Source of the DNA: Yuukianura sp. NJ FZ-2021
Lineage: Eukaryota
NCBI GenBank assembly: GCA_046563655.1
Contig: CM102287.1
Span: 1,116,001-1,180,000 of the forward strand
Direction of reading: 5' to 3'
DNA length: 64,000 nt
Shown: one piece after another, positions 1 through 64,000 of the stretch
Position numbering within the stretch: the stretch's first letter is position 1
How the letters are laid out: every line of letters begins with the position of its first letter
The notes under the pieces: model-generated
Database searches by the model: none
What the model saw: the letters and a program-made list of their open reading frames with translations, nothing else
What the model was told of the DNA's origin: nothing
Translations under genes and position numbers: made by a program

Positions 1-1729
1 AAATGATCAATGCCGTGTTAGTTGATGGTGGGATAATGTGCATCAACTTAGGCACCATCATGTTCTTCAGCTGGCTGATTTCGGTCAAATTGAGTCGAGG
101 TGCGTCAAGGTCCCAGGATTCGTTGAAAACAGATTTCAAGTTAGGGAAAACAGTTTGGCTTCCGTAGTTCCGGTCGTGGGCTGGCTTGAGCATGATGTCG
201 ATTTTCGACATCATTGCTGGTATGACTATGGTGACTCGTGGTGCGTCTGCCATGCCCGTGGGGCATGGGTATGGTGGTCGAATTGTCCGTCGTCCTGGAA
301 CTTGTAGTTCGCAATCGCAAGAGAGTCTGACTTCGAGGCTTCCAATCTGGTCGTTTGGTGGCTGCACTGGGTGGGTCCTGTTGTCCGAGATCCCACGTTC
401 TCCGCACTGGATCTGCATTCCTTCCGGTGCTCCGGTTAGGATGAATGTATGATAGTCCAATTGGGTCACGCTAAAATCTCCTGGTGTGTTGAGGCATTCG
501 AAAAGGCAGACTTCGTTGAGTTCCCGAACGCTGGCGCCCCGTAGAAGTCGTTGAGCGCATAAGTATCCGGTCATCGGGTCGGAACTGAACTGAGGCACAT
601 GGCAGAGTCCAGTTTCGGGGTGGCATTGTTGAAGTTGTGTGCCTTGGATCGTCACGAGTTCTTCTTCGTTTACGGCTAAGTATGCTGGAGCGTGTTGAAC
701 AATGCAGGTGCTACCTTTGTAGCTAAACGGCACGTTTATCATCTCGTACAACTTCCAATTATCCGCGAGTTTCTTGATAGGTATGCGGACACGGTACATG
801 ATCCGTCCTCCGTCACTAAAGGCGCAGTCGGTGAGCTTCAGTTTGTAATACCGTGTGACTTCCTCGATGGGTATGACTAGTCCATATCCGTCAGCTCGTA
901 GTTTCTGGCTTGCTTTGCGGAGGTCTGCTGCTAACCTGGTCGGCGGGACTGCCAAAATGGAGATGGTTTGAGCTCGGCAGTGGTCCTGGAGATCCTTGAA
1001 GCGCATCAGCTCTCCGATTTGGTTGAGGTAGTCGAAGACTTGGAGAAAGGTTCGTCTAGTGGAATCTCCCTCGGCGGTAAGCAGGGTCATTGTCCTTTGC
1101 ACACTTGCGTTGCTGTCCTGCATGGCGGCCTGTTGTTGGTAGAGTCGGTTGACGTGCTCGTGCGCGGTTTGGAAGAGTCGGGTGACGTTTTTCCCAAAAA
1201 GTTCCATTGAGGTTTTCAAGTTCATCACGTTCTGGTTGTTTATGACAACTGAGCCCTTAATGGCTTCCATGAACTTCTCAATGCTCTCACCGTTGACCTG
1301 GAGGTCCTGCATGTCTCGTTTGGAGACGAATCCACAGCAGAAACTGAACATGTCGCTGACTAGGGTGAGAGGGTTAAACGATTGCCATGTGAGGTCCCGT
1401 TTCGTACGTCTTGGGCTGACTTCTGTCATCATCATGTCATCTTTAATGGATGCCAGCATCTTAGTGAGGTAGGTTGTGTAGGGTCGAATGTTCATTGGGA
1501 AGGTGCAGCCTTCGGTTTGAGCGTCGCGGCAGGTTCCTTCCATGACGTTTCCGATCGGGTTGGTAAAGTTGACTTGAATGTCATAGACGAGGGGAATTGT
1601 AGCGGTGTACAATTCCGTTCCTTTGACCTCCCGAACGAGAGATCCTGTGGTGACTCTAACTTCGGTGGGTTGTATGGAGAAAGCATGTCCTCCACCAAGG
1701 ATGGTTATCAGCATAACCAGCCACTGCAT
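1..1729 (-). CDS. env: Envelope / class I fusion glycoprotein (Env, F-protein-like), 3'-truncated by the window edge
   Basis: Absent from the ORF track because it has no stop in the window. Manual translation from ATG 1729 stays open for 576 codons to position 2. It shows a signal peptide (MQWLVMLITILGGGHA), a furin site RRTKR|DLTW (RTKR 1397-1408), a hydrophobic fusion-peptide-like segment (FNPLTLVSDMFSFCCGFV), a heptad-like helical region, a Cys-rich ectodomain and NxS/T sequons. Confidence 0.88.
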   Translation of the reverse strand, partial: MQWLVMLITILGGGHAFSIQPTEVRVTTGSLVREVKGTELYTATIPLVYDIQVNFTNPIGNVMEGTCRDAQTEGCTFPMNIRPYTTYLTKMLASIKDDMMMTEVSPRRTKRDLTWQSFNPLTLVSDMFSFCCGFVSKRDMQDLQVNGESIEKFMEAIKGSVVINNQNVMNLKTSMELFGKNVTRLFQTAHEHVNRLYQQQAAMQDSNASVQRTMTLLTAEGDSTRRTFLQVFDYLNQIGELMRFKDLQDHCRAQTISILAVPPTRLAADLRKASQKLRADGYGLVIPIEEVTRYYKLKLTDCAFSDGGRIMYRVRIPIKKLADNWKLYEMINVPFSYKGSTCIVQHAPAYLAVNEEELVTIQGTQLQQCHPETGLCHVPQFSSDPMTGYLCAQRLLRGASVRELNEVCLFECLNTPGDFSVTQLDYHTFILTGAPEGMQIQCGERGISDNRTHPVQPPNDQIGSLEVRLSCDCELQVPGRRTIRPPYPCPTGMADAPRVTIVIPAMMSKIDIMLKPAHDRNYGSQTVFPNLKSVFNESWDLDAPRLNLTEISQLKNMMVPKLMHIIPPSTNTALII

Positions 1730-1730
1730 T

Positions 1731-1760
1731 CTGAATATAGAAGATTATGGGTTAATGCTT
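1731..1760 (-). promoter_or_regulatory. Putative 3' splice acceptor for a subgenomic env mRNA
   Basis: The minus strand reads GCATTAAC (branch-like) CCATAATCTTCTATATTCAG|A ATG, between the pol stop (1763) and the env ATG (1729). Confidence 0.65.
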
Positions 1761-1762
1761 AA

Positions 1763-4700
1763 CTAACAATATCGTGCAGGTTTGCGGATTTCTCGCCCCG
1801 CGCGTGTGACATAGGGCGCTTGCGATCTTTTGGTCCTATCAATGTCGACCTTGTCGACCTTTATGTCGACCGCTTCCTCTTCCGAGGACTCACTGCTACT
1901 ATCACTACTACTGTCCACGCTAGTCGAGGTAGCGGAGCTACTGTCGTTCTTTTCGTCGTCAGAGGTCAGAGGCGGCGATGACGTAGGTAGTGTAAAGTTT
2001 TGAAGTACTGGAGGCGAAGCATTGCCTTCCCCAACTTGGTTTGCTGCTACTCCTGGAGCAGCTTCAGTGGTCGCAAATTCTAGCAGTGACTCGGAGTACG
2101 GCTTGAGATGATCAATGTGGGCCCGAACATGAGGCGCATCGGGATCGGCGCGTGGCACGCACCAGTACGAGAGTGGAGAGTGTTTCTTGGTTATGACGTA
2201 AGGTCCACGATATCGCATTGCAAGTTTGCGGGAAGTACCGGGTGCCGGTTTGTGAACCTTGATGAGTACAACGTCCCCTTCATTGTATTCAAAATCCTGT
2301 CGACCGACGTTAAAGAGTTTGCATTGTCGTTGTTGGCTCTGTTTGAGTCCTTGACGTGCCGCGTCTCGTGCTTCCTGCATTCGCCGAATGCGCGTCGGAA
2401 TGTCGGTGGATAGTCGGACTGTGTCATACACGATGTCAAGAGGGTGATATGGATGACGACCGTAAAGGATATAGTAACTGCTATAACCGGTAGAGTCCTT
2501 GTGCACTGCGGTGTTGAGTGCAAAGACGGCGGATCCAAGATATTTGTCCCAATTGCGCTGGTTCAACGAAACGTAGTTGGTGAGGATTTCTTCAATGCTA
2601 CGGTTGTTCCGTTCCACCAGTCCATTAGTCCTGCTGTGGTATGGAGATGAATAAACGTTAGTCGTCCCGATCAGGGAGTTGAACTGCTTGAAGAATGAGG
2701 CGGTGAATGTGGAGGCGTTATCCGTCAGGATCGTTTTGAAGACGCCGTGGATTTGGATGATTTCCATAAGGAAATCTAGCATCGCCTTAGTGGTATTGTG
2801 GCGTATGGCCTTCGCGTAAACGTATCGTGAGAGGAACTCGACGAGGACGACAATGTACTTATTCCTGGACTTTGTAGAGGGCAGGGGCCCGATGACATCA
2901 ACGCTGACTCGGTCGAAGAGGTCACCTACGGGGATGGGTGACAAGAGTCCAGCGGGGTGTGTGTTCCGGACTCGGCGCTTCTGACAGATGGCACAATTCC
3001 GTACGTATTCAGTTATAAGCGTGTCGAGCTTGAACGCAAATATGCTGTTCCGTGCCCTGGCAAGGGTTCTGGCAACGCCTAGATGACCCATGAGTGCGTC
3101 GTCGTGAAAACGGGGTAGAATGGAGTGCATCATATGCTTCGGAATTACTGGAAGGTTGGTCTTTGTTAGTTTGCATTTGTATTGTAGGAGGCCGTCGTCT
3201 ACAGTGAAGCGTTTGTGGAGCTTGCTCCTAGCGTTTGCGGTGAGAGTAGCCACGATTTTCTGAAGCTTCTCGTCGTTTTGTTGTTGTTGTATGAGCTCGG
3301 TACGCGAATCCATCGGAGTAACAAATTGCATTGCGTACCAGTGTACTGGGAATTCATCAGTAAATGTAGCAGCATGATCCTCCACAGGGAAACGGGAGAG
3401 GCAGTCTGCTTGGACGTGGCTTTTCCCATTGACGTGCTTTACGGTATAGTCAACATCTTGAAGTCGTAGGGCCCATCGCGCTAAGCGCGAGTTGCGTAGA
3501 TTCCGGCATGTTTTGAGGTAGCAGAGGGCGTGATGATCGACAACAATCGTGAAGGCTTTGAAGCCAATATACTCTCGAAATTTCTCAATTCCCCACAGGA
3601 CTGCTAGGCATTCTTGTTCGCTGGTGTTATAGCGCTCTTCCGCGCCACGGTAGGTGCGGCTGGCGTAAGCCACCACGCGTAAAGTGTCTCCCTCTCGTTG
3701 TTGGAGAATGGCAGCAATGCCTTTGTTTGACGCGTCTGTGTGTAGCTCGAGTTCGGCGTTCTCATTAAAGAATGCGAGGATTGGTGCGGAAACCAAGCAT
3801 TGGCGAAGAGAATCGAAAGCTCCCTGTTCCTGGTCGCCCCACTGAAAAGCTACGGTACTTTTGGTGAGCTCAGTCAGTGGTTTTGCAATTTGGCTGTAGT
3901 TCTTGATGAAACGGCGGTAGTATCCAGTACAGCCAAGAAATGTTCGTACTTCGTGAATGTTGGTTGGAGGTCGCATCTCAGTGATGGCCTTAACTTTGTC
4001 AGGGTTAACGGCAACTCCATCCCCCGTAATTATGTGACCAAGAAGGGCTAATTTCGTCTGCCCGAAATAACATTTTGGAGGTTGAAGGGTAAGGTTGTAA
4101 GCACGAAACTGTCGGAAGACATTTTCCAAGTTCGCCAAGTGTGACTGAAAATCCTTGGCGAAGACGCAGACGTCGTCAAGGTATGCGGTACAAATGGAGT
4201 GGATCCTTGTCCCAAGAACTGTCTTCATAAATGCGCTGAAAGCCGCTGGGGCGCAAGTGAGGCCAAATCCCATGTAGAGGTGTTCATAAGCACCTGCGTG
4301 AGTTACGAAGCTGGTCTTCTCGACGTCGTCCGGATGAATCGGGATTTGGAAGTAACCAGACATCAAATCCAGGCAGGAGAAGTACTTGGCGCCGTCAGGG
4401 AGGCCAACAGTTCTGAAATTACTGGCATAGGCCAGCTGATGGTTTTGGTAACAAAGTTGAGCTTCCGCCAGTCAATAACCATACGGTATTTGTCGCTGTT
4501 CGGCTTCTTAACTAAGGAAACTCCAGCGGCCCAAGGGGATCGGCTTTCGCGAATAATTCCCGCTTGTAGGAGCTTGTCGACTTCGTCTTCAATTATTTTC
4601 TTCTCCGCAGGGCTCTTCTTGTAGGGAGGGCAGCTTACAGGGAGAGCGTCACCAGTGTCGATGCGGAAAGTGACATCTTTTGCTTTCCCAAGCTGGTCCA

Positions 4701-5727
4701 AATTCCAAGCGAAGATGTCGCCGTACTCTAAGATAAGAGCGCGTAACTGCGCTTGCTCGTCGGGGCTTAAGTCCGGATTGATTTGGAGCTGAGCAATGTT
4801 TTCGCGTGTGGACTCCTGGCGTTGCCGACGGATCTCCTCTTCAGGTTCCGTTTCACGGACTAGAACGCGGTAGATATTTCCAACGTTTACTCCTCGAAAC
4901 AGCTTGACGGCAACTGGGCGCGGGTTGTCGATGGGGATCTCGAAGTCACCTTCGGCGACATGGGCGAGTCCTGGAGCGCAGAGTCCCAGCTTGTCGAGAG
5001 CTTGGCTGTTGGGTTCGAAGGCGAGTATCCCTCGAAGTTGATCGACCGGAAATACTTTGATCAGTGTCGTCGAGAAGGGCGGCAGCATGGTCTCCTCGAC
5101 GGTAAGTACCTTCGGCATCGATGGCGGGTGTACTTTAGTGGCGTGAACGTGCTCACGCTGCATAGTGTTCAGGCTTAGTCCAAGTGCTGCAGGGGTACGC
5201 AGATTAAATCCTCGTGGAACCGTCATTCCGAGGAATTGGAAGGTTCCGTGTTCCTGTGATTTTGAATACTTTAGTTGCAGTTCGTGTTCCAATGTGAAGT
5301 CGTTTCCGAGGATGACGTCATAGGAAATGTCCGCTAGGACGTAGAACTTGTGAGTTAGCATTGTAGTTGACTTCCGGGAGAAGGTAACTTGTCGGTAGAC
5401 GTAGCCAAGTACTGTGACCTTTGTCCCGTTTGGAAGGTCAAGAGCTGATGAGGCATCGATAGGCTGGAGCTCGTCCGGAGTGACATTGTTCTGCCGAATT
5501 ATACTGACGGGGCATCCCGTGTCGAGTAGACACGAACGTCTCTTAAGTACTGTGCCTTGTAGGATGAATATACTAATTATGAGGTTTCCAACTGGGTCCG
5601 TACTACTACGGTCTCCTGGGAAGGCTGTCTTGCGTGTCATCACGGCTAGAATTGGTCGTGTAGGATTAGAGGGTTTTGTGAGTGAGTGGGCTTCAGACCT
5701 CTCTACTGTCGCCTCGGTGCGTTTCCC
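1763..5727 (-). CDS. pol: Pol polyprotein (protease, dUTPase-like linker, RT, RNase H, integrase) with one internal frameshift near 4397
   Basis: Motifs: LLDTGC (protease), SPWAAGVSLVKK..YRMVIDWRKLN and YLDD (RT), HTDAS..E..DH (RNase H), HDDALMGH..CAIC (HHCC), VSVD..TDN..ERNNR (DDE), RYRGPY (GPY/F). ORFs 4363-5643 and 1763-4366 join as LASL-DGAKYFSCLDLMSGY if 1 nt is restored at ~4397. Confidence 0.95.
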
Positions 5728-7208
5728 TGGAGATTAGCGGGTCGCCCGGCCGATGGTGCTGGTGCGGTAGCACGAGTTGAATTGTCCTTGTCGCAAGGGG
5801 AAGCGGGTCTCCTGGCGTGATACTCATCGCCTACCACAGGACATTGGTATCCAAGGTGTGTCCCGTCACAATGTTCGCAGTGGGCCCGGTTTCGGTTCCA
5901 GTTTGTGTCTCGTTGTTTCCACCGCTTTGGGCAGTTGGCTATGCGGTGGTCATCGCGACCGCACTCGTAGCATCCTGCATACGACCTTTGGCCTTGCCAT
6001 GGTCGCCATGGGCGTCCATTGCCACGCTGTCCGGAGTTGTACCGGTTTCCTCCCTGGGATTGTTGTGGTTGGTCGCGATTATAGCCGTGGCCTGCTTTGC
6101 CCCATGCCGGGCGTCGTTTTACTATGCGTCGCTCTCCAGCTTGTGGTTCCGTTGGTGCTTCCAAATTCATATTGTTGAAGCGCGCAGTCAATCGGGGTAG
6201 ATCGGTTCCTGCCCGTTTCCGCTTCATCATGAAGTCGTAGTTCTCCTTTTCGATAAGAAACTGCGTCACATCTTGCGGCGTCTTCGGTTGCCGCAGGAAT
6301 ATCTCGTGACTGACATCTGCGGGCAACCCCTTGAGTAGGAAGTTGACCCGCTTTTCGTCCTTCATGGTGGTCCCTTGGCTTTTGTCCAACTGGTCACATA
6401 GTCGCAGCACCTTGCCGCAGTAGTCTTCCACGCTCTCTTTCGGATTTCTCTTCCGTTGAGCCAAGCGGTATTCCAGTTCTTCTTCAGTCAGCCGTGACTT
6501 GAAGCTCGTATGGAATCCCTCCTTCAGAGTCTTCCATGGAAGAGCGGCAACGTCGCCGTTGGCGTCTCGATTGGCTGGGTCACGCTCCCAGTCGGTGCGA
6601 AAATTCAAGAACCATGTCTTCGCATAGCCCTTGAGGTAAAGCGGAAGATGGCGTACTTTTGCAGCCTCGTCCCATCGTTGGTTAACAGCAATCGCCTTAA
6701 ACGTTTCCCAGAAATTCCTGGCTGGGTAGCCTCGTTTTCCCTCAAACGTTGAATCACCCGGTGGTGTCCAAACAGAAACCACGACGCTCGGTGCGGGAGT
6801 CGTCAGCATGACAGGCTGCTGAGGTCCCGGAGTAGGTGGGGTGCCTGCGCCTCCTGGCGTTCCAGATGCTGGTGGCTGTCCACCACCGGTTAGGTCCACG
6901 ACTGGGACTATCGAGTTCGGCCCACCAGCTCCTGCTGGCGGCGTCGGTGGAGTAATCGTTGTGGGCACCGGAAAAGTGAACGCATTCCCGGCCCCTCCGG
7001 CGGGTCCTGCTGTCCCGCCCGTTTGGCCCGTTGCAGGGCTAATGACAGGGTCGTTAGGGCTTGTCGTCGCGCCGGCTCCTGCCGTGGGCGTCTTCGGCCG
7101 TTGCCGATCCCGTTCTTTTGCTTCCTTCAGTACTGCGGCTAGGTCCGCAGGTTCGTACATTGGTGGAGTTCCGTCCTGTCGGGTGTGTCGACGAGCTGGG
7201 TCCGACAT
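5703..7208 (-). CDS. gag: Gag polyprotein
   Basis: Pro-rich N-terminus, retrotransposon-gag-like capsid region (LPLYLKGYAKTWF..KESVEDY..FLLKGL), and knuckles CYECGRDDHRIANC (CX2CX4HX4C) and CEHCDGTHLGYQC. Confidence 0.93.
   Translation of the reverse strand: MSDPARRHTRQDGTPPMYEPADLAAVLKEAKERDRQRPKTPTAGAGATTSPNDPVISPATGQTGGTAGPAGGAGNAFTFPVPTTITPPTPPAGAGGPNSIVPVVDLTGGGQPPASGTPGGAGTPPTPGPQQPVMLTTPAPSVVVSVWTPPGDSTFEGKRGYPARNFWETFKAIAVNQRWDEAAKVRHLPLYLKGYAKTWFLNFRTDWERDPANRDANGDVAALPWKTLKEGFHTSFKSRLTEEELEYRLAQRKRNPKESVEDYCGKVLRLCDQLDKSQGTTMKDEKRVNFLLKGLPADVSHEIFLRQPKTPQDVTQFLIEKENYDFMMKRKRAGTDLPRLTARFNNMNLEAPTEPQAGERRIVKRRPAWGKAGHGYNRDQPQQSQGGNRYNSGQRGNGRPWRPWQGQRSYAGCYECGRDDHRIANCPKRWKQRDTNWNRNRAHCEHCDGTHLGYQCPVVGDEYHARRPASPCDKDNSTRATAPAPSAGRPANLQGNAPRRQ
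5721..5727 (-). promoter_or_regulatory. -1 programmed ribosomal frameshift slippery heptamer G GGA AAC at the gag-pol junction
   Basis: X XXY YYZ pattern in the gag frame, 5 codons before the gag TAG. The -1 frame is open from here into the protease ORF. Confidence 0.8.
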
Positions 7209-8688
7209 GGCTTGCTTCTTCTTCTTCTTCTTCTTCTGAAAGGATCAGATGATTAGTTGTATTTGGTCCCCTAGGGCGCGGGGTGATGTAGGGTTGAGGG
7301 TTGGACAACTTCCTCCCTCGGCATTTGCAGAAAAATGAAATAGCTATTGCCCCCATGCCGGCTAGTAACCCAACTATAAACCCGCGCATGAAGGTGTCGG
7401 GGTTGAATATGTCGGACATAAGGTGGGCAGTTTGACAGTCTACCCCCAGTTGAAGATATACGTATAGGGACTTGTCCATGAGTAGCTTGTTTTCCCGGGT
7501 TATCAGCTGGACCCGGCCCTTCTCGTAAGTGTAAACGCCTCGTTCCGTGTCCCGAATACCAACAAGGCGTAGATCTTGTAGGTGAGGGTAGGGCATGTAG
7601 ATGTCTGGCTCGTCCCATAATGTTTGTATCATGCCCTTCTCTAAGTATAACGGCCTCCATCCCGTGGTTAGTTTGATCCAGAGGGTGTGTTCCGATGGGA
7701 AGTACCCCAAAACTGGGTATGTAATGCCGAAGATACTTCGGTGCTTGAGTCCTGGTGTGATTAGGTGGCCGTCGGATGAATATACTCCGATTCGGTCATC
7801 GACCATAACGTAGAGGTAACTCGCGACGCCGACTGTGAAGTTGATTCGGCCGTCCGGCGGGAAGTCCTCGAAAAAGTCTTCATTCTTCACTGGAGTAGGG
7901 AGGAGTGTTCCAGCTCCAGTAACTCTAACATGACTCTTCCCGTGGAACAGGAGATGGTCCCCATTAAGGTAACCGATATGATCGTACCACAGGGTACTCA
8001 GGCCTCGGATGTTTTCTCCATCCGGCCCTTCATCGAAGAACCCCGGTGGGTATAAGACCTTCAGAGCTTCTTCGTCGGGGACTCCTATTTCCGTAACGTG
8101 CGGCCAGAACTGGTACCATGCTGTCATCACAGATCCTATGGCACGAGTGTGTGGCAAGGCCAAGGCGTGGCCTATTTCATGTAGGAGTACCGAAAATAGA
8201 TTGACGTGTTCGTCGTCTTCTCCGAGAGACCAAGTCTCGTTGGCGTCTAGGTGGATTTGTCCACCCATTACTGATCCAGGGTAGTGTGCGTGGCCTAATG
8301 TGCCACCGCGTCCGTCACTAGCGTCATCATGAATTTCGTGTTCAAATGTGATGGGGATATCAGCATTCCCTTCCACATACGTAAAGGTGAAGTTGGAGTA
8401 ACGTTGCCACTTCACGAATGCCAGGCTGGCGTCAGCCAGGGCTTCTTCTCGGTCCATGTCATATGGGGTAGGTCCAAGGGTCCACGTGAGGTTCCTCTTG
8501 GTCCACCGGTGTGGGTTCACCGGACTTCGTCGGGTTCGGGTCGCCAGTGTCCATGGGCACATCATTGTCCCGGCGACATCTGCAACAAGCGTCGTCCCGA
8601 CGCAAAGTACAAGGAGCGTCCGTAGAGTCATACCGTCCAGATATCCTGTAACAGGGTTGAACCGCCAAGGTTCGGTAATTTGTTTCAT
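7054..8688 (-). CDS. Membrane-type matrix metalloproteinase (matrixin/M10A-like), intronless, carried by the retroelement
   Basis: Signal-like TLLVLCVGTTLVADVAG; furin site RTRR (8527-8538); RWTKRNLTW; ADIPITF; DGRGGTLGHAHYP; IHLDANETW; zinc motif HEIGHALALPH (8149-8181); Met-turn SVM; hemopexin-length linker; TM segment FIVGLLAGMGAIAISFF followed by CKCRGRK. Confidence 0.9.
   Translation of the reverse strand: MKQITEPWRFNPVTGYLDGMTLRTLLVLCVGTTLVADVAGTMMCPWTLATRTRRSPVNPHRWTKRNLTWTLGPTPYDMDREEALADASLAFVKWQRYSNFTFTYVEGNADIPITFEHEIHDDASDGRGGTLGHAHYPGSVMGGQIHLDANETWSLGEDDEHVNLFSVLLHEIGHALALPHTRAIGSVMTAWYQFWPHVTEIGVPDEEALKVLYPPGFFDEGPDGENIRGLSTLWYDHIGYLNGDHLLFHGKSHVRVTGAGTLLPTPVKNEDFFEDFPPDGRINFTVGVASYLYVMVDDRIGVYSSDGHLITPGLKHRSIFGITYPVLGYFPSEHTLWIKLTTGWRPLYLEKGMIQTLWDEPDIYMPYPHLQDLRLVGIRDTERGVYTYEKGRVQLITRENKLLMDKSLYVYLQLGVDCQTAHLMSDIFNPDTFMRGFIVGLLAGMGAIAISFFCKCRGRKLSNPQPYITPRPRGPNTTNHLILSEEEEEEEASHVGPSSSTHPTGRNSTNVRTCGPSRSTEGSKRTGSATAEDAHGRSRRDDKP
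7215..7256 (-). promoter_or_regulatory. Putative splice acceptor plus GAA-repeat exonic enhancer just upstream of the gag ATG
   Basis: The minus strand reads ACTAAT (branch) CATCTGATCCTTTCAG|AAGAAGAAGAAGAAGAAGAAGCAAGCC ATG(gag). The AG is at 7237-7236. Confidence 0.6.
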
Positions 8689-9424
8689 TGCTTCATTTGT
8701 AGTCTCGTTGTGTTTTCGCTCCTCGGGGTATGCGACAAGTGTTGAAGAAAAACCTCTGTCCTACGTCATCGCCTCTCTTGAGTGGTCGCGACTCCACCCT
8801 CAAAGCGACTTCGATTACTTGCTAAATGGGCAGCTGTAGGGTCTGGGACCACAATATGCTACAGCCCGGTCAATAGTTACACCGTTGCCGAGGTGACGGC
8901 CCACCGTCCCTCAACCCGTTCCTTCACGGAATATTTCTAGACGTTCGGTTTCATCTACGCCAAGCGCGGAGAGCAGTAAATCTTCTAAACAAGTCGTTAA
9001 TACAACAGCCAGCTACCCAACTGACTGTGGAAGAAAGTAGCGTCGGAAGAGAAGTGACGGAAGGGGTTCCCTACCCCCCTCTCAATTGTGAGAACAATAC
9101 CGCCAACCGTGTATGAGTCAAAGCTGATGGCTACCATAGTAACCTCTGACCCTTGGCTAGAGCCACAGCCCTATACGATGACCTTTGACCTGAGGCAGAG
9201 CGTGTGTGACAACAATAGAGGACTTTCACCTCAGCGAGGGTCACCTTCTCTATTGTGTCTGTTCGATGCCTGTGAGTACTTGGTCACCAGGGGGGGATAG
9301 CACTGGTCGTAGTCACTTACGTAGTAGGTAGCTTCGTAGAAATCAGCTTGACCTGTTCGTTGGTTGCCCCAGGGTGGTTGCCCTAGGAGTCCCTTAGTAC
9401 TTAAATCTAACTTATTTAATGTTT

Positions 9425-9545
9425 GTACGTTATTGTCTTCACATTACGTTATTGTCCTCAAATTATTTACTTCGTTATTGTTCTTAAATTATTTAGTACG
9501 TTATTGTTCTTAAATTATTTAGTACGTTATTGTTCTTACGTTAAT
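9425..9545. repeat. ~26-bp tandem repeat in the retroelement 5'UTR (about 5 degenerate copies)
   Basis: AGTACGTTATTGTTCTTAAATTATTT starts at 9495 and recurs (partial) at 9521, with degenerate copies upstream. Confidence 0.85.
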
Positions 9546-9705
9546 GTTCGCGCACACATTCATTCGTTACGTTAAATTACGTTAATAGCTGCGTTAACAG
9601 TTGCGGTATTGAATCAAGAATAGTTTTACTTGAATATACAGCGCAAGAAAGAAGAGAAAACAGCCACAGAGGTGGGTACCTCTGTATGGTTTTAAAGAAA
9701 TTGCC

Positions 9706-9723
9706 ATCTCGGCAAATGCACCA
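9706..9723 (-). promoter_or_regulatory. Primer binding site, most similar to the 3' end of tRNA-Gly(GCC)
   Basis: Minus-strand TGGTGCATTTGCCGAGAT begins 2 nt after the LTR terminal CA. It resembles the tRNA-Gly complement TGGTGCATYGGCCGGGAA with a few mismatches. Confidence 0.7.
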
Positions 9724-9725
9724 AT

Positions 9726-10372
9726 TGTTACGTCTCAGATTGGCGTAATGCCATTGGAAGGGCCCTCGGGGTTAGTACTCGCTTAGCCCAAGGGGTCAAG
9801 GGTCTTAAGGACCCCTTCCTGGCGTGAGTTCGTCCAATGTTTTGTCCATGTTTGTGTAAGGTGAAATAAAATGATCAAGTATGAATATATTTGCCCATAC
9901 CTCTCTGCTGTGACTGTGCTTTTATTTTCTTCCGGGTAGTAGTAGGTTAGTGGGTACTTAGTAGTGCTTTTTCTCCTTCCTTCTCTAGTCTTCTGTGCTT
10001 TCTCGCTTACTTCCAAGCTATTACTGAATAGTATTTATATTAGTGTTTTAATTGCCCAATTAAGGTTGCTAGGTGGGTGCTAATTAGTGCTACTTAGGAG
10101 CTAATTAACAACTTTTGTTTTATGCACTAGCGTACGGCTGTGGTCGTGCTTCCTGCCACTTGGCCCTGTGATCGCTTGGCCTTGTGGTTTCTTTCCACTC
10201 CGACTGAGACTGGATTTGGTGCTAAGTGGGCTTAGTTACTAGGTGTGCTTAGTAACTAACTAACTAACGTTACACGTGCGACCTTGTGCAGTAGTGCCTA
10301 GCAACTGACTTGTGAAAGTGAAAGTTCAAGTGCAGGTGCTGAAGGTATTGTTGTGCAAGTGCAGGTGTAACA
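9726..10372 (-). repeat. 5' LTR (647 bp)
   Basis: Bounded by the inverted termini TGTTAC...GTAACA and adjacent to the PBS. Minus-strand TATAAA at 10034-10039 and AATAAA at 9921-9926. The partner LTR is outside the window. Confidence 0.85.
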
Positions 10373-10373
10373 C

Positions 10374-10997
10374 AAGATTATTCAAAACCTCGACATGATG
10401 GTGTCACCTAGAATCGATGACGTAATTGTATTCTATAAGGTATATCAAAGCGGCTATGACGTCATGAAGTCAATGGACCATAGAGTTAGATGCATGGAGG
10501 GATTAAAATTGGACGAAGTCTACGCTAATAATACATTGCTAGTCATCGATGACCAAATGGCAGATTCATTAAAAGACAAATCTGTCCAAGAACTCTTCAC
10601 TTGCGGTGTTCATCATAGGTAAGGCAAAAATCACTTTGCAAATGCACTACCGCGATAAATTTGCATAGAATTGACAAAACGTTTTTGAATTCCAGGTCAA
10701 TATCCGTCATCTTCCTTTCTCAAAATTTGCTGCCGCAAGGAAAATATGCCAGGGATATTCGTCTCAACACACATTACATGACGATTTGCAAGACCCTCAT
10801 TTCCATCACAAGTGATGTACCTCAGTAGACAACTCAATCCAAGGAAGCCGAGTGCAATTTTAAACGCTTACGAGGAGGCAACTCGCCAGCCGTATTCATA
10901 CTTGTTCTTAAATTTACACCCTAGTTGCCACGATAATTTACGAATACAGTCAGGAATTCTTCCAAAGGAAGAACATATTATTTACTTACCAAGTTAA
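10374..10997 (+). pseudogene. Packaging ATPase (FtsK-HerA/A32-like), 3' part; interrupted by the LTR element, with one intron (10619-10695) and a frameshift at ~10795
   Basis: KIIQNLDMM..FYKVYQ follows where Walker A should be. Walker B is LLVIDD. The spliced sequence reads HHR-SISVIFLSQNL..GKYARDIRLNTHY, then SQVMYLSRQL..AYEEATRQPYSYLFLNLHP in a shifted frame. Confidence 0.88.
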
Positions 10998-11011
10998 GTG
11001 TTTCTTTTACA

Positions 11012-11359
11012 ATGACAAACCGTTTAGTTCGAAACAAAACGTTCCTCGAAGAAGTTAAAAAGTGTAAAGCTCCACGCCGAAAAAAGTTAATAAAAAAGGC
11101 TTCAAAAGACAATATTGAAGCATTGTCCGAAATTGCTCTAAACACGTTAATAGGTAATGTGCCATTAACTAAACAACACAAACATAAACTCAAACGGCAC
11201 GGGAGTTGTATCAGGAATCTTGCAAAGAAGTTCTCTATTAAAAAGAAGAAGGAATTCTTAATACAAAAAGGTGGGTTTCTTCCACTGTTGGTGACACCAG
11301 CTCTGTCGATACTTGGCGGTCTTGCAGCAAACGCATTAACTCACCTTGTGGGTTTATAA
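11012..11359 (+). CDS. Small Lys/Arg-rich Polinton virion core-like protein with QKGG|F putative protease site and C-terminal amphipathic helix (cupiennin-like gene of adintoviruses)
   Basis: Basic 115 aa protein containing EIALNTLIGNVPL and ending LIQKGGFLPLLVTPALSILGGLAANALTHLVGL, directly downstream of the ATPase. Confidence 0.7.
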   Translation: MTNRLVRNKTFLEEVKKCKAPRRKKLIKKASKDNIEALSEIALNTLIGNVPLTKQHKHKLKRHGSCIRNLAKKFSIKKKKEFLIQKGGFLPLLVTPALSILGGLAANALTHLVGL

Positions 11360-12222
11360 TGTCCAAAAAAATGAAATTGATACCGCATCTGGAGTACGAA
11401 AAACTTATTGCCATTCAACGAGCTCCTCAGCTTTTACATAAGTCTGCATCAGTTCAACTATTCCAAAGGAAGCAAGCAGCAGCAACAAACATTCTAAAAT
11501 GGAATTCTATTTCCGATGACATCAAATTAGCCTTATTCAATAGTATGGCAAAGGGACTGCACGCAAACTTTTCGGCTCTAATACACACTCCACTTCAAGT
11601 TGAAGTTTCTAAACCGGGAAAGCTTGTTCCGTCACCCAAAAGTACAAAGACCAACCACGAAGAGAATATAAAACGCGATGCAGGAACGACCGTAGACCAG
11701 GCTTAGTACAACACTCACCTAGCTAAGTTCCTTCCAAAAAAGTACCAGCTACCTGGCATGAAAATAATGCACGTTCTTTCTACGTCTGCATTTAATGACA
11801 TTTCCTGGGATGAGTCCGGCCAAGTTTCGTATAAGGGTGTACCAAGGAATGGTGCAAATATTATTGAACTCTTGGCATACGTCCTAAAGCCTCCAGCGAA
11901 GGTCATTCCACCAAAGGGAATTCGTACATTTATTTACATTTTAAAGAAAGTGCATTTACCAAAGGAGTTGCTTGGAATTCATATTCGGAACAAGTTAAAT
12001 CTGAGTACGGTAGCACTACTTGCCCAAAATACTCCAGCCACTAACGAATCGCTAGAAGAGGGCGAGGAGGAGGAGGAGGAAGAGGAGGAGGAACACGACG
12101 ACGAAGAGGAGGAGGGAGACGGAATGGACGATTACGAAGCGGATGCTCCCACTAGCGGTAATACATCTGATGAGCAATATCAAACGCCAGTTGCCACAGC
12201 CTCTGCCTGGAGCATCTTCTAA
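11359..12222 (+). pseudogene. Polinton protein of unknown function with acidic tail; in-frame TAG at 11704-11706
   Basis: ORFs 11359-11706 and 11758-12222 are in the same frame with 17 open codons between them. The motif ISWDESGQVSYKG..GANIIELL is recalled from Polinton unknown ORFs. The start overlaps the previous stop (TAATG). Confidence 0.65.
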
Positions 12223-12253
12223 TTAGTCAGTTCTTGGAGTTAATAGTACGAAC

Positions 12254-12939
12254 ATGTCAGAACTAGTTGCAAAAGTAGACGTAATCAACATGCCTCTAGT
12301 AGTATTAACGAACAACGGTCCGGATTTCGAACAGTACGCAACCACTGAAAGTAGGCTAGCCAGCTTCGATTCCTCTACTAAGGATTGCTTCCCTCCTGCT
12401 GCAACACTAGCAAACGCAGGATTCTTCTTCACAGAGTTTGAGGATGCTGTAATTTGTTTCTACTGTGGGTTGTGTCTGACGTCTTGGAGTCAACACGATT
12501 CACCATGGTTGGAACACCGAATTCATTCTCCAAACTGTGCATATCTCATTCTAAAGCACCCAGTCACAAACGTAAGCTACAAAATGTTTGGAAGAAAAAT
12601 TATGACAGTAAATATATATTTATGATAAATTTTGAAAAATGTAGGTTTCGTCAACAACGGATCTTTGTGAGATGGATTCCGGAAAGTGTATAGAGACAGG
12701 TAAAGGAATCATTAAAGTGCAAGTTTGAACTTATGTGTGAACTCATAATTATTTTTTCTTATATAGAATTGAACAATTTGAAGTCTATTATAAGGTGGAA
12801 GATTTGCATGATTCGCCAAGTCTCCTATATGTACGCTCCTTGCTGTCATTTGGCAACATGTCTGGAATGCTGTACCACCCAATCAATATGCCCCATATGT
12901 CGTTCCGAAATAACGCTGATAATTAAAGTCTTCGTTTAA
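12254..12939 (+). CDS. iap: Inhibitor of apoptosis (one BIR + RING), 3 exons; introns 12572-12644 and 12700-12766
   Basis: BIR: RLASF..LANAGFF..DAVICFYC..W..DSPWLEH..HSPNC. RING: (W)KICM..PCCHLATCLECC..CPICR. The GT-AG introns splice in frame. AATAAA at 12958-12963. The first RING Cys is replaced by Trp. Confidence 0.88.
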
Positions 12940-12972
12940 AATACGTCACATATAAGTAATAAAGCATTAGAC

Positions 12973-15900
12973 TTAGTTTTTATTAATCCTGTAATGCCCG
13001 TACGGTAAGGTTGTAATGCCGTCGTTTAAAATGTAGCGTTTGGAATCAAATGCATGTAGTGCAGCTTTAGTTGTTCTGATATTGTAAATTTTATGCTTGT
13101 ACGACCGCATTGATTTCAGAGTGCACGCTAGTATTTTTTGGTCTAATAAAACTTTCTCCAGCATTTCAAATGATATTGACTTTTGCTGAACTCTTTGCGG
13201 AATTCCCTTCATGGCAGTTTTTTTAAAGAAGCCGCATGGTAATCTTCACCTACAAAGCAGTAGGACTTGGGGGCGAGTCCCACAAACTTGGTCAGTATTC
13301 GTCCCTTCACGTCGTCTTTCATTTTTCCAGTGACTCCAGCATTCGCCATTGAATAAAGCGGGTGTGATTTTGGCAAGTTGCTGGTGTCAAATAGTTCTAA
13401 GTCTTCTTCGAGGTCTTTGTATAGGTCTGTGGTGCAAATTGAGTATGCCAAGCTGTCAGTATCAGTCATGAGCAGCGTCGCATTTTGGCCCCATTTGGTC
13501 TTGACGTAATCATAGTGGAAACGTGCCATATGTAATTTGCTTAACTCTAAAACGCAGAATCCTGTGTAAATTGCTTTGTTAAGGGTGACGCAGGACTTCT
13601 GCATTCTAAAGCAGGCCAGATTGTCACCCAAAATATCATGCGACAAAAATTGGGATTTTGACAACAATCTGGAAGCGGTTTGACGGTTGTTCACTACTCT
13701 GATGTTCATGCGCTTCCTGACAGATTCCATTCCTTTTCCAAATACAGCATTGACACATAACTTGTAGAACATCCTATCAAATTCATTTTTGGCATTGCGC
13801 CTTTGGGAGCTGTTGAACTCAACGTATGTTTTAAGCCATGGTTTTTGCCGGAATGCCAAAATTCTGTGAATCTTCTGAATCAAAAGTCCACGATTCACGT
13901 AGAATTGTAAGTTTGCCACATGACAGATGTAATTCTTTCGGTGCTGGAAATGGCACACAAGCTTTTCTTGCAATTCCATGTAATTGATTGGAAGACAGTC
14001 TAGCAACTTTCTTTGGAAGCTGCTAAAATTCTCTGAAGACACAGTTGTCTTTTCACAAGCTAGTGGATAGCATTGGTGTGAGTCGTGAAGTTTTTCTGTA
14101 TAGTTCAAAAGGTTAAGAAAATCATGAAAAATTAACAAAAGTTGACAGTAATAGTTCATGAAAGTACAATACCAGGATAATGAAGATCTGCTTCTATAAT
14201 GTACCCAATGTCGTCGTCCAAGTGAAAGTCATCAATATTGAATTCTGCCACCAATGCTAAAATTAAAGCAGATGAGTATATTAAAATGTAAAATTACTCA
14301 ACATTTCACTTGCTTAACGCTACCTTGATTTAAAAAAATAAAATTGTCAACTGGAAGCCTGCTCTCCATTGCCTTTCCGTACAGGTTAACCATGTCCCAC
14401 AAAGCAATATACATCTGGTTTGCATCTCCAGGCTCTCCACTATAGTCCTTCATGTATTTGTTGTGTGCCTCTGCATAACGATGTGAGATTTGGAAAATTC
14501 CTCCTGAACAATGGTTTAGGAGTTAGTCAGTGTTAAATTAAACATTATTAGAGGAAATAGTCAAATACCTCTCATTCCTTTCTCCAGAAAAATATACATG
14601 TCAATGTCAGTTATGAGTTCCAGCGTTACGTTTGACATTTTTAAAGCAGCATCCCACGCCAGCCCAGGTAGCGAAAAGTAGTGAGCCGGGTCAAGTCCAA
14701 AATTCTTCAATGCCATTTTTCGAAACTCTTCAAACACGCAAGCGAGTAACAACGCATCGGTTAGTAGGTAAAGATCATGGTATTCCCCTAAGGAATTAAG
14801 ACCGAACGTCTTGAAAATATGCAGAGCGTATTCATAGTCCGCATCGGTAATGTGGCAACTAGTAAGTGTGTTGTAGAACTTTGGCTTCGCAGGTAAATTT
14901 TCCTCATCAAAACGTTGCCAAGAATCGATGTAGTCGTAAGGGTATACACCTTTTCTTGTAAGCAGTTCATATTTATTTCCAAACACCTGCTTCATGATCG
15001 CAAATACATCTTCTCCTTGCTCCTTCAAATTGCTGACGAGTTCACTTAATGAGGAATTGAGAAATTGAAGGCTTTCTATAAACCGCAAGGAGTCAACTGC
15101 CACCGACATGTATTTCTCCGTGTTAGTTGGAATTACGGATATTTTCCTAGCACTTATGTCATTCAGTCCTTTGATGATCAAGTGATGATCATATCCTTGA
15201 AAGTTGTGGATCTGCGTGAATATAAAAAATTTAATGAAACAATTACAACGCATATTGCAAACGTATGTTGTTCTAACCACAACAGGTAAAATTTCCTTTT
15301 GTTGGAAATTCAAATTACATCTCTGGTGAGCGGCCCCTCGAAATGTACCTAATAGTAATTCGTTTAAGTTTTCAATAAGATAACAAGCTTTACCTTTGAA
15401 TTTATCAGCGTTTTTATTTTGTTACCCGTTAAATGACAATGATCTCTGCACTTGTCTCCCCAAAATTCAAATGCTCCACCACAAATGTGACAACTCTCAG
15501 CATTCTGAAATATCTCCTCCTCTCCATGTTTCATTTTAATGGGTACTTTCAGTTTGTATATCTCCATAACACTGCTCGCAATTTTTAAACAATCTTCAAG
15601 AAAAATCTTGATGCTGTCCTTTCCTCTGTAAACACGGTAGGAGATCAACTCGCCGGTATTTTTGATTAAGGCATATGAGAATCCGGAGGGGATATGACGT
15701 TTCTCTTTGGTGATGGACGACTCATTTGAAGAATCTTGAATGGGTTTCAATATTGATTCCAAATCAGCGTACATAACATAGCCTGCTTTCATTTTGTTTG
15801 AATAGTTTTCGAAACACATCACTGGTGGACTACCATTTTCGACTTTCGGCATCTTCACCTTTTGAAAAACAAACTTTTCACACTCAGCTTTATGCCTGAG

Positions 15901-17130
15901 AAGTAAGCACATCTTCTCGCATTTGCTTTCACGACAGAATTTTGAACACTGCTTAATTCTTTGTAAACAATTGTAACACAAGTAACGTCGTTTGCAGTTT
16001 TGTTTTCCCAACAATCTGTTCATGTTCCGAATTCCAATGAAATGCCAATTGTTTCCAGTTTTGTCACGCACAAGCATTAAATTTGCTGTTTGAGAAGTTC
16101 TGTAGTTTTTCTCAGAAATTCGTACGGGCAAAATTCCATCAAAGCGAGAATATTCAAAAACATTCACTGCAACGTCGTTTTTTTCTTCGAATTTGCATAT
16201 TTGTTTCAATGAAACCGGATATTCAATGCAGTCAAAGTCATGTAGATGAGCGTACTGCTGATAAGTTGAGGCACGCGAAGTCTCCTTATCAGGACGGTAC
16301 AAGGAACTGAGCACAGCCCACTTAAAGCAGCGATTTCCTCTCGTCATAATATTTACAGTCGCCTTTTTGGATTCCAAACATTTTGGAAGTCGCTTCCACT
16401 GACCTCCAGTGAATGGTTTGAATTTCCCAACTCTGATGTCTGATCCGCGGATTTTTGATAACTGCCACCCCGAACCATAAACTTCAAAGATGTTAATTGA
16501 CTGGTCAATTTTTGATACACACATTTTCATAAACCGCACAAGACTTTGCTTGGGGTTCAACACGTTAAGCATGTTCGAGTTTATCATTTTCTCTTGGTAT
16601 TCAAAAATTTCGTTTCCATCTTTCGATTGACATAAATAGCGTTTAAACTGTACCTTCACAGAAAGTTGGCACTTGATAGTTTTCAACTGGACCAGACATT
16701 CTTTGATAATGTTTTCGATTTGATTTCCAAATTTCAGAAAGTACAAATTGAGGCAGGGGACCGACTTTTTCATCAGATGACGGTATGTCCGGACGTACCC
16801 TTGAAATGCCTGAATTTTTTTGAAAGGAAGTATTCCAGTTTCACTGTTCTTAGAAATTGACCTCCCAATTTGGATCTTTCGACTTATAGCCTTTGCAATT
16901 TGAGAATGCAGAACTCTTGAATGCACAACTGCAGAATGGTTTTCTAGACGTAAATGTGAGTTAAATGTTTTCCGACAAAGAACGCACCGATAATTTGGAA
17001 TTTCACGTACACTTTTGTTTCTTGCACACTTCCTCCGGCACTTAGAAACGTGTTTAAGGTAAGCAAGCTTTCGAAGTTTCTGTTTGCCACAAACACCACA
17101 AACAGAAGAGCTTGGTTGGATGTGATCCAT
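12973..17130 (-). CDS. polB: Protein-primed family B DNA polymerase with N-terminal zinc fingers, OTU-like domain and endonuclease VII domain; 6 exons; frameshift at ~13225
   Basis: Exo I YADLES, EndoVII RDHCHLTG-TFRGAAHQRCNL, Exo II HNFQGYD, RKGVYPYDY, RGG, motif A WDMVNLYG, motif B KLCVNAVFGK, motif C TDTDS. Introns at 15349-15425, 15212-15277, 14504-14568, 14257-14323 and 14096-14172 are all GT-AG and restore the frame. Confidence 0.93.
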
Positions 17131-17819
17131 GTCTTAAAACAAGTTTTGGATTAATCAGCAGATGAATTTAGATAAGCTTACTCCATCTTTCAAATTACAT
17201 GTGTTTCAAGTTCTAGCGTCTTTCAGCAATTGTCCAAAAGGTGGCGCTGATAGTCACTTTGTAGCAATATTGCAGAGCAAAATTTTGAAGTGTATTTTAG
17301 AATGAACAAGTTTGAGATGTCAAATACAAGGCTTCAAAAAGTAAATGAATAAAGGAAAAAACGCTGCGTTTAAGCCTTCCCAGAATGAAATTTTTCCTTA
17401 AACTAGGGTACTTAAGTCCAACTGTATTCCCTTAAGTACCTTAATGAATTTGGCCAGTTTCTTTTTGACTTCTATGAACTCGTTTGATCCTGAGATTGAA
17501 AGCGAACATTAAGTATTATCGATGTGTCAGGTAAAACAGAGTCCAAAATCACTCAATTTTTGTTAAATTGCAGTTTTCAAAACTAAAAATTTGCTGAATC
17601 CTCAATTCTCACGAATTGAAGGACAATGAGAGATTCCGTGTCATATTGTTGCTAAGGCATAAACGTTAGATACTTTAATTTGTCGTGATGAACGCTTGCC
17701 GCTCCCTAAGTTTCAGTCATCGTTCCAACTCAGTTACAGAAACAACTGCTAAGCAGCGAACGAGTTGCATCAATCACCACCATCGTTCCATTTTGCAAAG
17801 TTATCTGTGTCAATTAACT

Positions 17820-19321
17820 ATGACCCAAAGGTTGAAAAGGGGTAAGCCCTCATTTTACAATTGTTTCATTGTTTCAATTGTTGCAATAGCTATTTTGTAC
17901 ATATTCAAATATGCTGTTCATTTTGAAAAACTTACATTTAATTTACTTTTTTGATTAATTTGTTTCTAGCCAATACCGTGGACCTAGAGGAAGAAGTTTC
18001 ATCCAGAACCGAAAAAATGGTAGCCGAAATGAGTCCAAATTCGAATGACCTAAGGAATGCAGAGTTAGCCACTTCAAGGGTTAACCCCTTAGCTCGTTCT
18101 CAGCAGTATCAGGAGTCCGTAAAGGAAGCTATGCGAAAGAAAGCATCAGTGGAGCGTGAGGTAAGATTTACAACTCTTATTTAAAAAGTTGCGCAAAATT
18201 CCATAATTAACTTTCGATTTATTATTTAAGGAATCTGATCCGGAATTTTTGCCGGACGATGATAAACTCAACAATGATGAAGATGACGATGAAGAAGAAG
18301 AAGAGGAAGAAGAAGATAGCTTTGAAGAGGATGATAGTGAAGAGAGCGAAAAGGGTATGGACGAGGAAGAGGTCAAACTCATCGCCATCGAAAAAAAGAT
18401 TGCGCCAAAGAAACCAGCATTTGTCAAGGTAAGAACAAAATAAAGACGAGGTTGTATAAAATAACTATCTTTGTTTTGTCCTTATTAGAATTTGACTCAA
18501 AAGCTTGCTGCCGCTGCGCCAAAGACACAGATGATCGTCAAGGTTGCACAACCAAACAAACGGCGCAACCAAATTGCTGCTAAATCATCTACAAAGGAGC
18601 GACTTAGAAAGGTATAAAGATCATTTTTCGAATTGAAGTTATATTAGCAACTATCGTATAATTTAAAATATGTTATATAAAACTACAGGTTACATATGGA
18701 ATTGAATCAGCAACTAAACCGGACGAAAATACAACAACCGTTTCCAAGGCAATCTATCTCCGACCACAAGGACGAACCGCCAAAAAAGCAGCAAAACGCC
18801 CAATTGGGATGCGTTCAAAACCGGCGGTAAGTCACATTTAAACGGAATGACGGTTCAAAGTAAATTGATTGATTCTTAACTTTTAGAAGGCTCCAACCCA
18901 TTCGGTAGCAGAAACCGAGGATTCAGAGGGTTCGATGACATGCGAGCCAGCCAAGAAGAAGAAGAAAAATTCCTCCAAAGTAAGAATAAAATTACCTACT
19001 ACTGAAAATTTTTTCAACTACTTAAGCACTGCAACTTAACAATTTTATTATAATTATTTGTCACAGGAGCTGGTACTGGATTTCGCTCCGTCGGATCATG
19101 GTGGTGGCGAAGACAAGGACGTCAGGGAAGGCGACGTCCATATCGGCCAGGGAATACATGTGAAGTGGCACAAGTTCAAAGGGAAGTACTATATTATGGT
19201 ACGTCATTTTGCCAACGGGACTGCCGACGGAAGACGTGGCATCAACATCGATATGCAGTATCTGCCCAATTTGAAAAAAGCTGTGGACATGGCTTACAAA
19301 TGTTACGTTGACAGCTCTTAA
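17820..19321 (+). CDS. Seven-exon gene: acidic/basic disordered N-terminus plus C-terminal PC4-like ssDNA-binding domain
   Basis: Introns at 17842-17969, 18161-18230, 18429-18488, 18612-18688, 18827-18886 and 18980-19066 give a continuous frame from ATG 17820. The last exon IGQGIHVKWHKFKGKYYIMVRHF..GRRGINI..LPNLK resembles PC4 (VSVRDFKGKVLIDIREY..PGRKGISL). NLS-like PAKKKKK; AATAAA at 19359-19364. Confidence 0.75.
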
Positions 19322-19399
19322 AACGTTAAGCTTTTTCAAGGCTCCATCTGACACTTTGAATAAATTAAATCTTTAAAGTGCTTCCACCACCTACTTTCA

Positions 19400-19745
19400 T
19401 GATCTACCTAATTAAACTCTCCAGGAAACCAGAAACATGTGAACATTTATTTTCATAACAGTAGCCAATGACATTTTTCAAAGTTCTGGGTTCGGCGATT
19501 TTGGTTCGGTGCACCTTCTTCACAGTTGTGCGGCTCGGCATTTAACTTTGCATCAAATTCTTCTTAACAAGGCATGATCCACCTAATTAAACTTTCCAGG
19601 AAACCAGAAACATGTGAACATTTATTTTCATAACAGTAGCCAATGACATTTTTCAAAGTTCGGGGTACGGCGATTTGGTTCGGTGTACCTTATTCACAGT
19701 TGTGTGAATCGGCATTTAACTTTTTCTCACTTACTTCCAACAACG
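19400..19745. repeat. Two ~175-bp direct repeats near the Polinton right end
   Basis: ACCTAATTAAACT(C/T)TCCAGGAAACCAGAAACATGTGAACATTTATTTTCATAACAGTAGCC occurs at 19406 and 19581. Confidence 0.9.
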
Positions 19746-19778
19746 CATTAATTAATGGAATATGTACTTAATTTTTTC

Positions 19779-19884
19779 ACGAGTGACAAAACGGCAAGTG
19801 CCGTTTTGACACTCTTTGTCACTTGGTCACTTTGTCAAAAATGACAATGAGTGTCAGAACGGCACTTGCCGTTTTGACACTCGT
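19779..19884. repeat. 36-bp inverted repeat whose arms are themselves hairpins
   Basis: ACGAGTGACAAAACGGCAAGTGCCGTTTTGACACTC ... GAGTGTCAGAACGGCACTTGCCGTTTTGACACTCGT (2 mismatches). Confidence 0.85.
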
Positions 19885-20104
19885 ACAAATTATTAATTGT
19901 TTCAAATAATTTTTCATTAAAATACATTGTGCTTCACCTTAACTTGATTTTGTACAATGTATTTTTGTCATCACATCAGAAACGGCTGAATGACATGAAG
20001 ATCTATTACATTCTCTGCCGAAAAGACATCGTGTCAATTCGACACACAATACCTGGGGTGACTTGAGACTCAAGCGGGGTAGAAGTGGCTTAGCTCACTC
20101 ATCA

Positions 20105-23100
20105 TGTGAATTTGCATAGCAATTTAACCCCCTTCAAAATTCTAGAAAAACTACCTTTCTAAATACCCAACTTTGAAAGTGTACTCACATCAATTTCAAG
20201 TCGGTGAATCCGAATTTGCAATTTGATCTCACCGGAAATCCATATTTCTCGAGATACAGCCATTTTGTGAATTTGCAGAGCAATTTAACCCCCTTCAAAA
20301 TTCTAGAAAAACTACCTTTCTAAATACCCAACTTTGAAAGTGTAATCACATCAATTTCAAGTCGGTGAATCCAAATTCGCAATTAGATTTCACCGGAAAT
20401 CCATATTTCTCGAGATACCGCCATTTTGTGAATTTGCAGAGCAACTTAACCACCTTCAAAATTCTATAAAAACTATCTTTCTAAATACCCAACTTTGAAA
20501 GTATACTCACATCAATTTCAAGTCGGTGAATCCGAATTTGCAATCAGATTTCACCGGAAATCCATATTTCTCGAGATACAGCCATTTTGTGAATTTGCAG
20601 AGCAATTTAACCCCCTTCAAAATTCTAGAAAAACTACCTTTCCAAATACCCAACTTTGAAAGTGTACTCACATCAATTTCAAGTCGGTGAATCCGAATTT
20701 GCAATCAGATTTCACCGGAAATCCATATTTCTCGAAATACAGCCATTTTGTGAATTTGCAGAGCAATTTAACCCCCTTCAAAATTCTAGAAAAACTACCT
20801 TTCCAAATACCCAACTTTGAAAGTGTACTCACATCAATTTCAAGTCGGTGAATCCGGAATTTGCAATTTGATCTCACCGGAAATCCATATTTCTCGAGAT
20901 ACAGCCATTTTGTGAATTTGCGGAGCAATTTAACCCCCTTCAAAATTCTAGAAAAACACCTTTCTAAATACCCAACTTTGAAAGTGTAATCACATCAATT
21001 TCAAATCGGTGAATCCAAATTCGCATTTGGATTTCACCGGAAATCCATATTTCTCGAGATACAGCCATTTTGTGAATTTGCAGAGGAATTTTACCCCATA
21101 CAAAATTCTAGAAAAACTACCTTTTTAAATGTCCACCTTTGAAAGTATACTCACATCAATTTCAAGTCGGTGAATCCGAATTTGCAATCAGATTTCACCG
21201 GAAATCCATATTTCTCGAGATACAGCCATTTTGTGAATTTGCAAAGCAATTTAACCCCCTTCAAAATTCTAGAAAAACTACCTTTCTAAATACCCACCTT
21301 CGAAAGTGTACTCACATCAATTTCAAGTCGGTGAATCCGAATTTGCGATTAGATTTCACCGGAAATCCATATTTCTCGAGATACAGCCATTTTGTGAATT
21401 TGCGGAGCAATTTAACCTCCTACAAAATTCTAGAAAAACTACCTTTCTAAATACCCAACTTTGAAAGTGTAATCACATCAATTTCAAGTCGGTGAATCCA
21501 AATTCGCAATTAGACTTCACCGGAAATCCATATTTCTCGAGATACAGCCATTTTGTGAATTTGCAGAGCAACTTAACCACCTTCAAAATTCTATAAAAAC
21601 TATCTTTCTAAATACCCAACTTTGAAAGTGTAATCACATCAATTTCAAGTCGGTGAATCCGAATTTGCAATTAGATCTCACCGGAAATCCATATTTCTCG
21701 AGATACAGCCATTTTGTGAATTTGCAGAGCAATTTAACCACCTTCAAAATTCTAGAAAAACTACCTTTCTAAATACCCAACTTTGAAAGTGTACTCACAT
21801 CAATTTCAAGTCGTTGAATCCGAATTTGCAATTAGATTTCACCGGAAATCCATATTTCTTGAGATACAGCCATTTTGTGAATTTGCAGAGCAATTTAACC
21901 CCCTTCAAAATTCTAGAAAAACTACCTTTCTAAATACCCAACTTTGAAAGTGTAATCACATCAATTTCAAGTCGGTGAATCCAAATTCGCAATTAGATTT
22001 CACCGGAAATACATATTTCTCGAGATACAGCCATTTTGTGAATTTGCAGAGCAATTTAACCCCCTTCAAAATTCTTGAAAAACTACCTTTCTAAATACCC
22101 ACCTTTGAAAGTGTACTCACATCAATTTCAAGTCGTTGAATCCGAATTTGCAATTAGATTTCACCGGCAATCCATATTTCTCGAGATACAGCCATTTTGT
22201 GAATTTGCAGAGCAATTTAACCACCTTCAAAATTCTAGAAAAACTACCTTTCTAAATACCCAACTTTGAAAGTGTACTCACATCAATTTCAAGTCGTTGA
22301 ATCCGAATTTGCAATTAGATTTCACCGGAAATCCATATTTCTTGAGATACAGCCATTTTGTGAATTTGCAGAGCAATTTAACCCCCTTCAAAATTCTAGA
22401 AAAACTACCTTTCTAAATACCCAACTTTGAAAGTGTAATCACATCAATTTCAAGTCGGTGAATCCAAATTCGCAATCAGATTTCACCGGAAATCCATATT
22501 TCTCGAGATACAGCCATTTTGTGAATTTGCGGAGCAATTTAACCCCTTCAAAATTCTAGAAAAACACCTTTCTAAATACCCAACTTTGAAAGTGTACTCA
22601 CATCAATTTCAAGTCGGTGAATCCGAATTTGCAATTAGATTTCACCGGCAATCCATATTTCTCGAGATACAGCCATTTTGTGAATTTGCAGAGCAATTTA
22701 ACCCCCTTCAAAATTCTTGAAAAACTACCTTTCTAAATACCCACCTTTGAAAGTGTACTCACATCAATTTCAAGTCGGTGAATCCGAATTTGCAATTAGA
22801 TTTCACCGGCAAGCCATATTTCTCGAGATACAGCCATTTTGTGAATTTGCAGAGCAATTTAACCCCTTTCAAAATTCTAGAAAAACTACCTTTCTAAATA
22901 CCCAACTTTGAAAGTGTAATCACATCAATTTCAAGTCGGTGAATCCAAATTCGCAATCAGATTTCACCGGAAATCCATATTTCTCGAGATACAGCCATTT
23001 TGTGAATTTTCGGAGCAATTTAACCCCCTACAAAATTCTAGAAAAACTACCTTTCTAAATACCCAACTTTGAAAGTGTAATCACATCAATTTCAAGTCGG

Positions 23101-26100
23101 TGAATCCAAATTCGCAATTAGATTTCACCGGAAATCCATATTTCTCGAGATACAGCCATTTTGTGAATTTGCGGAGCAATTTAACCCCCTACAAAATTCT
23201 AGAAAAACTGCCTTTCTAAATACCCAACTTTGAAAGTATACTCACATCAATTTCAAGTCGGTGAATCCAAATTCGCAATTAGATTTCACCGGAAATCCAT
23301 ATTTCTCGAGATACCGCCATTTTGTGAATTTGCAGAGCAACTTAACCACCTTCAAAATTCTATAAAAACTATCTTTCTAAATACCCAACTTTGAAAGTAT
23401 ACTCACATCAATTTCAAGTCGGTGAATCCGAATTTGCAATCAGATTTCACCGGAAATCCATATTTCTCGAGATACAGCCATTTTGTGAATTTGCGGAGCA
23501 ATTTAACCCCCTTCAAAATTCTAGAAAAACACCTTTCTAAATACCCAACTTTGAAAGTGTAATCACATCAATTTCAAGTCGGTGAATCCAAATTCGCAAT
23601 TAGACTTCACCGGAAATCCATATTTCTCGAGATACCGCCATTTTGTGAATTTGCAGAGCAATTTAACCCCCTTCAAAATTCTAGAAAAACACCTTTCTAA
23701 ATACCCAACTTTGAAAGTGTAATCACATCAATTTCAAGTCGGTGAATCCAAATTCGCAATTAGATTTCACCGGAAATCCATATTTCTCGAGATACCGCCA
23801 TTTTGTGAATTTGCAGAGCAACTTAACCACCTTCAAAATTCTATAAAAACTATCTTTCTAAATACCCAACTTTGAAAGTATACTCACATCAATTTCAAGT
23901 CGGTGAATCCGAATTTGCAATCAGACTTCACCGGAAATCCATATTTTTCGAGATACAGCCATTTTGTGAATTTGCAGAGCAACTTAACCACCTTCAAAAT
24001 TCTAGAAAAACTACCTTTCTAAATACCCAACTTTGAAAGTGTACTCACATCAATTTCAAGTCGGTTGAATCCGAATTTGCAATTAGATTTCACCGGAAAT
24101 CCATATTTCTTGAGATACAGCCATTTTGTGAATTTGCAGAGCAATTTAACCCCCTTCAAAATTCTAGAAAAACTACCTTTCTAAATACCCAACTTTGAAA
24201 GTGTAATCACATCAATTTCAAGTCGGTGAATCCGAATTTGCAATCAGATTTCACCGGAAATCCATATTTCTCGAGATACAGCCATTTTGTGAATTTGCAG
24301 AGCAATTTAACCCCTTCAAAATTCTAGAAAAACACCTTTCTAAATACCCAACTTTGAAAGTGTACTCACATCAATTTCAAGTCGGTGAATCCGAATTTGC
24401 AATTAGATTTCACCGGCAATCCATATTTCTCGAGATACAGCCATTTTGTGAATTTGCAGAGCAATTTAACCCCTTCAAAATTCTTGAAAAACTACCTTTC
24501 TAAATACCCACCTTTGAAAGTGTACTCACATCAATTTCAAGTCGGTGAATCCGAATTTGCAATTAGATTTCACCGGCAAGCCATATTTCTCGAGATACAG
24601 CCATTTTGTGAATTTGCAGAGCAATTTAACCCCCTTCAAAATTCTAGAAAAACTACCTTTCTAAATACCCAACTTTGAAAGTGTAATCACATCAATTTCA
24701 AGTCGGTGAATCCAAATTCGCAATCAGATTTCACCGGAAATCCATATTTCTCGAGATACAGCCATTTTGTGAATTTTCGGAGCAATTTAACCCCTTACAA
24801 AATTCTAGAAAAACTACCTTTCTAAATACCCAACTTTGAAAGTGTAATCACATCAATTTCAAGTCGGTGAATCCAAATTCGCAATTAGATTTCACCGGAA
24901 ATCCATATTTCTCGAGATACAGCCATTTTGTGAATTTGCGGAGCAATTTAACCCCCTACAAAATTCTAGAAAAACTGCCTTTCTAAATACCCAACTTTGA
25001 AAGTATACTCACATCAATTTCAAGTCGGTGAATCCAAATTCGCAATTAGATTTCACCGGAAATCCATATTTCTCGAGATACCGCCATTTTGTGAATTTGC
25101 AGAGCAACTTAACCACCTTCAAAATTCTATAAAAACTATCTTTCTAAATACCCAACTTTGAAAGTATACTCACATCAATTTCAAGTCGGTGAATCCGAAT
25201 TTGCAATCAGATTTCACCGGAAATCCATATTTCTCGAGATACAGCCATTTTGTGAATTTGCGGAGCAATTTAACCCCTTCAAAATTCTAGAAAAACACCT
25301 TTCTAAATACCCAACTTTGAAAGTGTAATCACATCAATTTCAAGTCGGTGAATCCAAATTCGCAATTAGACTTCACCGGAAATCCATATTTCTCGAGATA
25401 CCGCCATTTTGTGAATTTGCAGAGCAATTTAACCCCCTTCAAAATTCTAGAAAAACACCTTTCTAAATACCCAACTTTGAAAGTGTAATCACATCAATTT
25501 CAAGTCGGTGAATCCAAATTCGCAATTAGATTTCACCGGAAATCCATATTTCTCGAGATACCGCCATTTTGTGAATTTGCAGAGCAACTTAACCACCTTC
25601 AAAATTCTATAAAAACTATCTTTCTAAATACCCAACTTTGAAAGTATACTCACATCAATTTCAAGTCGGTGAATCCGAATTTGCAATCAGACTTCACCGG
25701 AAATCCATATTTTTCGAGATACAGCCATTTTGTGAATTTGCAGAGCAACTTAACCACCTTCAAAATTCTAGAAAAACTACCTTTCTAAATACCCAACTTT
25801 GAAAGTGTACTCACATCAATTTCAAGTCGTTGAATCCGAATTTGCAATTAGATTTCACCGGAAATCCATATTTCTTGAGATACAGCCATTTTGTGAATTT
25901 GCAGAGCAATTTAACCCCCTTCAAAATTCTAGAAAAACTACCTTTCTAAATACCCAACTTTGAAAGTGTAATCACATCAATTTCAAGTCGGTGAATCCGA
26001 ATTTGCAATCAGATTTCACCGGAAATCCATATTTCTCGAGATACAGCCATTTTGTGAATTTGCAGAGCAATTTAACCCCCTTCAAAATTCTTGAAAAACT

Positions 26101-29100
26101 ACCTTTCTAAATACCCACCTTTGAAAGTGTACTCACATCAATTTCAAGTCGGTGAATCCGAATTTGCAATTAGATTTCACCGGCAATCCATATTTCTCGA
26201 GATACAGCCATTTTGTGAATTTGCAGAGCAATTTAACCACCTTCAAAATTCTAGAAAAGCTACCTTTCTAAATACCCAACTTTGAAAGTGTACTCACATC
26301 AATTTCAAGTCGGTGAATCCAAATTCGCAATTAGATTTCAACGGAAATCCATATTTCTCGAGATACAGCCATTTTGTGAATTTGCAGAGCAATTTAACCC
26401 CCTTCAAAATTCTTGAAAAACTACCTTTCTAAATACCCACCTTTGAAAGTGTACTCACATCAATTTCAAGTCGTTGAATCCGAATTTGCAATTAGATTTC
26501 ACCGGCAATCCATATTTCTCGAGATACAGCCATTTTGTGAATTTGCAGAGCAATTTAACCACCTTCAAAATTCTAGAAAAACTACCTTTCTAAATACCCA
26601 ACTTTGAAAGTGTACTCACATCAATTTCAAGTCGTTGAATCCGAATTTGCAATTAGATTTCACCGGAAATCCATATTTCTTGAGATACAGCCATTTTGTG
26701 AATTTGCAGAGCAATTTAACCCCCTTCAAAATTCTAGAAAAACTACCTTTCTAAATAACCAACTTTGAAAGTGTAATCACATCAATTTCAAGTCGGTGAA
26801 TCCAAATTCGCAATCAGATTTCACCGGAAATCCATATTTCTCGAGATACAGCCATTTTGTGAATTTGCGGAGCAATTTAACCCCCTTCAAAATTCTAGAA
26901 AAACACCTTTCTAAATACCCAACTTTGAAAGTGTACTCACATCAATTTCAAGTCGGTGAATCCGAATTTGCAATTAGATTTCACCGGCAATCCATATTTC
27001 TCGAGATACAGCCATTTTGTGAATTTGCAGAGCAATTTAACCCCCTTCAAAATTCTTGAAAAACTACCTTTCTAAATACCCACCTTTGAAAGTGTACTCA
27101 CATCAATTTCAAGTCGGTGAATCCGAATTTGCAATTAGATTTCACCGGCAAGCCATATTTCTCGAGATACAGCCATTTTGTGAATTTGCAGAGCAATTTA
27201 ACCCCCTTCAAAATTCTAGAAAAACTACCTTTCTAAATACCCAACTTTGAAAGTGTAATCACATCAATTTCAAGTCGGTGAATCCAAATTCGCAATCAGA
27301 TTTCACCGGAAATCCATATTTCTCGAGATACAGCCATTTTGTGAATTTTCGGAGCAATTTAACCCCTACAAAATTCTAGAAAAACTACCTTTCTAAATAC
27401 CCAACTTTGAAAGTGTAATCACATCAATTTCAAGTCGGTGAATCCAAATTCGCAATTAGATTTCACCGGAAATCCATATTTCTCGAGATACAGCCATTTT
27501 GTGAATTTGCGGAGCAATTTAACCCCCTACAAAATTCTAGAAAAACTGCCTTTCTAAATACCCAACTTTGAAAGTATACTCACATCAATTTCAAGTCGGT
27601 GAATCCAAATTCGCAATTAGATTTCACCGGAAATCCATATTTCTCGAGATACCGCCATTTTGTGAATTTGCAGAGCAACTTAACCACCTTCAAAATTCTA
27701 TAAAAACTATCTTTCTAAATACCCAACTTTGAAAGTATACTCACATCAATTTCAAGTCGGTGAATCCGAATTTGCAATCAGATTTCACCGGAAATCCATA
27801 TTTCTCGAGATACAGCCATTTTGTGAATTTGCGGAGCAATTTAACCCCTTCAAAATTCTAGAAAAACACCTTTCTAAATACCCAACTTTGAAAGTGTAAT
27901 CACATCAATTTCAAGTCGGTGAATCCAAATTCGCAATTAGACTTCACCGGAAATCCATATTTCTCGAGATACCGCCATTTTGTGAATTTGCAGAGCAATT
28001 TAACCCCTTCAAAATTCTAGAAAAACACCTTTCTAAATACCCAACTTTGAAAGTGTAATCACATCAATTTCAAGTCGGTGAATCCAAATTCGCAATTAGA
28101 TTTCACCGGAAATCCATATTTCTCGAGATACCGCCATTTTGTGAATTTGCAGAGCAACTTAACCACCTTCAAAATTCTATAAAAACTATCTTTCTAAATA
28201 CCCAACTTTGAAAGTATACTCACATCAATTTCAAGTCGGTGAATCCGAATTTGCAATCAGACTTCACCGGAAATCCATATTTTTCGAGATACAGCCATTT
28301 TGTGAATTTGCAGAGCAACTTAACCACCTTCAAAATTCTAGAAAAACTACCTTTCTAAATACCCAACTTTGAAAGTGTACTCACATCAATTTCAAGTCGT
28401 TGAATCCGAATTTGCAATTAGATTTCACCGGAAATCCATATTTCTTGAGATACAGCCATTTTGTGAATTTGCAGAGCAATTTAACCCCCTTCAAAATTCT
28501 AGAAAAACTACCTTTCTAAATACCCAACTTTGAAAGTGTAATCACATCAATTTCAAGTCGGTGAATCCGAATTTGCAATCAGATTTCACCGGAAATCCAT
28601 ATTTCTCGAGATACAGCCATTTTGTGAATTTGCAGAGCAATTTAACCCCCTTCAAAATTCTTGAAAAACTACCTTTCTAAATACCCACCTTTGAAAGTGT
28701 ACTCACATCAATTTCAAGTCGGTGAATCCGAATTTGCAATTAGATTTCACCGGCAATCCATATTTCTCGAGATACAGCCATTTTGTGAATTTGCAGAGCA
28801 ATTTAACCACCTTCAAAATTCTAGAAAAGCTACCTTTCTAAATACCCAACTTTGAAAGTGTACTCACATCAATTTCAAGTCGGTGAATCCAAATTCGCAA
28901 TTAGATTTCAACGGAAATCCATATTTCTCGAGATACAGCCATTTTGTGAATTTGCAGAGCAATTTAACCCCCTTCAAAATTCTAGAAAAACTACCTTTCT
29001 AAATACCCAACTTTGAAAGTGTAATCACATCAATTTCAAGTCGGTGAATCCGAATTTGCAATCAGATTTCACCGGAAATCCATATTTCTCGAGATACAGC

Positions 29101-32100
29101 CATTTTGTGAATTTGCAGAGCAATTTAACCCCCTTCAAAATTCTGGAAAAACTGCCTTTCTAAATACCCACCTTTGAAAGTGTACTCACATCAATTTCAA
29201 GTCGGTGAATCCGAATTTGCAATTAGATTTCACCGGCAATCCATATTTCTCGAGATACAGCCATTTTGTGAATTTGCAGAGCAATTTAACCACCTTCAAA
29301 ATTCTAGAAAAGCTACCTTTCTAAATACCCAACTTTGAAAGTGTACTCACTTCAATTTCAAGTCGTTGAATCCGAATTTGCAATTAGATTTCACCGGAAA
29401 TCCATATTTCTTGAGATACAGCCATTTTGTGAATTTGCAGAGCAATTTAACCCCCTTCAAAATTCTAGAAAAACTACCTTTCTAAATGCCCAACTTTGAA
29501 AGTGTAATCACATCAATTTCAAATCGGTGAATCCAAATTCGCAATTAGATTTCACCGGAAATCCATATTTCTCGAGATACCGCCATTTTGTGAATTTGCA
29601 GAGCAACTTAACCACCTTCAAAATTCTATAAAAACTGTCTTTCTAAATACCCAACTTTGAAAGTATACTCACATCAATTTCAAGTCGGTGAATCCGAATT
29701 TGCAATCAGATTTCACCGGAAATCCATATTTCTCGAGATACAGCCATTTTGTGAATTTGCGGAGCAATTTAACCCCATTCAAAATTCCAGAAAAACACCT
29801 TTCTAAATACCCAACTTTGAAAGTGTGATCACATCAATTTCAAGTCGGTGAATCCGAATTTGCAATTAGATCTCACCGGAAATCCATATTTCTCGAGATA
29901 CAGCCATTTTGTGAATTTGCAGAGCAACTTAACCACCTTCAAAATTCTATAAAAACTGTCTTTCTAAATACCCAACTTTGAAAGTATACTCACATCAATT
30001 TCAAGTCGGTGAATCCGAATTTGCAATCAGATTTCACCGGAAATCCATATTTCTCGAGATACAGCCATTTTGTGAATTTGCGGAGCAATTTAACCCCTTC
30101 AAAATTCTAGAAAAACACCTTTCTAAATACCCAACTTTGAAAGTGTAATCACATCAATTTCAAGTCGGTGAATCCGAATTTGCAATTAGATCTCACCGGA
30201 AATCCATATTTCTCGAGATACAGCCATTTTGTGAATTTGCAGAGCAATTTAACCCCCTTCAAAATTCTAGAAAAACACCTTTCTAAATACCCAACTTTGA
30301 AAGTGTAATCACATCAATTTCAAATCGGTGAATCCAAATTCGCAATTAGATTTCACCGGAAATCCATATTTCTCGAGATACAGCCATTTTGTGAATTTGC
30401 AGAGCAATTTAACCCCCTTCAAAATTCTAGAAAAACTACCTTTCTAAATACCCAACTTTGAAAGTATACTCACATCAATTTCAAGTCGGTGAATCCGAAT
30501 TTGCAATCAGATTTCACCGGAAATCCATATTTCTCGAGATACAGCCATTTTGTGAATTTGCGGAGCAATTTAACCCCCTTCAAAATTCTAGAAAAACACC
30601 TTTCTAAATACCCAACTTTGAAAGTGTGATCACATCAATTTCAAGTCGGTGAATCCGAATTTGCAATTAGATCTCACCGGAAATCCATATTTCTCGAGAT
30701 ACAGCCATTTTGTGAATTTGCAGAGCAACTTAACCACCTTCAAAATTCTATAAAAACTGTCTTTCTAAATACCCAACTTTGAAAGTATACTCACATCAAT
30801 TTCAAGTCGGTGAATCCGAATTTGCAATCAGATTTCACCGGAAATCCATATTTCTCGAGATACAGCCATTTTGTGAATTTGCGGAGCAATTTAACCCCCT
30901 TCAAAATTCTAGAAAAACACCTTTCTAAATACCCAACTTTGAAAGTGTGATCACATCAATTTCAAGTCGGTGAATCCGAATTTGCAATTAGATCTCACCG
31001 GAAATCCATATTTCTCGAGATACAGCCATTTTGTGAATTTGCGGAGCAATTTAACCCCCTTCAAAATTCTAGAAAAACACCTTTCTAAATACCCAACTTT
31101 GAAAGTGTAATCACATCAATTTCAAGTCGGTGAATCCGAATTTGCAATTAGATCTCACCGGAAATCCATATTTCTCGAGATACAGCCATTTTGTGAATTT
31201 GCAGAGCAATTTAACCCCCTTCAAAATTCTAGAAAAACACCTTTCTAAATACCCAACTTTGAAAGTGTAATCACATCAATTTCAAGTCGGTGAATCCGAA
31301 TTTGCAATTAGATCTCACCGGAAATCCATATTTCTCGAGATACAGCCATTTTGTGAATTTGCAGAGCAATTTAACCCCTTCAAAATTCTAGAAAAACACC
31401 TTTCTAAATACCCAACTTTGAAAGTGTAATCACATCAATTTCAAATCGGTGAATCCAAATTCGCAATTAGATTTCACCGGAAATCCATATTTCTCGAGAT
31501 ACAGCCATTTTGTGAATTTGCAGAGCAATTTAACCCCCTTCAAAATTCTAGAAAAACTACCTTTCTAAATACCCAACTTTGAAAGTATACTCACATCAAT
31601 TTCAAGTCGGTGAATCCGAATTTGCAATCAGATTTCACCGGAAATCCATATTTCTCGAGATACAGCCATTTTGTGAATTTGCGGAGCAATTTAACCCCTT
31701 CAAAATTCTAGAAAAACACCTTTCTAAATACCCAACTTTGAAAGTGTGATCACATCAATTTCAAGTCGGTGAATCCGAATTTGCAATTAGATCTCACCGG
31801 AAATCCATATTTCTCGAGATACAGCCATTTTGTGAATTTGCAGAGCAACTTAACCACCTTCAAAATTCTATAAAAACTGTCTTTCTAAATACCCAACTTT
31901 GAAAGTATACTCACATCAATTTCAAGTCGGTGAATCCGAATTTGCAATCAGATTTCACCGGAAATCCATATTTCTCGAGATACAGCCATTTTGTGAATTT
32001 GCGGAGCAATTTAACCCCTTCAAAATTCTAGAAAAACACCTTTCTAAATACCCAACTTTGAAAGTGTGATCACATCAATTTCAAGTCGGTGAATCCGAAT

Positions 32101-35100
32101 TTGCAATTAGATCTCACCGGAAATCCATATTTCTCGAGATACAGCCATTTTGTGAATTTGCAGAGCAACTTAACCACCTTCAAAATTCTATAAAAACTGT
32201 CTTTCTAAATACCCAACTTTGAAAGTATACTCACATCAATTTCAAGTCGGTGAATCCGAATTTGCAATCAGATTTCACCGGAAATCCATATTTCTCGAGA
32301 TACAGCCATTTTGTGAATTTGCGGAGCAATTTAACCCCCTTCAAAATTCTAGAAAAACACCTTTCTAAATACCCAACTTTGAAAGTGTAATCACATCAAT
32401 TTCAAGTCGGTGAATCCGAATTTGCAATTAGATCTCACCGGAAATCCATATTTCTCGAGATACAGCCATTTTGTGAATTTGCAGAGCAATTTAACCCCTT
32501 CAAAATTCTAGAAAAACACCTTTCTAAATACCCAACTTTGAAAGTGTAATCACATCAATTTCAAATCGGTGAATCCAAATTCGCAATTAGATTTCACCGG
32601 AAATCCATATTTCTCGAGATACAGCCATTTTGTGAATTTGCAGAGCAATTTAACCCCCTTCAAAATTCTAGAAAAACTACCTTTCTAAATACCCAACTTT
32701 GAAAGTGTACTCACATCAATTTCAAGTCGGTGAATCGGAATTTGCAATTAGATTTCACCGGAAATCCATATTTCTCGAAATACAGCCATTTTGTGAATTT
32801 GCGGGGCAATTTAACCCCCTACAAAATTCTAGAAAAACTACCTTTCTAAATACCTAACTTTGAAAGTGTAATCACATCAATTTCAAGTCGGTGAATCCAA
32901 ATTCGCAATTAGATTTCACCGGAAATCCATATTCCTCGAGATACAGCCATTTTGTGAATTTGCGGAGCAATTTAACCCCCTACAAAATTCTAGAAAAACT
33001 ACCTTTCTAAATACCCAACTTTGAAAGTGTACTCACATCAATTTCAAGTCTGTGAATCGGAATTTGCAATTAGATTTCAACGGAAATCCATATTTCTCGA
33101 GATACAGCCATTTTGTGAATTTGCAGAGCAATTTAACCCCCTTCAAAATTCTAGAAAAACTACCTTTCTAAATACCCAACTTTGAAAGTGTACTCACATC
33201 AATTTCAAGTCGGTGAATCCGATTTTTCAATTAGATTTCACCGGAAATCCATATTTCTCGAGATACAGCCATTTTGTGAATTTGCGGGGCAATTTAACCC
33301 CCTACAAAATTCTAGAAAAACTACCTTTCTAAATACCCACCTTTGAAAGTGTACTCACATCAATTTCAAGTCGGTGAATCCGAATTGGCAATTAGATTTC
33401 ACCGGCAATCCATATTTCTCGAGATACAGCCATTTTGTGAATTTGCAGAGGAATTTTACCCCATACAAAATTCTAGAAAAACTAGCTTTTTAAATGTCCA
33501 CCTTTGAAAGTATACTCACATCAATTTCAAGTCGGTGAATCCGAATTTGCAATCAGATTTCACCGGAAATCCATATTTCTCGAGATACAGCCATTTTGTG
33601 AATTTGCGGAGCAATTTAACCCCCTTCAAAATTCTAGAAAAACTACCTTTTTAAATGTCCACCTTTGAAAGTATACTCACATCAATTTCAAGTCGGTGAA
33701 TCCGAATTTGCAATCAGATTTCACCGGAAATCCATATTTCTCGAGATACAGCCATTTTGTGAATTTGCGGAGCAATTTAACCCCCTTCAAAATTCTAGAA
33801 AAACTACCTTTTTAAATGTCCAACTTTGAAAGTATACTCACATCAATTTCAAGTCGGTGAATCCGAATTTGCAATCAGATTTCACCGGAAATCCATATTT
33901 CTCGAGATACAGCCATTTTGTGAATTTGCGGAGCAATTTAACCCCCTTCAAAATTCTAGAAAAACACCTTTCTAAATACCCAACTTTGAAAGTGTAATCA
34001 CATCAATTTCAAGTCGGTGAATCCGAATTTGCAATTAGATCTCACCGGAAATCCATATTTCTCGAGATACAGCCATTTTGTGAATTTGCAGAGCAATTTA
34101 ACCACCTTCAAAATTCTAGAAAAGCTACCTTTCTAAATACCCAACTTTGAAAGTGTACTCACATCAATTTCAAGTCGTTGAATGAGAATTTGCAATCAGA
34201 TTTCACCGGAAATCCATATTTCTTGAGATACAGCCATTTTGTGAATTTGCAGAGCAATTTAACCCCTTCAAAATTCTAGAAAAACTACCTTTCTAAATAC
34301 CCAACTTTGAAAGTGTAATCACATCAATTTCAAGTCGGTGAATCCAAATTCGCAATTAGATTTCACCGGAAATCCATATTTCTCGAGATACAGCCATTTT
34401 GTGAATTTGCAGAGCAATTTAACCCCCTTCAAAATTCTAGAAAAACTACCTTTCTAAATACCCAACTTTGAAAGTATACTCACATCAATTTCAAGTCGGT
34501 GAATCCAAATTCGCAATTAGATTTCACCGGAAATCCATATTTCTCGAGATAACGCCATTTTGTGAATTTGCAGAGCAACTTAACCACCTTCAAAATTCTA
34601 TAAAAACTGTCTTTCTAAATACCCAACTTTGAAAGTATACTCACATCAATTTCAAGTCGGTGAATCCGAATTTGCAATCAGATTTCACCGGAAATCCATA
34701 TTTCTCGAGATACAGCCATTTTGTGAATTTGCGGAGCAATTTAACCCCTTCAAAATTCTAGAAAAACTACCTTTTTAAATGTCCAACTTTGAAAGTATAC
34801 TCACATCAATTTCAAGTCGGTGAATCCGAATTGGCAATTAGATTTCACCGGCAATCCATATTTCTCGAGATACAGCCATTTTGTGAATTTGCAGAGGAAT
34901 TTTACCCCATACAAAATTCTAGAAAAACTACCTTTTTAAATGTCCACCTTTGAAAGTATACTCACATCAATTTCAAGTCGGTGAATCCGAATTTGCAATC
35001 AAATTTCACCGGAAATCCATATTTCTCGAGATACAGCCATTTTGTGAATTTGCGGAGCAATTTAACCCCCTTCAAAATTCTAGAAAAACTACCTTTTTAA

Positions 35101-38100
35101 ATGTCCAACTTTGAAAGTATACTCACATCAATTTCAAGTCGGTGAATCCGAATTTGCAATCAGATTTCACCGGAAATCCATATTTCTCGAGATACAGCCA
35201 TTTTGTGAATTTGCGGAGCAATTTAACCCCTTCAAAATTCTAGAAAAACTACCTTTCTAAATACCCAACTTTGAAAGTGTAATCACATCAATTTCAAGTC
35301 GGTGAATCCGAATTTGCAATTAGATTTCACCGGAAATCCATATTTCTCGAGATACAGCCATTTTGTGAATTTGCAGAGCAATTTAACCACCTTCAAAATT
35401 CTAGAAAAACTACCTTTCTAAATACCCAACTTTGAAAGTGTACTCACATCAATTTCAAGTCGTTGAATGAGAATTTGCAATCAGATTTCACCGGAAATCC
35501 ATATTTCTTGAGATACAGCCATTTTGTGAATTTGCAGAGCAATTTAACCCCCTTCAAAATTCTAGAAAAACTACCTTTCTAAATACCCAACTTTGAAAGT
35601 GTAATCACATCAATTTCAAGTCGGTGAATCCAAATTTGCAATTAGATTTCACCGGAAATCCATATTTCTCGAGATACAGCCATTTTGTGAATTTGCAGAC
35701 CAATTTAACCCCTTCAAAATTCTAGAAAAACTACCTTTCTAAATACCCAACTTTGAAAGTATACTCACATCAATTTCAAGTCGGTGAATCCAAATTCGCA
35801 ATTAGATTTCACCGGAAATCCATATTTCTCGAGATACAGCCATTTTGTGAATTTGCAGAGCAATTTAACCCCCTTCAAAATTCTATAAAAACTGTCTTTC
35901 TAAATACCCAACTTTGAAAGTATACTCACATCAATTTCAAGTCGGTGAATCCGAATTTGCAATCAGATTTCACCGGAAATCCATATTTCTCGAGATACAG
36001 CCATTTTGTGAATTTGCGGAGCAATTTAACCCCTACAAAATTCTACAAAAACTACCTTTCTAAATACCCAACTTTGAAAGTGTAATCACATCAATTTCAA
36101 GTCGGTGAATCCGAATTTGCAATTAGATCTCACCGGAAATCCATATTTCTCGAGATACAGCCATTTTGTGAATTTGCAGAGCAATTTAACCACCTTCAAA
36201 ATTCTAGAAAAGCTACCTTTCTAAATACCCAACTTTGAAAGTGTACTCACATCAATTTCAAGTCGGTTGAATGAGAATTTGCAATCAGATTTCACCGGAA
36301 ATCCATATTTCTCGAGATACAGCCATTTTGTGAATTTGCAGAGCAATTTAACCCCCTTCAAAATTCTAGAAAAACTACCTTTCTAAATACCCAACTTTGA
36401 AAGTGTAATCACATCAATTTCAAGTCGGTGAATCCAAATTCGCAATTAGATTTCACCGGAAATCCATATTTCTTGAGATACAGCCATTTTGTGAATTTGC
36501 AGAGCAATTTAACCCCCTTCAAAATTCTAGAAAAACTACCTTTCTAAATACCCAACTTTGAAAGTATACTCACATCAATTTCAAGTCGGTGAATCCAAAT
36601 TCGCAATTAGATTTCACCGGAAATCCATATTTCTCGAGATAACGCCATTTTGTGAATTTGCAGAGCAACTTAACCACCTTCAAAATTCTATAAAAACTGT
36701 CTTTCTAAATACCCAACTTTGAAAGTATACTCACATCAATTTCAAGTCGGTGAATCCGAATTTGCAATCAGATTTCACCGGAAATCCATATTTCTCGAGA
36801 TACAGCCATTTTGTGAATTTGCGGAGCAATTTAACCCCCTTCAAAATTCTAGAAAAACTACCTTTTTAAATGTCCAACTTTGAAAGTATACTCACATCAA
36901 TTTCAAGTCGGTGAATCCGAATTGGCAATTAGATTTCACCGGCAATCCATATTTCTCGAGATACAGCCATTTTGTGAATTTGCAGAGGAATTTTACCCCA
37001 TACAAAATTCTAGAAAAACTACCTTTTTAAATGTCCACCTTTGAAAGTATACTCACATCAATTTCAAGTCGGTGAATCCGAATTTGCAATTAGATTTCAC
37101 CGGAAATCCATATTTCTCGAGATACAGCCATTTTGTGAATTTGCGGAGCAATTTAACCCCCTTCAAAATTCTAGAAAAACTACCTTTTTAAATGTCCAAC
37201 TTTGAAAGTATACTCACATCAATTTCAAGTCGGTGAATCCGAATTTGCAATCAGATTTCACCGGAAATCCATATTTCTCGAGATACAGCCATTTTGTGAA
37301 TTTGCGGAGCAATTTAACCCCTTCAAAATTCTAGAAAAACACCTTTCTAAATACCCAACTTTGAAAGTGTAATCACATCAATTTCAAGTCGGTGAATCCG
37401 AATTTGCAATTAGATCTCACCGGAAATCCATATTTCTCGAGATACAGCCATTTTGTGAATTTGCAGAGCAATTTAACCACCTTCAAAATTCTAGAAAAGC
37501 TACCTTTCTAAATACCCAACTTTGAAAGTGTACTCACATCAATTTCAAGTCGTTGAATGAGAATTTGCAATCAGATTTCACCGGAAATCCATATTTCTAG
37601 AGATACAGCCATTTTGTGAATTTGCAGAGCAATTTAACCCCTTCAAAATTCTAGAAAAACTACCTTTCTAAATACCCAACTTTGAAAGTGTAATCACATC
37701 AATTTCAAGTCGGTGAATCCAAATTCGCAATTAGATTTCACCGGAAATCCATATTTCTCGAGATACAGCCATTTTGTGAATTTGCAGAGCAATTTAACCC
37801 CCTTCAAAATTCTAGAAAAACTACCTTTCTAAATACCCAACTTTGAAAGTATACTCACATCAATTTCAAGTCGGTGAATCCAAATTCGCAATTAGATTTC
37901 ACCGGAAATCCATATTTCTCGAGATAACGCCATTTTGTGAATTTGCAGAGCAATTTAACCCCCTTCAAAATTCTATAAAAACTGTCTTTCTAAATACCCA
38001 ACTTTGAAAGTATACTCACATCAATTTCAAGTCGGTGAATCCGAATTTGCAATCAGATTTCACCGGAAATCCATATTTCTCGAGATACAGCCATTTTGTG

Positions 38101-38763
38101 AATTTGCGGAGCAATTTAACCCCCTTCAAAATTCTAGAAAAACACCTTTCTAAATACCCAACTTTGAAAGTGTAATCACATCAATTTCAAGTCGGTGAAT
38201 CCGAATTTGCAATTAGATCTCACCGGAAATCCATATTTCTCGAGATACAGCCATTTTGTGAATTTGCAGAGCAATTTAACCCCCTTCAAAATTCTATAAA
38301 AACTGTCTTTCTAAATACCCAACTTTGAAAGTATACTCACATCAATTTCAAGTCGGTGAATCCGAATTTGCAATCAGATTTCACCGGAAATCCATATTTC
38401 TCGAGATACAGCCATTTTGTGAATTTGCAGAGCAATTTAACCCCCTTCAAAATTCTTGAAAAACTACCTGTCTAAATACCCACCTTTGAAAGTGTACTCA
38501 CATCAATTTTAAGTCGGTGAATCCGAATTTGCAATTAGATTTCACCGGCAATCCATATTTCTCGAGATACAGCCATTTTGTGAATTTGCAGAGCAATTAC
38601 CCCCCTTCAAAATTCTAGAAAAACTACCTTTCTAAATACCCAGCTTTGAAAGTATACTCACATCAATTTCAAGTCGGTGAATACCCAACTTTGAAAGTAT
38701 ACTCGTAATTTCAAGTCGGTGAATCCGAATTTTCAATCAGATTTCACCAAAATCCATATTTCT
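20105..38763. repeat. Satellite DNA, ~160-161 bp monomer, ~116 copies
   Basis: TGTGAATTTGCAGAGCAATTTAACCCCCTTCAAAATTCTAG recurs at 20105, 20266, 20427 and onward to the gap. Confidence 0.98.
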
Positions 38764-38863
38764 NNNNNNNNNNNNNNNNNNNNNNNNNNNNNNNNNNNNN
38801 NNNNNNNNNNNNNNNNNNNNNNNNNNNNNNNNNNNNNNNNNNNNNNNNNNNNNNNNNNNNNNN
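38764..38863. other. Assembly gap (100 N)
   Basis: Run of exactly 100 N, a placeholder of unknown true size. Confidence 0.99.
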
Positions 38864-39046
38864 AAGCTACAAGTGCCTGTTCTGACAAGAGAAACGACTT
38901 TAGGCCGTTGCTCAGGGTGCTCGTGCTTCAGCTTAAGCTAATAAAACTTTTGACACGTAAGAAATGTTTCTGTAACAAGCTAGCGTGAACGCTGTGTAGA
39001 AACACTGAGGAGTTAGTTCGAACACGGTACGGTATATATTGCGATT

Positions 39047-42000
39047 ATTTAATTGCGATATATCCACGATAATTAAACTTGGGTTCCTGTAGTACTTTTC
39101 AGGAGGATTTCAGAAAAGTAACTCATTTTCACGCGGCATCGCTACGCGTGGAAGTTTTTCGAATGATTTGTTTCGAAACAAATTTTCCTAAAATAAAGTC
39201 ACGAGATGAGGGACGACACAGCAAGTGATAGTGGGTTCCTGTAGCCCTTTTTATGAGGGTTTCAAAAATACAGTTGACTATTACCCAGCATCGTTCCGGA
39301 ATGCATTTCTTTTGAATTCTTCGTTTTGAAAAATGAATTTTCACAAATAAAGGTTACAAGATGAGGGACGACACAGCAAGTGAAAGTGGGTTCCTGTAGC
39401 ACTTTTTATGAGGATTTCAAAAATGTAATTTACTTTCTGTTCATTCTCACATTTGCATGTTCATTCTCACAAATTTAAGTCGTTTTGCGTCAAAATGGTG
39501 CTCGACATTGCCCTGGGTGGCGCACACCAACCCAAGATAAAATCCGAGGCAGAGCGGTTCATCCAGACTTTTAAGTACACGCTAACCGGATTTAATTGCG
39601 ATATATCCACGATAATTAAACTTGGGTTCCTGTAGTACTTTTCAGGAGGATTTCAGAAAAGTAACTCATTTTCACGCGGCATCGCTACGCGTGGAAGTTT
39701 TTCGAATGATTTGTTTCGAAACAAATTTTCCTAAAATAAAGTCACGAGATGAGGGACGACACAGCAAGTGATAGTGGGTTCCTGTAGCCCTTTTTATGAG
39801 GGTTTCAAAAATACAGTTGACTATTACCCAGCATCGTTCCGGAATGCATTTCTTTTGAATTCTTTGTTTTGAAAAATGAATTTTCACAAATAAAGGTTAC
39901 AAGATGAGGGACGACACAGCAAGTGAAAGTGGGTTCCTGTAGCACTTTTTATGAGAATTTCAAAAATGTAATTTACTTTCTGTTCATTCTCACATTTGCA
40001 TGTTCATTCTCACAAATTTAAGTCGTTTTGCGTCAAAATGGTGCTCGACATTGCCCTGGGTGGCGCACACCAACCCAAGATAAAATCCGAGGCAGAGCGG
40101 TTCATCCAGACTTTTAAGTACACGCTAACCGGATTTAATTGCGATATATCCACGATAATTAAACTTGGGTTCCCGTAGTACTTTTCAGGAGGATTTCAGA
40201 AAAGTAACTCATTTTCACGCGGCATCGCTACGCGTGGAAGTTTTTCGAATGATTTGTTTTGAAACAAATTTTCCTAAAATAAAGTCACGAGATGAGGGAC
40301 AACACAGCAAGTGAAAGTGGGTTCCTGTAGCCCTTTTTATGAGGATTTCAAAAATATAGTTGACTTTTACCCAGCATCGTTCCGGAATGCATTTCTTTTG
40401 AATTCTTTGTTTTGAAACATGAATTTTCATAAATAAAGGTAACAAGATGACTGACGACACAGCAAGTGAAAGTGGGTTCCTGTAGCACTTTTTATGAGGA
40501 TTTCAAAAATGTAATTTACTTTCTGTTCATTCTCACATTTGCATGTTCATTCTCACAAATTTAAGTCGTTTTGCGTCAAAATGGTGCTCGGCATTCCCCT
40601 GGGTGCCGTATTCCAACCCCAGATAAAATTCGAGGCGGAGCGATTTATCCCGACTTTTAAGTCCGCCCTATCCAGATTTAATGGCGATCTATCCACACCA
40701 ATGAAACTTGGGGTCCTGCAGTACGTTTCATAAGGATTTCAGAAAACTAACTCATTGTCACCCGGCATCGTTCCGCGCGGAGGTTTATCGAATGTTTTGT
40801 TTTGAAACAAATTTTCATAAATAAAAGTAACGAGATGAGGGACGACACAGCAAGTGAAAGTGGGTTCCTGTAGCACTTTTTATGAGGATTTCAAAAATGT
40901 TGTTGCCTTTTACCCAGCATCGTTCCGGAATGCATTTCTTTTGAATTCTCTGCTTTGACACATGAATTTTCATAAATAAAGGTAACAAGATGAGGGACGA
41001 CACAGCAAGTGAAAGTGGGTTCCTGTAGCACTTTTTATGAGGATTTCAAAAATGTTGTTGCCTTTTACCCAGCATCGTTCCGGAATGCATTTCTTTTGAA
41101 TTCTATGCTTTGAAACATGAATTTTCATAAATAAAGGTAACAAGATGAGGGACGACACAGCAAGTGAAAGTGGGTTCCTGTAGCACTTTTTATGAGGATT
41201 TCAAAAATGTAGTTGACTTTTACCCAGCATCGTTCCGGAATGCATTTCTTTTGAATTCTCTGTTTTGAAACATGAATTTTCATAAATAAAGGTAACAAGA
41301 TGAGGGACGACACAGCAAGTGAAAGTGGGTTCCTGTAGCACTTTTTATGAGGATTTCAAAAATGTAATTTACTTTCTGTTCATTCTCACATTTGCATGTT
41401 CATTCTCACAAATTTAAGTCGTTTTGCGTCAAAATGGTGCTCGGCATTCCCCTGGGTGCCGTATTCCAACCCCAGATAAAATTCGAGGCGGAGCGATTTA
41501 TCCCGACTTTTAAGTCCGCCCTATCCAGATTTAATGGCGATCTATCCACACCAATGAAACTTATGGTCCTGCAGTACGTTTCATAAGGATTTCAGAAAAC
41601 TAACTCATTTTCACCCGGCATCGTTCCGCGCGGAGGTTTTTCGAATGTTTTGTTTTGAAACAAATTTTCATAAATAAAAGTAACGAGATGAGGGACGACA
41701 CAGCAAGTGAAAGTGGGTTCCTGTAGCACTTTTTATGAGGATTTCAAAAATGTTGTTGCCTTTTACCCAGCATCGTTCCGGAATGCATTTCTTTTGAATT
41801 CTCTGCTTTGAAACATGAATTTTCATAAATAAAGGTAACAAGATGAGGGACCACACAGCAAGTGAAAGTGGGTTCCTGTAGCACTTTTTATGAGGATTTC
41901 AAAAATGTAGTTGACTTTTACCCAGCATCGTTCCGGAATGCATTTCTTTTGAATTCTCTGTTTTGAAACATGAATTTTCATAAATAAAGGTAACAAGATG

Positions 42001-45000
42001 AGGGACGACACAGCAAGTGAAAGTGGGTTCCTGTAGCCCTTTTTATGAGGATTTCAAAAATATAATTTACTTTCTGTTCATTCTCACATTTGCATGTTCA
42101 TTCTCACAAATTTAAGTCGTTTTGCGTCAAAATGGTGCTCGGCATTCCCCTGGGTGCCGTATTCCAACCCCAGATAAAATTCGAGGCGGAGCGATTTATC
42201 CCGACTTTTAAGTCCGCCCTATCCAGATTTAATGGCGATCTATCCACACCAATGAAACTTGGGGTCCTGCAGTACGTTTCATAAGGATTTCAGAAAACTA
42301 ACTCATTTTCACCCGGCATCGTTCCGCGCGGAGGTTTTTCGAATGTTTTGTTTTGAAACAAATTTTCATAAATAAAAGTAACGAGATGAGGGACGACACA
42401 GCAAGTGAAAGTGGGTTCCTGTAGCACTTTTTATGAGGATTTCAAATATGTAGTTGACTTTTACCCAGCATCGTTCCGGAATGCATTTCTTTTGAATTCT
42501 CTGTTTTGAAACATGAATTTTCATAAATAAAGGTAACAAGATGAGGGACGACACAGCAAGTGAAAGTGGGTTCCTGTAGCACTTTTTATGAGGATTTCAA
42601 AAATGTAATTTACTTTCTGTTCATTCTCACATTTGCATGTTCATTCTCACAAATTTAAGTCGTTTTGCGTCAAAATGGTGCTCGGCATTCCCCTGGGTGC
42701 CGTATTCCAACCCCAGATAAAATTCGAGGCGGAGCGATTTATCCCGACTTTTAAGTCCGCCCTATCCAGATTTAATGGCGATCTATCCACACCAATGAAA
42801 CTTATGGTCCTGCAGTACGTTTCATAAGGATTTCAGAAAACTAACTCATTTTCACCCGGCATCGTTCCGCGCGGAGGTTTTTCGAATGTTTTGTTTTGAA
42901 ACAAATTTTCATAAATAAAAGTAACGAGATGAGGGACGACACAGCAAGTGAAAGTGGGTTCCTGTAGCACTTTTTATGAGGATTTCAAAAATGTTGTTGC
43001 CTTTTACCCAGCATCGTTCCGGAATGCATTTCTTTTGAATTCTCTGCTTTGAAACATGAATTTTCATAAATAAAGGTAACAAGATGAGGGACGACACAGC
43101 AAGTGAAAGTGGGTTCCTGTAGCACTTTTTATGAGGATTTCAAAAATGTAGTTGACTTTTACCCAGCATCGTTCCGGAATGCATTTCTTTTGAATTCTCT
43201 GTTTTGAAACATGAATTTTCATAAATAAAGGTAACAAGATGAGGGACGACACAGCAAGTGAAAGTGGGTTCCTGTAGCCCTTTTTATGAGGATTTCAAAA
43301 ATATAATTTACTTTCTGTTCATTCTCACATTTGCATGTTCATTCTCACAAATTTAAGTCGTTTTGCGTCAAAATGGTGCTCGGCATTCCCCTGGGTGCCG
43401 TATTCCAACCCCAGATAAAATTCGAGGCGGAGCGATTTATCCCGACTTTTAAGTCCGCCCTATCCAGATTTAATGGCGATCTATCCACACCAATGAAACT
43501 TGGGGTCCTGCAGTACGTTTCATAAGGATTTCAGAAAACTAACTCATTTTCACCCGGCATCGTTCCGCGCGGAGGTTTTTCGAATGTTTTGTTTTGAAAC
43601 AAATTTTCATAAATAAAAGTAACGAGATGAGGGACGACACAGCAAGTGAAAGTGGGTTCCTGTAGCACTTTTTATGAGGATTTCAAAAATGTTGTTGCCT
43701 TTTACCCAGCATCGTTCCGGAATGCATTTCTTTTGAATTCTCTGCTTTGACACATGAATTTTCATAAATAAAGGTAACAAGATGAGGGACGACACAGCAA
43801 GTGAAAGTGGGTTCCTGTAGCACTTTTTATGAGGATTTCAAAAATGTAGTTGACTTTTACCCAGCATCGTTCCGGAATGCATTTCTTTTGAATTCTCTGT
43901 TTTGAAACATGAATTTTCATAAATAAAGGTAACAAGATGAGGGACGACACAGCAAGTGAAAGTGGGTTCCTGTAGCCCTTTTTATGAGGATTTCAAAAAT
44001 ATAATTTACTTTCTGTTCATTCTCACATTTGCATGTTCATTCTCACAAATTTAAGTCGTTTTGCGTCAAAATGGTGCTCGGCATTCCCCTGGGTGCCGTA
44101 TTCCAACCCCAGATAAAATTCGAGGCGGAGCGATTTATCCCGACTTTTAAGTCCGCCCTATCCAGATTTAATGGCGATCTATCCACACCAATGAAACTTG
44201 GGGTCCTGCAGTACGTTTCATAAGGATTTCAGAAAACTAACTCATTTTCACCCGGCATCGTTCCGCGCGGAGGTTTTTCGAATGTTTTGTTTTGAAACAA
44301 ATTTTCATAAATAAAAGTAACGAGATGAGGGACGACACAGCAAGTGAAAGTGGGTTCCTGTAGCACTTTTTATGAGGATTTCAAAAATGTTGTTGCCTTT
44401 TACCCAGCATCGTTCCGGAATGCATTTCTTTTGAATTCTCTGCTTTGACACATGAATTTTCATAAATAAAGGTAACAAGATGAGGGACGACACAGCAAGT
44501 GAAAGTGGGTTCCTGTAGCACTTTTTATGAGGATTTCAAAAATGTAATTTACTTTCTGTTCATTCTCACATTTGCATGTTCATTCTCACAAATTTAAGTC
44601 GTTTTGCGTCAAAATGGTGCTCGGCATTCCCCTGGGTGCCGTATTCCAACCCCAGATAAAATTCGAGGCGGAGCGATTTATCCCGACTTTTAAGTCCGCC
44701 CTATCCAGATTTAATGGCGATCTATCCACACCAATGAAACTTATGGTCCTGCAGTACGTTTCATAAGGATTTCAGAAAACTAACTCATTTTCACCCGGCA
44801 TCGTTCCGCGCGGAGGTTTTTCGAATGTTTTGTTTTGAAACAAATTTTCATAAATAAAAGTAACGAGATGAGGGACGACACAGCAAGTGAAAGTGGGTTC
44901 CTGTAGCACTTTTTATGAGGATTTCAAAAATGTTGTTGCCTTTTACCCAGCATCGTTCCGGAATGCATTTCTTTTGAATTCTCTGCTTTGAAACATGAAT

Positions 45001-48000
45001 TTTCATAAATAAAGGTAACAAGATGAGGGACGACACAGCAAGTGAAAGTGGGTTCCTGTAGCACTTTTTATGAGGATTTCAAAAATGTAGTTGACTTTTA
45101 CCCAGCATCGTTCCGGAATGCATTTCTTTTGAATTCTCTGTTTTGAAACATGAATTTTCATAAATAAAGGTAACAAGATGAGGGACGACACAGCAAGTGA
45201 AAGTGGGTTCCTGTAGCCCTTTTTATGAGGATTTCAAAAATATAATTTACTTTCTGTTCATTCTCACATTTGCATGTTCATTCTCACAAATTTAAGTCGT
45301 TTTGCGTCAAAATGGTGCTCGGCATTCCCCTGGGTGCCGTATTCCAACCCCAGATAAAATTCGAGGCGGAGCGATTTATCCCGACTTTTAAGTCCGCCCT
45401 ATCCAGATTTAATGGCGATCTATCCACACCAATGAAACTTGGGGTCCTGCAGTACGTTTCATAAGGATTTCAGAAAACTAACTCATTTTCACCCGGCATC
45501 GTTCCGCGCGGAGGTTTTTCGAATGTTTTGTTTTGAAACAAATTTTCATAAATAAAAGTAACGAGATGAGGGACGACACAGCAAGTGAAAGTGGGTTCCT
45601 GTAGCACTTTTTATGAGGATTTCAAAAATGTTGTTGCCTTTTACCCAGCATCGTTCCGGAATGCATTTCTTTTGAATTCTCTGCTTTGACACATGAATTT
45701 TCATAAATAAAGGTAACAAGATGAGGGACGACACAGCAAGTGAAAGTGGGTTCCTGTAGCACTTTTTATGAGGATTTCAAAAATGTAGTTGACTTTTACC
45801 CAGCATCGTTCCGGAATGCATTTCTTTTGAATTCTCTGTTTTGAAACATGAATTTTCATAAATAAAGGTAACAAGATGAGGGACGACACAGCAAGTGAAA
45901 GTGGGTTCCTGTAGCCCTTTTTATGAGGATTTCAAAAATATAATTTACTTTCTGTTCATTCTCACATTTGCATGTTCATTCTCACAAATTTAAGTCGTTT
46001 TGCGTCAAAATGGTGCTCGGCATTCCCCTGGGTGCCGTATTCCAACCCCAGATAAAATTCGAGGCGGAGCGATTTATCCCGACTTTTAAGTCCGCCCTAT
46101 CCAGATTTAATGGCGATCTATCCACACCAATGAAACTTGGGGTCCTGCAGTACGTTTCATAAGGATTTCAGAAAACTAACTCATTTTCACCCGGCATCGT
46201 TCCGCGCGGAGGTTTTTCGAATGTTTTGTTTTGAAACAAATTTTCATAAATAAAAGTAACGAGATGAGGGACGACACAGCAAGTGAAAGTGGGTTCCTGT
46301 AGCACTTTTTATGAGGATTTCAAAAATGTTGTTGCCTTTTACCCAGCATCGTTCCGGAATGCATTTCTTTTGAATTCTCTGCTTTGACACATGAATTTTC
46401 ATAAATAAAGGTAACAAGATGAGGGACGACACAGCAAGTGAAAGTGGGTTCCTGTAGCACTTTTTATGAGGATTTCAAAAATGTAGTTGACTTTTACCCA
46501 GCATCGTTCCGGAATGCATTTCTTTTGAATTCTCTGTTTTGAAACATGAATTTTCATAAATAAAGGTAACAAGATGAGGGACGACACAGCAAGTGAAAGT
46601 GGGTTCCTGTAGCACTTTTTATGAGGATTTCAAAAATGTAATTTACTTTCTGTTCATTCTCACATTTGCATGTTCATTCTCACAAATTTAAGTCGTTTTG
46701 CGTCAAAATGGTGCTCGGCATTCCCCTGGGTGCCGTATTCCAACCCCAGATAAAATTCGAGGCGGAGCGATTTATCCCGACTTTTAAGTCCGCCCTATCC
46801 AGATTTAATGGCGATCTATCCACACCAATGAAACTTGGGGTCCTGCAGTACGTTTCATAAGGATTTCAGAAAACTAACTCATTTTCACCCGGCATCGTTC
46901 CGCGCGGAGGTTTTTCGAATGTTTTGTTTTGAAACAAATTTTCATAAATAAAAGTAACGAGATGAGGGACGACACAGCAAGTGAAAGTGGGTTCCTGTAG
47001 CACTTTTTATGAGGATTTCAAAAATGTTGTTGCCTTTTACCCAGCATCGTTCCGGAATGCATTTCTTTTGAATTCTCTGTTTTGAAACATGAATTTTCAT
47101 AAATAAAGGTAACAAGATGAGGGACGACACAGCAAGTGAAAGTGGGTTCCTGTAGCACTTTTTATGAGGATTTCAAAAATGTAATTTACTTTCTGTTCAT
47201 TCTCACATTTGCATGTTCATTCTCACAAATTTAAGTCGTTTTGCGTCAAAATGGTGCTCGGCATTCCCCTGGGTGCCGTATTCCAACCCCAGATAAAATT
47301 CGAGGCGGAGCGATTTATCCCGACTTTTAAGTCCGCCCTATCCAGATTTAATGGCGATCTATCCACACCAATGAAACTTGGGGTCCTGCAGTACGTTTCA
47401 TAAGGATTTCAGAAAACTAACTCATTTTCACCCGGCATCGTTCCGCGCGGAGGTTTTTCGAATGTTTTGTTTTGAAACAAATTTTCATAAATAAAAGTAA
47501 CGAGATGAGGGACGACACAGCAAGTGAAAGTGGGTTCCTGTAGCACTTTTTATGAGGATTTCAAAAATGTTGTTGCCTTTTACCCAGCATCGTTCCGGAA
47601 TGCATTTCTTTTGAATTCTCTGCTTTGAAACATGAATTTTCATAAATAAAGGTAACAAGATGAGGGACGACACAGCAAGTGAAAGTGGGTTCCTGTAGCA
47701 CTTTTTATGAGGATTTCAAAAATGTAGTTGACTTTTACCCAGCATCGTTCCGGAATGCATTTCTTTTGAATTCTCTGTTTTGAAACATGAATTTTCATAA
47801 ATAAAGGTAACAAGATGAGGGACGACACAGCAAGTGAAAGTGGGTTCCTGTAGCCCTTTTTATGAGGATTTCAAAAATATAATTTACTTTCTGTTCATTC
47901 TCACATTTGCATGTTCATTCTCACAAATTTAAGTCGTTTTGCGTCAAAATGGTGCTCGGCATTCCCCTGGGTGCCGTATTCCAACCCCAGATAAAATTCG

Positions 48001-51000
48001 AGGCGGAGCGATTTATCCCGACTTTTAAGTCCGCCCTATCCAGATTTAATGGCGATCTATCCACACCAATGAAACTTGGGGTCCTGCAGTACGTTTCATA
48101 AGGATTTCAGAAAACTAACTCATTTTCACCCGGCATCGTTCCGCGCGGAGGTTTTTCGAATGTTTTGTTTTGAAACAAATTTTCATAAATAAAAGTAACG
48201 AGATGAGGGACGACACAGCAAGTGAAAGTGGGTTCCTGTAGCACTTTTTATGAGGATTTCAAAAATGTTGTTGCCTTTTACCCAGCATCGTTCCGGAATG
48301 CATTTCTTTTGAATTCTCTGCTTTGACACATGAATTTTCATAAATAAAGGTAACAAGATGAGGGACGACACAGCAAGTGAAAGTGGGTTCCTGTAGCACT
48401 TTTTATGAGGATTTCAAAAATGTAGTTGACTTTTACCCAGCATCGTTCCGGAATGCATTTCTTTTGAATTCTCTGTTTTGAAACATGAATTTTCATAAAT
48501 AAAGGTAACAAGATGAGGGACGACACAGCAAGTGAAAGTGGGTTCCTGTAGCCCTTTTTATGAGGATTTCAAAAATATAATTTACTTTCTGTTCATTCTC
48601 ACATTTGCATGTTCATTCTCACAAATTTAAGTCGTTTTGCGTCAAAATGGTGCTCGGCATTCCCCTGGGTGCCGTATTCCAACCCCAGATAAAATTCGAG
48701 GCGGAGCGATTTATCCCGACTTTTAAGTCCGCCCTATCCAGATTTAATGGCGATCTATCCACACCAATGAAACTTGGGGTCCTGCAGTACGTTTCATAAG
48801 GATTTCAGAAAACTAACTCATTTTCACCCGGCATCGTTCCGCGCGGAGGTTTTTCGAATGTTTTGTTTTGAAACAAATTTTCATAAATAAAAGTAACGAG
48901 ATGAGGGACGACACAGCAAGTGAAAGTGGGTTCCTGTAGCACTTTTTATGAGGATTTCAAAAATGTTGTTGCCTTTTACCCAGCATCGTTCCGGAATGCA
49001 TTTCTTTTGAATTCTCTGCTTTGACACATGAATTTTCATAAATAAAGGTAACAAGATGAGGGACGACACAGCAAGTGAAAGTGGGTTCCTGTAGCACTTT
49101 TTATGAGGATTTCAAAAATGTAGTTGACTTTTACCCAGCATCGTTCCGGAATGCATTTCTTTTGAATTCTCTGTTTTGAAACATGAATTTTCATAAATAA
49201 AGGTAACAAGATGAGGGACGACACAGCAAGTGAAAGTGGGTTCCTGTAGCACTTTTTATGAGGATTTCAAAAATGTAATTTACTTTCTGTTCATTCTCAC
49301 ATTTGCATGTTCATTCTCACAAATTTAAGTCGTTTTGCGTCAAAATGGTGCTCGGCATTCCCCTGGGTGCCGTATTCCAACCCCAGATAAAATTCGAGGC
49401 GGAGCGATTTATCCCGACTTTTAAGTCCGCCCTATCCAGATTTAATGGCGATCTATCCACACCAATGAAACTTGGGGTCCTGCAGTACGTTTCATAAGGA
49501 TTTCAGAAAACTAACTCATTTTCACCCGGCATCGTTCCGCGCGGAGGTTTTTCGAATGTTTTGTTTTGAAACAAATTTTCATAAATAAAAGTAACGAGAT
49601 GAGGGACGACACAGCAAGTGAAAGTGGGTTCCTGTAGCACTTTTTATGAGGATTTCAAAAATGTTGTTGCCTTTTACCCAGCATCGTTCCGGAATGCATT
49701 TCTTTTGAATTCTCTGTTTTGAAACATGAATTTTCATAAATAAAGGTAACAAGATGAGGGACGACACAGCAAGTGAAAGTGGGTTCCTGTAGCACTTTTT
49801 ATGAGGATTTCAAAAATGTAATTTACTTTCTGTTCATTCTCACATTTGCATGTTCATTCTCACAAATTTAAGTCGTTTTGCGTCAAAATGGTGCTCGGCA
49901 TTCCCCTGGGTGCCGTATTCCAACCCCAGATAAAATTCGAGGCGGAGCGATTTATCCCGACTTTTAAGTCCGCCCTATCCAGATTTAATGGCGATCTATC
50001 CACACCAATGAAACTTGGGGTCCTGCAGTACGTTTCATAAGGATTTCAGAAAACTAACTCATTTTCACCCGGCATCGTTCCGCGCGGAGGTTTTTCGAAT
50101 GTTTTGTTTTGAAACAAATTTTCATAAATAAAAGTAACGAGATGAGGGACGACACAGCAAGTGAAAGTGGGTTCCTGTAGCACTTTTTATGAGGATTTCA
50201 AAAATGTTGTTGCCTTTTACCCAGCATCGTTCCGGAATGCATTTCTTTTGAATTCTCTGCTTTGAAACATGAATTTTCATAAATAAAGGTAACAAGATGA
50301 GGGACGACACAGCAAGTGAAAGTGGGTTCCTGTAGCACTTTTTATGAGGATTTCAAAAATGTAGTTGACTTTTACCCAGCATCGTTCCGGAATGCATTTC
50401 TTTTGAATTCTCTGTTTTGAAACATGAATTTTCATAAATAAAGGTAACAAGATGAGGGACGACACAGCAAGTGAAAGTGGGTTCCTGTAGCCCTTTTTAT
50501 GAGGATTTCAAAAATATAATTTACTTTCTGTTCATTCTCACATTTGCATGTTCATTCTCACAAATTTAAGTCGTTTTGCGTCAAAATGGTGCTCGGCATT
50601 CCCCTGGGTGCCGTATTCCAACCCCAGATAAAATTCGAGGCGGAGCGATTTATCCCGACTTTTAAGTCCGCCCTATCCAGATTTAATGGCGATCTATCCA
50701 CACCAATGAAACTTGGGGTCCTGCAGTACGTTTCATAAGGATTTCAGAAAACTAACTCATTTTCACCCGGCATCGTTCCGCGCGGAGGTTTTTCGAATGT
50801 TTTGTTTTGAAACAAATTTTCATAAATAAAAGTAACGAGATGAGGGACGACACAGCAAGTGAAAGTGGGTTCCTGTAGCACTTTTTATGAGGATTTCAAA
50901 AATGTAATTTACTTTCTGTTCATTCTCACATTTGCATGTTCATTCTCACAAATTTAAGTCGTTTTGCGTCAAAATGGTGCTCGGCATTCCCCTGGGTGCC

Positions 51001-51908
51001 GTATTCCAACCCCAGATAAAATTCGAGGCGGAGCGATTTATCCCGACTTTTAAGTCCGCCCTATCCAGATTTAATGGCGATCTATCCACACCAATGAGAC
51101 TTGGGGTCCTGCAGTACGTTTCATAAGGATTTCAGAAAACTAACTCATTTTCTCCCGGCATCGTTCCGCGCGGAGGTTTTTCGAATGTATTGTTTTGAAA
51201 CAAATTTTCATAAATAAAAGTAACGAGATGAGGGACGACACAGCAAGTGAAAGTGGGTTCCTGTAGCACTTTTTATGAGGATTTCAAAAATGTTGTTGCC
51301 TTTTACCCAGCATCGTTCCGGAATGCATTTCTTTTGAATTCTCTGTTTTGAAACATGAATTTTCATAAATAAAGGTAACAAGATGAGGGACGACACAGCA
51401 AGTGAAAGTGGGTTCCTGTAGCACTTTTTATGAGGATTTCAAAAATGTAATTTACTTTCTGTTCATTCTCACATTTGCATGTTCATTCTCACAAATTTAA
51501 GTCGTTTTGCGTCAAAATGGTGCTCGGCATTCCCCTGGGTGCCGTATTCCAACCCCAGATAAAATTCGAGGCGGAGCGATTTATCCCGACTTTTAAGTCC
51601 GCCCTATCCAGATTTAATGGCGATCTATCCACACCAATGAAACTTGGGGTCCTGCAGTACGTTTCATAAGGATTTCAGAAAACTAACTCATTTTCACCCG
51701 GCATCGTTCCGCGCGGAGGTTTTTCGAATGTTTTGTTTTGAAACAAATTTTCATAAATAAAAGTAACGAGATGAGGGACGACACAGCAAGTGAAAGTGGG
51801 TTCCTGTAGCACTTTTTATGAGGATTTCAAAAATGTAATTTACTTTCTGTTCATTCTCACATTTGCATGTTCATTCTCACAAATTTAAGTCGTTTTGCGT
51901 CAAAATGG
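39047..51908. repeat. Compound satellite: 388 + n x 155 bp units (388/543/698/853 bp)
   Basis: The subunit GATGAGGGACGACACAGCAAGTGAAAGTGGGTTCCTGTAGC repeats at 155 bp. The spacer pseudo-ORF recurs at 39453, 39996, 40539, 41392, 42090 and onward. Confidence 0.97.
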
Positions 51909-52361
51909 TGTGACGGCTAGGGGATTTCCCCCCTACAGAGGAGTAGGAGGACCCAGGAGTGGCGCAGCAGAGGAGGAGAGCAGCAGAGCCACGAGGCAAG
52001 AGGACCACACCGCACAGCACAGTTTAGCTTTTAGTCTCATTTTAGTTTTTAGATCTTTATTCTGCGAATAAAGATCAGTCTCTTTCTTGGCTCACACGCG
52101 GATGGTCGTCTCTTCCAGATCTTTTCTCGGGTTGACCGGGGGTCAACTCTACATTGGCGACGTGACAGGCGACCTCCAATCCGAAGGTCAACTCTACATT
52201 GGCGACGTGACAGGCGACCTCCAATCCGAAGGTCAACTCTACATTGGCGACGTGACAGGCGACCTCCAATTGGAAGGTCAAGTCGAAGCCTTCGTGTCAA
52301 GATCCCTCGCTCCATACGCAGCAGTACTGAGGAGGAGATCAACTTAACGGACGAATATACA
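51909..52361 (+). repeat. LTR-like repeat, copy 1 (~453 bp; other copies ~56494-56940 and ~61067-61519)
   Basis: TG...CA ends, internal AATAAA (52067), three 39-bp tandem repeats (52141-52280), and TGG at 52368. The 3' boundary is uncertain by a few nt. Confidence 0.65.
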
Positions 52362-53799
52362 ACGTTTTGGTACTACAAGGGTACGTCTAGTTAGTATTGG
52401 GACGCAGCGACACTGGCAGCGTTTCAGCGCAGCGATTGTTAAGCTTTGCGCGTAAATTCAGGTAGAGTTGAGATTAGTAACCTATGACATGCATCAGAGA
52501 GGCATGAATCATTCATTTTTTACATTTTCCTCGTAAAATCAAAGTTAAACAATAAGATCCGCCCATGACCTGTTCAGTGCTATGTCGTACGGTATTGTCA
52601 GTACCCGTATCCTAAAGTTCAGTATGGAATCGACATAAAAACGTTTTCTAAGGTAACGTATAGTAACGTAGAGTTAAAAATTGACCTAAAGATGTGGTAT
52701 AACGTGGCGTGTTACAAAATGGCGTCGTGAGCATGCAGAATCAGGTTATCAGTATTAGTTTCGTCAGTTAGTGAATCGAGGTCACAGGAAATAGCGGATT
52801 AGTAACAGTAATTCAGAAAAACAGCATCTATGAAACATGATTAAAAATTCCTTGCCTGACTTACTATTTGAAAGTGGAATGTAAAGAAGAAGTCCACATC
52901 CCAGATTTTGATGCTGATCTTACATTAAAGTAATTCATTAACTAGGGACGCAACGTAGAGTATGTTGCTGTCTCGTATCTCATGTCGTGTTCAAGGATTA
53001 GTAGTTATTAACATTTCAAGTAGAGACGCAGCGTACAGTAAGCAGTCGTCTCCACAATTAGGTCGCAGTCAGGCGTAAATCTACAGATTGTTCAATGAAT
53101 TGAAGTTTTTAGTAAGTCTTTTGGATTTCAATGAATGTTTTTCGAAAAGTTATCAAGTAAATTAAAAATTTTGTACTAGTCCATGAGTGAACGACAAGAA
53201 TCAGAAACTAATCAGTCACGTATTCCTATAACTAGGTCTGAAAGAGCTGAACATAGAGCCAGAGTCAGAGAACAGAAGACACAAAGTCGTATTGAAAGTC
53301 AAACTCAAAGTCAGATTCAAGGTCAAAGTTCAAAGTCAAGTAGAGTGCTTATCTTGTCTTATAATTTCAAATGTTGAACATAAAGTTGCGAAGTCAGAGA
53401 CGCTACGTAGAATAGGTTTATCTCATTTCATGCACATGTTTAAGTTAATTGAGTTCAAATTTGAGACGCAGCGTACAGTAAGCCGACGTCTCTACAGTTA
53501 GATTGAAGTAAGGCAGAAATCTAAAGGTTGTTAAGTCTCCATTAAGTTAGTACCATGAGTTTACGAATTGAATGTAGACTGCAGTTAGTTATTAAGACAC
53601 AAGAGACGCAGCGTAGATTAACTCCTACCCTCACCATACTTCCAGACTGCAAGCCGTAGAAAACAAACTGACAGTTGTCCCCAAGAACGTTTCGGCAAAA
53701 ACGTCCATATTTTTTAAAATTAAAATATTAAAAAAAAAAATTAAAAAAATTTTTTTTTTTGAAAATAAAAAAAAAATTTTTTTTTGAAAATTTTTACTC

Positions 53800-54132
53800 C
53801 GACGTCATTTCATGTCGCAAGTGAAAATTCACGTCGCGAATTTTCGCGTCGCGCGAGGCGACGTGAATTTTCACAGAAAATGGAAATTTGATGCTCAGTC
53901 GCTACTACGGCGACACCCACAGCGATGGGACGCAATTTCCCGTCTCGCGTGAAATTTCACGTCGCGGATGGCGACATCCGCGAATTTTCGCGTCGCGCGA
54001 GGCGACGTGAATTTTCACAGAAAATGCAAATTTGATGCTCAGTCGCTACTACGGCGACACCCACAGCGATGGGACGCGATTTCCGGTCGCGCGTGAAATT
54101 TCACGTCGCGAATACCGACATCCGCGAAATAG
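53800..54132. repeat. CG-rich 131-bp direct repeats with self-complementary TTCACGTCGCG/GCGACGTGAA motifs (also ~58380-58712 and ~62960-63425)
   Basis: CGCGAATTTTCGCGTCGCGCGAGGCGACGTGAATTTTCACAGAAAATG is duplicated and preceded by mirrored A/T tracts at 53710-53797. Confidence 0.85.
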
Positions 54133-54760
54133 GTGATTTAGAAGATGCATTCAGGATTGGAAAGTTTAACCCGTCTTCTGATAAACCTCGTCCAATTAAG
54201 GTTCGCATGTCGTCCTTTGCGCAACGCGTACAAGCACTCCAACTACGGAAGACACTCATTCAAGAAAAAGATGTGTGCTCCATCACAGAAGACTTGACCA
54301 TTGAAACCAGAACTGAAAGACGAAAGATCCGGGAATCACGACAGAACAGTCTAGGAAGTCGCCCTCGTGCACCCTCTCCAAGTGGAAAACGTATCGCAAG
54401 ACAAAATGACCCTAGAACTTATCAACGCGCTCCCGGTACATCAACAGCAGAACCCTGGAGGAATAGCGCACCGACAACTTGACCCCCTCACTCTACTGGA
54501 TCAGTCGGTGCTCAACCCCAATTTCAACCCTCAATTCACCGGTACACCCGCAAACCCCTGTCTCACCTGCTTGGACTTTCACTCAATAGCAGTCAAACCA
54601 ACCCTAACCCTTAACTCTACTGTAACTATTTTACTAATTTTACCTAATTTTACCATATCTTAAATCTCTAATTCTAATTCTAATAAACACTAAACCTAAA
54701 CTAAAATGCAACTTGATAGGGCAATTGCCAATGTCAAATAAACAAAAATTGAATTGAATT
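54130..54760 (+). mobile_element. LINE-derived fragment: ORF1 C-terminus plus 3' tail, no ORF2 (second copy ~58711-59333)
   Basis: AFRIGKF..KPRPIKVRM..LRKTL..SITEDLTIETRTERRK resembles the C-terminal part of CR1/Jockey-type ORF1. It ends in AATAAACAAAAATTGAATTGAATT, a poly(A) signal plus short-repeat tail. Confidence 0.65.
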
Positions 54761-57700
54761 AAAAGAATTGAAGTTATTCCTAAGTTTTTTAGAATAAAAT
54801 GGTTATTTAATGAAAAGTTAGAAAGGAAATTGAAAAGTTCAAAAGTAAATGAGTAATTGAATAGAATTTAATGTTGAAAAAGTAACTTAGTCGCATATTA
54901 GAAGGCATAAAGCTGAAAGAGCTGAAAATAGATATAGAGTTGGAAAAGTACAGAGTCAAAGTTGAACTCCAGGTCAAACAGAAGGTCAAATTCAAAGTCA
55001 TGTTGAAGTAGACGAAGTATTTTCGTAAAGATTTTTCAAAATGGCAGATAATGCAGTTAGTAATGGTCAGAGTCAGGAAAATGATGTTCCTTTGTTACCA
55101 GCTGATCTTATTTAAGCGTTATGGCTCAGTAGACTTAAAATTAAGGGAAAATTAAAGATTTTTTGTGTTATTAGAAGAAAGTTATAAGAAAAAGAAGAGT
55201 TTGAGAAAATTATGGTTGCCTATATGGAATTGAAAACAAAGGAAAATAGAAAGTTTGAAGAAACTAAAAGAGAAATACAAAGTTATATAGTGGCAGATGC
55301 ACTATTCAGAGCTTCGGTTATAGCTCAAGAAGTATATCAAAGTTATTCAGTTAAAAAATAGGAATTAGGGATATTCTTAAGTTTGGGACGACGCGAGTGG
55401 CGACGACCCACAAAATGTTGTAAATATTTAGAATTCATGGTAATTTAGAAAGCATAGAAACTGCTCAGAATAAGATTTAGAGAATGTTAAAGCTAGAATT
55501 AGAGCTTAAGTAACCGCAGATGGGTTACAAATAGATCATGCAATGTAGAAATTATTTTGTGAAAGATTTAAAATCCTGTTTAGGATAGTGCACGTAAAAG
55601 AATATGATAGAATTGTGGAAGCGCAATGGGGAAGCATGACCCCACAAATGGACAGAATTAGGTCCACATACCGGTATTACAAACGAAAAGGTGTTTTGTA
55701 TCGAGTACCGATAGATAGAGTAAGACTCCCAGAGGAATTTGCCTGGTAGAGCACAAAGGGTGATTGCCCTAAGGACCAAGAGAGTCCAAAGAACAATGTG
55801 GGATGCCAAGGTGCTCTCCGTTCTAAAAGAACAATGTGGGATGCGAAGATGCTCCTCGTTCTGAAAATAGAGTACGTACATGTTTTGAGATGAGCTAGCG
55901 TTAGAGTTAAGTCAAGATTAAGTGGTAGTTTAATTTAGAAGGCCTGTTAGAGGAGAATAAGGTAAAGAGTTTAGTTAGTGCGCGCTTAGATTAAGTTAGA
56001 ATAAGGAATTTAGAAAAGGTTGCCAATATATTATATGTTATTTTGTTAGATTAATATTGAAATATAGAAGATTTAAGAATATAAAAAAGTGTTAAAAAAG
56101 TAAAAGTTAGAAAATAATTATGCAGTTTATAGATATGACAGTAAAGCAAGGGACGCAGCGAAGGGCAGCGATCCAGAATGTAAGTTTGTATATAAGTTGA
56201 AGTTAAAGTTACTAAATTTTCACAAGTTAATTGCACCCATTGTTAAGAATTTACCGTTTATGAGAAAAGTTCGGTATGAATAGAATTATATGTTCAGAAT
56301 TTAATTGTTGTTAAATGTTTCAAAGTCTAAACTGTTAATTTGAAGAATAATTAGAAGTTCATGCACAATTATTAGTTAAGTTGGTTCAACTATGCCACGT
56401 TTTCGTTTCTTTACTAAAGAAAGACGTTCATTGTCAGTCAGAATGACACAAGGGTCAGCGTTACCCGGTAAAGAGGGCTTTGTCGCAGGAGAATGTGACG
56501 GCTAGGGGATTTCCCCCCTACAGAGGAGTAGGAGGACCCAGGAGTGGCGCAGCAGAGGAGGAGAGCAGCAGAGCCACGAGGCAAGAGGACCACACCGCAC
56601 AGCACAGTTTAGCTTTTAGTCTCATTTTAGTTCTTAGATCTTTATTCTGCGAATAAAGATCAGTCTCTTTCTTGGCTCACACGCGGATGGTCGTCTCTTC
56701 CAGATCTTTTCTCGGGTTGACCCAACTCTACATTGGCGACGTGACAGGCGACCTCCAATCCGAAGGTCAACTCTACATTGGCGACGTGACAGGCGACCTC
56801 CAATCCGAAGGTCAACTCTACATTGGCGACGTGACAGGCGACCTCCAATTGGAAGGTCAAGTCGAAGCCTTCGTGTCAAGATCCCTCGCTCCATACGCAG
56901 CAGTACTGAGGAGGAGATCAACTTAACGGACGAATATACAACGTTTTGGTACTACAAGGGTACGTCTAGTTAGTATTGGGACGCAGCGACACTGGCAGCG
57001 TTTCAGCGCAGCGATTGTTAAGTTTTGCGCGTAAATTCAGGTAGAGTTGAGATTAGTAACCTATGACATGCATCAGAGAGGCATGAATCATTCATTTTTT
57101 ACATTTTCCTCGTAAAATCAAAGTTAAACAATAAGATCCGCCCATGACCTGTTCAGTGCTATGTCGTACGGTATTGTCAGTACCCGTATCCTAAAGTTCA
57201 GTATGGAATCGACATAAAAACGTTTTCTAAGGTAACGTATAGTAACGTAGAGTTAAAAATTGACCTAAAGATGTGGTATAACGTGGCGTGTTACAAAATG
57301 GCGTCGTGAGCATGCAGAATCAGGTTATCAGTATTAGTTTCGTCAGTTAGTGAATCGAGGTCACAGGAAATAGCGGATTAGTAACAGTAATTCAGAAAAA
57401 CAGCATCTATGAAACATGATTAAAAATTCCTTGCCTGACTTACTATTTGAAAGTGGAATGTAAAGAAGAAGTCCACATCCCAGATTTTGATGCTGATCTT
57501 ACATTAAAGTAATTCATTAACTAGGGACGCAACGTAGAGTATGTTGCTGTCTCGTATCTCATGTCGTGTTCAAGGATTAGTAGTTATTAACATTTCAAGT
57601 AGAGACGCAGCGTACAGTAAGCAGTCGTCTCCACAATTAGGTCGCAGTCAGGCGTAAATCTACAGATTGTTCAATGAATTGAAGTTTTTAGTAAGTCTTT

Positions 57701-60700
57701 TGGATTTCAATGAATGTTTTTCGAAAAGTTATCAAGTAAATTAAAAATTTTGTATTAGTCCATGAGTGAAAGACCAGAATCAGAAACTACTCAGTCACGT
57801 ATTCCTAGAACTAGGTCTGAAAGAGCTGAACATAGAGCCAGAGTCAGAGAACAGAAGACACAAAGTCGTATTGAAAGTCAAACTCAAAGTCAGATTCAAG
57901 GTCAAAGTTCAAAGTCAAGTAGAGTGCTTATCTTGTCTTATAATTTCAAATGTTGAACATAAAGTTGCGAAGTCAGAGACGCTACGTAGAATAGGTTTAT
58001 CTCATTTCATGCACATGTTTAAGTTAATTGAGTTCAAATTTGAGACGCAGCGTACAGTAAGCCGACGTCTCTACAGTTAGATTGAAGTAAGGCAGAAATC
58101 TAAAGGTTGTTAAGTCTCCATTAAGTTAGTACCATGAGTTTACGAATTGAATGTAGACTGCAGTTAGTTATTAAGACACAAGAGACGCAGCGTAGATTAA
58201 CTCCTACCCTCACCATACTTCCAGACTGCAAGCCGTAGAAAACAAACTGACAATTGTCCCCAAGAACGTTTCGGCAAAAACGTCCATATTTTTTAAAATT
58301 AAAATATTAAAAAAAAAAAATTTAAAAAAAAATTTTTTTTTTGAAAATAAAAAAAAAATTTTTTTTGAAAATTTTTACTCCGACGTCATTTCATGTCGCA
58401 AGTGAAAATTCACGTCGCGAATTTTCGCGTCGCGCGAGGCGACGTGAATTTTCACAGAAAATGGAAATTTGATGCTCAGTCGCTACTACGGCGACACCCA
58501 CAGCGATGGGACGCAATTTCCCGTCTCGCGTGAAATTTCACGTCGCGGATGGCGACATCCGCGAATTTTCGCGTCGCGCGAGGCGACGTGAATTTTCACA
58601 GAAAATGCAAATTTGATGCTCAGTCGCTACTACGGCGACACCCACAGCGATGGGACGCGATTTCCGGTCGCGCGTGAAATTTCACGTCGCGAATACCGAC
58701 ATCCGCGAAATAGGTGATTTAGAAGATGCATTCAGGATTGGAAAGTTTAACCCGTCTTCTGATAAACCTCGTCCAATTAAGGTTCGCATGTCGTCCTTTG
58801 CGCAACGCGTACAAGCACTCCAACTACGGAAGACACTCATTCAAGAAAAAGATGTGTGCTCCATCACAGAAGACTTGACCATTGAAACCAGAACTGAAAG
58901 ACGAAAGATCCGGGAATCACGACAGAACAGTCTAGGAAGTCGCCCTCGTGCACCCTCTCCAAGTGGAAAACGTATCGCAAGACAAAATGACCCTAGAACT
59001 TATCAACGCGCTCCCGGTACATCAACAGCAGAACCCTGGAGGAATAGCGCACCGACAACTTGACCCCCCCCCCTCACTCTACTGGATCAGTCGGTGCTCA
59101 ACCCCAATTTCAACCCTCAATCCACCGATACACCCGCAAACCCCTGTCTCACTTGCTTTGACTTTCACTCAATAGCAGTCAAACCAACCCTAACCCTTAA
59201 CTCTACTGTAACTAATTTTACCTAATTATACCGTATCTTAAATTTCTAAATTCCAACAAACACTACACCTAAACTAAAATGCAACTTGATAGGGCAATTG
59301 CCAATGTCAAATAAACAAAAATTGAATTGAATTAAAAGAATTGAAGTTATTCCTAAGTTTTTTAGAATAAAATGGTTATTTAATGAAAAGTTAGAAAGGA
59401 AATTGAAAAGTTCAAAAGTAAATGAGTAATTGAATAGAATTTAATGTTGAAAAAGTAACTTAGTCGCATATTAGAAGGCATAAAGCTGAAAGAGCTGAAA
59501 ATAGATATAGAGTTGGAAAAGTACAGAGTCAAAGTTGAACTCCAGGTCAAACAGAAGGTCAAATTCAAAGTCATGTTGAAGTAGACGAAGTATTTTCGTA
59601 AAGATTTTTCAAAATGGCAGATAATGCAGTTAGTAATGGTCAGAGTCAGGAAAATGATGTTCCTTTGTTACCAGCTGATCTTATTTAAGCGTTATGGCTC
59701 AGTAGACTTAAAATTAAGGGAAAATTAAAGATTTTTTGTGTTATTAGAAGAAAGTTATAAGAAAAAGAAGAGTTTGAGAAAATTATGGTTGCCTATATGG
59801 AATTGAAAACAAAGGAAAATAGAAAGTTTGAAGAAACTAAAAGAGAAATACAAAGTTATATAGTGGCAGATGCACTATTCAGAGCTTCGGTTATAGCTCA
59901 AGAAGTATATCAAAGTTATTCAGTTAAAAAATAGGAATTAGGGATATTCTTAAGTTTGGGACGACGCGAGTGGCGACGACCCACAAAATGTTGTAAATAT
60001 TTAGAATTCATGGTAATTTAGAAAGCATAGAAACTGCTCAGAATAAGATTTAGAGAATGTTAAAGCTAGAATTAGAGCTTAAGTAACCGCAGATGGGTTA
60101 CAAATAGATCATGCAATGTAGAAATTATTTTGTGAAAGATTTAAAATCCTGTTTAGGATAGTGCACGTAAAAGAATATGATAGAATTGTGGAAGCGCAAT
60201 GGGGAAGCATGACCCCACAAATGGACAGAATTAGGTCCACATACCGGTATTACAAACGAAAAGGTGTTTTGTATCGAGTACCGATAGATAGAGTAAGACT
60301 CCCAGAGGAATTTGCCTGGTAGAGCACAAAGGGTGATTGCCCTAAGGACCAAGAGAGTCCAAAGAACAATGTGGGATGCCAAGGTGCTCTCCGTTCTAAA
60401 AGAACAATGTGGGATGCGAAGATGCTCCTCGTTCTGAAAATAGAGTACGTACATGTTTTGAGATGAGCTAGCGTTAGAGTTAAGTCAAGATTAAGTGGTA
60501 GTTTAATTTAGAAGGCCTGTTAGAGGAGAATAAGGTAAAGAGTTTAGTTAGTGCGCGCTTAGATTAAGTTAGAATAAGGAATTTAGAAAAGGTTGCCAAT
60601 ATATTATATGTTATTTTGTTAGATTAATATTGAAATATAGAAGATTTAAGAATATAAAAAAGTGTTAAAAAAGTAAAAGTTAGAAAATAATTATGCAGTT

Positions 60701-63425
60701 TATAGATATGACAGTAAAGCAAGGGACGCAGCGAAGGGCAGCGATCCAGAATGTAAGTTTGTATATAAGTTGAAGTTAAAGTTACTAAATTTTCACAAGT
60801 TAATTGCACCCATTGTTAAGAATTTACCGTTTATGAGAAAAGTTCGGTATGAATAGAATTATATGTTCAGAATGTAATTGTTGTTAAAAGTTTCAAAGTC
60901 TAAATTGTCAATTTGAAGAATAATTAGAAGTTCATGCACAATTTTTAGTTAAGTTGGTCAAACTATGCCAAGTTTTCGTTTCTTTACTAAAGAAAGAGGC
61001 TCATTGTCAGTCAGAATGACACAAGGGTCAGCGTTACCCGGTAAAGAGGGCTTTGTCGCAGGAGAATGTGACGGCTAGGGGATTTCCCCCCTACAGAGGA
61101 GTAGGAGGACCCAGGAGTGGCGCAGCAGAGGAGGAGAGCAGCAGAGCCACGAGGCAAGAGGACCACACCGCACAGCACAGTTTAGCTTTTAGTCTCATTT
61201 TAGTTTTTAGATCTTTATTCTGCGAATAAAGATCAGTCTCTTTCTTGGCTCACACGCGGATGGTCGTCTCTTCCAGATCTTTTCTCGGGTTGACCGGGGG
61301 TCAACTCTACATTGGCGACGTGACAGGCGACCTCCAATCCGAAGGTCAACTCTACATTGGCGACGTGACAGGCGACCTCCAATCCGAAGGTCAACTCTAC
61401 ATTGGCGACGTGACAGGCGACCTCCAATTGGAAGGTCAAGTCGAAGCCTTCGTGTCAAGATCCCTCGCTCCATACGCAGCAGTACTGAGGAGGAGATCAA
61501 CTTAACGGACGAATACACAACGTTTTGGTACTACAAGGGTACGTTTAGTTAGTATTGGGACGCAGCGACACTGGCAGCGTCTCAGCGCAGCGATTGTTAA
61601 GTTTTGCGCGTAAATTCAGGTAGAGTTGAGATTAGTAACCTATGACATGCATCAGAGAGGCATGAATCATTCATTTTTTACATTTTCCTCGTAAAATCAA
61701 AGTTAAACAATAAGATCCGCCCATGACCTGTTCAGTGCTATGTCGTACGGTATTGTCAGTACCCGTATCCTAAAGTTCAGTATGGAATCGACATAAAAAC
61801 GTTTTCTAAGGTAACGTATAGTAACGTAGAGTTAAAAATTGACCTAAAGATGTGGTATAACGTGGCGTGTTACAAAATGGCGTCGTGAGCATGCAGAATC
61901 AGGTTATCAGTATTAGTTTCGTCAGTTAGTGAATCGAGGTCACAGGAAATAGCGGATTAGTAACAGTAATTCAGAAAAACAGCATCTATGAAACATGATT
62001 AAAAATTCCTTGCCTGACTTACTATTTGAAAGTGGAATGTAAAGAAGAAGTCCACATCCCAGATTTTGATGCTGATCTTACATTAAAGTAATTCATTAAC
62101 TAGGGACGCAACGTAGAGTATGTTGCTGTCTCGTATCTCATGTCGTGTTCAAGGATTAGTAGTTATTAACATTTCAAGTAGAGACGCAGCGTACAGTAAG
62201 CAGTCGTCTCCACAATTAGGTCGCAGTCAGGCGTAAATCTACAGATTGTTCAATGAATTGAAGTTTTTAGTAAGTCTTTTGGATTTCAATGAATGTTTTT
62301 CGAAAAGTTATCAAGTAAATTAAAAATTTTGTACTAGTCCATGAGTGAACGACAAGAATCAGAAACTACTCAGTCACGTATTCCTAGAACTAGGTCTGAA
62401 AGAGCTGAACATAGAGCCAGAGTCAGAGAACAGAAGACACAAAGTCGTATTGAAAGTCAAACTCAAAGTCAGATTCAAGGTCAAAGTTCAAAGTCAAGTA
62501 GAGTGCTTATCTTGTCTTATAATTTCAAATGTTGAACATAAAGTTGCGAAGTCAGAGACGCTACGTAGAATAGGTTTATCTCATTTCATGCACATGTTTA
62601 AGTTAATTGAGTTCAAATTTGAGACGCAGCGTACAGTAAGCCGACGTCTCTACAGTTAGATTGAAGTAAGGCAGAAATCTAAAGGTTGTTAAGTCTCCAT
62701 TAAGTTAGTACCATGAGTTTACGAATTGAATGTAGACTGCAGTTAGTTATTAAGACACAAGAGACGCAGCGTAGATTAACTCCTACCCTCACCATACTTC
62801 CAGACTGCAAGCCGTAGAAAACAAACTGACAGTTGTCCCCAAGAACGTTTCGGCAAAAACGTCCATATTTTTTAAAATTAAAATATTAAAAAAAAAAATT
62901 AAAAAAAAAAATTTTTTTTGAAAATAAAAAAAAAATTTTTTTTTGAAAATTTTTACTCCGACGTCATTTCATGTCGCAAGTGAAAATTCACGTCGCGAAT
63001 TTTCGCGTCGCGCGAGGCGACGTGAATTTTCACAGAAAATGGAAATTTGATGCTCAGTCGCTACTACGGCGACACCCACAGCGATGGGACGCAATTTCCC
63101 GTCTCGCGTGAAATTTCACGTCGCGGATGGCGACATCCGCGAATTTTCGCGTCGCGCGAGGCGACGTGAATTTTCACAGAAAATGCAAATTTGATGCTCA
63201 GTCGCTACTACGGCGACACCCACAGCGATGGGACGCGATTTCCGGTCGCGCGTGAAATTTCACGTCGCGAATACCGACATCCGCGAAATAGGTCAAAAAC
63301 TAAAAACCGATGTCGGCAGGTGTTATGTGTGACAACGGAATTGATCCTAAGCCGTTTCTAGTCGCACGCGAAATTTCACGTCGCGTACGCCGCGAGTCGT
63401 GAATTTTCGCGTCGCGCCTGGCGCC

Positions 63426-64000
63426 AGGCGGAGCGATTTATCCCGACTTTTAATTCCGCCCTATCCAGATTTAATGGCGATCTATCGACACCAATGAGAC
63501 TTGGGGTCCTGCAGTACGTTTCATAAGGATTTCAGAAAACTAACTCATTTTCTCCCGGCATCGTTCCGCGCGGAGGTTTTTCGAATGTATTGTTTTGAAA
63601 CAAATTTTCATAAATAAAAGTAACGAGATGAGGGACGACACAGCAAGTGAAAGTGGGTTCCTGTAGCACTTTTTATGAGGATTTCAAAAATGTAGTTGAC
63701 TTTTACCCAGCATCGTTCCGGATTGCATTTCTTTTGAATTCTCTGTTTTGAAACATGAATTTTCATAAATAAAGGTAACCAGATGAGGGACGACACAGCA
63801 AGTGAAAGTGGGTTCCTGTAGCCCTTTTTATGAGGATTTCAAAATAATAATTTACTTTCTGTTCATTCTCACATTTGCATGTTCATTCTCACAAATTTAA
63901 GTCGTTTTGCGTCAAAATGGAGCTCGGCATTCCCCTGGGTGCCGTATACCAACCCCAGATAGAATTCGAGGCGGAGCGATTCCTCCCGACTTTTAAGTCC
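63426..64000. repeat. Compound satellite resumes
   Basis: AGGCGGAGCGATTTATCCCGAC and 155-bp subunits matching 39047-51908. Confidence 0.95.

What the first reader, a model, noticed from the sequence alone, without database searches (positions are those of the whole stretch)
7054..8688. Env-bearing Gypsy retroelement carrying its own membrane-anchored matrix metalloproteinase upstream of gag
Seen: an intact, intronless 544-codon ORF inside the element (between PBS and gag, same strand, overlapping gag by 155 nt) with signal peptide, matrixin catalytic motifs, all three Zn-binding His plus the catalytic Glu, Met-turn, TM helix and tail. Known: errantiviruses normally carry only gag-pol-env. Viral MMPs are known from large insect DNA viruses such as betabaculoviruses and entomopoxviruses, where they are linked to basal-lamina breakdown. 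I do not know of an MMP as a fourth gene of an LTR retroelement. Inference: a captured protease that helps enveloped particles cross extracellular matrix (e.g. soma to germline), making an MMP+Env invasion module.
Basis: partly seen in the sequence, partly recalled or inferred. Interest (0 to 1): 0.95.

Follow-up and report, generated by a model that had tools for sequence, protein, structure and literature searches.

The report
Retroelement carrying its own matrix metalloproteinase
A retrovirus-like jumping gene in an animal genome carries, in front of its capsid gene, a complete membrane-anchored tissue-dissolving protease that its copies have kept under selection, an accessory gene I found described for no element of this kind.

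Summary
Window 7054-8688 (- strand) is an open 544-codon ORF. It scores as a matrixin (Pfam Peptidase_M10, E 5.7e-36) and has the HEIGHALALPH zinc site, Met-turn, signal peptide, RTRR furin site, TM helix and tail. It lies inside an errantivirus-like Ty3/Gypsy element: 5' LTR 10372-9726, PBS, 1-kb leader, MMP, gag (155-nt overlap), pol behind a G GGA AAC slip site, then a Baculo_F-type env.

It is not a one-off. Public-run contigs show many diverged copies. One copy about 7% diverged bridges gag and MMP, and contigs from a second coded organism carry MMP plus leader. Of 14 listed substitutions in the ORF, 12 are synonymous (P about 8e-5), as in env (11 of 11).

No close relative turned up in 1.84 billion protein representatives. 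The nearest are cellular membrane-anchored MMPs at 29-45% identity. Insect DNA-virus MMPs are more distant (11-28%).

Eight literature searches, and the text and supplements of the 2026 survey of metazoan errantiviruses, gave no MMP-bearing LTR element.

Caveats: this copy's pol has a frame break in RT; env and the 3' LTR run off the window; the hemopexin-like domain is only weakly supported; the matrix-breaching function is inferred. Verdict: real, a new variant of a known kind, high interest.

The parts
9726..10372 (-). 5' LTR, 647 bp, TGTTAC...GTAACA termini; TATAAATA at 10039-10032 and AATAAA at 9926-9921
   Evidence: Sequence read. Contigs of the flanking repeat stop matching exactly at 10373 in X1, X2 and X4 (table 7). 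No second copy in the window; the 3' LTR lies outside the window.
9707..9723 (-). Primer-binding site TGGTGCATTTGCCGAGA, 2 nt after the LTR end
   Evidence: Its likeness to the 3' end of tRNA-Gly(GCC) is recalled, not tested; the window holds no tRNA gene.
8689..9706 (-). Long leader (1037 nt from LTR end to the MMP ATG) with 8 upstream ATGs and a 26-bp tandem repeat (9445-9538, 3.6 copies)
   Evidence: Length varies between copies here (joints 9478>9547 and 9456>9556).
7054..8688 (-). MMP gene, 544 codons plus stop
8569..8631 (-). Signal peptide (aa 20-40, starting at the second Met)
   Evidence: Hydropathy windows 20-45 score 1.5-1.9.
8527..8568 (-). Mini-propeptide TMMCPWTLATRTRR with Cys44 and furin-type site RTRR (aa 51-54); no PG_binding_1 prodomain and no PRCGxPD
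   Evidence: Cys44 aligns opposite the Cys of RRFCGVD in P0036.
8050..8508 (-). Matrixin catalytic domain (aa 61-213), with HEIGHALALPH at 8181-8149 and Met-turn M188 at 8127-8125
   Evidence: Pfam E 5.7e-36. AF2 pLDDT about 90-97 for most 10-residue blocks of this domain. Foldseek TM 0.81-0.87 to MMP-1, -8, -12 and -13 catalytic domains at rmsd 2.4-2.9 A.
7399..8001 (-). Diverged hemopexin-like domain (aa about 230-430), tentative
   Evidence: phmmer and BLASTP alignments run into hemopexin blades 1-2 of MMP-1 (1fbl) and P0036. AF2 gives four groups of beta strands but is confident only for the first. Foldseek best hits are MMP hemopexin domains at TM about 0.5. Pfam finds nothing.
7321..7383 (-). 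Transmembrane helix (aa 436-456)
   Evidence: Hydropathy 1.75-2.16.
7057..7320 (-). Cytoplasmic tail (88 aa) with SEEEEEEE acidic cluster; its last 155 nt including the stop overlap gag
5703..7208 (-). gag (501 aa), +1 frame relative to MMP
   Evidence: Retrotrans_gag E 2.4e-9 and Ty3_capsid E 3.3e-6; frames.
5721..5727 (-). G GGA AAC slippery heptamer, in phase for -1 frameshifting, inside the 28-nt gag/pol overlap
4366..5733 (-). pol part 1: protease (DTG motif) and the start of RT; ends at a frame break
   Evidence: No Pfam hit.
1766..4471 (-). pol part 2: rest of RT, RNase H and integrase, in another frame. The reading frame changes by one base inside RT at about 4400-4420.
   Evidence: RVT_1 matches profile positions 77-205 only; RT_RNaseH 1.7e-31; Integrase_H2C2 1.4e-13; rve 1.1e-8. 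Frames. An X1 contig covering 4325-5712 has 0 differences.
2..1729 (-). env, F type, open to the window edge (C-terminus missing)
   Evidence: Baculo_F E 3.7e-7, 29.6 bits against 24.1. The frame runs off the window.

Best explanation
This is an accessory gene of an errantivirus-like (env-carrying Ty3/Gypsy) LTR retroelement. Gene order is LTR-PBS-leader-MMP-gag-pol-env.

Shown:
- The ORF is a complete matrixin with every catalytic and structural metal ligand.
- It lies inside the element and shares the element's base composition.
- It recurs in many diverged copies, and in contigs of a second coded organism, linked to gag and to the leader.
- It has changed almost only at synonymous sites, as env and pol have.

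Inferred:
- It was captured once from a cellular membrane-anchored MMP. The large prodomain was lost and a short Cys-containing propeptide with a furin site was kept.
- It is made as a type I membrane glycoprotein, cleaved at RTRR in the secretory pathway, and displayed catalytically active on the surface of producing cells and perhaps on budding particles beside the furin-cleaved F-type Env.
- There it cuts extracellular matrix, basal lamina or cell-surface proteins, so that enveloped particles can reach and fuse with neighbouring cells, for example from gonadal soma to germline.

How MMP and gag are both translated from one RNA is not known. The ORFs overlap by 155 nt in different frames, and the 1-kb leader holds 8 upstream ATGs. 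A subgenomic or spliced RNA, or internal initiation, is likeliest.

My odds: about 0.85 that it is a selected, element-borne MMP gene; about 0.4 that matrix or barrier breaching is its job.
For: - Identity: Pfam Peptidase_M10 E 5.7e-36. PDB best hit MMP-1, 8.4e-25. AF2 with Foldseek gives TM 0.81-0.87 to solved MMP catalytic domains. H170/E171/H174/H180/M188 and H120/D122/H133/H146 are in place.
- Position: the LTR boundary at 10372/10373 is confirmed by contigs of the flank. PBS. gag overlap, the -1 slip site and frames. env is Baculo_F type.
- Composition: GC is 0.518 for MMP, against 0.572 (gag), 0.515 (pol part 1) and 0.508 (env); neighbouring ORFs are 0.38-0.46.
- Recurrence: 435 contigs of X1 lie on the element, 80/112/132/111 in the identity classes 99+/95-99/90-95/under 90, and all 30 bins are covered. 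Five to seven contigs carry the listed variant letter at single places within the MMP. X4 record 25 spans 6544-8500 (gag start plus MMP; 145 differences). X3, a second organism and study, has record 16 over 7726-8387 (53 differences, no gaps) and record 17 over 8358-9456 (MMP start plus leader).
- Selection: all 14 table rows that fall in the ORF are transitions. Twelve are synonymous and two conservative (V>A, I>V). The expected synonymous share is 0.33, giving P = 7.9e-5. env has 11 of 11 synonymous and pol 3 of 4.
- Origin: the nearest proteins are cellular MMPs at 29-45% identity, some with C-terminal hydrophobic anchors (P0011, P0025, P0036). Viral MMPs are at 11-28%.
Against: - There are no expression data; no RNA run holds the stretch.
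- No activity data exist.
- The substitution sample is only the 40 best-supported rows of 1879, and several rows come from the same contigs.
- Contig sequences could not be read, so open frames in other copies are inferred from the absence of gaps (X3 record 16). Other contigs carry 7-18 gaps.
- This copy's pol has a frame break, and its 3' half is not in the window, so LTR pairing was not seen.
- A variant found in all four runs skips 8566-9167, which removes the start codon and signal peptide (table 5). Some copies therefore lack a complete MMP.
- In Drosophila, as I recall, follicle cells face the oocyte without an intervening basal lamina. Matrix breaching is thus not an obvious need for soma-to-germline transfer, and the host here is unknown.
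Confidence: 0.6

Rival explanations
1. The MMP is a selected element gene but not a matrix breacher. It acts as a sheddase or processing enzyme. Possible targets are host surface receptors (superinfection exclusion), immune or restriction molecules, egg-coat proteins, or the element's own Env or Gag.
For: The same evidence of selection and membrane anchoring applies. Cellular membrane-type MMPs are known sheddases as well as matrix enzymes (established knowledge, recalled). The substrate-selecting hemopexin-like domain is highly diverged.
Against: Env already has its own furin site RRTKR, and Gag is cytosolic while the catalytic domain is extracellular. Large DNA viruses of insects that carry MMPs are linked to tissue and basal-lamina breakdown (recalled; search listing only).
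Confidence: 0.22
2. It is a passenger: a host MMP retro-copy was transduced into one lineage and is carried along without benefit to the element.
For: LTR elements do pick up extra ORFs (abstracts of PMC5408684, and PMC7264820). A deletion variant lacking the ORF's start exists in all four runs.
Against: Twelve of 14 listed changes are synonymous, against 33% expected. Contigs up to about 14% diverged still cover it (X1 record 6, X4 record 26). It is present in a second organism. Its composition matches the element's. All catalytic residues are intact.
Confidence: 0.1
3. MMP and Gag are also made as one protein by a +1 shift within the 155-nt overlap. That would tether Gag to the membrane through the MMP's TM helix and carry the protease into particles.
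For: gag is in the +1 frame and that frame is open from 7244. The topology fits, with a type I protein and a cytosolic tail leading into Gag.
Against: None of six recalled +1 shift heptamers occurs in the overlap. gag has its own ATG with a purine at -3. Nothing else supports it.
Confidence: 0.05
4. It is an artefact: an assembly chimera, or a host MMP gene lying next to a solo LTR.
For: Only one copy is in the window, and its 3' end is missing.
Against: Independent contigs bridge MMP to gag and MMP to leader in two studies. The ORF overlaps gag. The MMP stretch is covered by many diverged contigs, like the rest of the element.
Confidence: 0.03

Closest known systems
Errantiviruses / env-carrying Ty3/Gypsy elements (Drosophila gypsy and ZAM; the metazoan 'ancient errantiviruses' of PMC13524379)
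   Same: LTR, PBS, gag with Retrotrans_gag domain, PR-RT-RNaseH-IN pol behind a -1 slip site, and an F-type (Baculo_F) env downstream of pol.
   Different: A fourth gene, a membrane-anchored MMP, sits upstream of and overlaps gag, behind a 1-kb leader. The survey's main text has 0 occurrences of metalloprotein, matrixin, MMP or peptidase. Its 7 supplementary files have 0 occurrences of Peptidase_M10, metalloprotein, matrixin, MMP, ORF4 or PF00413. pol is only 35-40% identical to the nearest database Gypsy pols.
MMPs of large insect DNA viruses (granuloviruses, ascoviruses, iridoviruses, entomopoxviruses, nudiviruses, hytrosaviruses)
   Same: A virus-borne matrixin that, as I recall, lacks a classical prodomain in those viruses, carried by an agent that must cross tissue barriers. 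Granuloviruses also carry an F-type fusion protein. Fold matches have E down to 1.3e-15.
   Different: The carrier is a retroelement, not a DNA virus. Identity is only 11-28% in those alignments, lower than to cellular MMPs, so independent capture is likelier. This one has a TM anchor and a furin site.
Cellular membrane-type MMPs (MMP-14/-24-like; unnamed invertebrate relatives P0011, P0025, P0036)
   Same: Signal peptide, furin site before the catalytic domain, hemopexin-like region and a C-terminal membrane anchor. The best named hits are octocoral 'MMP-24' and 'MMP-14-like'.
   Different: No PG_binding_1 prodomain and no PRCGxPD switch. Identity is 29-45%. The hemopexin domain is not detectable by Pfam. 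The gene is intronless and multi-copy, inside an LTR element and overlapping gag.
LTR retrotransposons with additional ORFs (bdelloid rotifer ORF3s: GDSL esterase, DEDDy exonuclease; plant aORFs)
   Same: Capture of a cellular enzyme gene as an extra ORF of an LTR element (abstracts seen).
   Different: Those ORFs are other enzymes, and in the rotifer elements they are a third ORF beside gag and pol. None listed is an extracellular protease, and none combines with env as here.

Membership tests
Matrixin (Pfam PF00413, MEROPS M10A) | Profile score above the curated threshold over the whole catalytic domain | tested here: met
   124.2 bits against 24; profile positions 1-158 of 159.
Matrixin (Pfam PF00413, MEROPS M10A) | HExxHxxGxxH zinc site with catalytic Glu, and a Met-turn | tested here: met
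   H170, E171, H174, H180 and M188 sit in invariant or nearly invariant columns of 50 MMPs. The Gly of the motif is Ala177 here.
Matrixin (Pfam PF00413, MEROPS M10A) | Structural zinc ligands (His-Asp-His-His; role recalled) | tested here: met
   H120, D122, H133 and H146 occupy columns at least 90% conserved.
Matrixin (Pfam PF00413, MEROPS M10A) | Catalytic-domain fold | tested here: met
   pLDDT about 90-97 for most 10-residue blocks of the domain; TM 0.81-0.87 and rmsd 2.4-2.9 A to MMP-1, -8, -12 and -13.
Matrixin (Pfam PF00413, MEROPS M10A) | Proteolytic activity | not testable with these tools
   Needs expression and zymography.
Classical animal proMMP | PG_binding_1 prodomain with PRCGxPD cysteine switch | tested here: not met
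   No PG_binding_1 hit. Only a 14-residue propeptide with one Cys (C44), aligned to the switch Cys of P0036.
Membrane-type MMP architecture | Furin site before the catalytic domain, TM anchor and cytoplasmic tail | tested here: met
   RTRR at 51-54; hydrophobic 436-456; 88-residue tail.
Membrane-type MMP architecture | Four-bladed hemopexin domain | tested here: inconclusive
   Pfam gives 0 families at E up to 10. phmmer gives 1 weak hit among 163 MMPs. The Atlas lead scores 0.84. AF2 of the domain has mean pLDDT 48.9. Five of 6 Foldseek hits at E up to 0.001 are MMP chains holding a hemopexin domain, but the model was built from an MMP alignment.
Errantivirus-like env-carrying Ty3/Gypsy element | LTRs with TG..CA ends, and a PBS | tested here: met
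   For the 5' LTR and PBS only. The 3' LTR, PPT and target-site duplication lie outside the window.
Errantivirus-like env-carrying Ty3/Gypsy element | gag, then PR-RT-RNaseH-IN in Gypsy order | tested here: met
   The DTG motif is seen in the translation. RT is interrupted by a frame break in this copy.
Errantivirus-like env-carrying Ty3/Gypsy element | env of a viral fusion-protein family downstream of pol | tested here: met
   Baculo_F at 29.6 bits against 24.1, a signal peptide and an RRTKR site. The C-terminus is cut by the window edge.
Errantivirus-like env-carrying Ty3/Gypsy element | Placement within a named errantivirus clade by pol phylogeny | not tested
   Only best hits were seen: 35-40% identity to arachnid and other Gypsy pols.

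The most novel reading that the evidence does not exclude
MMP plus F-type Env form a two-gene tissue-invasion module. If so, this element is in effect an infectious invertebrate retrovirus that dissolves its way through extracellular matrix (soma to germline, or animal to animal). That would be the first retroelement-encoded matrix protease, arrived at independently of the MMP-plus-F pairing of granuloviruses and captured from a host membrane-type MMP.
Probability: 0.35. Interest if true: 0.9.

Novelty: new variant of a known kind. Interest (0 to 1): 0.8.

Why it matters
Env-carrying Gypsy elements are now known across metazoans, but how their particles reach the germline outside Drosophila is open (passages of PMC13524379 seen). 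An element that has kept an extracellular, membrane-anchored protease under selection points to a concrete and testable step: remodelling the cell surface or matrix. It would also be a case of convergence between retroelements and large insect DNA viruses. It extends the list of accessory genes a retroelement can domesticate from nucleic-acid and lipid enzymes to an extracellular protease. A furin-activated MMP without a latency prodomain is of enzymological interest as well.

Tried and rejected
- The whole genome of the window is not held, so no genome-wide census of copies, LTR pairs or dN/dS was possible.
- No RNA holder was listed by the look-up of sequencing runs.
- MMP homologue searches: near lengths gave 5 distant hits among 7999 scored candidates; shorter lengths gave 0 of 3111 candidates. 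The 'longer' option was not run, because the length-free search of 1.84 billion representatives showed no close relative.
- Locus searches found nothing: MMP in metagenome contigs and viral contigs, pol in viral contigs, env in metagenome contigs.
- Earlier findings of this scan: nothing by place, sequence or words.
- An alignment of the isolated C-terminal domain with full-length MMPs was misplaced onto the catalytic domain and discarded (A2). It was re-done with the full-length query as anchor (A3).
- A crude splice-site scan found no strong donor in the leader (1 donor at 8 of 9 or better, inside pol). A TCCTTTCAG acceptor-like site at about 7236, 30 nt before the gag ATG, fell below my threshold. 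Splicing is therefore unsupported.
- Recalled +1 frameshift heptamers: 0 of 6 found in the overlap.
- The bacterial promoter and terminator scan of the LTR is irrelevant to a eukaryote and found 0 sites.
- Codon-frequency correlations are noisy, and my pol part 2 row there was read out of frame, so I use only overall GC from that call.
- An exact search for this gag's N-terminal motif in the supplements of PMC13524379 gave 0 hits. Cells longer than 400 characters are cut there, so this does not exclude the family from that catalogue.
Full report
**1. The observation**

The window holds an ATG-to-stop ORF of 544 codons at 7054..8688 on the minus strand, exactly as reported.
- Pfam scores it as Peptidase_M10 (matrixin) at E 5.7e-36, 124.2 bits against a curated cut-off of 24. 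Residues 61-213 cover profile positions 1-158 of 159.
- Against PDB sequences, 111 distinct chains match. The best is full-length porcine MMP-1 (1fbl, E 8.4e-25), aligned over residues 56-256.
- In a 50-sequence MMP alignment the invariant or nearly invariant columns include H170, E171, H174, H180 (HEIGHALALPH) and M188 (Met-turn), and also H120, D122, H133 and H146. The query carries the conserved residue at each of these. That the last four are the structural-zinc ligands is recalled knowledge.
- An AlphaFold model is confident for the catalytic domain (most 10-residue blocks 90-97). It superposes on solved MMP-1, -8, -12 and -13 catalytic domains with TM 0.81-0.87 at 2.4-2.9 A.
- Hydropathy shows two hydrophobic segments: 20-45, a signal peptide that begins at the second Met, and 432-456, a TM helix.
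- RTRR lies at 51-54, and an 88-residue tail with an SEEEEEEE cluster follows the TM helix.
- There is no PG_binding_1 prodomain and no PRCGxPD motif. Between the signal peptide and the furin site lie only 14 residues with one cysteine (C44). BLASTP places C44 opposite the switch-like Cys of the unnamed relative P0036.

**2. The surroundings**

Reading the minus strand from high to low coordinates:
- A 647-bp LTR with TGTTAC...GTAACA ends (10372-9726), holding TATAAATA and AATAAA.
- Two bases further, a TGG-initiated PBS (9723-9707).
- A 1037-nt leader with 8 ATGs and a 26-bp tandem repeat.
- The MMP ORF.
- gag (5703-7208; Retrotrans_gag E 2.4e-9). It starts 155 nt before the MMP stop, in the +1 frame.
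- A 28-nt gag/pol overlap that holds G GGA AAC in the phase needed for -1 slippage.
- pol, with a DTG protease motif, RT, RNase H and integrase.
- An ORF with a signal peptide, an RRTKR site and a Baculo_F match (29.6 bits against 24.1). It runs off the window start.

This is the layout of an env-carrying Ty3/Gypsy element (errantivirus-like) with one gene too many. Two qualifications apply. The pol frame changes by one base inside RT at about 4400-4420, so this copy is not intact. The C-terminus of env and the 3' LTR are outside the window, so I could not pair the LTRs or see a target-site duplication. No second copy lies in the window.

**3. One-off capture or a gene of the family?**

The genome is not held, so I used public runs. 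Four coded runs from two studies hold parts of the stretch. Their contigs, laid on window 1-10900 at 80% likeness or better, give the following:
- In X1, 435 contigs lie on the element, 80/112/132/111 in the identity classes 99+/95-99/90-95/under 90. All 30 bins are covered, the MMP bins included.
- Contigs of the flanking repeat stop matching exactly at 10373, which fixes the LTR boundary.
- X4 record 25 (1941 nt, 145 differences, 18 gaps) spans 6544-8500. This is a second copy, about 7% diverged, with the gag start and the MMP joined as in the window.
- X1 record 6 and X4 record 26 cover MMP stretches at about 14% divergence.
- In X3, labelled as another organism and another study, record 16 covers 7726-8387 with 53 differences and no gaps. 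Record 17 covers 8358-9456, which is the MMP start plus leader.

A caution from the tool: summed contig depth is not copy number, so I claim many variants, not a count.

**4. Selection**

Table 3 shows the 40 best-supported single-letter differences (1839 more are not shown).
- Fourteen of the 40 fall in the MMP ORF, all outside the gag overlap, and all are transitions.
- Twelve of the 14 are synonymous. The other two are V>A and I>V.
- The share of possible transitions in this ORF that are synonymous is 0.332, so 12 or more of 14 has P = 7.9e-5.
- The same table gives env 11 of 11 synonymous, pol 3 of 4 and gag 2 of 4.
- Seven of the 40 rows fall in non-coding DNA.
- None of the 12 indel rows shown lies in the ORF (125 more are not shown).

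The sample is small, pre-selected by support, and partly drawn from the same contigs. The direction is still clear: the MMP has evolved like env and pol, not like decaying DNA. Its overall GC (0.518) matches gag, pol part 1 and env (0.508-0.572) and not the neighbouring ORFs (0.38-0.46).

Against uniform retention, one contig form in all four runs skips 8566-9167. That removes the start codon and the signal peptide (table 5).

**5. Where the gene came from**

- A length-free HMMER search of 1.84 billion representatives gives 4036 hits at E up to 0.001 but only 4 at E up to 1e-30. Those 4 are host proteins with two or three tandem matrixin domains, whose scores add up.
- Identity among the 150 listed is 30-45%. 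No close relative of the element's MMP exists in that library.
- The word-indexed searches agree: 5 distant hits among 7999 scored candidates at near lengths, and 0 of 3111 candidates at shorter lengths.
- The named best hits are octocoral 'MMP-24' and 'MMP-14-like'. Other named hits are amphioxus, springtail, annelid and a bacterial MAG. No donor lineage can be named.
- Three unnamed relatives (P0011, P0025, P0036) share local motifs around the zinc site and end in hydrophobic anchors.
- Viral MMP models in BFVD match the fold (37 hits at E up to 0.001). The named hits among the first 25 are from granuloviruses, ascoviruses, iridoviruses, entomopoxviruses, a nudivirus and one phage. Identity among them is only 11-28%.
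- I infer capture from a cellular membrane-anchored MMP with loss of the prodomain. No tree including viral MMPs could be built.
- pol itself is only 35-40% identical to the nearest database pols, mostly arachnid Gypsy elements.

**6. The C-terminal ectodomain (about 230-430)**

The evidence for a hemopexin-like fold is weak:
- Pfam finds nothing even at E up to 10.
- phmmer against 163 MMPs gives one marginal hit, residues 236-279.
- Alignments to 1fbl and P0036 do run into their first hemopexin blades.
- An ESM-Atlas feature search points to hemopexin clusters at 0.84 and 0.83, which is only a lead.
- AF2 of the isolated domain has mean pLDDT 48.9, with four groups of strands.
- Five of its 6 Foldseek hits at E up to 0.001 are MMP chains that hold a hemopexin domain, at TM about 0.5. 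The sixth is NirN.
- The model was built from an MMP alignment, so this last result is weak.

I call the domain hemopexin-like but unproven.

**7. How it most likely works**

Shown: a complete, membrane-anchored matrixin gene is part of the element and is conserved.

Inferred:
- It enters the secretory pathway and is cut at RTRR by a furin-type convertase. Because it lacks a latency prodomain, it is active at the surface of cells that express the element, and possibly on budding particles next to the furin-cleaved F-type Env.
- There it cleaves matrix, basal lamina or surface proteins, which helps cell-to-cell transmission.
- The recalled role of MMPs in granuloviruses and other insect DNA viruses is the analogy. 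I saw only search listings for that literature.
- That errantiviruses can invade the germline from ovarian soma is stated in the abstract of PMC10541861 (listing).

Open: how gag is translated behind a 544-codon ORF that overlaps it. My splice scan found no convincing donor. The recalled +1 shift motifs are absent.

Rivals are a sheddase or processing role, a neutral passenger, an MMP-Gag fusion, and an artefact. They are weighed in their own sections.

**8. Is it known?**

Eight full-text searches returned no paper describing an MMP or matrixin in an LTR retroelement. They combined matrix metalloproteinase, matrixin, Peptidase_M10 or metalloprotease with LTR retrotransposon, errantivirus, gag/pol/env, additional ORF or accessory gene.

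The 2026 eLife survey of env-carrying Gypsy elements across metazoans (PMC13524379) was checked in two ways, by passages only.
- Its main text has 0 occurrences of metalloprotein, matrixin, MMP or peptidase.
- Its 7 supplementary files have 0 occurrences of Peptidase_M10, metalloprotein, matrixin, MMP, ORF4 or PF00413.

Known extra ORFs of LTR elements are other enzymes: GDSL esterase, DEDDy exonuclease and dUTPase in bdelloids (abstract of PMC5408684), and plant aORFs (abstract). Repbase and Dfam could not be searched, so a family entry there cannot be excluded.

**9. Verdict**

The feature is real. It is best described as a new variant of a known kind: an errantivirus-like element with a captured, selected, membrane-type MMP as a fourth gene. 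The function is a well-motivated inference that ordinary expression and zymography experiments, and a genome-wide census, can test.

Noticed in passing
window 10373-17133: The LTR element sits inside or next to a decayed Maverick/Polinton-like region. Protein-primed type-B polymerase pieces lie on the - strand (13209-14159 with a weak DNA_pol_B_2 hit, 14561-15253, 15364-17130). Small + strand ORFs include a BIR/IAP-domain ORF (12254-12625, E 1.1e-19). The flank 10373-10897 is itself a high-copy repeat in both coded organisms.
   Followed up: partly
window 20105-38682: An 18.6-kb satellite of 161-bp units (115.7 copies, 94% matches) with strong negative GC skew. It is followed by a 100-N assembly gap at 38764-38863.
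   Followed up: no
window 40801-51293: Eleven blocks of 2.7-3.7 copies of a 155-bp unit recur at spacings of 698-1241 bp (for example 41654, 42895, 43593), ending in a 388-bp repeat row at 50413-51293. This suggests a higher-order repeat array.
   Followed up: no
window 52141-63287: 45-bp and 144-bp internal repeats recur every 4.58 kb or so (52141/56723/61299 and 53835/58416/62994). This indicates a tandem array of a unit about 4.6 kb long with no ORF of 200 aa or more.
   Followed up: no
window 8566-9167: One contig form in all four runs, including the second organism, skips these 602 bases with 7 other letters in between. That removes the MMP start codon, the signal peptide and part of the leader. 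The same form also skips 9251-9704. It looks like a propagated deletion derivative (tables 5 and 5c).
   Followed up: partly
window about 4400-4420: The reading frame of pol changes by one base inside the RT domain. A contig of run X1 covers 4325-5712 without any difference, so the break is in the reads and not only in the assembly.
   Followed up: yes
window 7215-7237: The run of GAA codons that gives the acidic cluster SEEEEEEE in the MMP tail reads as a lysine run in the gag frame just upstream of the gag ATG, preceded by a TCCTTTCAG acceptor-like motif.
   Followed up: partly

Follow-up and report, generated by a model that had tools for sequence, protein, structure and literature searches.

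The first 10,372 positions of the window (the whole stretch of 64,000 nucleotides that was analysed) carry, on the minus strand, what its sequence identifies as a Ty3/gypsy provirus of an animal genome, errantivirus-like, equipped with env and nearly intact. Its parts follow each other in the order putative LTR, PBS, repeat-bearing leader, MMP, gag, pol (reached by a -1 frameshift) and a Baculo_F-type env:

9726..10372, minus strand: putative 5' LTR, 647 bp, starting with TGTTAC and ending with GTAACA
9708..9723, minus strand: PBS-like TGGTGCATTTGCCGAG (putative), 2 nt past the presumed LTR end
9445..9538, minus strand: leader tandem repeats, 26-nt unit, 3.6 copies (Tandem Repeats Finder)
7054..8688, minus strand: MMP ORF, 544 aa from ATG 8688 or 525 aa from ATG 8631
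5703..7208, minus strand: gag, 501 aa, with a capsid-like domain and zinc knuckles (Pfam)
5723..5729, minus strand: slippery heptamer G GGA AAC, within the 30 nt shared by gag and pol
1763..5735, minus strand: pol, with protease (DTG), RT, RNase H and integrase (Pfam and translation)
2..1729, minus strand: env ORF of the baculovirus F type, 576 aa within the window, running off the window start (Pfam)

The limits of the LTR are inferred, since the 3' LTR lies beyond the window; contigs of other copies have loose ends at 10373 and 9732, near these limits. In a motif scan, the single TATA-like motif (10039-10033) and the single AATAAA (9926-9921) of the sense strand both fell inside this LTR. 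An alternative LTR end at 9127, suggested by loose ends in three runs, was dropped: the TGTTAC/GTAACA termini, a TGG located 2 nt further on and the loose ends at 9732 all favor 9726; the sequence joined at 9127 is absent from the whole window. The window contains no tRNA gene with which the PBS could be compared. The leader repeats belong to a variable stretch of ~350 nt, where other copies skip or replace 9456-9556, 9478-9547 or 9355-9706.

Both gag and env are open in this copy, and pol is open apart from one frameshift inside the RT, near 4363-4400. The gag product matches Retrotrans_gag (2.4e-9) and Ty3_capsid (3.3e-6), and a zinc knuckle, CX2CX4HX4C, is visible in its translation. The pol frame, which is -1 relative to gag, opens at about 5735 and matches RVT_1, RT_RNaseH, Integrase_H2C2 and rve, in this order; the protease is recognized by the DTG motif in the translation, with no Pfam protease model matched. 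No stable hairpin that could stimulate frameshifting is predicted downstream of GGGAAAC (z +0.91). The env ORF, cut by the window edge, matches Baculo_F at 3.4e-7 (29.7 bits versus a cut-off of 24.1).

The captured metalloproteinase gene

The captured gene between the leader and gag is intronless and, judging from the domains that it encodes, membrane-type MMP-like. The signal peptide opens at ATG 8631 rather than at 8688, where the ORF has its initial ATG. Between this peptide and the catalytic domain (Peptidase_M10, 5.7e-36, profile positions 1-158 of 159) lie just some 15 residues, among them a single Cys (MMCPW) and RTRR. Like cellular membrane-type MMPs, the protein has a full matrixin catalytic domain with the zinc histidines (HEIGHALALPH, where Ala replaces the usual Gly) and the Met-turn that follows (SVMT), a furin-type RTRR before this domain, a putative hemopexin-derived region, a transmembrane helix and a cytoplasmic tail, here with SEEEEEEE. 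Unlike them, it has no PG_binding-type prodomain (PG_binding_1 found no Pfam match) and no PRCGxPD cysteine switch, and it is borne by a retroelement. An acidic cluster following a serine in a cytoplasmic tail is a type of sorting motif. As to the putative hemopexin region, Pfam Hemopexin did not match and the atlas lead from the MMP to hemopexin scored 0.86, below the 0.9 level, and the alignment with MMP-1 from the PDB extends into blade 1; the AlphaFold single-sequence model, with a mean pLDDT of 33.8, was too poor for use. The end of the ORF overlaps codons 1-51 of gag, which is read in a different frame. With a stop (TGA 7247) in the gag frame 12 codons before its ATG, an MMP-gag fusion protein was ruled out.

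When contigs from 4 DNA runs were compared with positions 1-11000, contigs of other, diverged copies, under two organism labels, were found to bridge MMP and gag (6544-8500) as well as the leader and MMP (8358-9732 and 8540-9776). Hence, the MMP ORF is a component of the retroelement. Among the differences listed between copies, 10 of 11 in MMP and 14 of 14 in env are synonymous; both genes are under purifying selection.

Granuloviruses also carry MMP genes. Neither the MMP nor the pol query found anything in the viral contigs. In the metagenome contigs, the MMP query likewise found nothing, and the pol query hit one locus at 36% identity, which begins inside gag, shows no MMP and is therefore uninformative. 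Among 1.84 billion representatives, the MMP has no relative above about 45% identity, and that in the catalytic domain only. The best word-search matches were octocoral proteins named MMP-24 and MMP-14-like, with 31-32% identity. The top HMMER scores belonged to proteins with several MMP domains, not to element-borne forms. The gag protein search returned 1 match, with 26% identity, and the phage collection gave no match.

Candidate splice sites and the start codons behind them

A leader donor past the PBS together with acceptors (branch site, tract, AG) before the ORFs makes up, at the sequence level, a splicing layout of the retrovirus type. The relevant sites are:

9315..9320, minus strand: candidate 5' donor TAC/GTAAGT, in the leader, about 390 nt past the PBS
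8646..8665, minus strand: acceptor-like site TTCAACCCTGTTACAG/G, located 14 nt upstream of ATG 8631, rank 5 of 631 AG by rough matrix
7236..7256, minus strand: candidate gag acceptor, a branch-like CTAAT (7256-7252) followed by TCATCTGATCCTTTCAG, with the AG ending at 7236
7215..7235, minus strand: (GAA)7 run directly 3' of the candidate gag acceptor, the sole such run in the element
1731..1760, minus strand: acceptor-like site of env, CATTAACCCATAATCTTCTATATTCAG/A, located 1 nt upstream of the env start codon, rank 4 of 631 AG by rough matrix

An earlier note on this DNA had suggested that the MMP ORF lies in an optional intron of ~2.08 kb, so that splicing would switch between MMP and Gag/Pol. 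The motifs on which it drew are all in place on the minus strand: the donor, CTAAT, the AG at 7236, the GAA run and the GCAAGCC that separates this run from the gag ATG at 7208, indeed 27 nt past the AG, and the proposed intron 9320-7236 measures 2,085 nt. The GAA run, to which Tandem Repeats Finder assigns period 3 and 7.7 copies (7215-7237), doubles, as had been claimed, as poly-Glu in the MMP tail, since it encodes E7 (SEEEEEEEA) when read in frame with MMP; in the gag frame, which is closed there, it would give K7. The placement of the ORF inside the intron holds for its upstream part, but the acceptor lies within the ORF (8688-7054), which extends 182 nt beyond it. The description of the donor as consensus, similarly, is correct for the intron side, GTAAGT, but not for the exon, with C as base -1. 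GAA repeats are considered splicing enhancers; against the splicing model, it may be only for the sake of the MMP protein, as such an acidic cluster in its tail, that the E7 run is retained.

The donor ranks 13th among 451 GT in a rough weight matrix, which, along with the C at -1, speaks against the splicing model. The GTRAGT motif occurs twice on the 10,373-nt sense strand, at 9320-9315 and at 1893. Base composition predicts 3.49 occurrences for the whole element and 0.34 for the leader (9707-8689), which makes the donor alone unremarkable. On the acceptor side, TGATCCTTTCAG terminates at 7236 with no AG between CTAAT and the final AG; this site ranks 7th of 631 AG in the rough matrix and is one of the two among the top 8 with an upstream YTRAY. 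The pyrimidine tract before the (GAA)7 run is the weakest among the three acceptors; that the sole run of this kind stands behind it speaks for the splicing model.

The placement of the acceptors is more telling. A simple rule (a YAG with 8 or more pyrimidines among the 11 bases at -15..-5 and no upstream AG) yields 18 sites in the 10.4 kb element, and 9 of the 154 sense-strand ATGs, including those of gag, env and MMP (8631), come first within 30 nt past such a site. These three starts are preceded by rule sites at a distance of 1-27 nt, each being the next ATG; specifically, the first ATG past the site at 8646 is 8631, the start of the signal peptide. When the 18 sites were placed at random (100,000 trials), all three starts were preceded in 0.014% and two or more in 0.7% of the trials, so that p is about 1.4e-4 for the three starts and 0.003-0.007 for gag and env alone; the latter range is the statistic without 8631, an ATG that was chosen over 8688 after the acceptor site had been seen. 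Thus, the placement of acceptors before ORF starts is non-random. The two best-scoring acceptor-like sites (9025 and 7890) precede no ORF start, and a further one, at 5727, was taken as incidental because it coincides with the slippery heptamer.

Routes to gag

The same start codons bear on how ribosomes could reach gag. Between the MMP start and the gag start there are 32 ATGs over 1.48 kb, so that scanning could not reach gag, and cap-dependent scanning from one start to the other appears implausible. Unspliced RNA from the putative transcription start, predicted near 10005, would present 11 ATGs ahead of the MMP ATG. Because the proposed common first exon itself carries 4 to 7 upstream ATGs, any cap-dependent model is burdened.

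The best-supported reading of this arrangement, to which we give about an even chance, is that the leader donor is spliced separately for MMP, gag-pol and env. A single primary transcript would start in the LTR, and the donor at 9320 would be joined alternatively to three acceptors, each directly before an ORF: the 9320 -> 8646 junction would make the MMP message, 9320 -> 7236 the gag message, from which gag-pol would be obtained via a -1 frameshift at GGGAAAC, and 9320 -> 1731 the env message, with the unspliced RNA serving mainly as genome. A precedent is gypsy, whose env is made from a spliced subgenomic RNA with a leader donor (PMC4276936). Given the 11 upstream ATGs and the acceptor 14 nt before ATG 8631, MMP more likely has its own spliced message; it probably uses acceptor 8646 and is not translated from unspliced RNA. 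Accounting for MMP by translation of the unspliced RNA, as the earlier note did, is thus probably wrong, while the remainder of its splice-switch idea fares better, with the layout in place, the acceptor placement beyond chance and scanning implausible. The joints 9321>7235 and 9321>1730 were not among the 15 DNA joints listed of 22, in a comparison that passed over 7208-7244, with the GAA run, as repetitive.

The strongest competing explanation, although unlikely in our estimate, is that only env is spliced. The unspliced RNA, with MMP in it, would then be the message for gag and gag-pol, translated cap-independently or discontinuously (by an IRES in the 3' region of MMP, by shunting or by reinitiation), and 7236 would be coding sequence that looks like an acceptor only incidentally. 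The splicing of env alone would fully account for the donor, and two IRESs are reported in gypsy (PMC4276936). In the MDG1 group (412, mdg1, Stalker), which, like the element described here, has sense accessory ORFs (sORF1/sORF2) between the leader and gag, the transcripts hold two small ORFs before gag and long reads showed no splicing (bioRxiv 10.1101/2025.03.14.642691); the expression of MDG1-group gag without splicing and the gypsy IRESs both count against the splicing model. Besides, the leader is so rich in ATGs (11 before MMP), and so long, that non-scanning initiation may be needed anyway. The MDG1 ORFs, however, are about 70-110 aa long, whereas here an enzyme ORF of 525-544 aa, with 1.48 kb and 32 ATGs, would have to be bypassed. 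Furthermore, since the MMP stop falls 154 nt past the gag ATG, simple stop-start coupling does not fit, and this explanation leaves aside that one of only 18 acceptor-like sites has the gag ATG as the next ATG, just as another has that of env.

It is improbable that the MMP-containing copies, with motifs that arose by chance, make little Gag and depend for their spread on Gag and Pol that MMP-less relatives provide in trans. The RT of this copy is broken, and an abundant relative has only the leader piece 9127-9355 in common with it (depth 350 there versus about 8 elsewhere, in run X3); still, gag and env are open, pol is open bar one frameshift, the env differences listed are all synonymous, and the positional statistics of the acceptors would have to be set aside. 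Foamy viruses express other genes from an internal promoter, and a gag promoter of this kind, placed toward the 3' end of the MMP ORF, would do away with the scanning problem, many promoters being TATA-less, but nothing direct speaks for it, the sole sense-strand TATA-like motif sits in the LTR, and the arrangement of branch, tract and AG and the GAA run would be left unaccounted for, which makes this origin of the gag mRNA equally improbable.

Related elements and biological meaning

The element resembles Drosophila gypsy and insect errantiviruses (Metaviridae), as described in PMC4276936, in the LTR-gag-pol-env order, the baculovirus-F-type env, the expression of pol by frameshift, the repeat array in the 5' UTR and, as proposed here, the env message made from a leader donor. 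It differs from gypsy, which in that account has no ORF between the leader and gag and expresses gag from unspliced RNA, by the 1.6-kb MMP gene before gag and by the proposed second and third acceptors. The gag-pol-env order and the F-type env are shared as well with the Ty3/gypsy elements found, as multiple similar copies, in many non-insect phyla (eLife 2026, PMC13524379); the portion of its main text available to us contains no mention of metalloproteinase, matrixin, splice or an ORF upstream of gag, and its supplements might list extra ORFs. In the MDG1 group, one of the small ORFs encodes a membrane protein with a presumed role in spreading from cell to cell (bioRxiv 10.1101/2025.03.14.642691).

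Splicing of other retroelements removes different sequences. The Ty1/copia elements copia and EVD reportedly make a gag-only subgenomic RNA via host splice sites. The Cer1 CERV of C. elegans also uses host splice sites, obtaining a separate message for one product (PMC10309623). In Cer1 and Ty1/copia, it is downstream gag or pol sequence that is removed, whereas here an upstream accessory gene would be taken out, exposing gag.

The separate splicing of MMP, gag-pol and env can be extended, more tentatively and at somewhat less than even chances, to a programme resembling that of complex retroviruses but run by an invertebrate Ty3/gypsy endogenous retrovirus, in which Gag-Pol would be made solely from a subgenomic spliced message, leaving the full-length RNA for use as genome. 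MMP would then be kept because it aids particles or infected cells in crossing the extracellular matrix on the way toward the germline.

The roles of genome and gag mRNA normally fall to one molecule and are thought to compete. If the proposed splicing is true, it would separate these two roles of the full-length RNA of a retroelement and would reveal a way for such an element to accommodate a large gene ahead of gag. Our literature searches turned up no matrixin described as borne by a retroelement. The captured MMP matters regardless of splicing: it is a selected gene of the membrane type in an env-carrying element and, as an MMP, an obvious candidate for breaching basement membranes in soma-to-germline spread.

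A retroelement with an env gene and its surroundings

As judged from ORFs and Pfam matches, the minus strand of window positions 1-10372 is occupied by a single retroelement, the 3' end of which lies beyond the window start. It comprises, between the leader and gag, a matrix metalloproteinase (MMP) ORF.

Genes of the element (window positions)
8688-7054, minus strand: MMP, 544 aa; Peptidase_M10 match, 5.7e-36, profile positions 1-158 of 159
7208-5703, minus strand: gag; Retrotrans_gag and Ty3_capsid
about 5735-1763, minus strand: pol; DTG protease motif, RVT_1, RNase H and integrase
1729 to <2, minus strand: env; Baculo_F match, 3.4e-7, above the curated cut-off

By this gene content, the element qualifies as one of the env-carrying Ty3/gypsy elements, which are now described across metazoans (PMC13524379). 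The pol frame is -1 relative to gag, and the 30-nt gag/pol overlap contains a slippery heptamer, G GGA AAC (5729-5723), downstream of which fold prediction gives no stable hairpin (z +0.91). The sole break seen among the ORFs of this copy is one frameshift near 4363-4400, which interrupts the reverse transcriptase.

The sense strand starts with TGTTAC at 10372 and carries GTAACA at 9731-9726, followed after 2 nt by TGGTGCATTTGCCGAG. Contigs of other copies part from the window sequence at 10373 and 9732, and a motif scan of the sense strand finds one TATA-like motif (10039) and one AATAAA (9926), both within 10372-9726. From these features we infer a 5' LTR at 10372-9726, the 3' LTR being outside the window, and, along with these limits, a putative primer-binding site at 9723-9708. 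The leader contains TAACGT-rich tandem repeats of 26-nt units (9445-9538), located within a stretch, 9355-9706, that is skipped or replaced in other copies (joints 9456>9556, 9478>9547 and 9355>9706); they resemble the protein-binding repeat array in the 5' UTR of gypsy (PMC4276936).

Contigs from four DNA runs were compared with window positions 1-11000. At 9127, contigs from three runs depart from the window sequence, and in the run bearing a second organism label one contig, with a depth of 350, matches the element over 9127-9355 alone, the depth elsewhere in the element being about 8. This pattern suggests that a related or non-autonomous family, present in abundance, has part of the leader in common with the element, the donor region included. 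Beside the LTR, contig depth over 10373-11000 is high and loose ends occur at 10373; this DNA is repetitive too, and the element seems to sit within another repeat. Farther along, three long open frames on the minus strand (13212-17133), one matching DNA_pol_B_2 weakly, at E 0.0011 and short of the cut-off, may represent a decayed Polinton/Maverick-type element, and 19963-38700 is a satellite of about 116 copies of 161-bp units (G+C 0.35, constant strong GC skew of about -0.26).

Expression of gag downstream of the MMP gene

The position of gag poses a problem of translation. There are 32 ATGs between the MMP start and the gag start, and the MMP ORF overlaps gag codons 1-51. A stop closes the gag frame 12 codons before its ATG, so that no MMP-gag fusion protein can be made, and the MMP stop lies 154 nt downstream of the gag ATG, which excludes simple stop-start coupling. 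Hence, gag expression needs a special mechanism. The earlier note proposed that unspliced RNA is translated as MMP, and that removal of an intron of about 2.08 kb (9320-7236) yields the gag/gag-pol mRNA. The motifs it named were all found upon rereading the sequence.

Motifs at the candidate intron ends (window positions)
9320-9315, minus strand: donor, TAC|GTAAGT
7256-7252, minus strand: branch-like CTAAT
ending at 7236, minus strand: candidate gag acceptor, TCCTTTCAG
7235-7215, minus strand: (GAA)7
7208, minus strand: gag ATG, 27 nt after the AG

The donor alone is no better than chance: base composition predicts 3.49 GTRAGT in the element, where 2 are present, and 0.34 in the leader. Its exon side fits the consensus poorly (C at -1), and a rough weight matrix ranks it 13th among 451 GT. 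Such a donor would be required for env anyway, since the env ATG lies 1 nt after CATTAACCCATAATCTTCTATATTCAG, an arrangement comparable to the known env splicing of gypsy (PMC4276936).

The placement of the acceptors, in contrast, is informative. Among 631 AG, the rough matrix ranks the env site (1731) 4th, that at 8646 5th and the gag site (7236) 7th, and of the eight highest-ranked sites those of env and gag alone carry YTRAY 8-45 nt upstream. A rule free of fitted weights, which asks for YAG, 8 or more pyrimidines among the 11 bases at -15 to -5 and no upstream AG, yields 18 sites in the element; for only 9 of the 154 sense-strand ATGs does one of these sites lie no more than 30 nt upstream without another ATG intervening, and env 1729, gag 7208 and 8631 are among the 9. 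When 18 sites were placed randomly in 100,000 trials, all three starts were hit in 0.014% and two or more in 0.7%, although ATG 8631 was picked after its site had been seen, so that a more cautious value, based on gag and env only, is 0.003-0.007. It is improbable that the motifs arose by chance, with Gag supplied in trans. Counting against splicing, no ORF follows the two top-scoring acceptor-like sites, 9025 and 7890. Another such site, 5727, simply coincides with the slippery heptamer and was rejected. Among the DNA joints (15 of 22 listed), none matches the intron, the GAA run being excluded as a repeat; this speaks neither for nor against splicing.

The MMP ORF is only in part within the candidate intron, as the proposed gag acceptor is inside it and the ORF extends 182 nt beyond. 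The GAA run does double as poly-Glu in the MMP tail (SEEEEEEEA). An E7 run after a serine in a cytoplasmic tail constitutes an acidic cluster, and the run may matter for the protein alone, a reading compatible with a part in splicing. Outside the element, there are two GAA-rich runs, on the plus strand (18288-18317 and 18952-18969).

Translation of MMP from unspliced RNA, as originally envisaged, is disfavoured because 11 ATGs precede the MMP ATG (7 in 10005-9321 and 4 in 9320-8689), and a separate MMP message via 8646 is favoured. The splicing interpretation is partly supported, as a hypothesis, and we give an even chance to a modified form: the leader donor would be joined alternatively to 8646, to the acceptor before gag or to that before env, producing the MMP, gag and env messages, respectively, and unspliced RNA would serve mainly as genome. 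That unspliced RNA serves for gag, through cap-independent or discontinuous initiation, is rather unlikely; it is supported by MDG1-group elements, which keep two small ORFs before gag in unspliced transcripts (bioRxiv 10.1101/2025.03.14.642691), and by the IRESs reported in gypsy (PMC4276936). An internal promoter for gag appears quite doubtful. In the literature searched on retroelement splicing and retroelement MMP, splicing away an upstream gene to expose gag was not found. Copia-type elements reportedly employ splicing for accessory products. Splicing to this end is also described for Cer1 (PMC10309623).

A captured metalloproteinase

The MMP has the zinc site HEIGHALALPH with a Met after it, and its structural-metal motifs can be aligned with those of cellular MMPs. 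The alignment with MMP-1 extends into the first hemopexin blade, and, as a lead only, a language-model atlas links the C-terminal half with hemopexin clusters (0.86); further on, the translation has a hydrophobic helix and then a cytoplasmic tail. The standard prodomain is absent from the translated ORF, where a segment of about 15 residues, containing RTRR and a single Cys, precedes the catalytic domain. A signal peptide opens at ATG 8631 (MTLRTLLVLCVGTTLVADVAG), 19 codons into the ORF. A small upstream ATG at 8696 overlaps the MMP start in this copy only, as 8695 differs in every covering contig of all four runs.

Among 1.84 billion representatives, there is no close relative: of 4,036 matches at E <= 0.001, the best 150 show at most 45% identity and cover essentially the catalytic domain, a few extending to about residue 317. 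A word-based search gave 5 matches, the top two being octocoral proteins named MMP-24 and MMP-14-like (31-32% identity). No related locus bearing MMP was found among the viral and metagenome contigs searched with MMP or pol.

The MMP gene is part of the element. In one DNA run, 399 contigs lie on the stretch (80 at >=99% likeness, 113 at 95-99%, 132 at 90-95% and 74 at <90%), and diverged contigs, under two organism labels, span MMP-gag (6544-8500) and leader-MMP (8358-9732, 8540-9776). Of the 1,193 differences among copies, the 40 with the best support include 11 in the MMP ORF, 10 of them synonymous, and 14 in env, all synonymous. The G+C content of the MMP region (0.48-0.55) matches that of the element, against 0.35-0.41 in the flank.

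A term search of the main text of PMC13524379 finds no mention of metalloprotease, matrixin or splice, and titles and abstracts on errantivirus with metalloproteinase or matrixin with retrotransposon yielded no description of a retroelement-borne MMP. The capture of the MMP gene is a firmer fact than the splicing reading and, arguably, the more interesting one.
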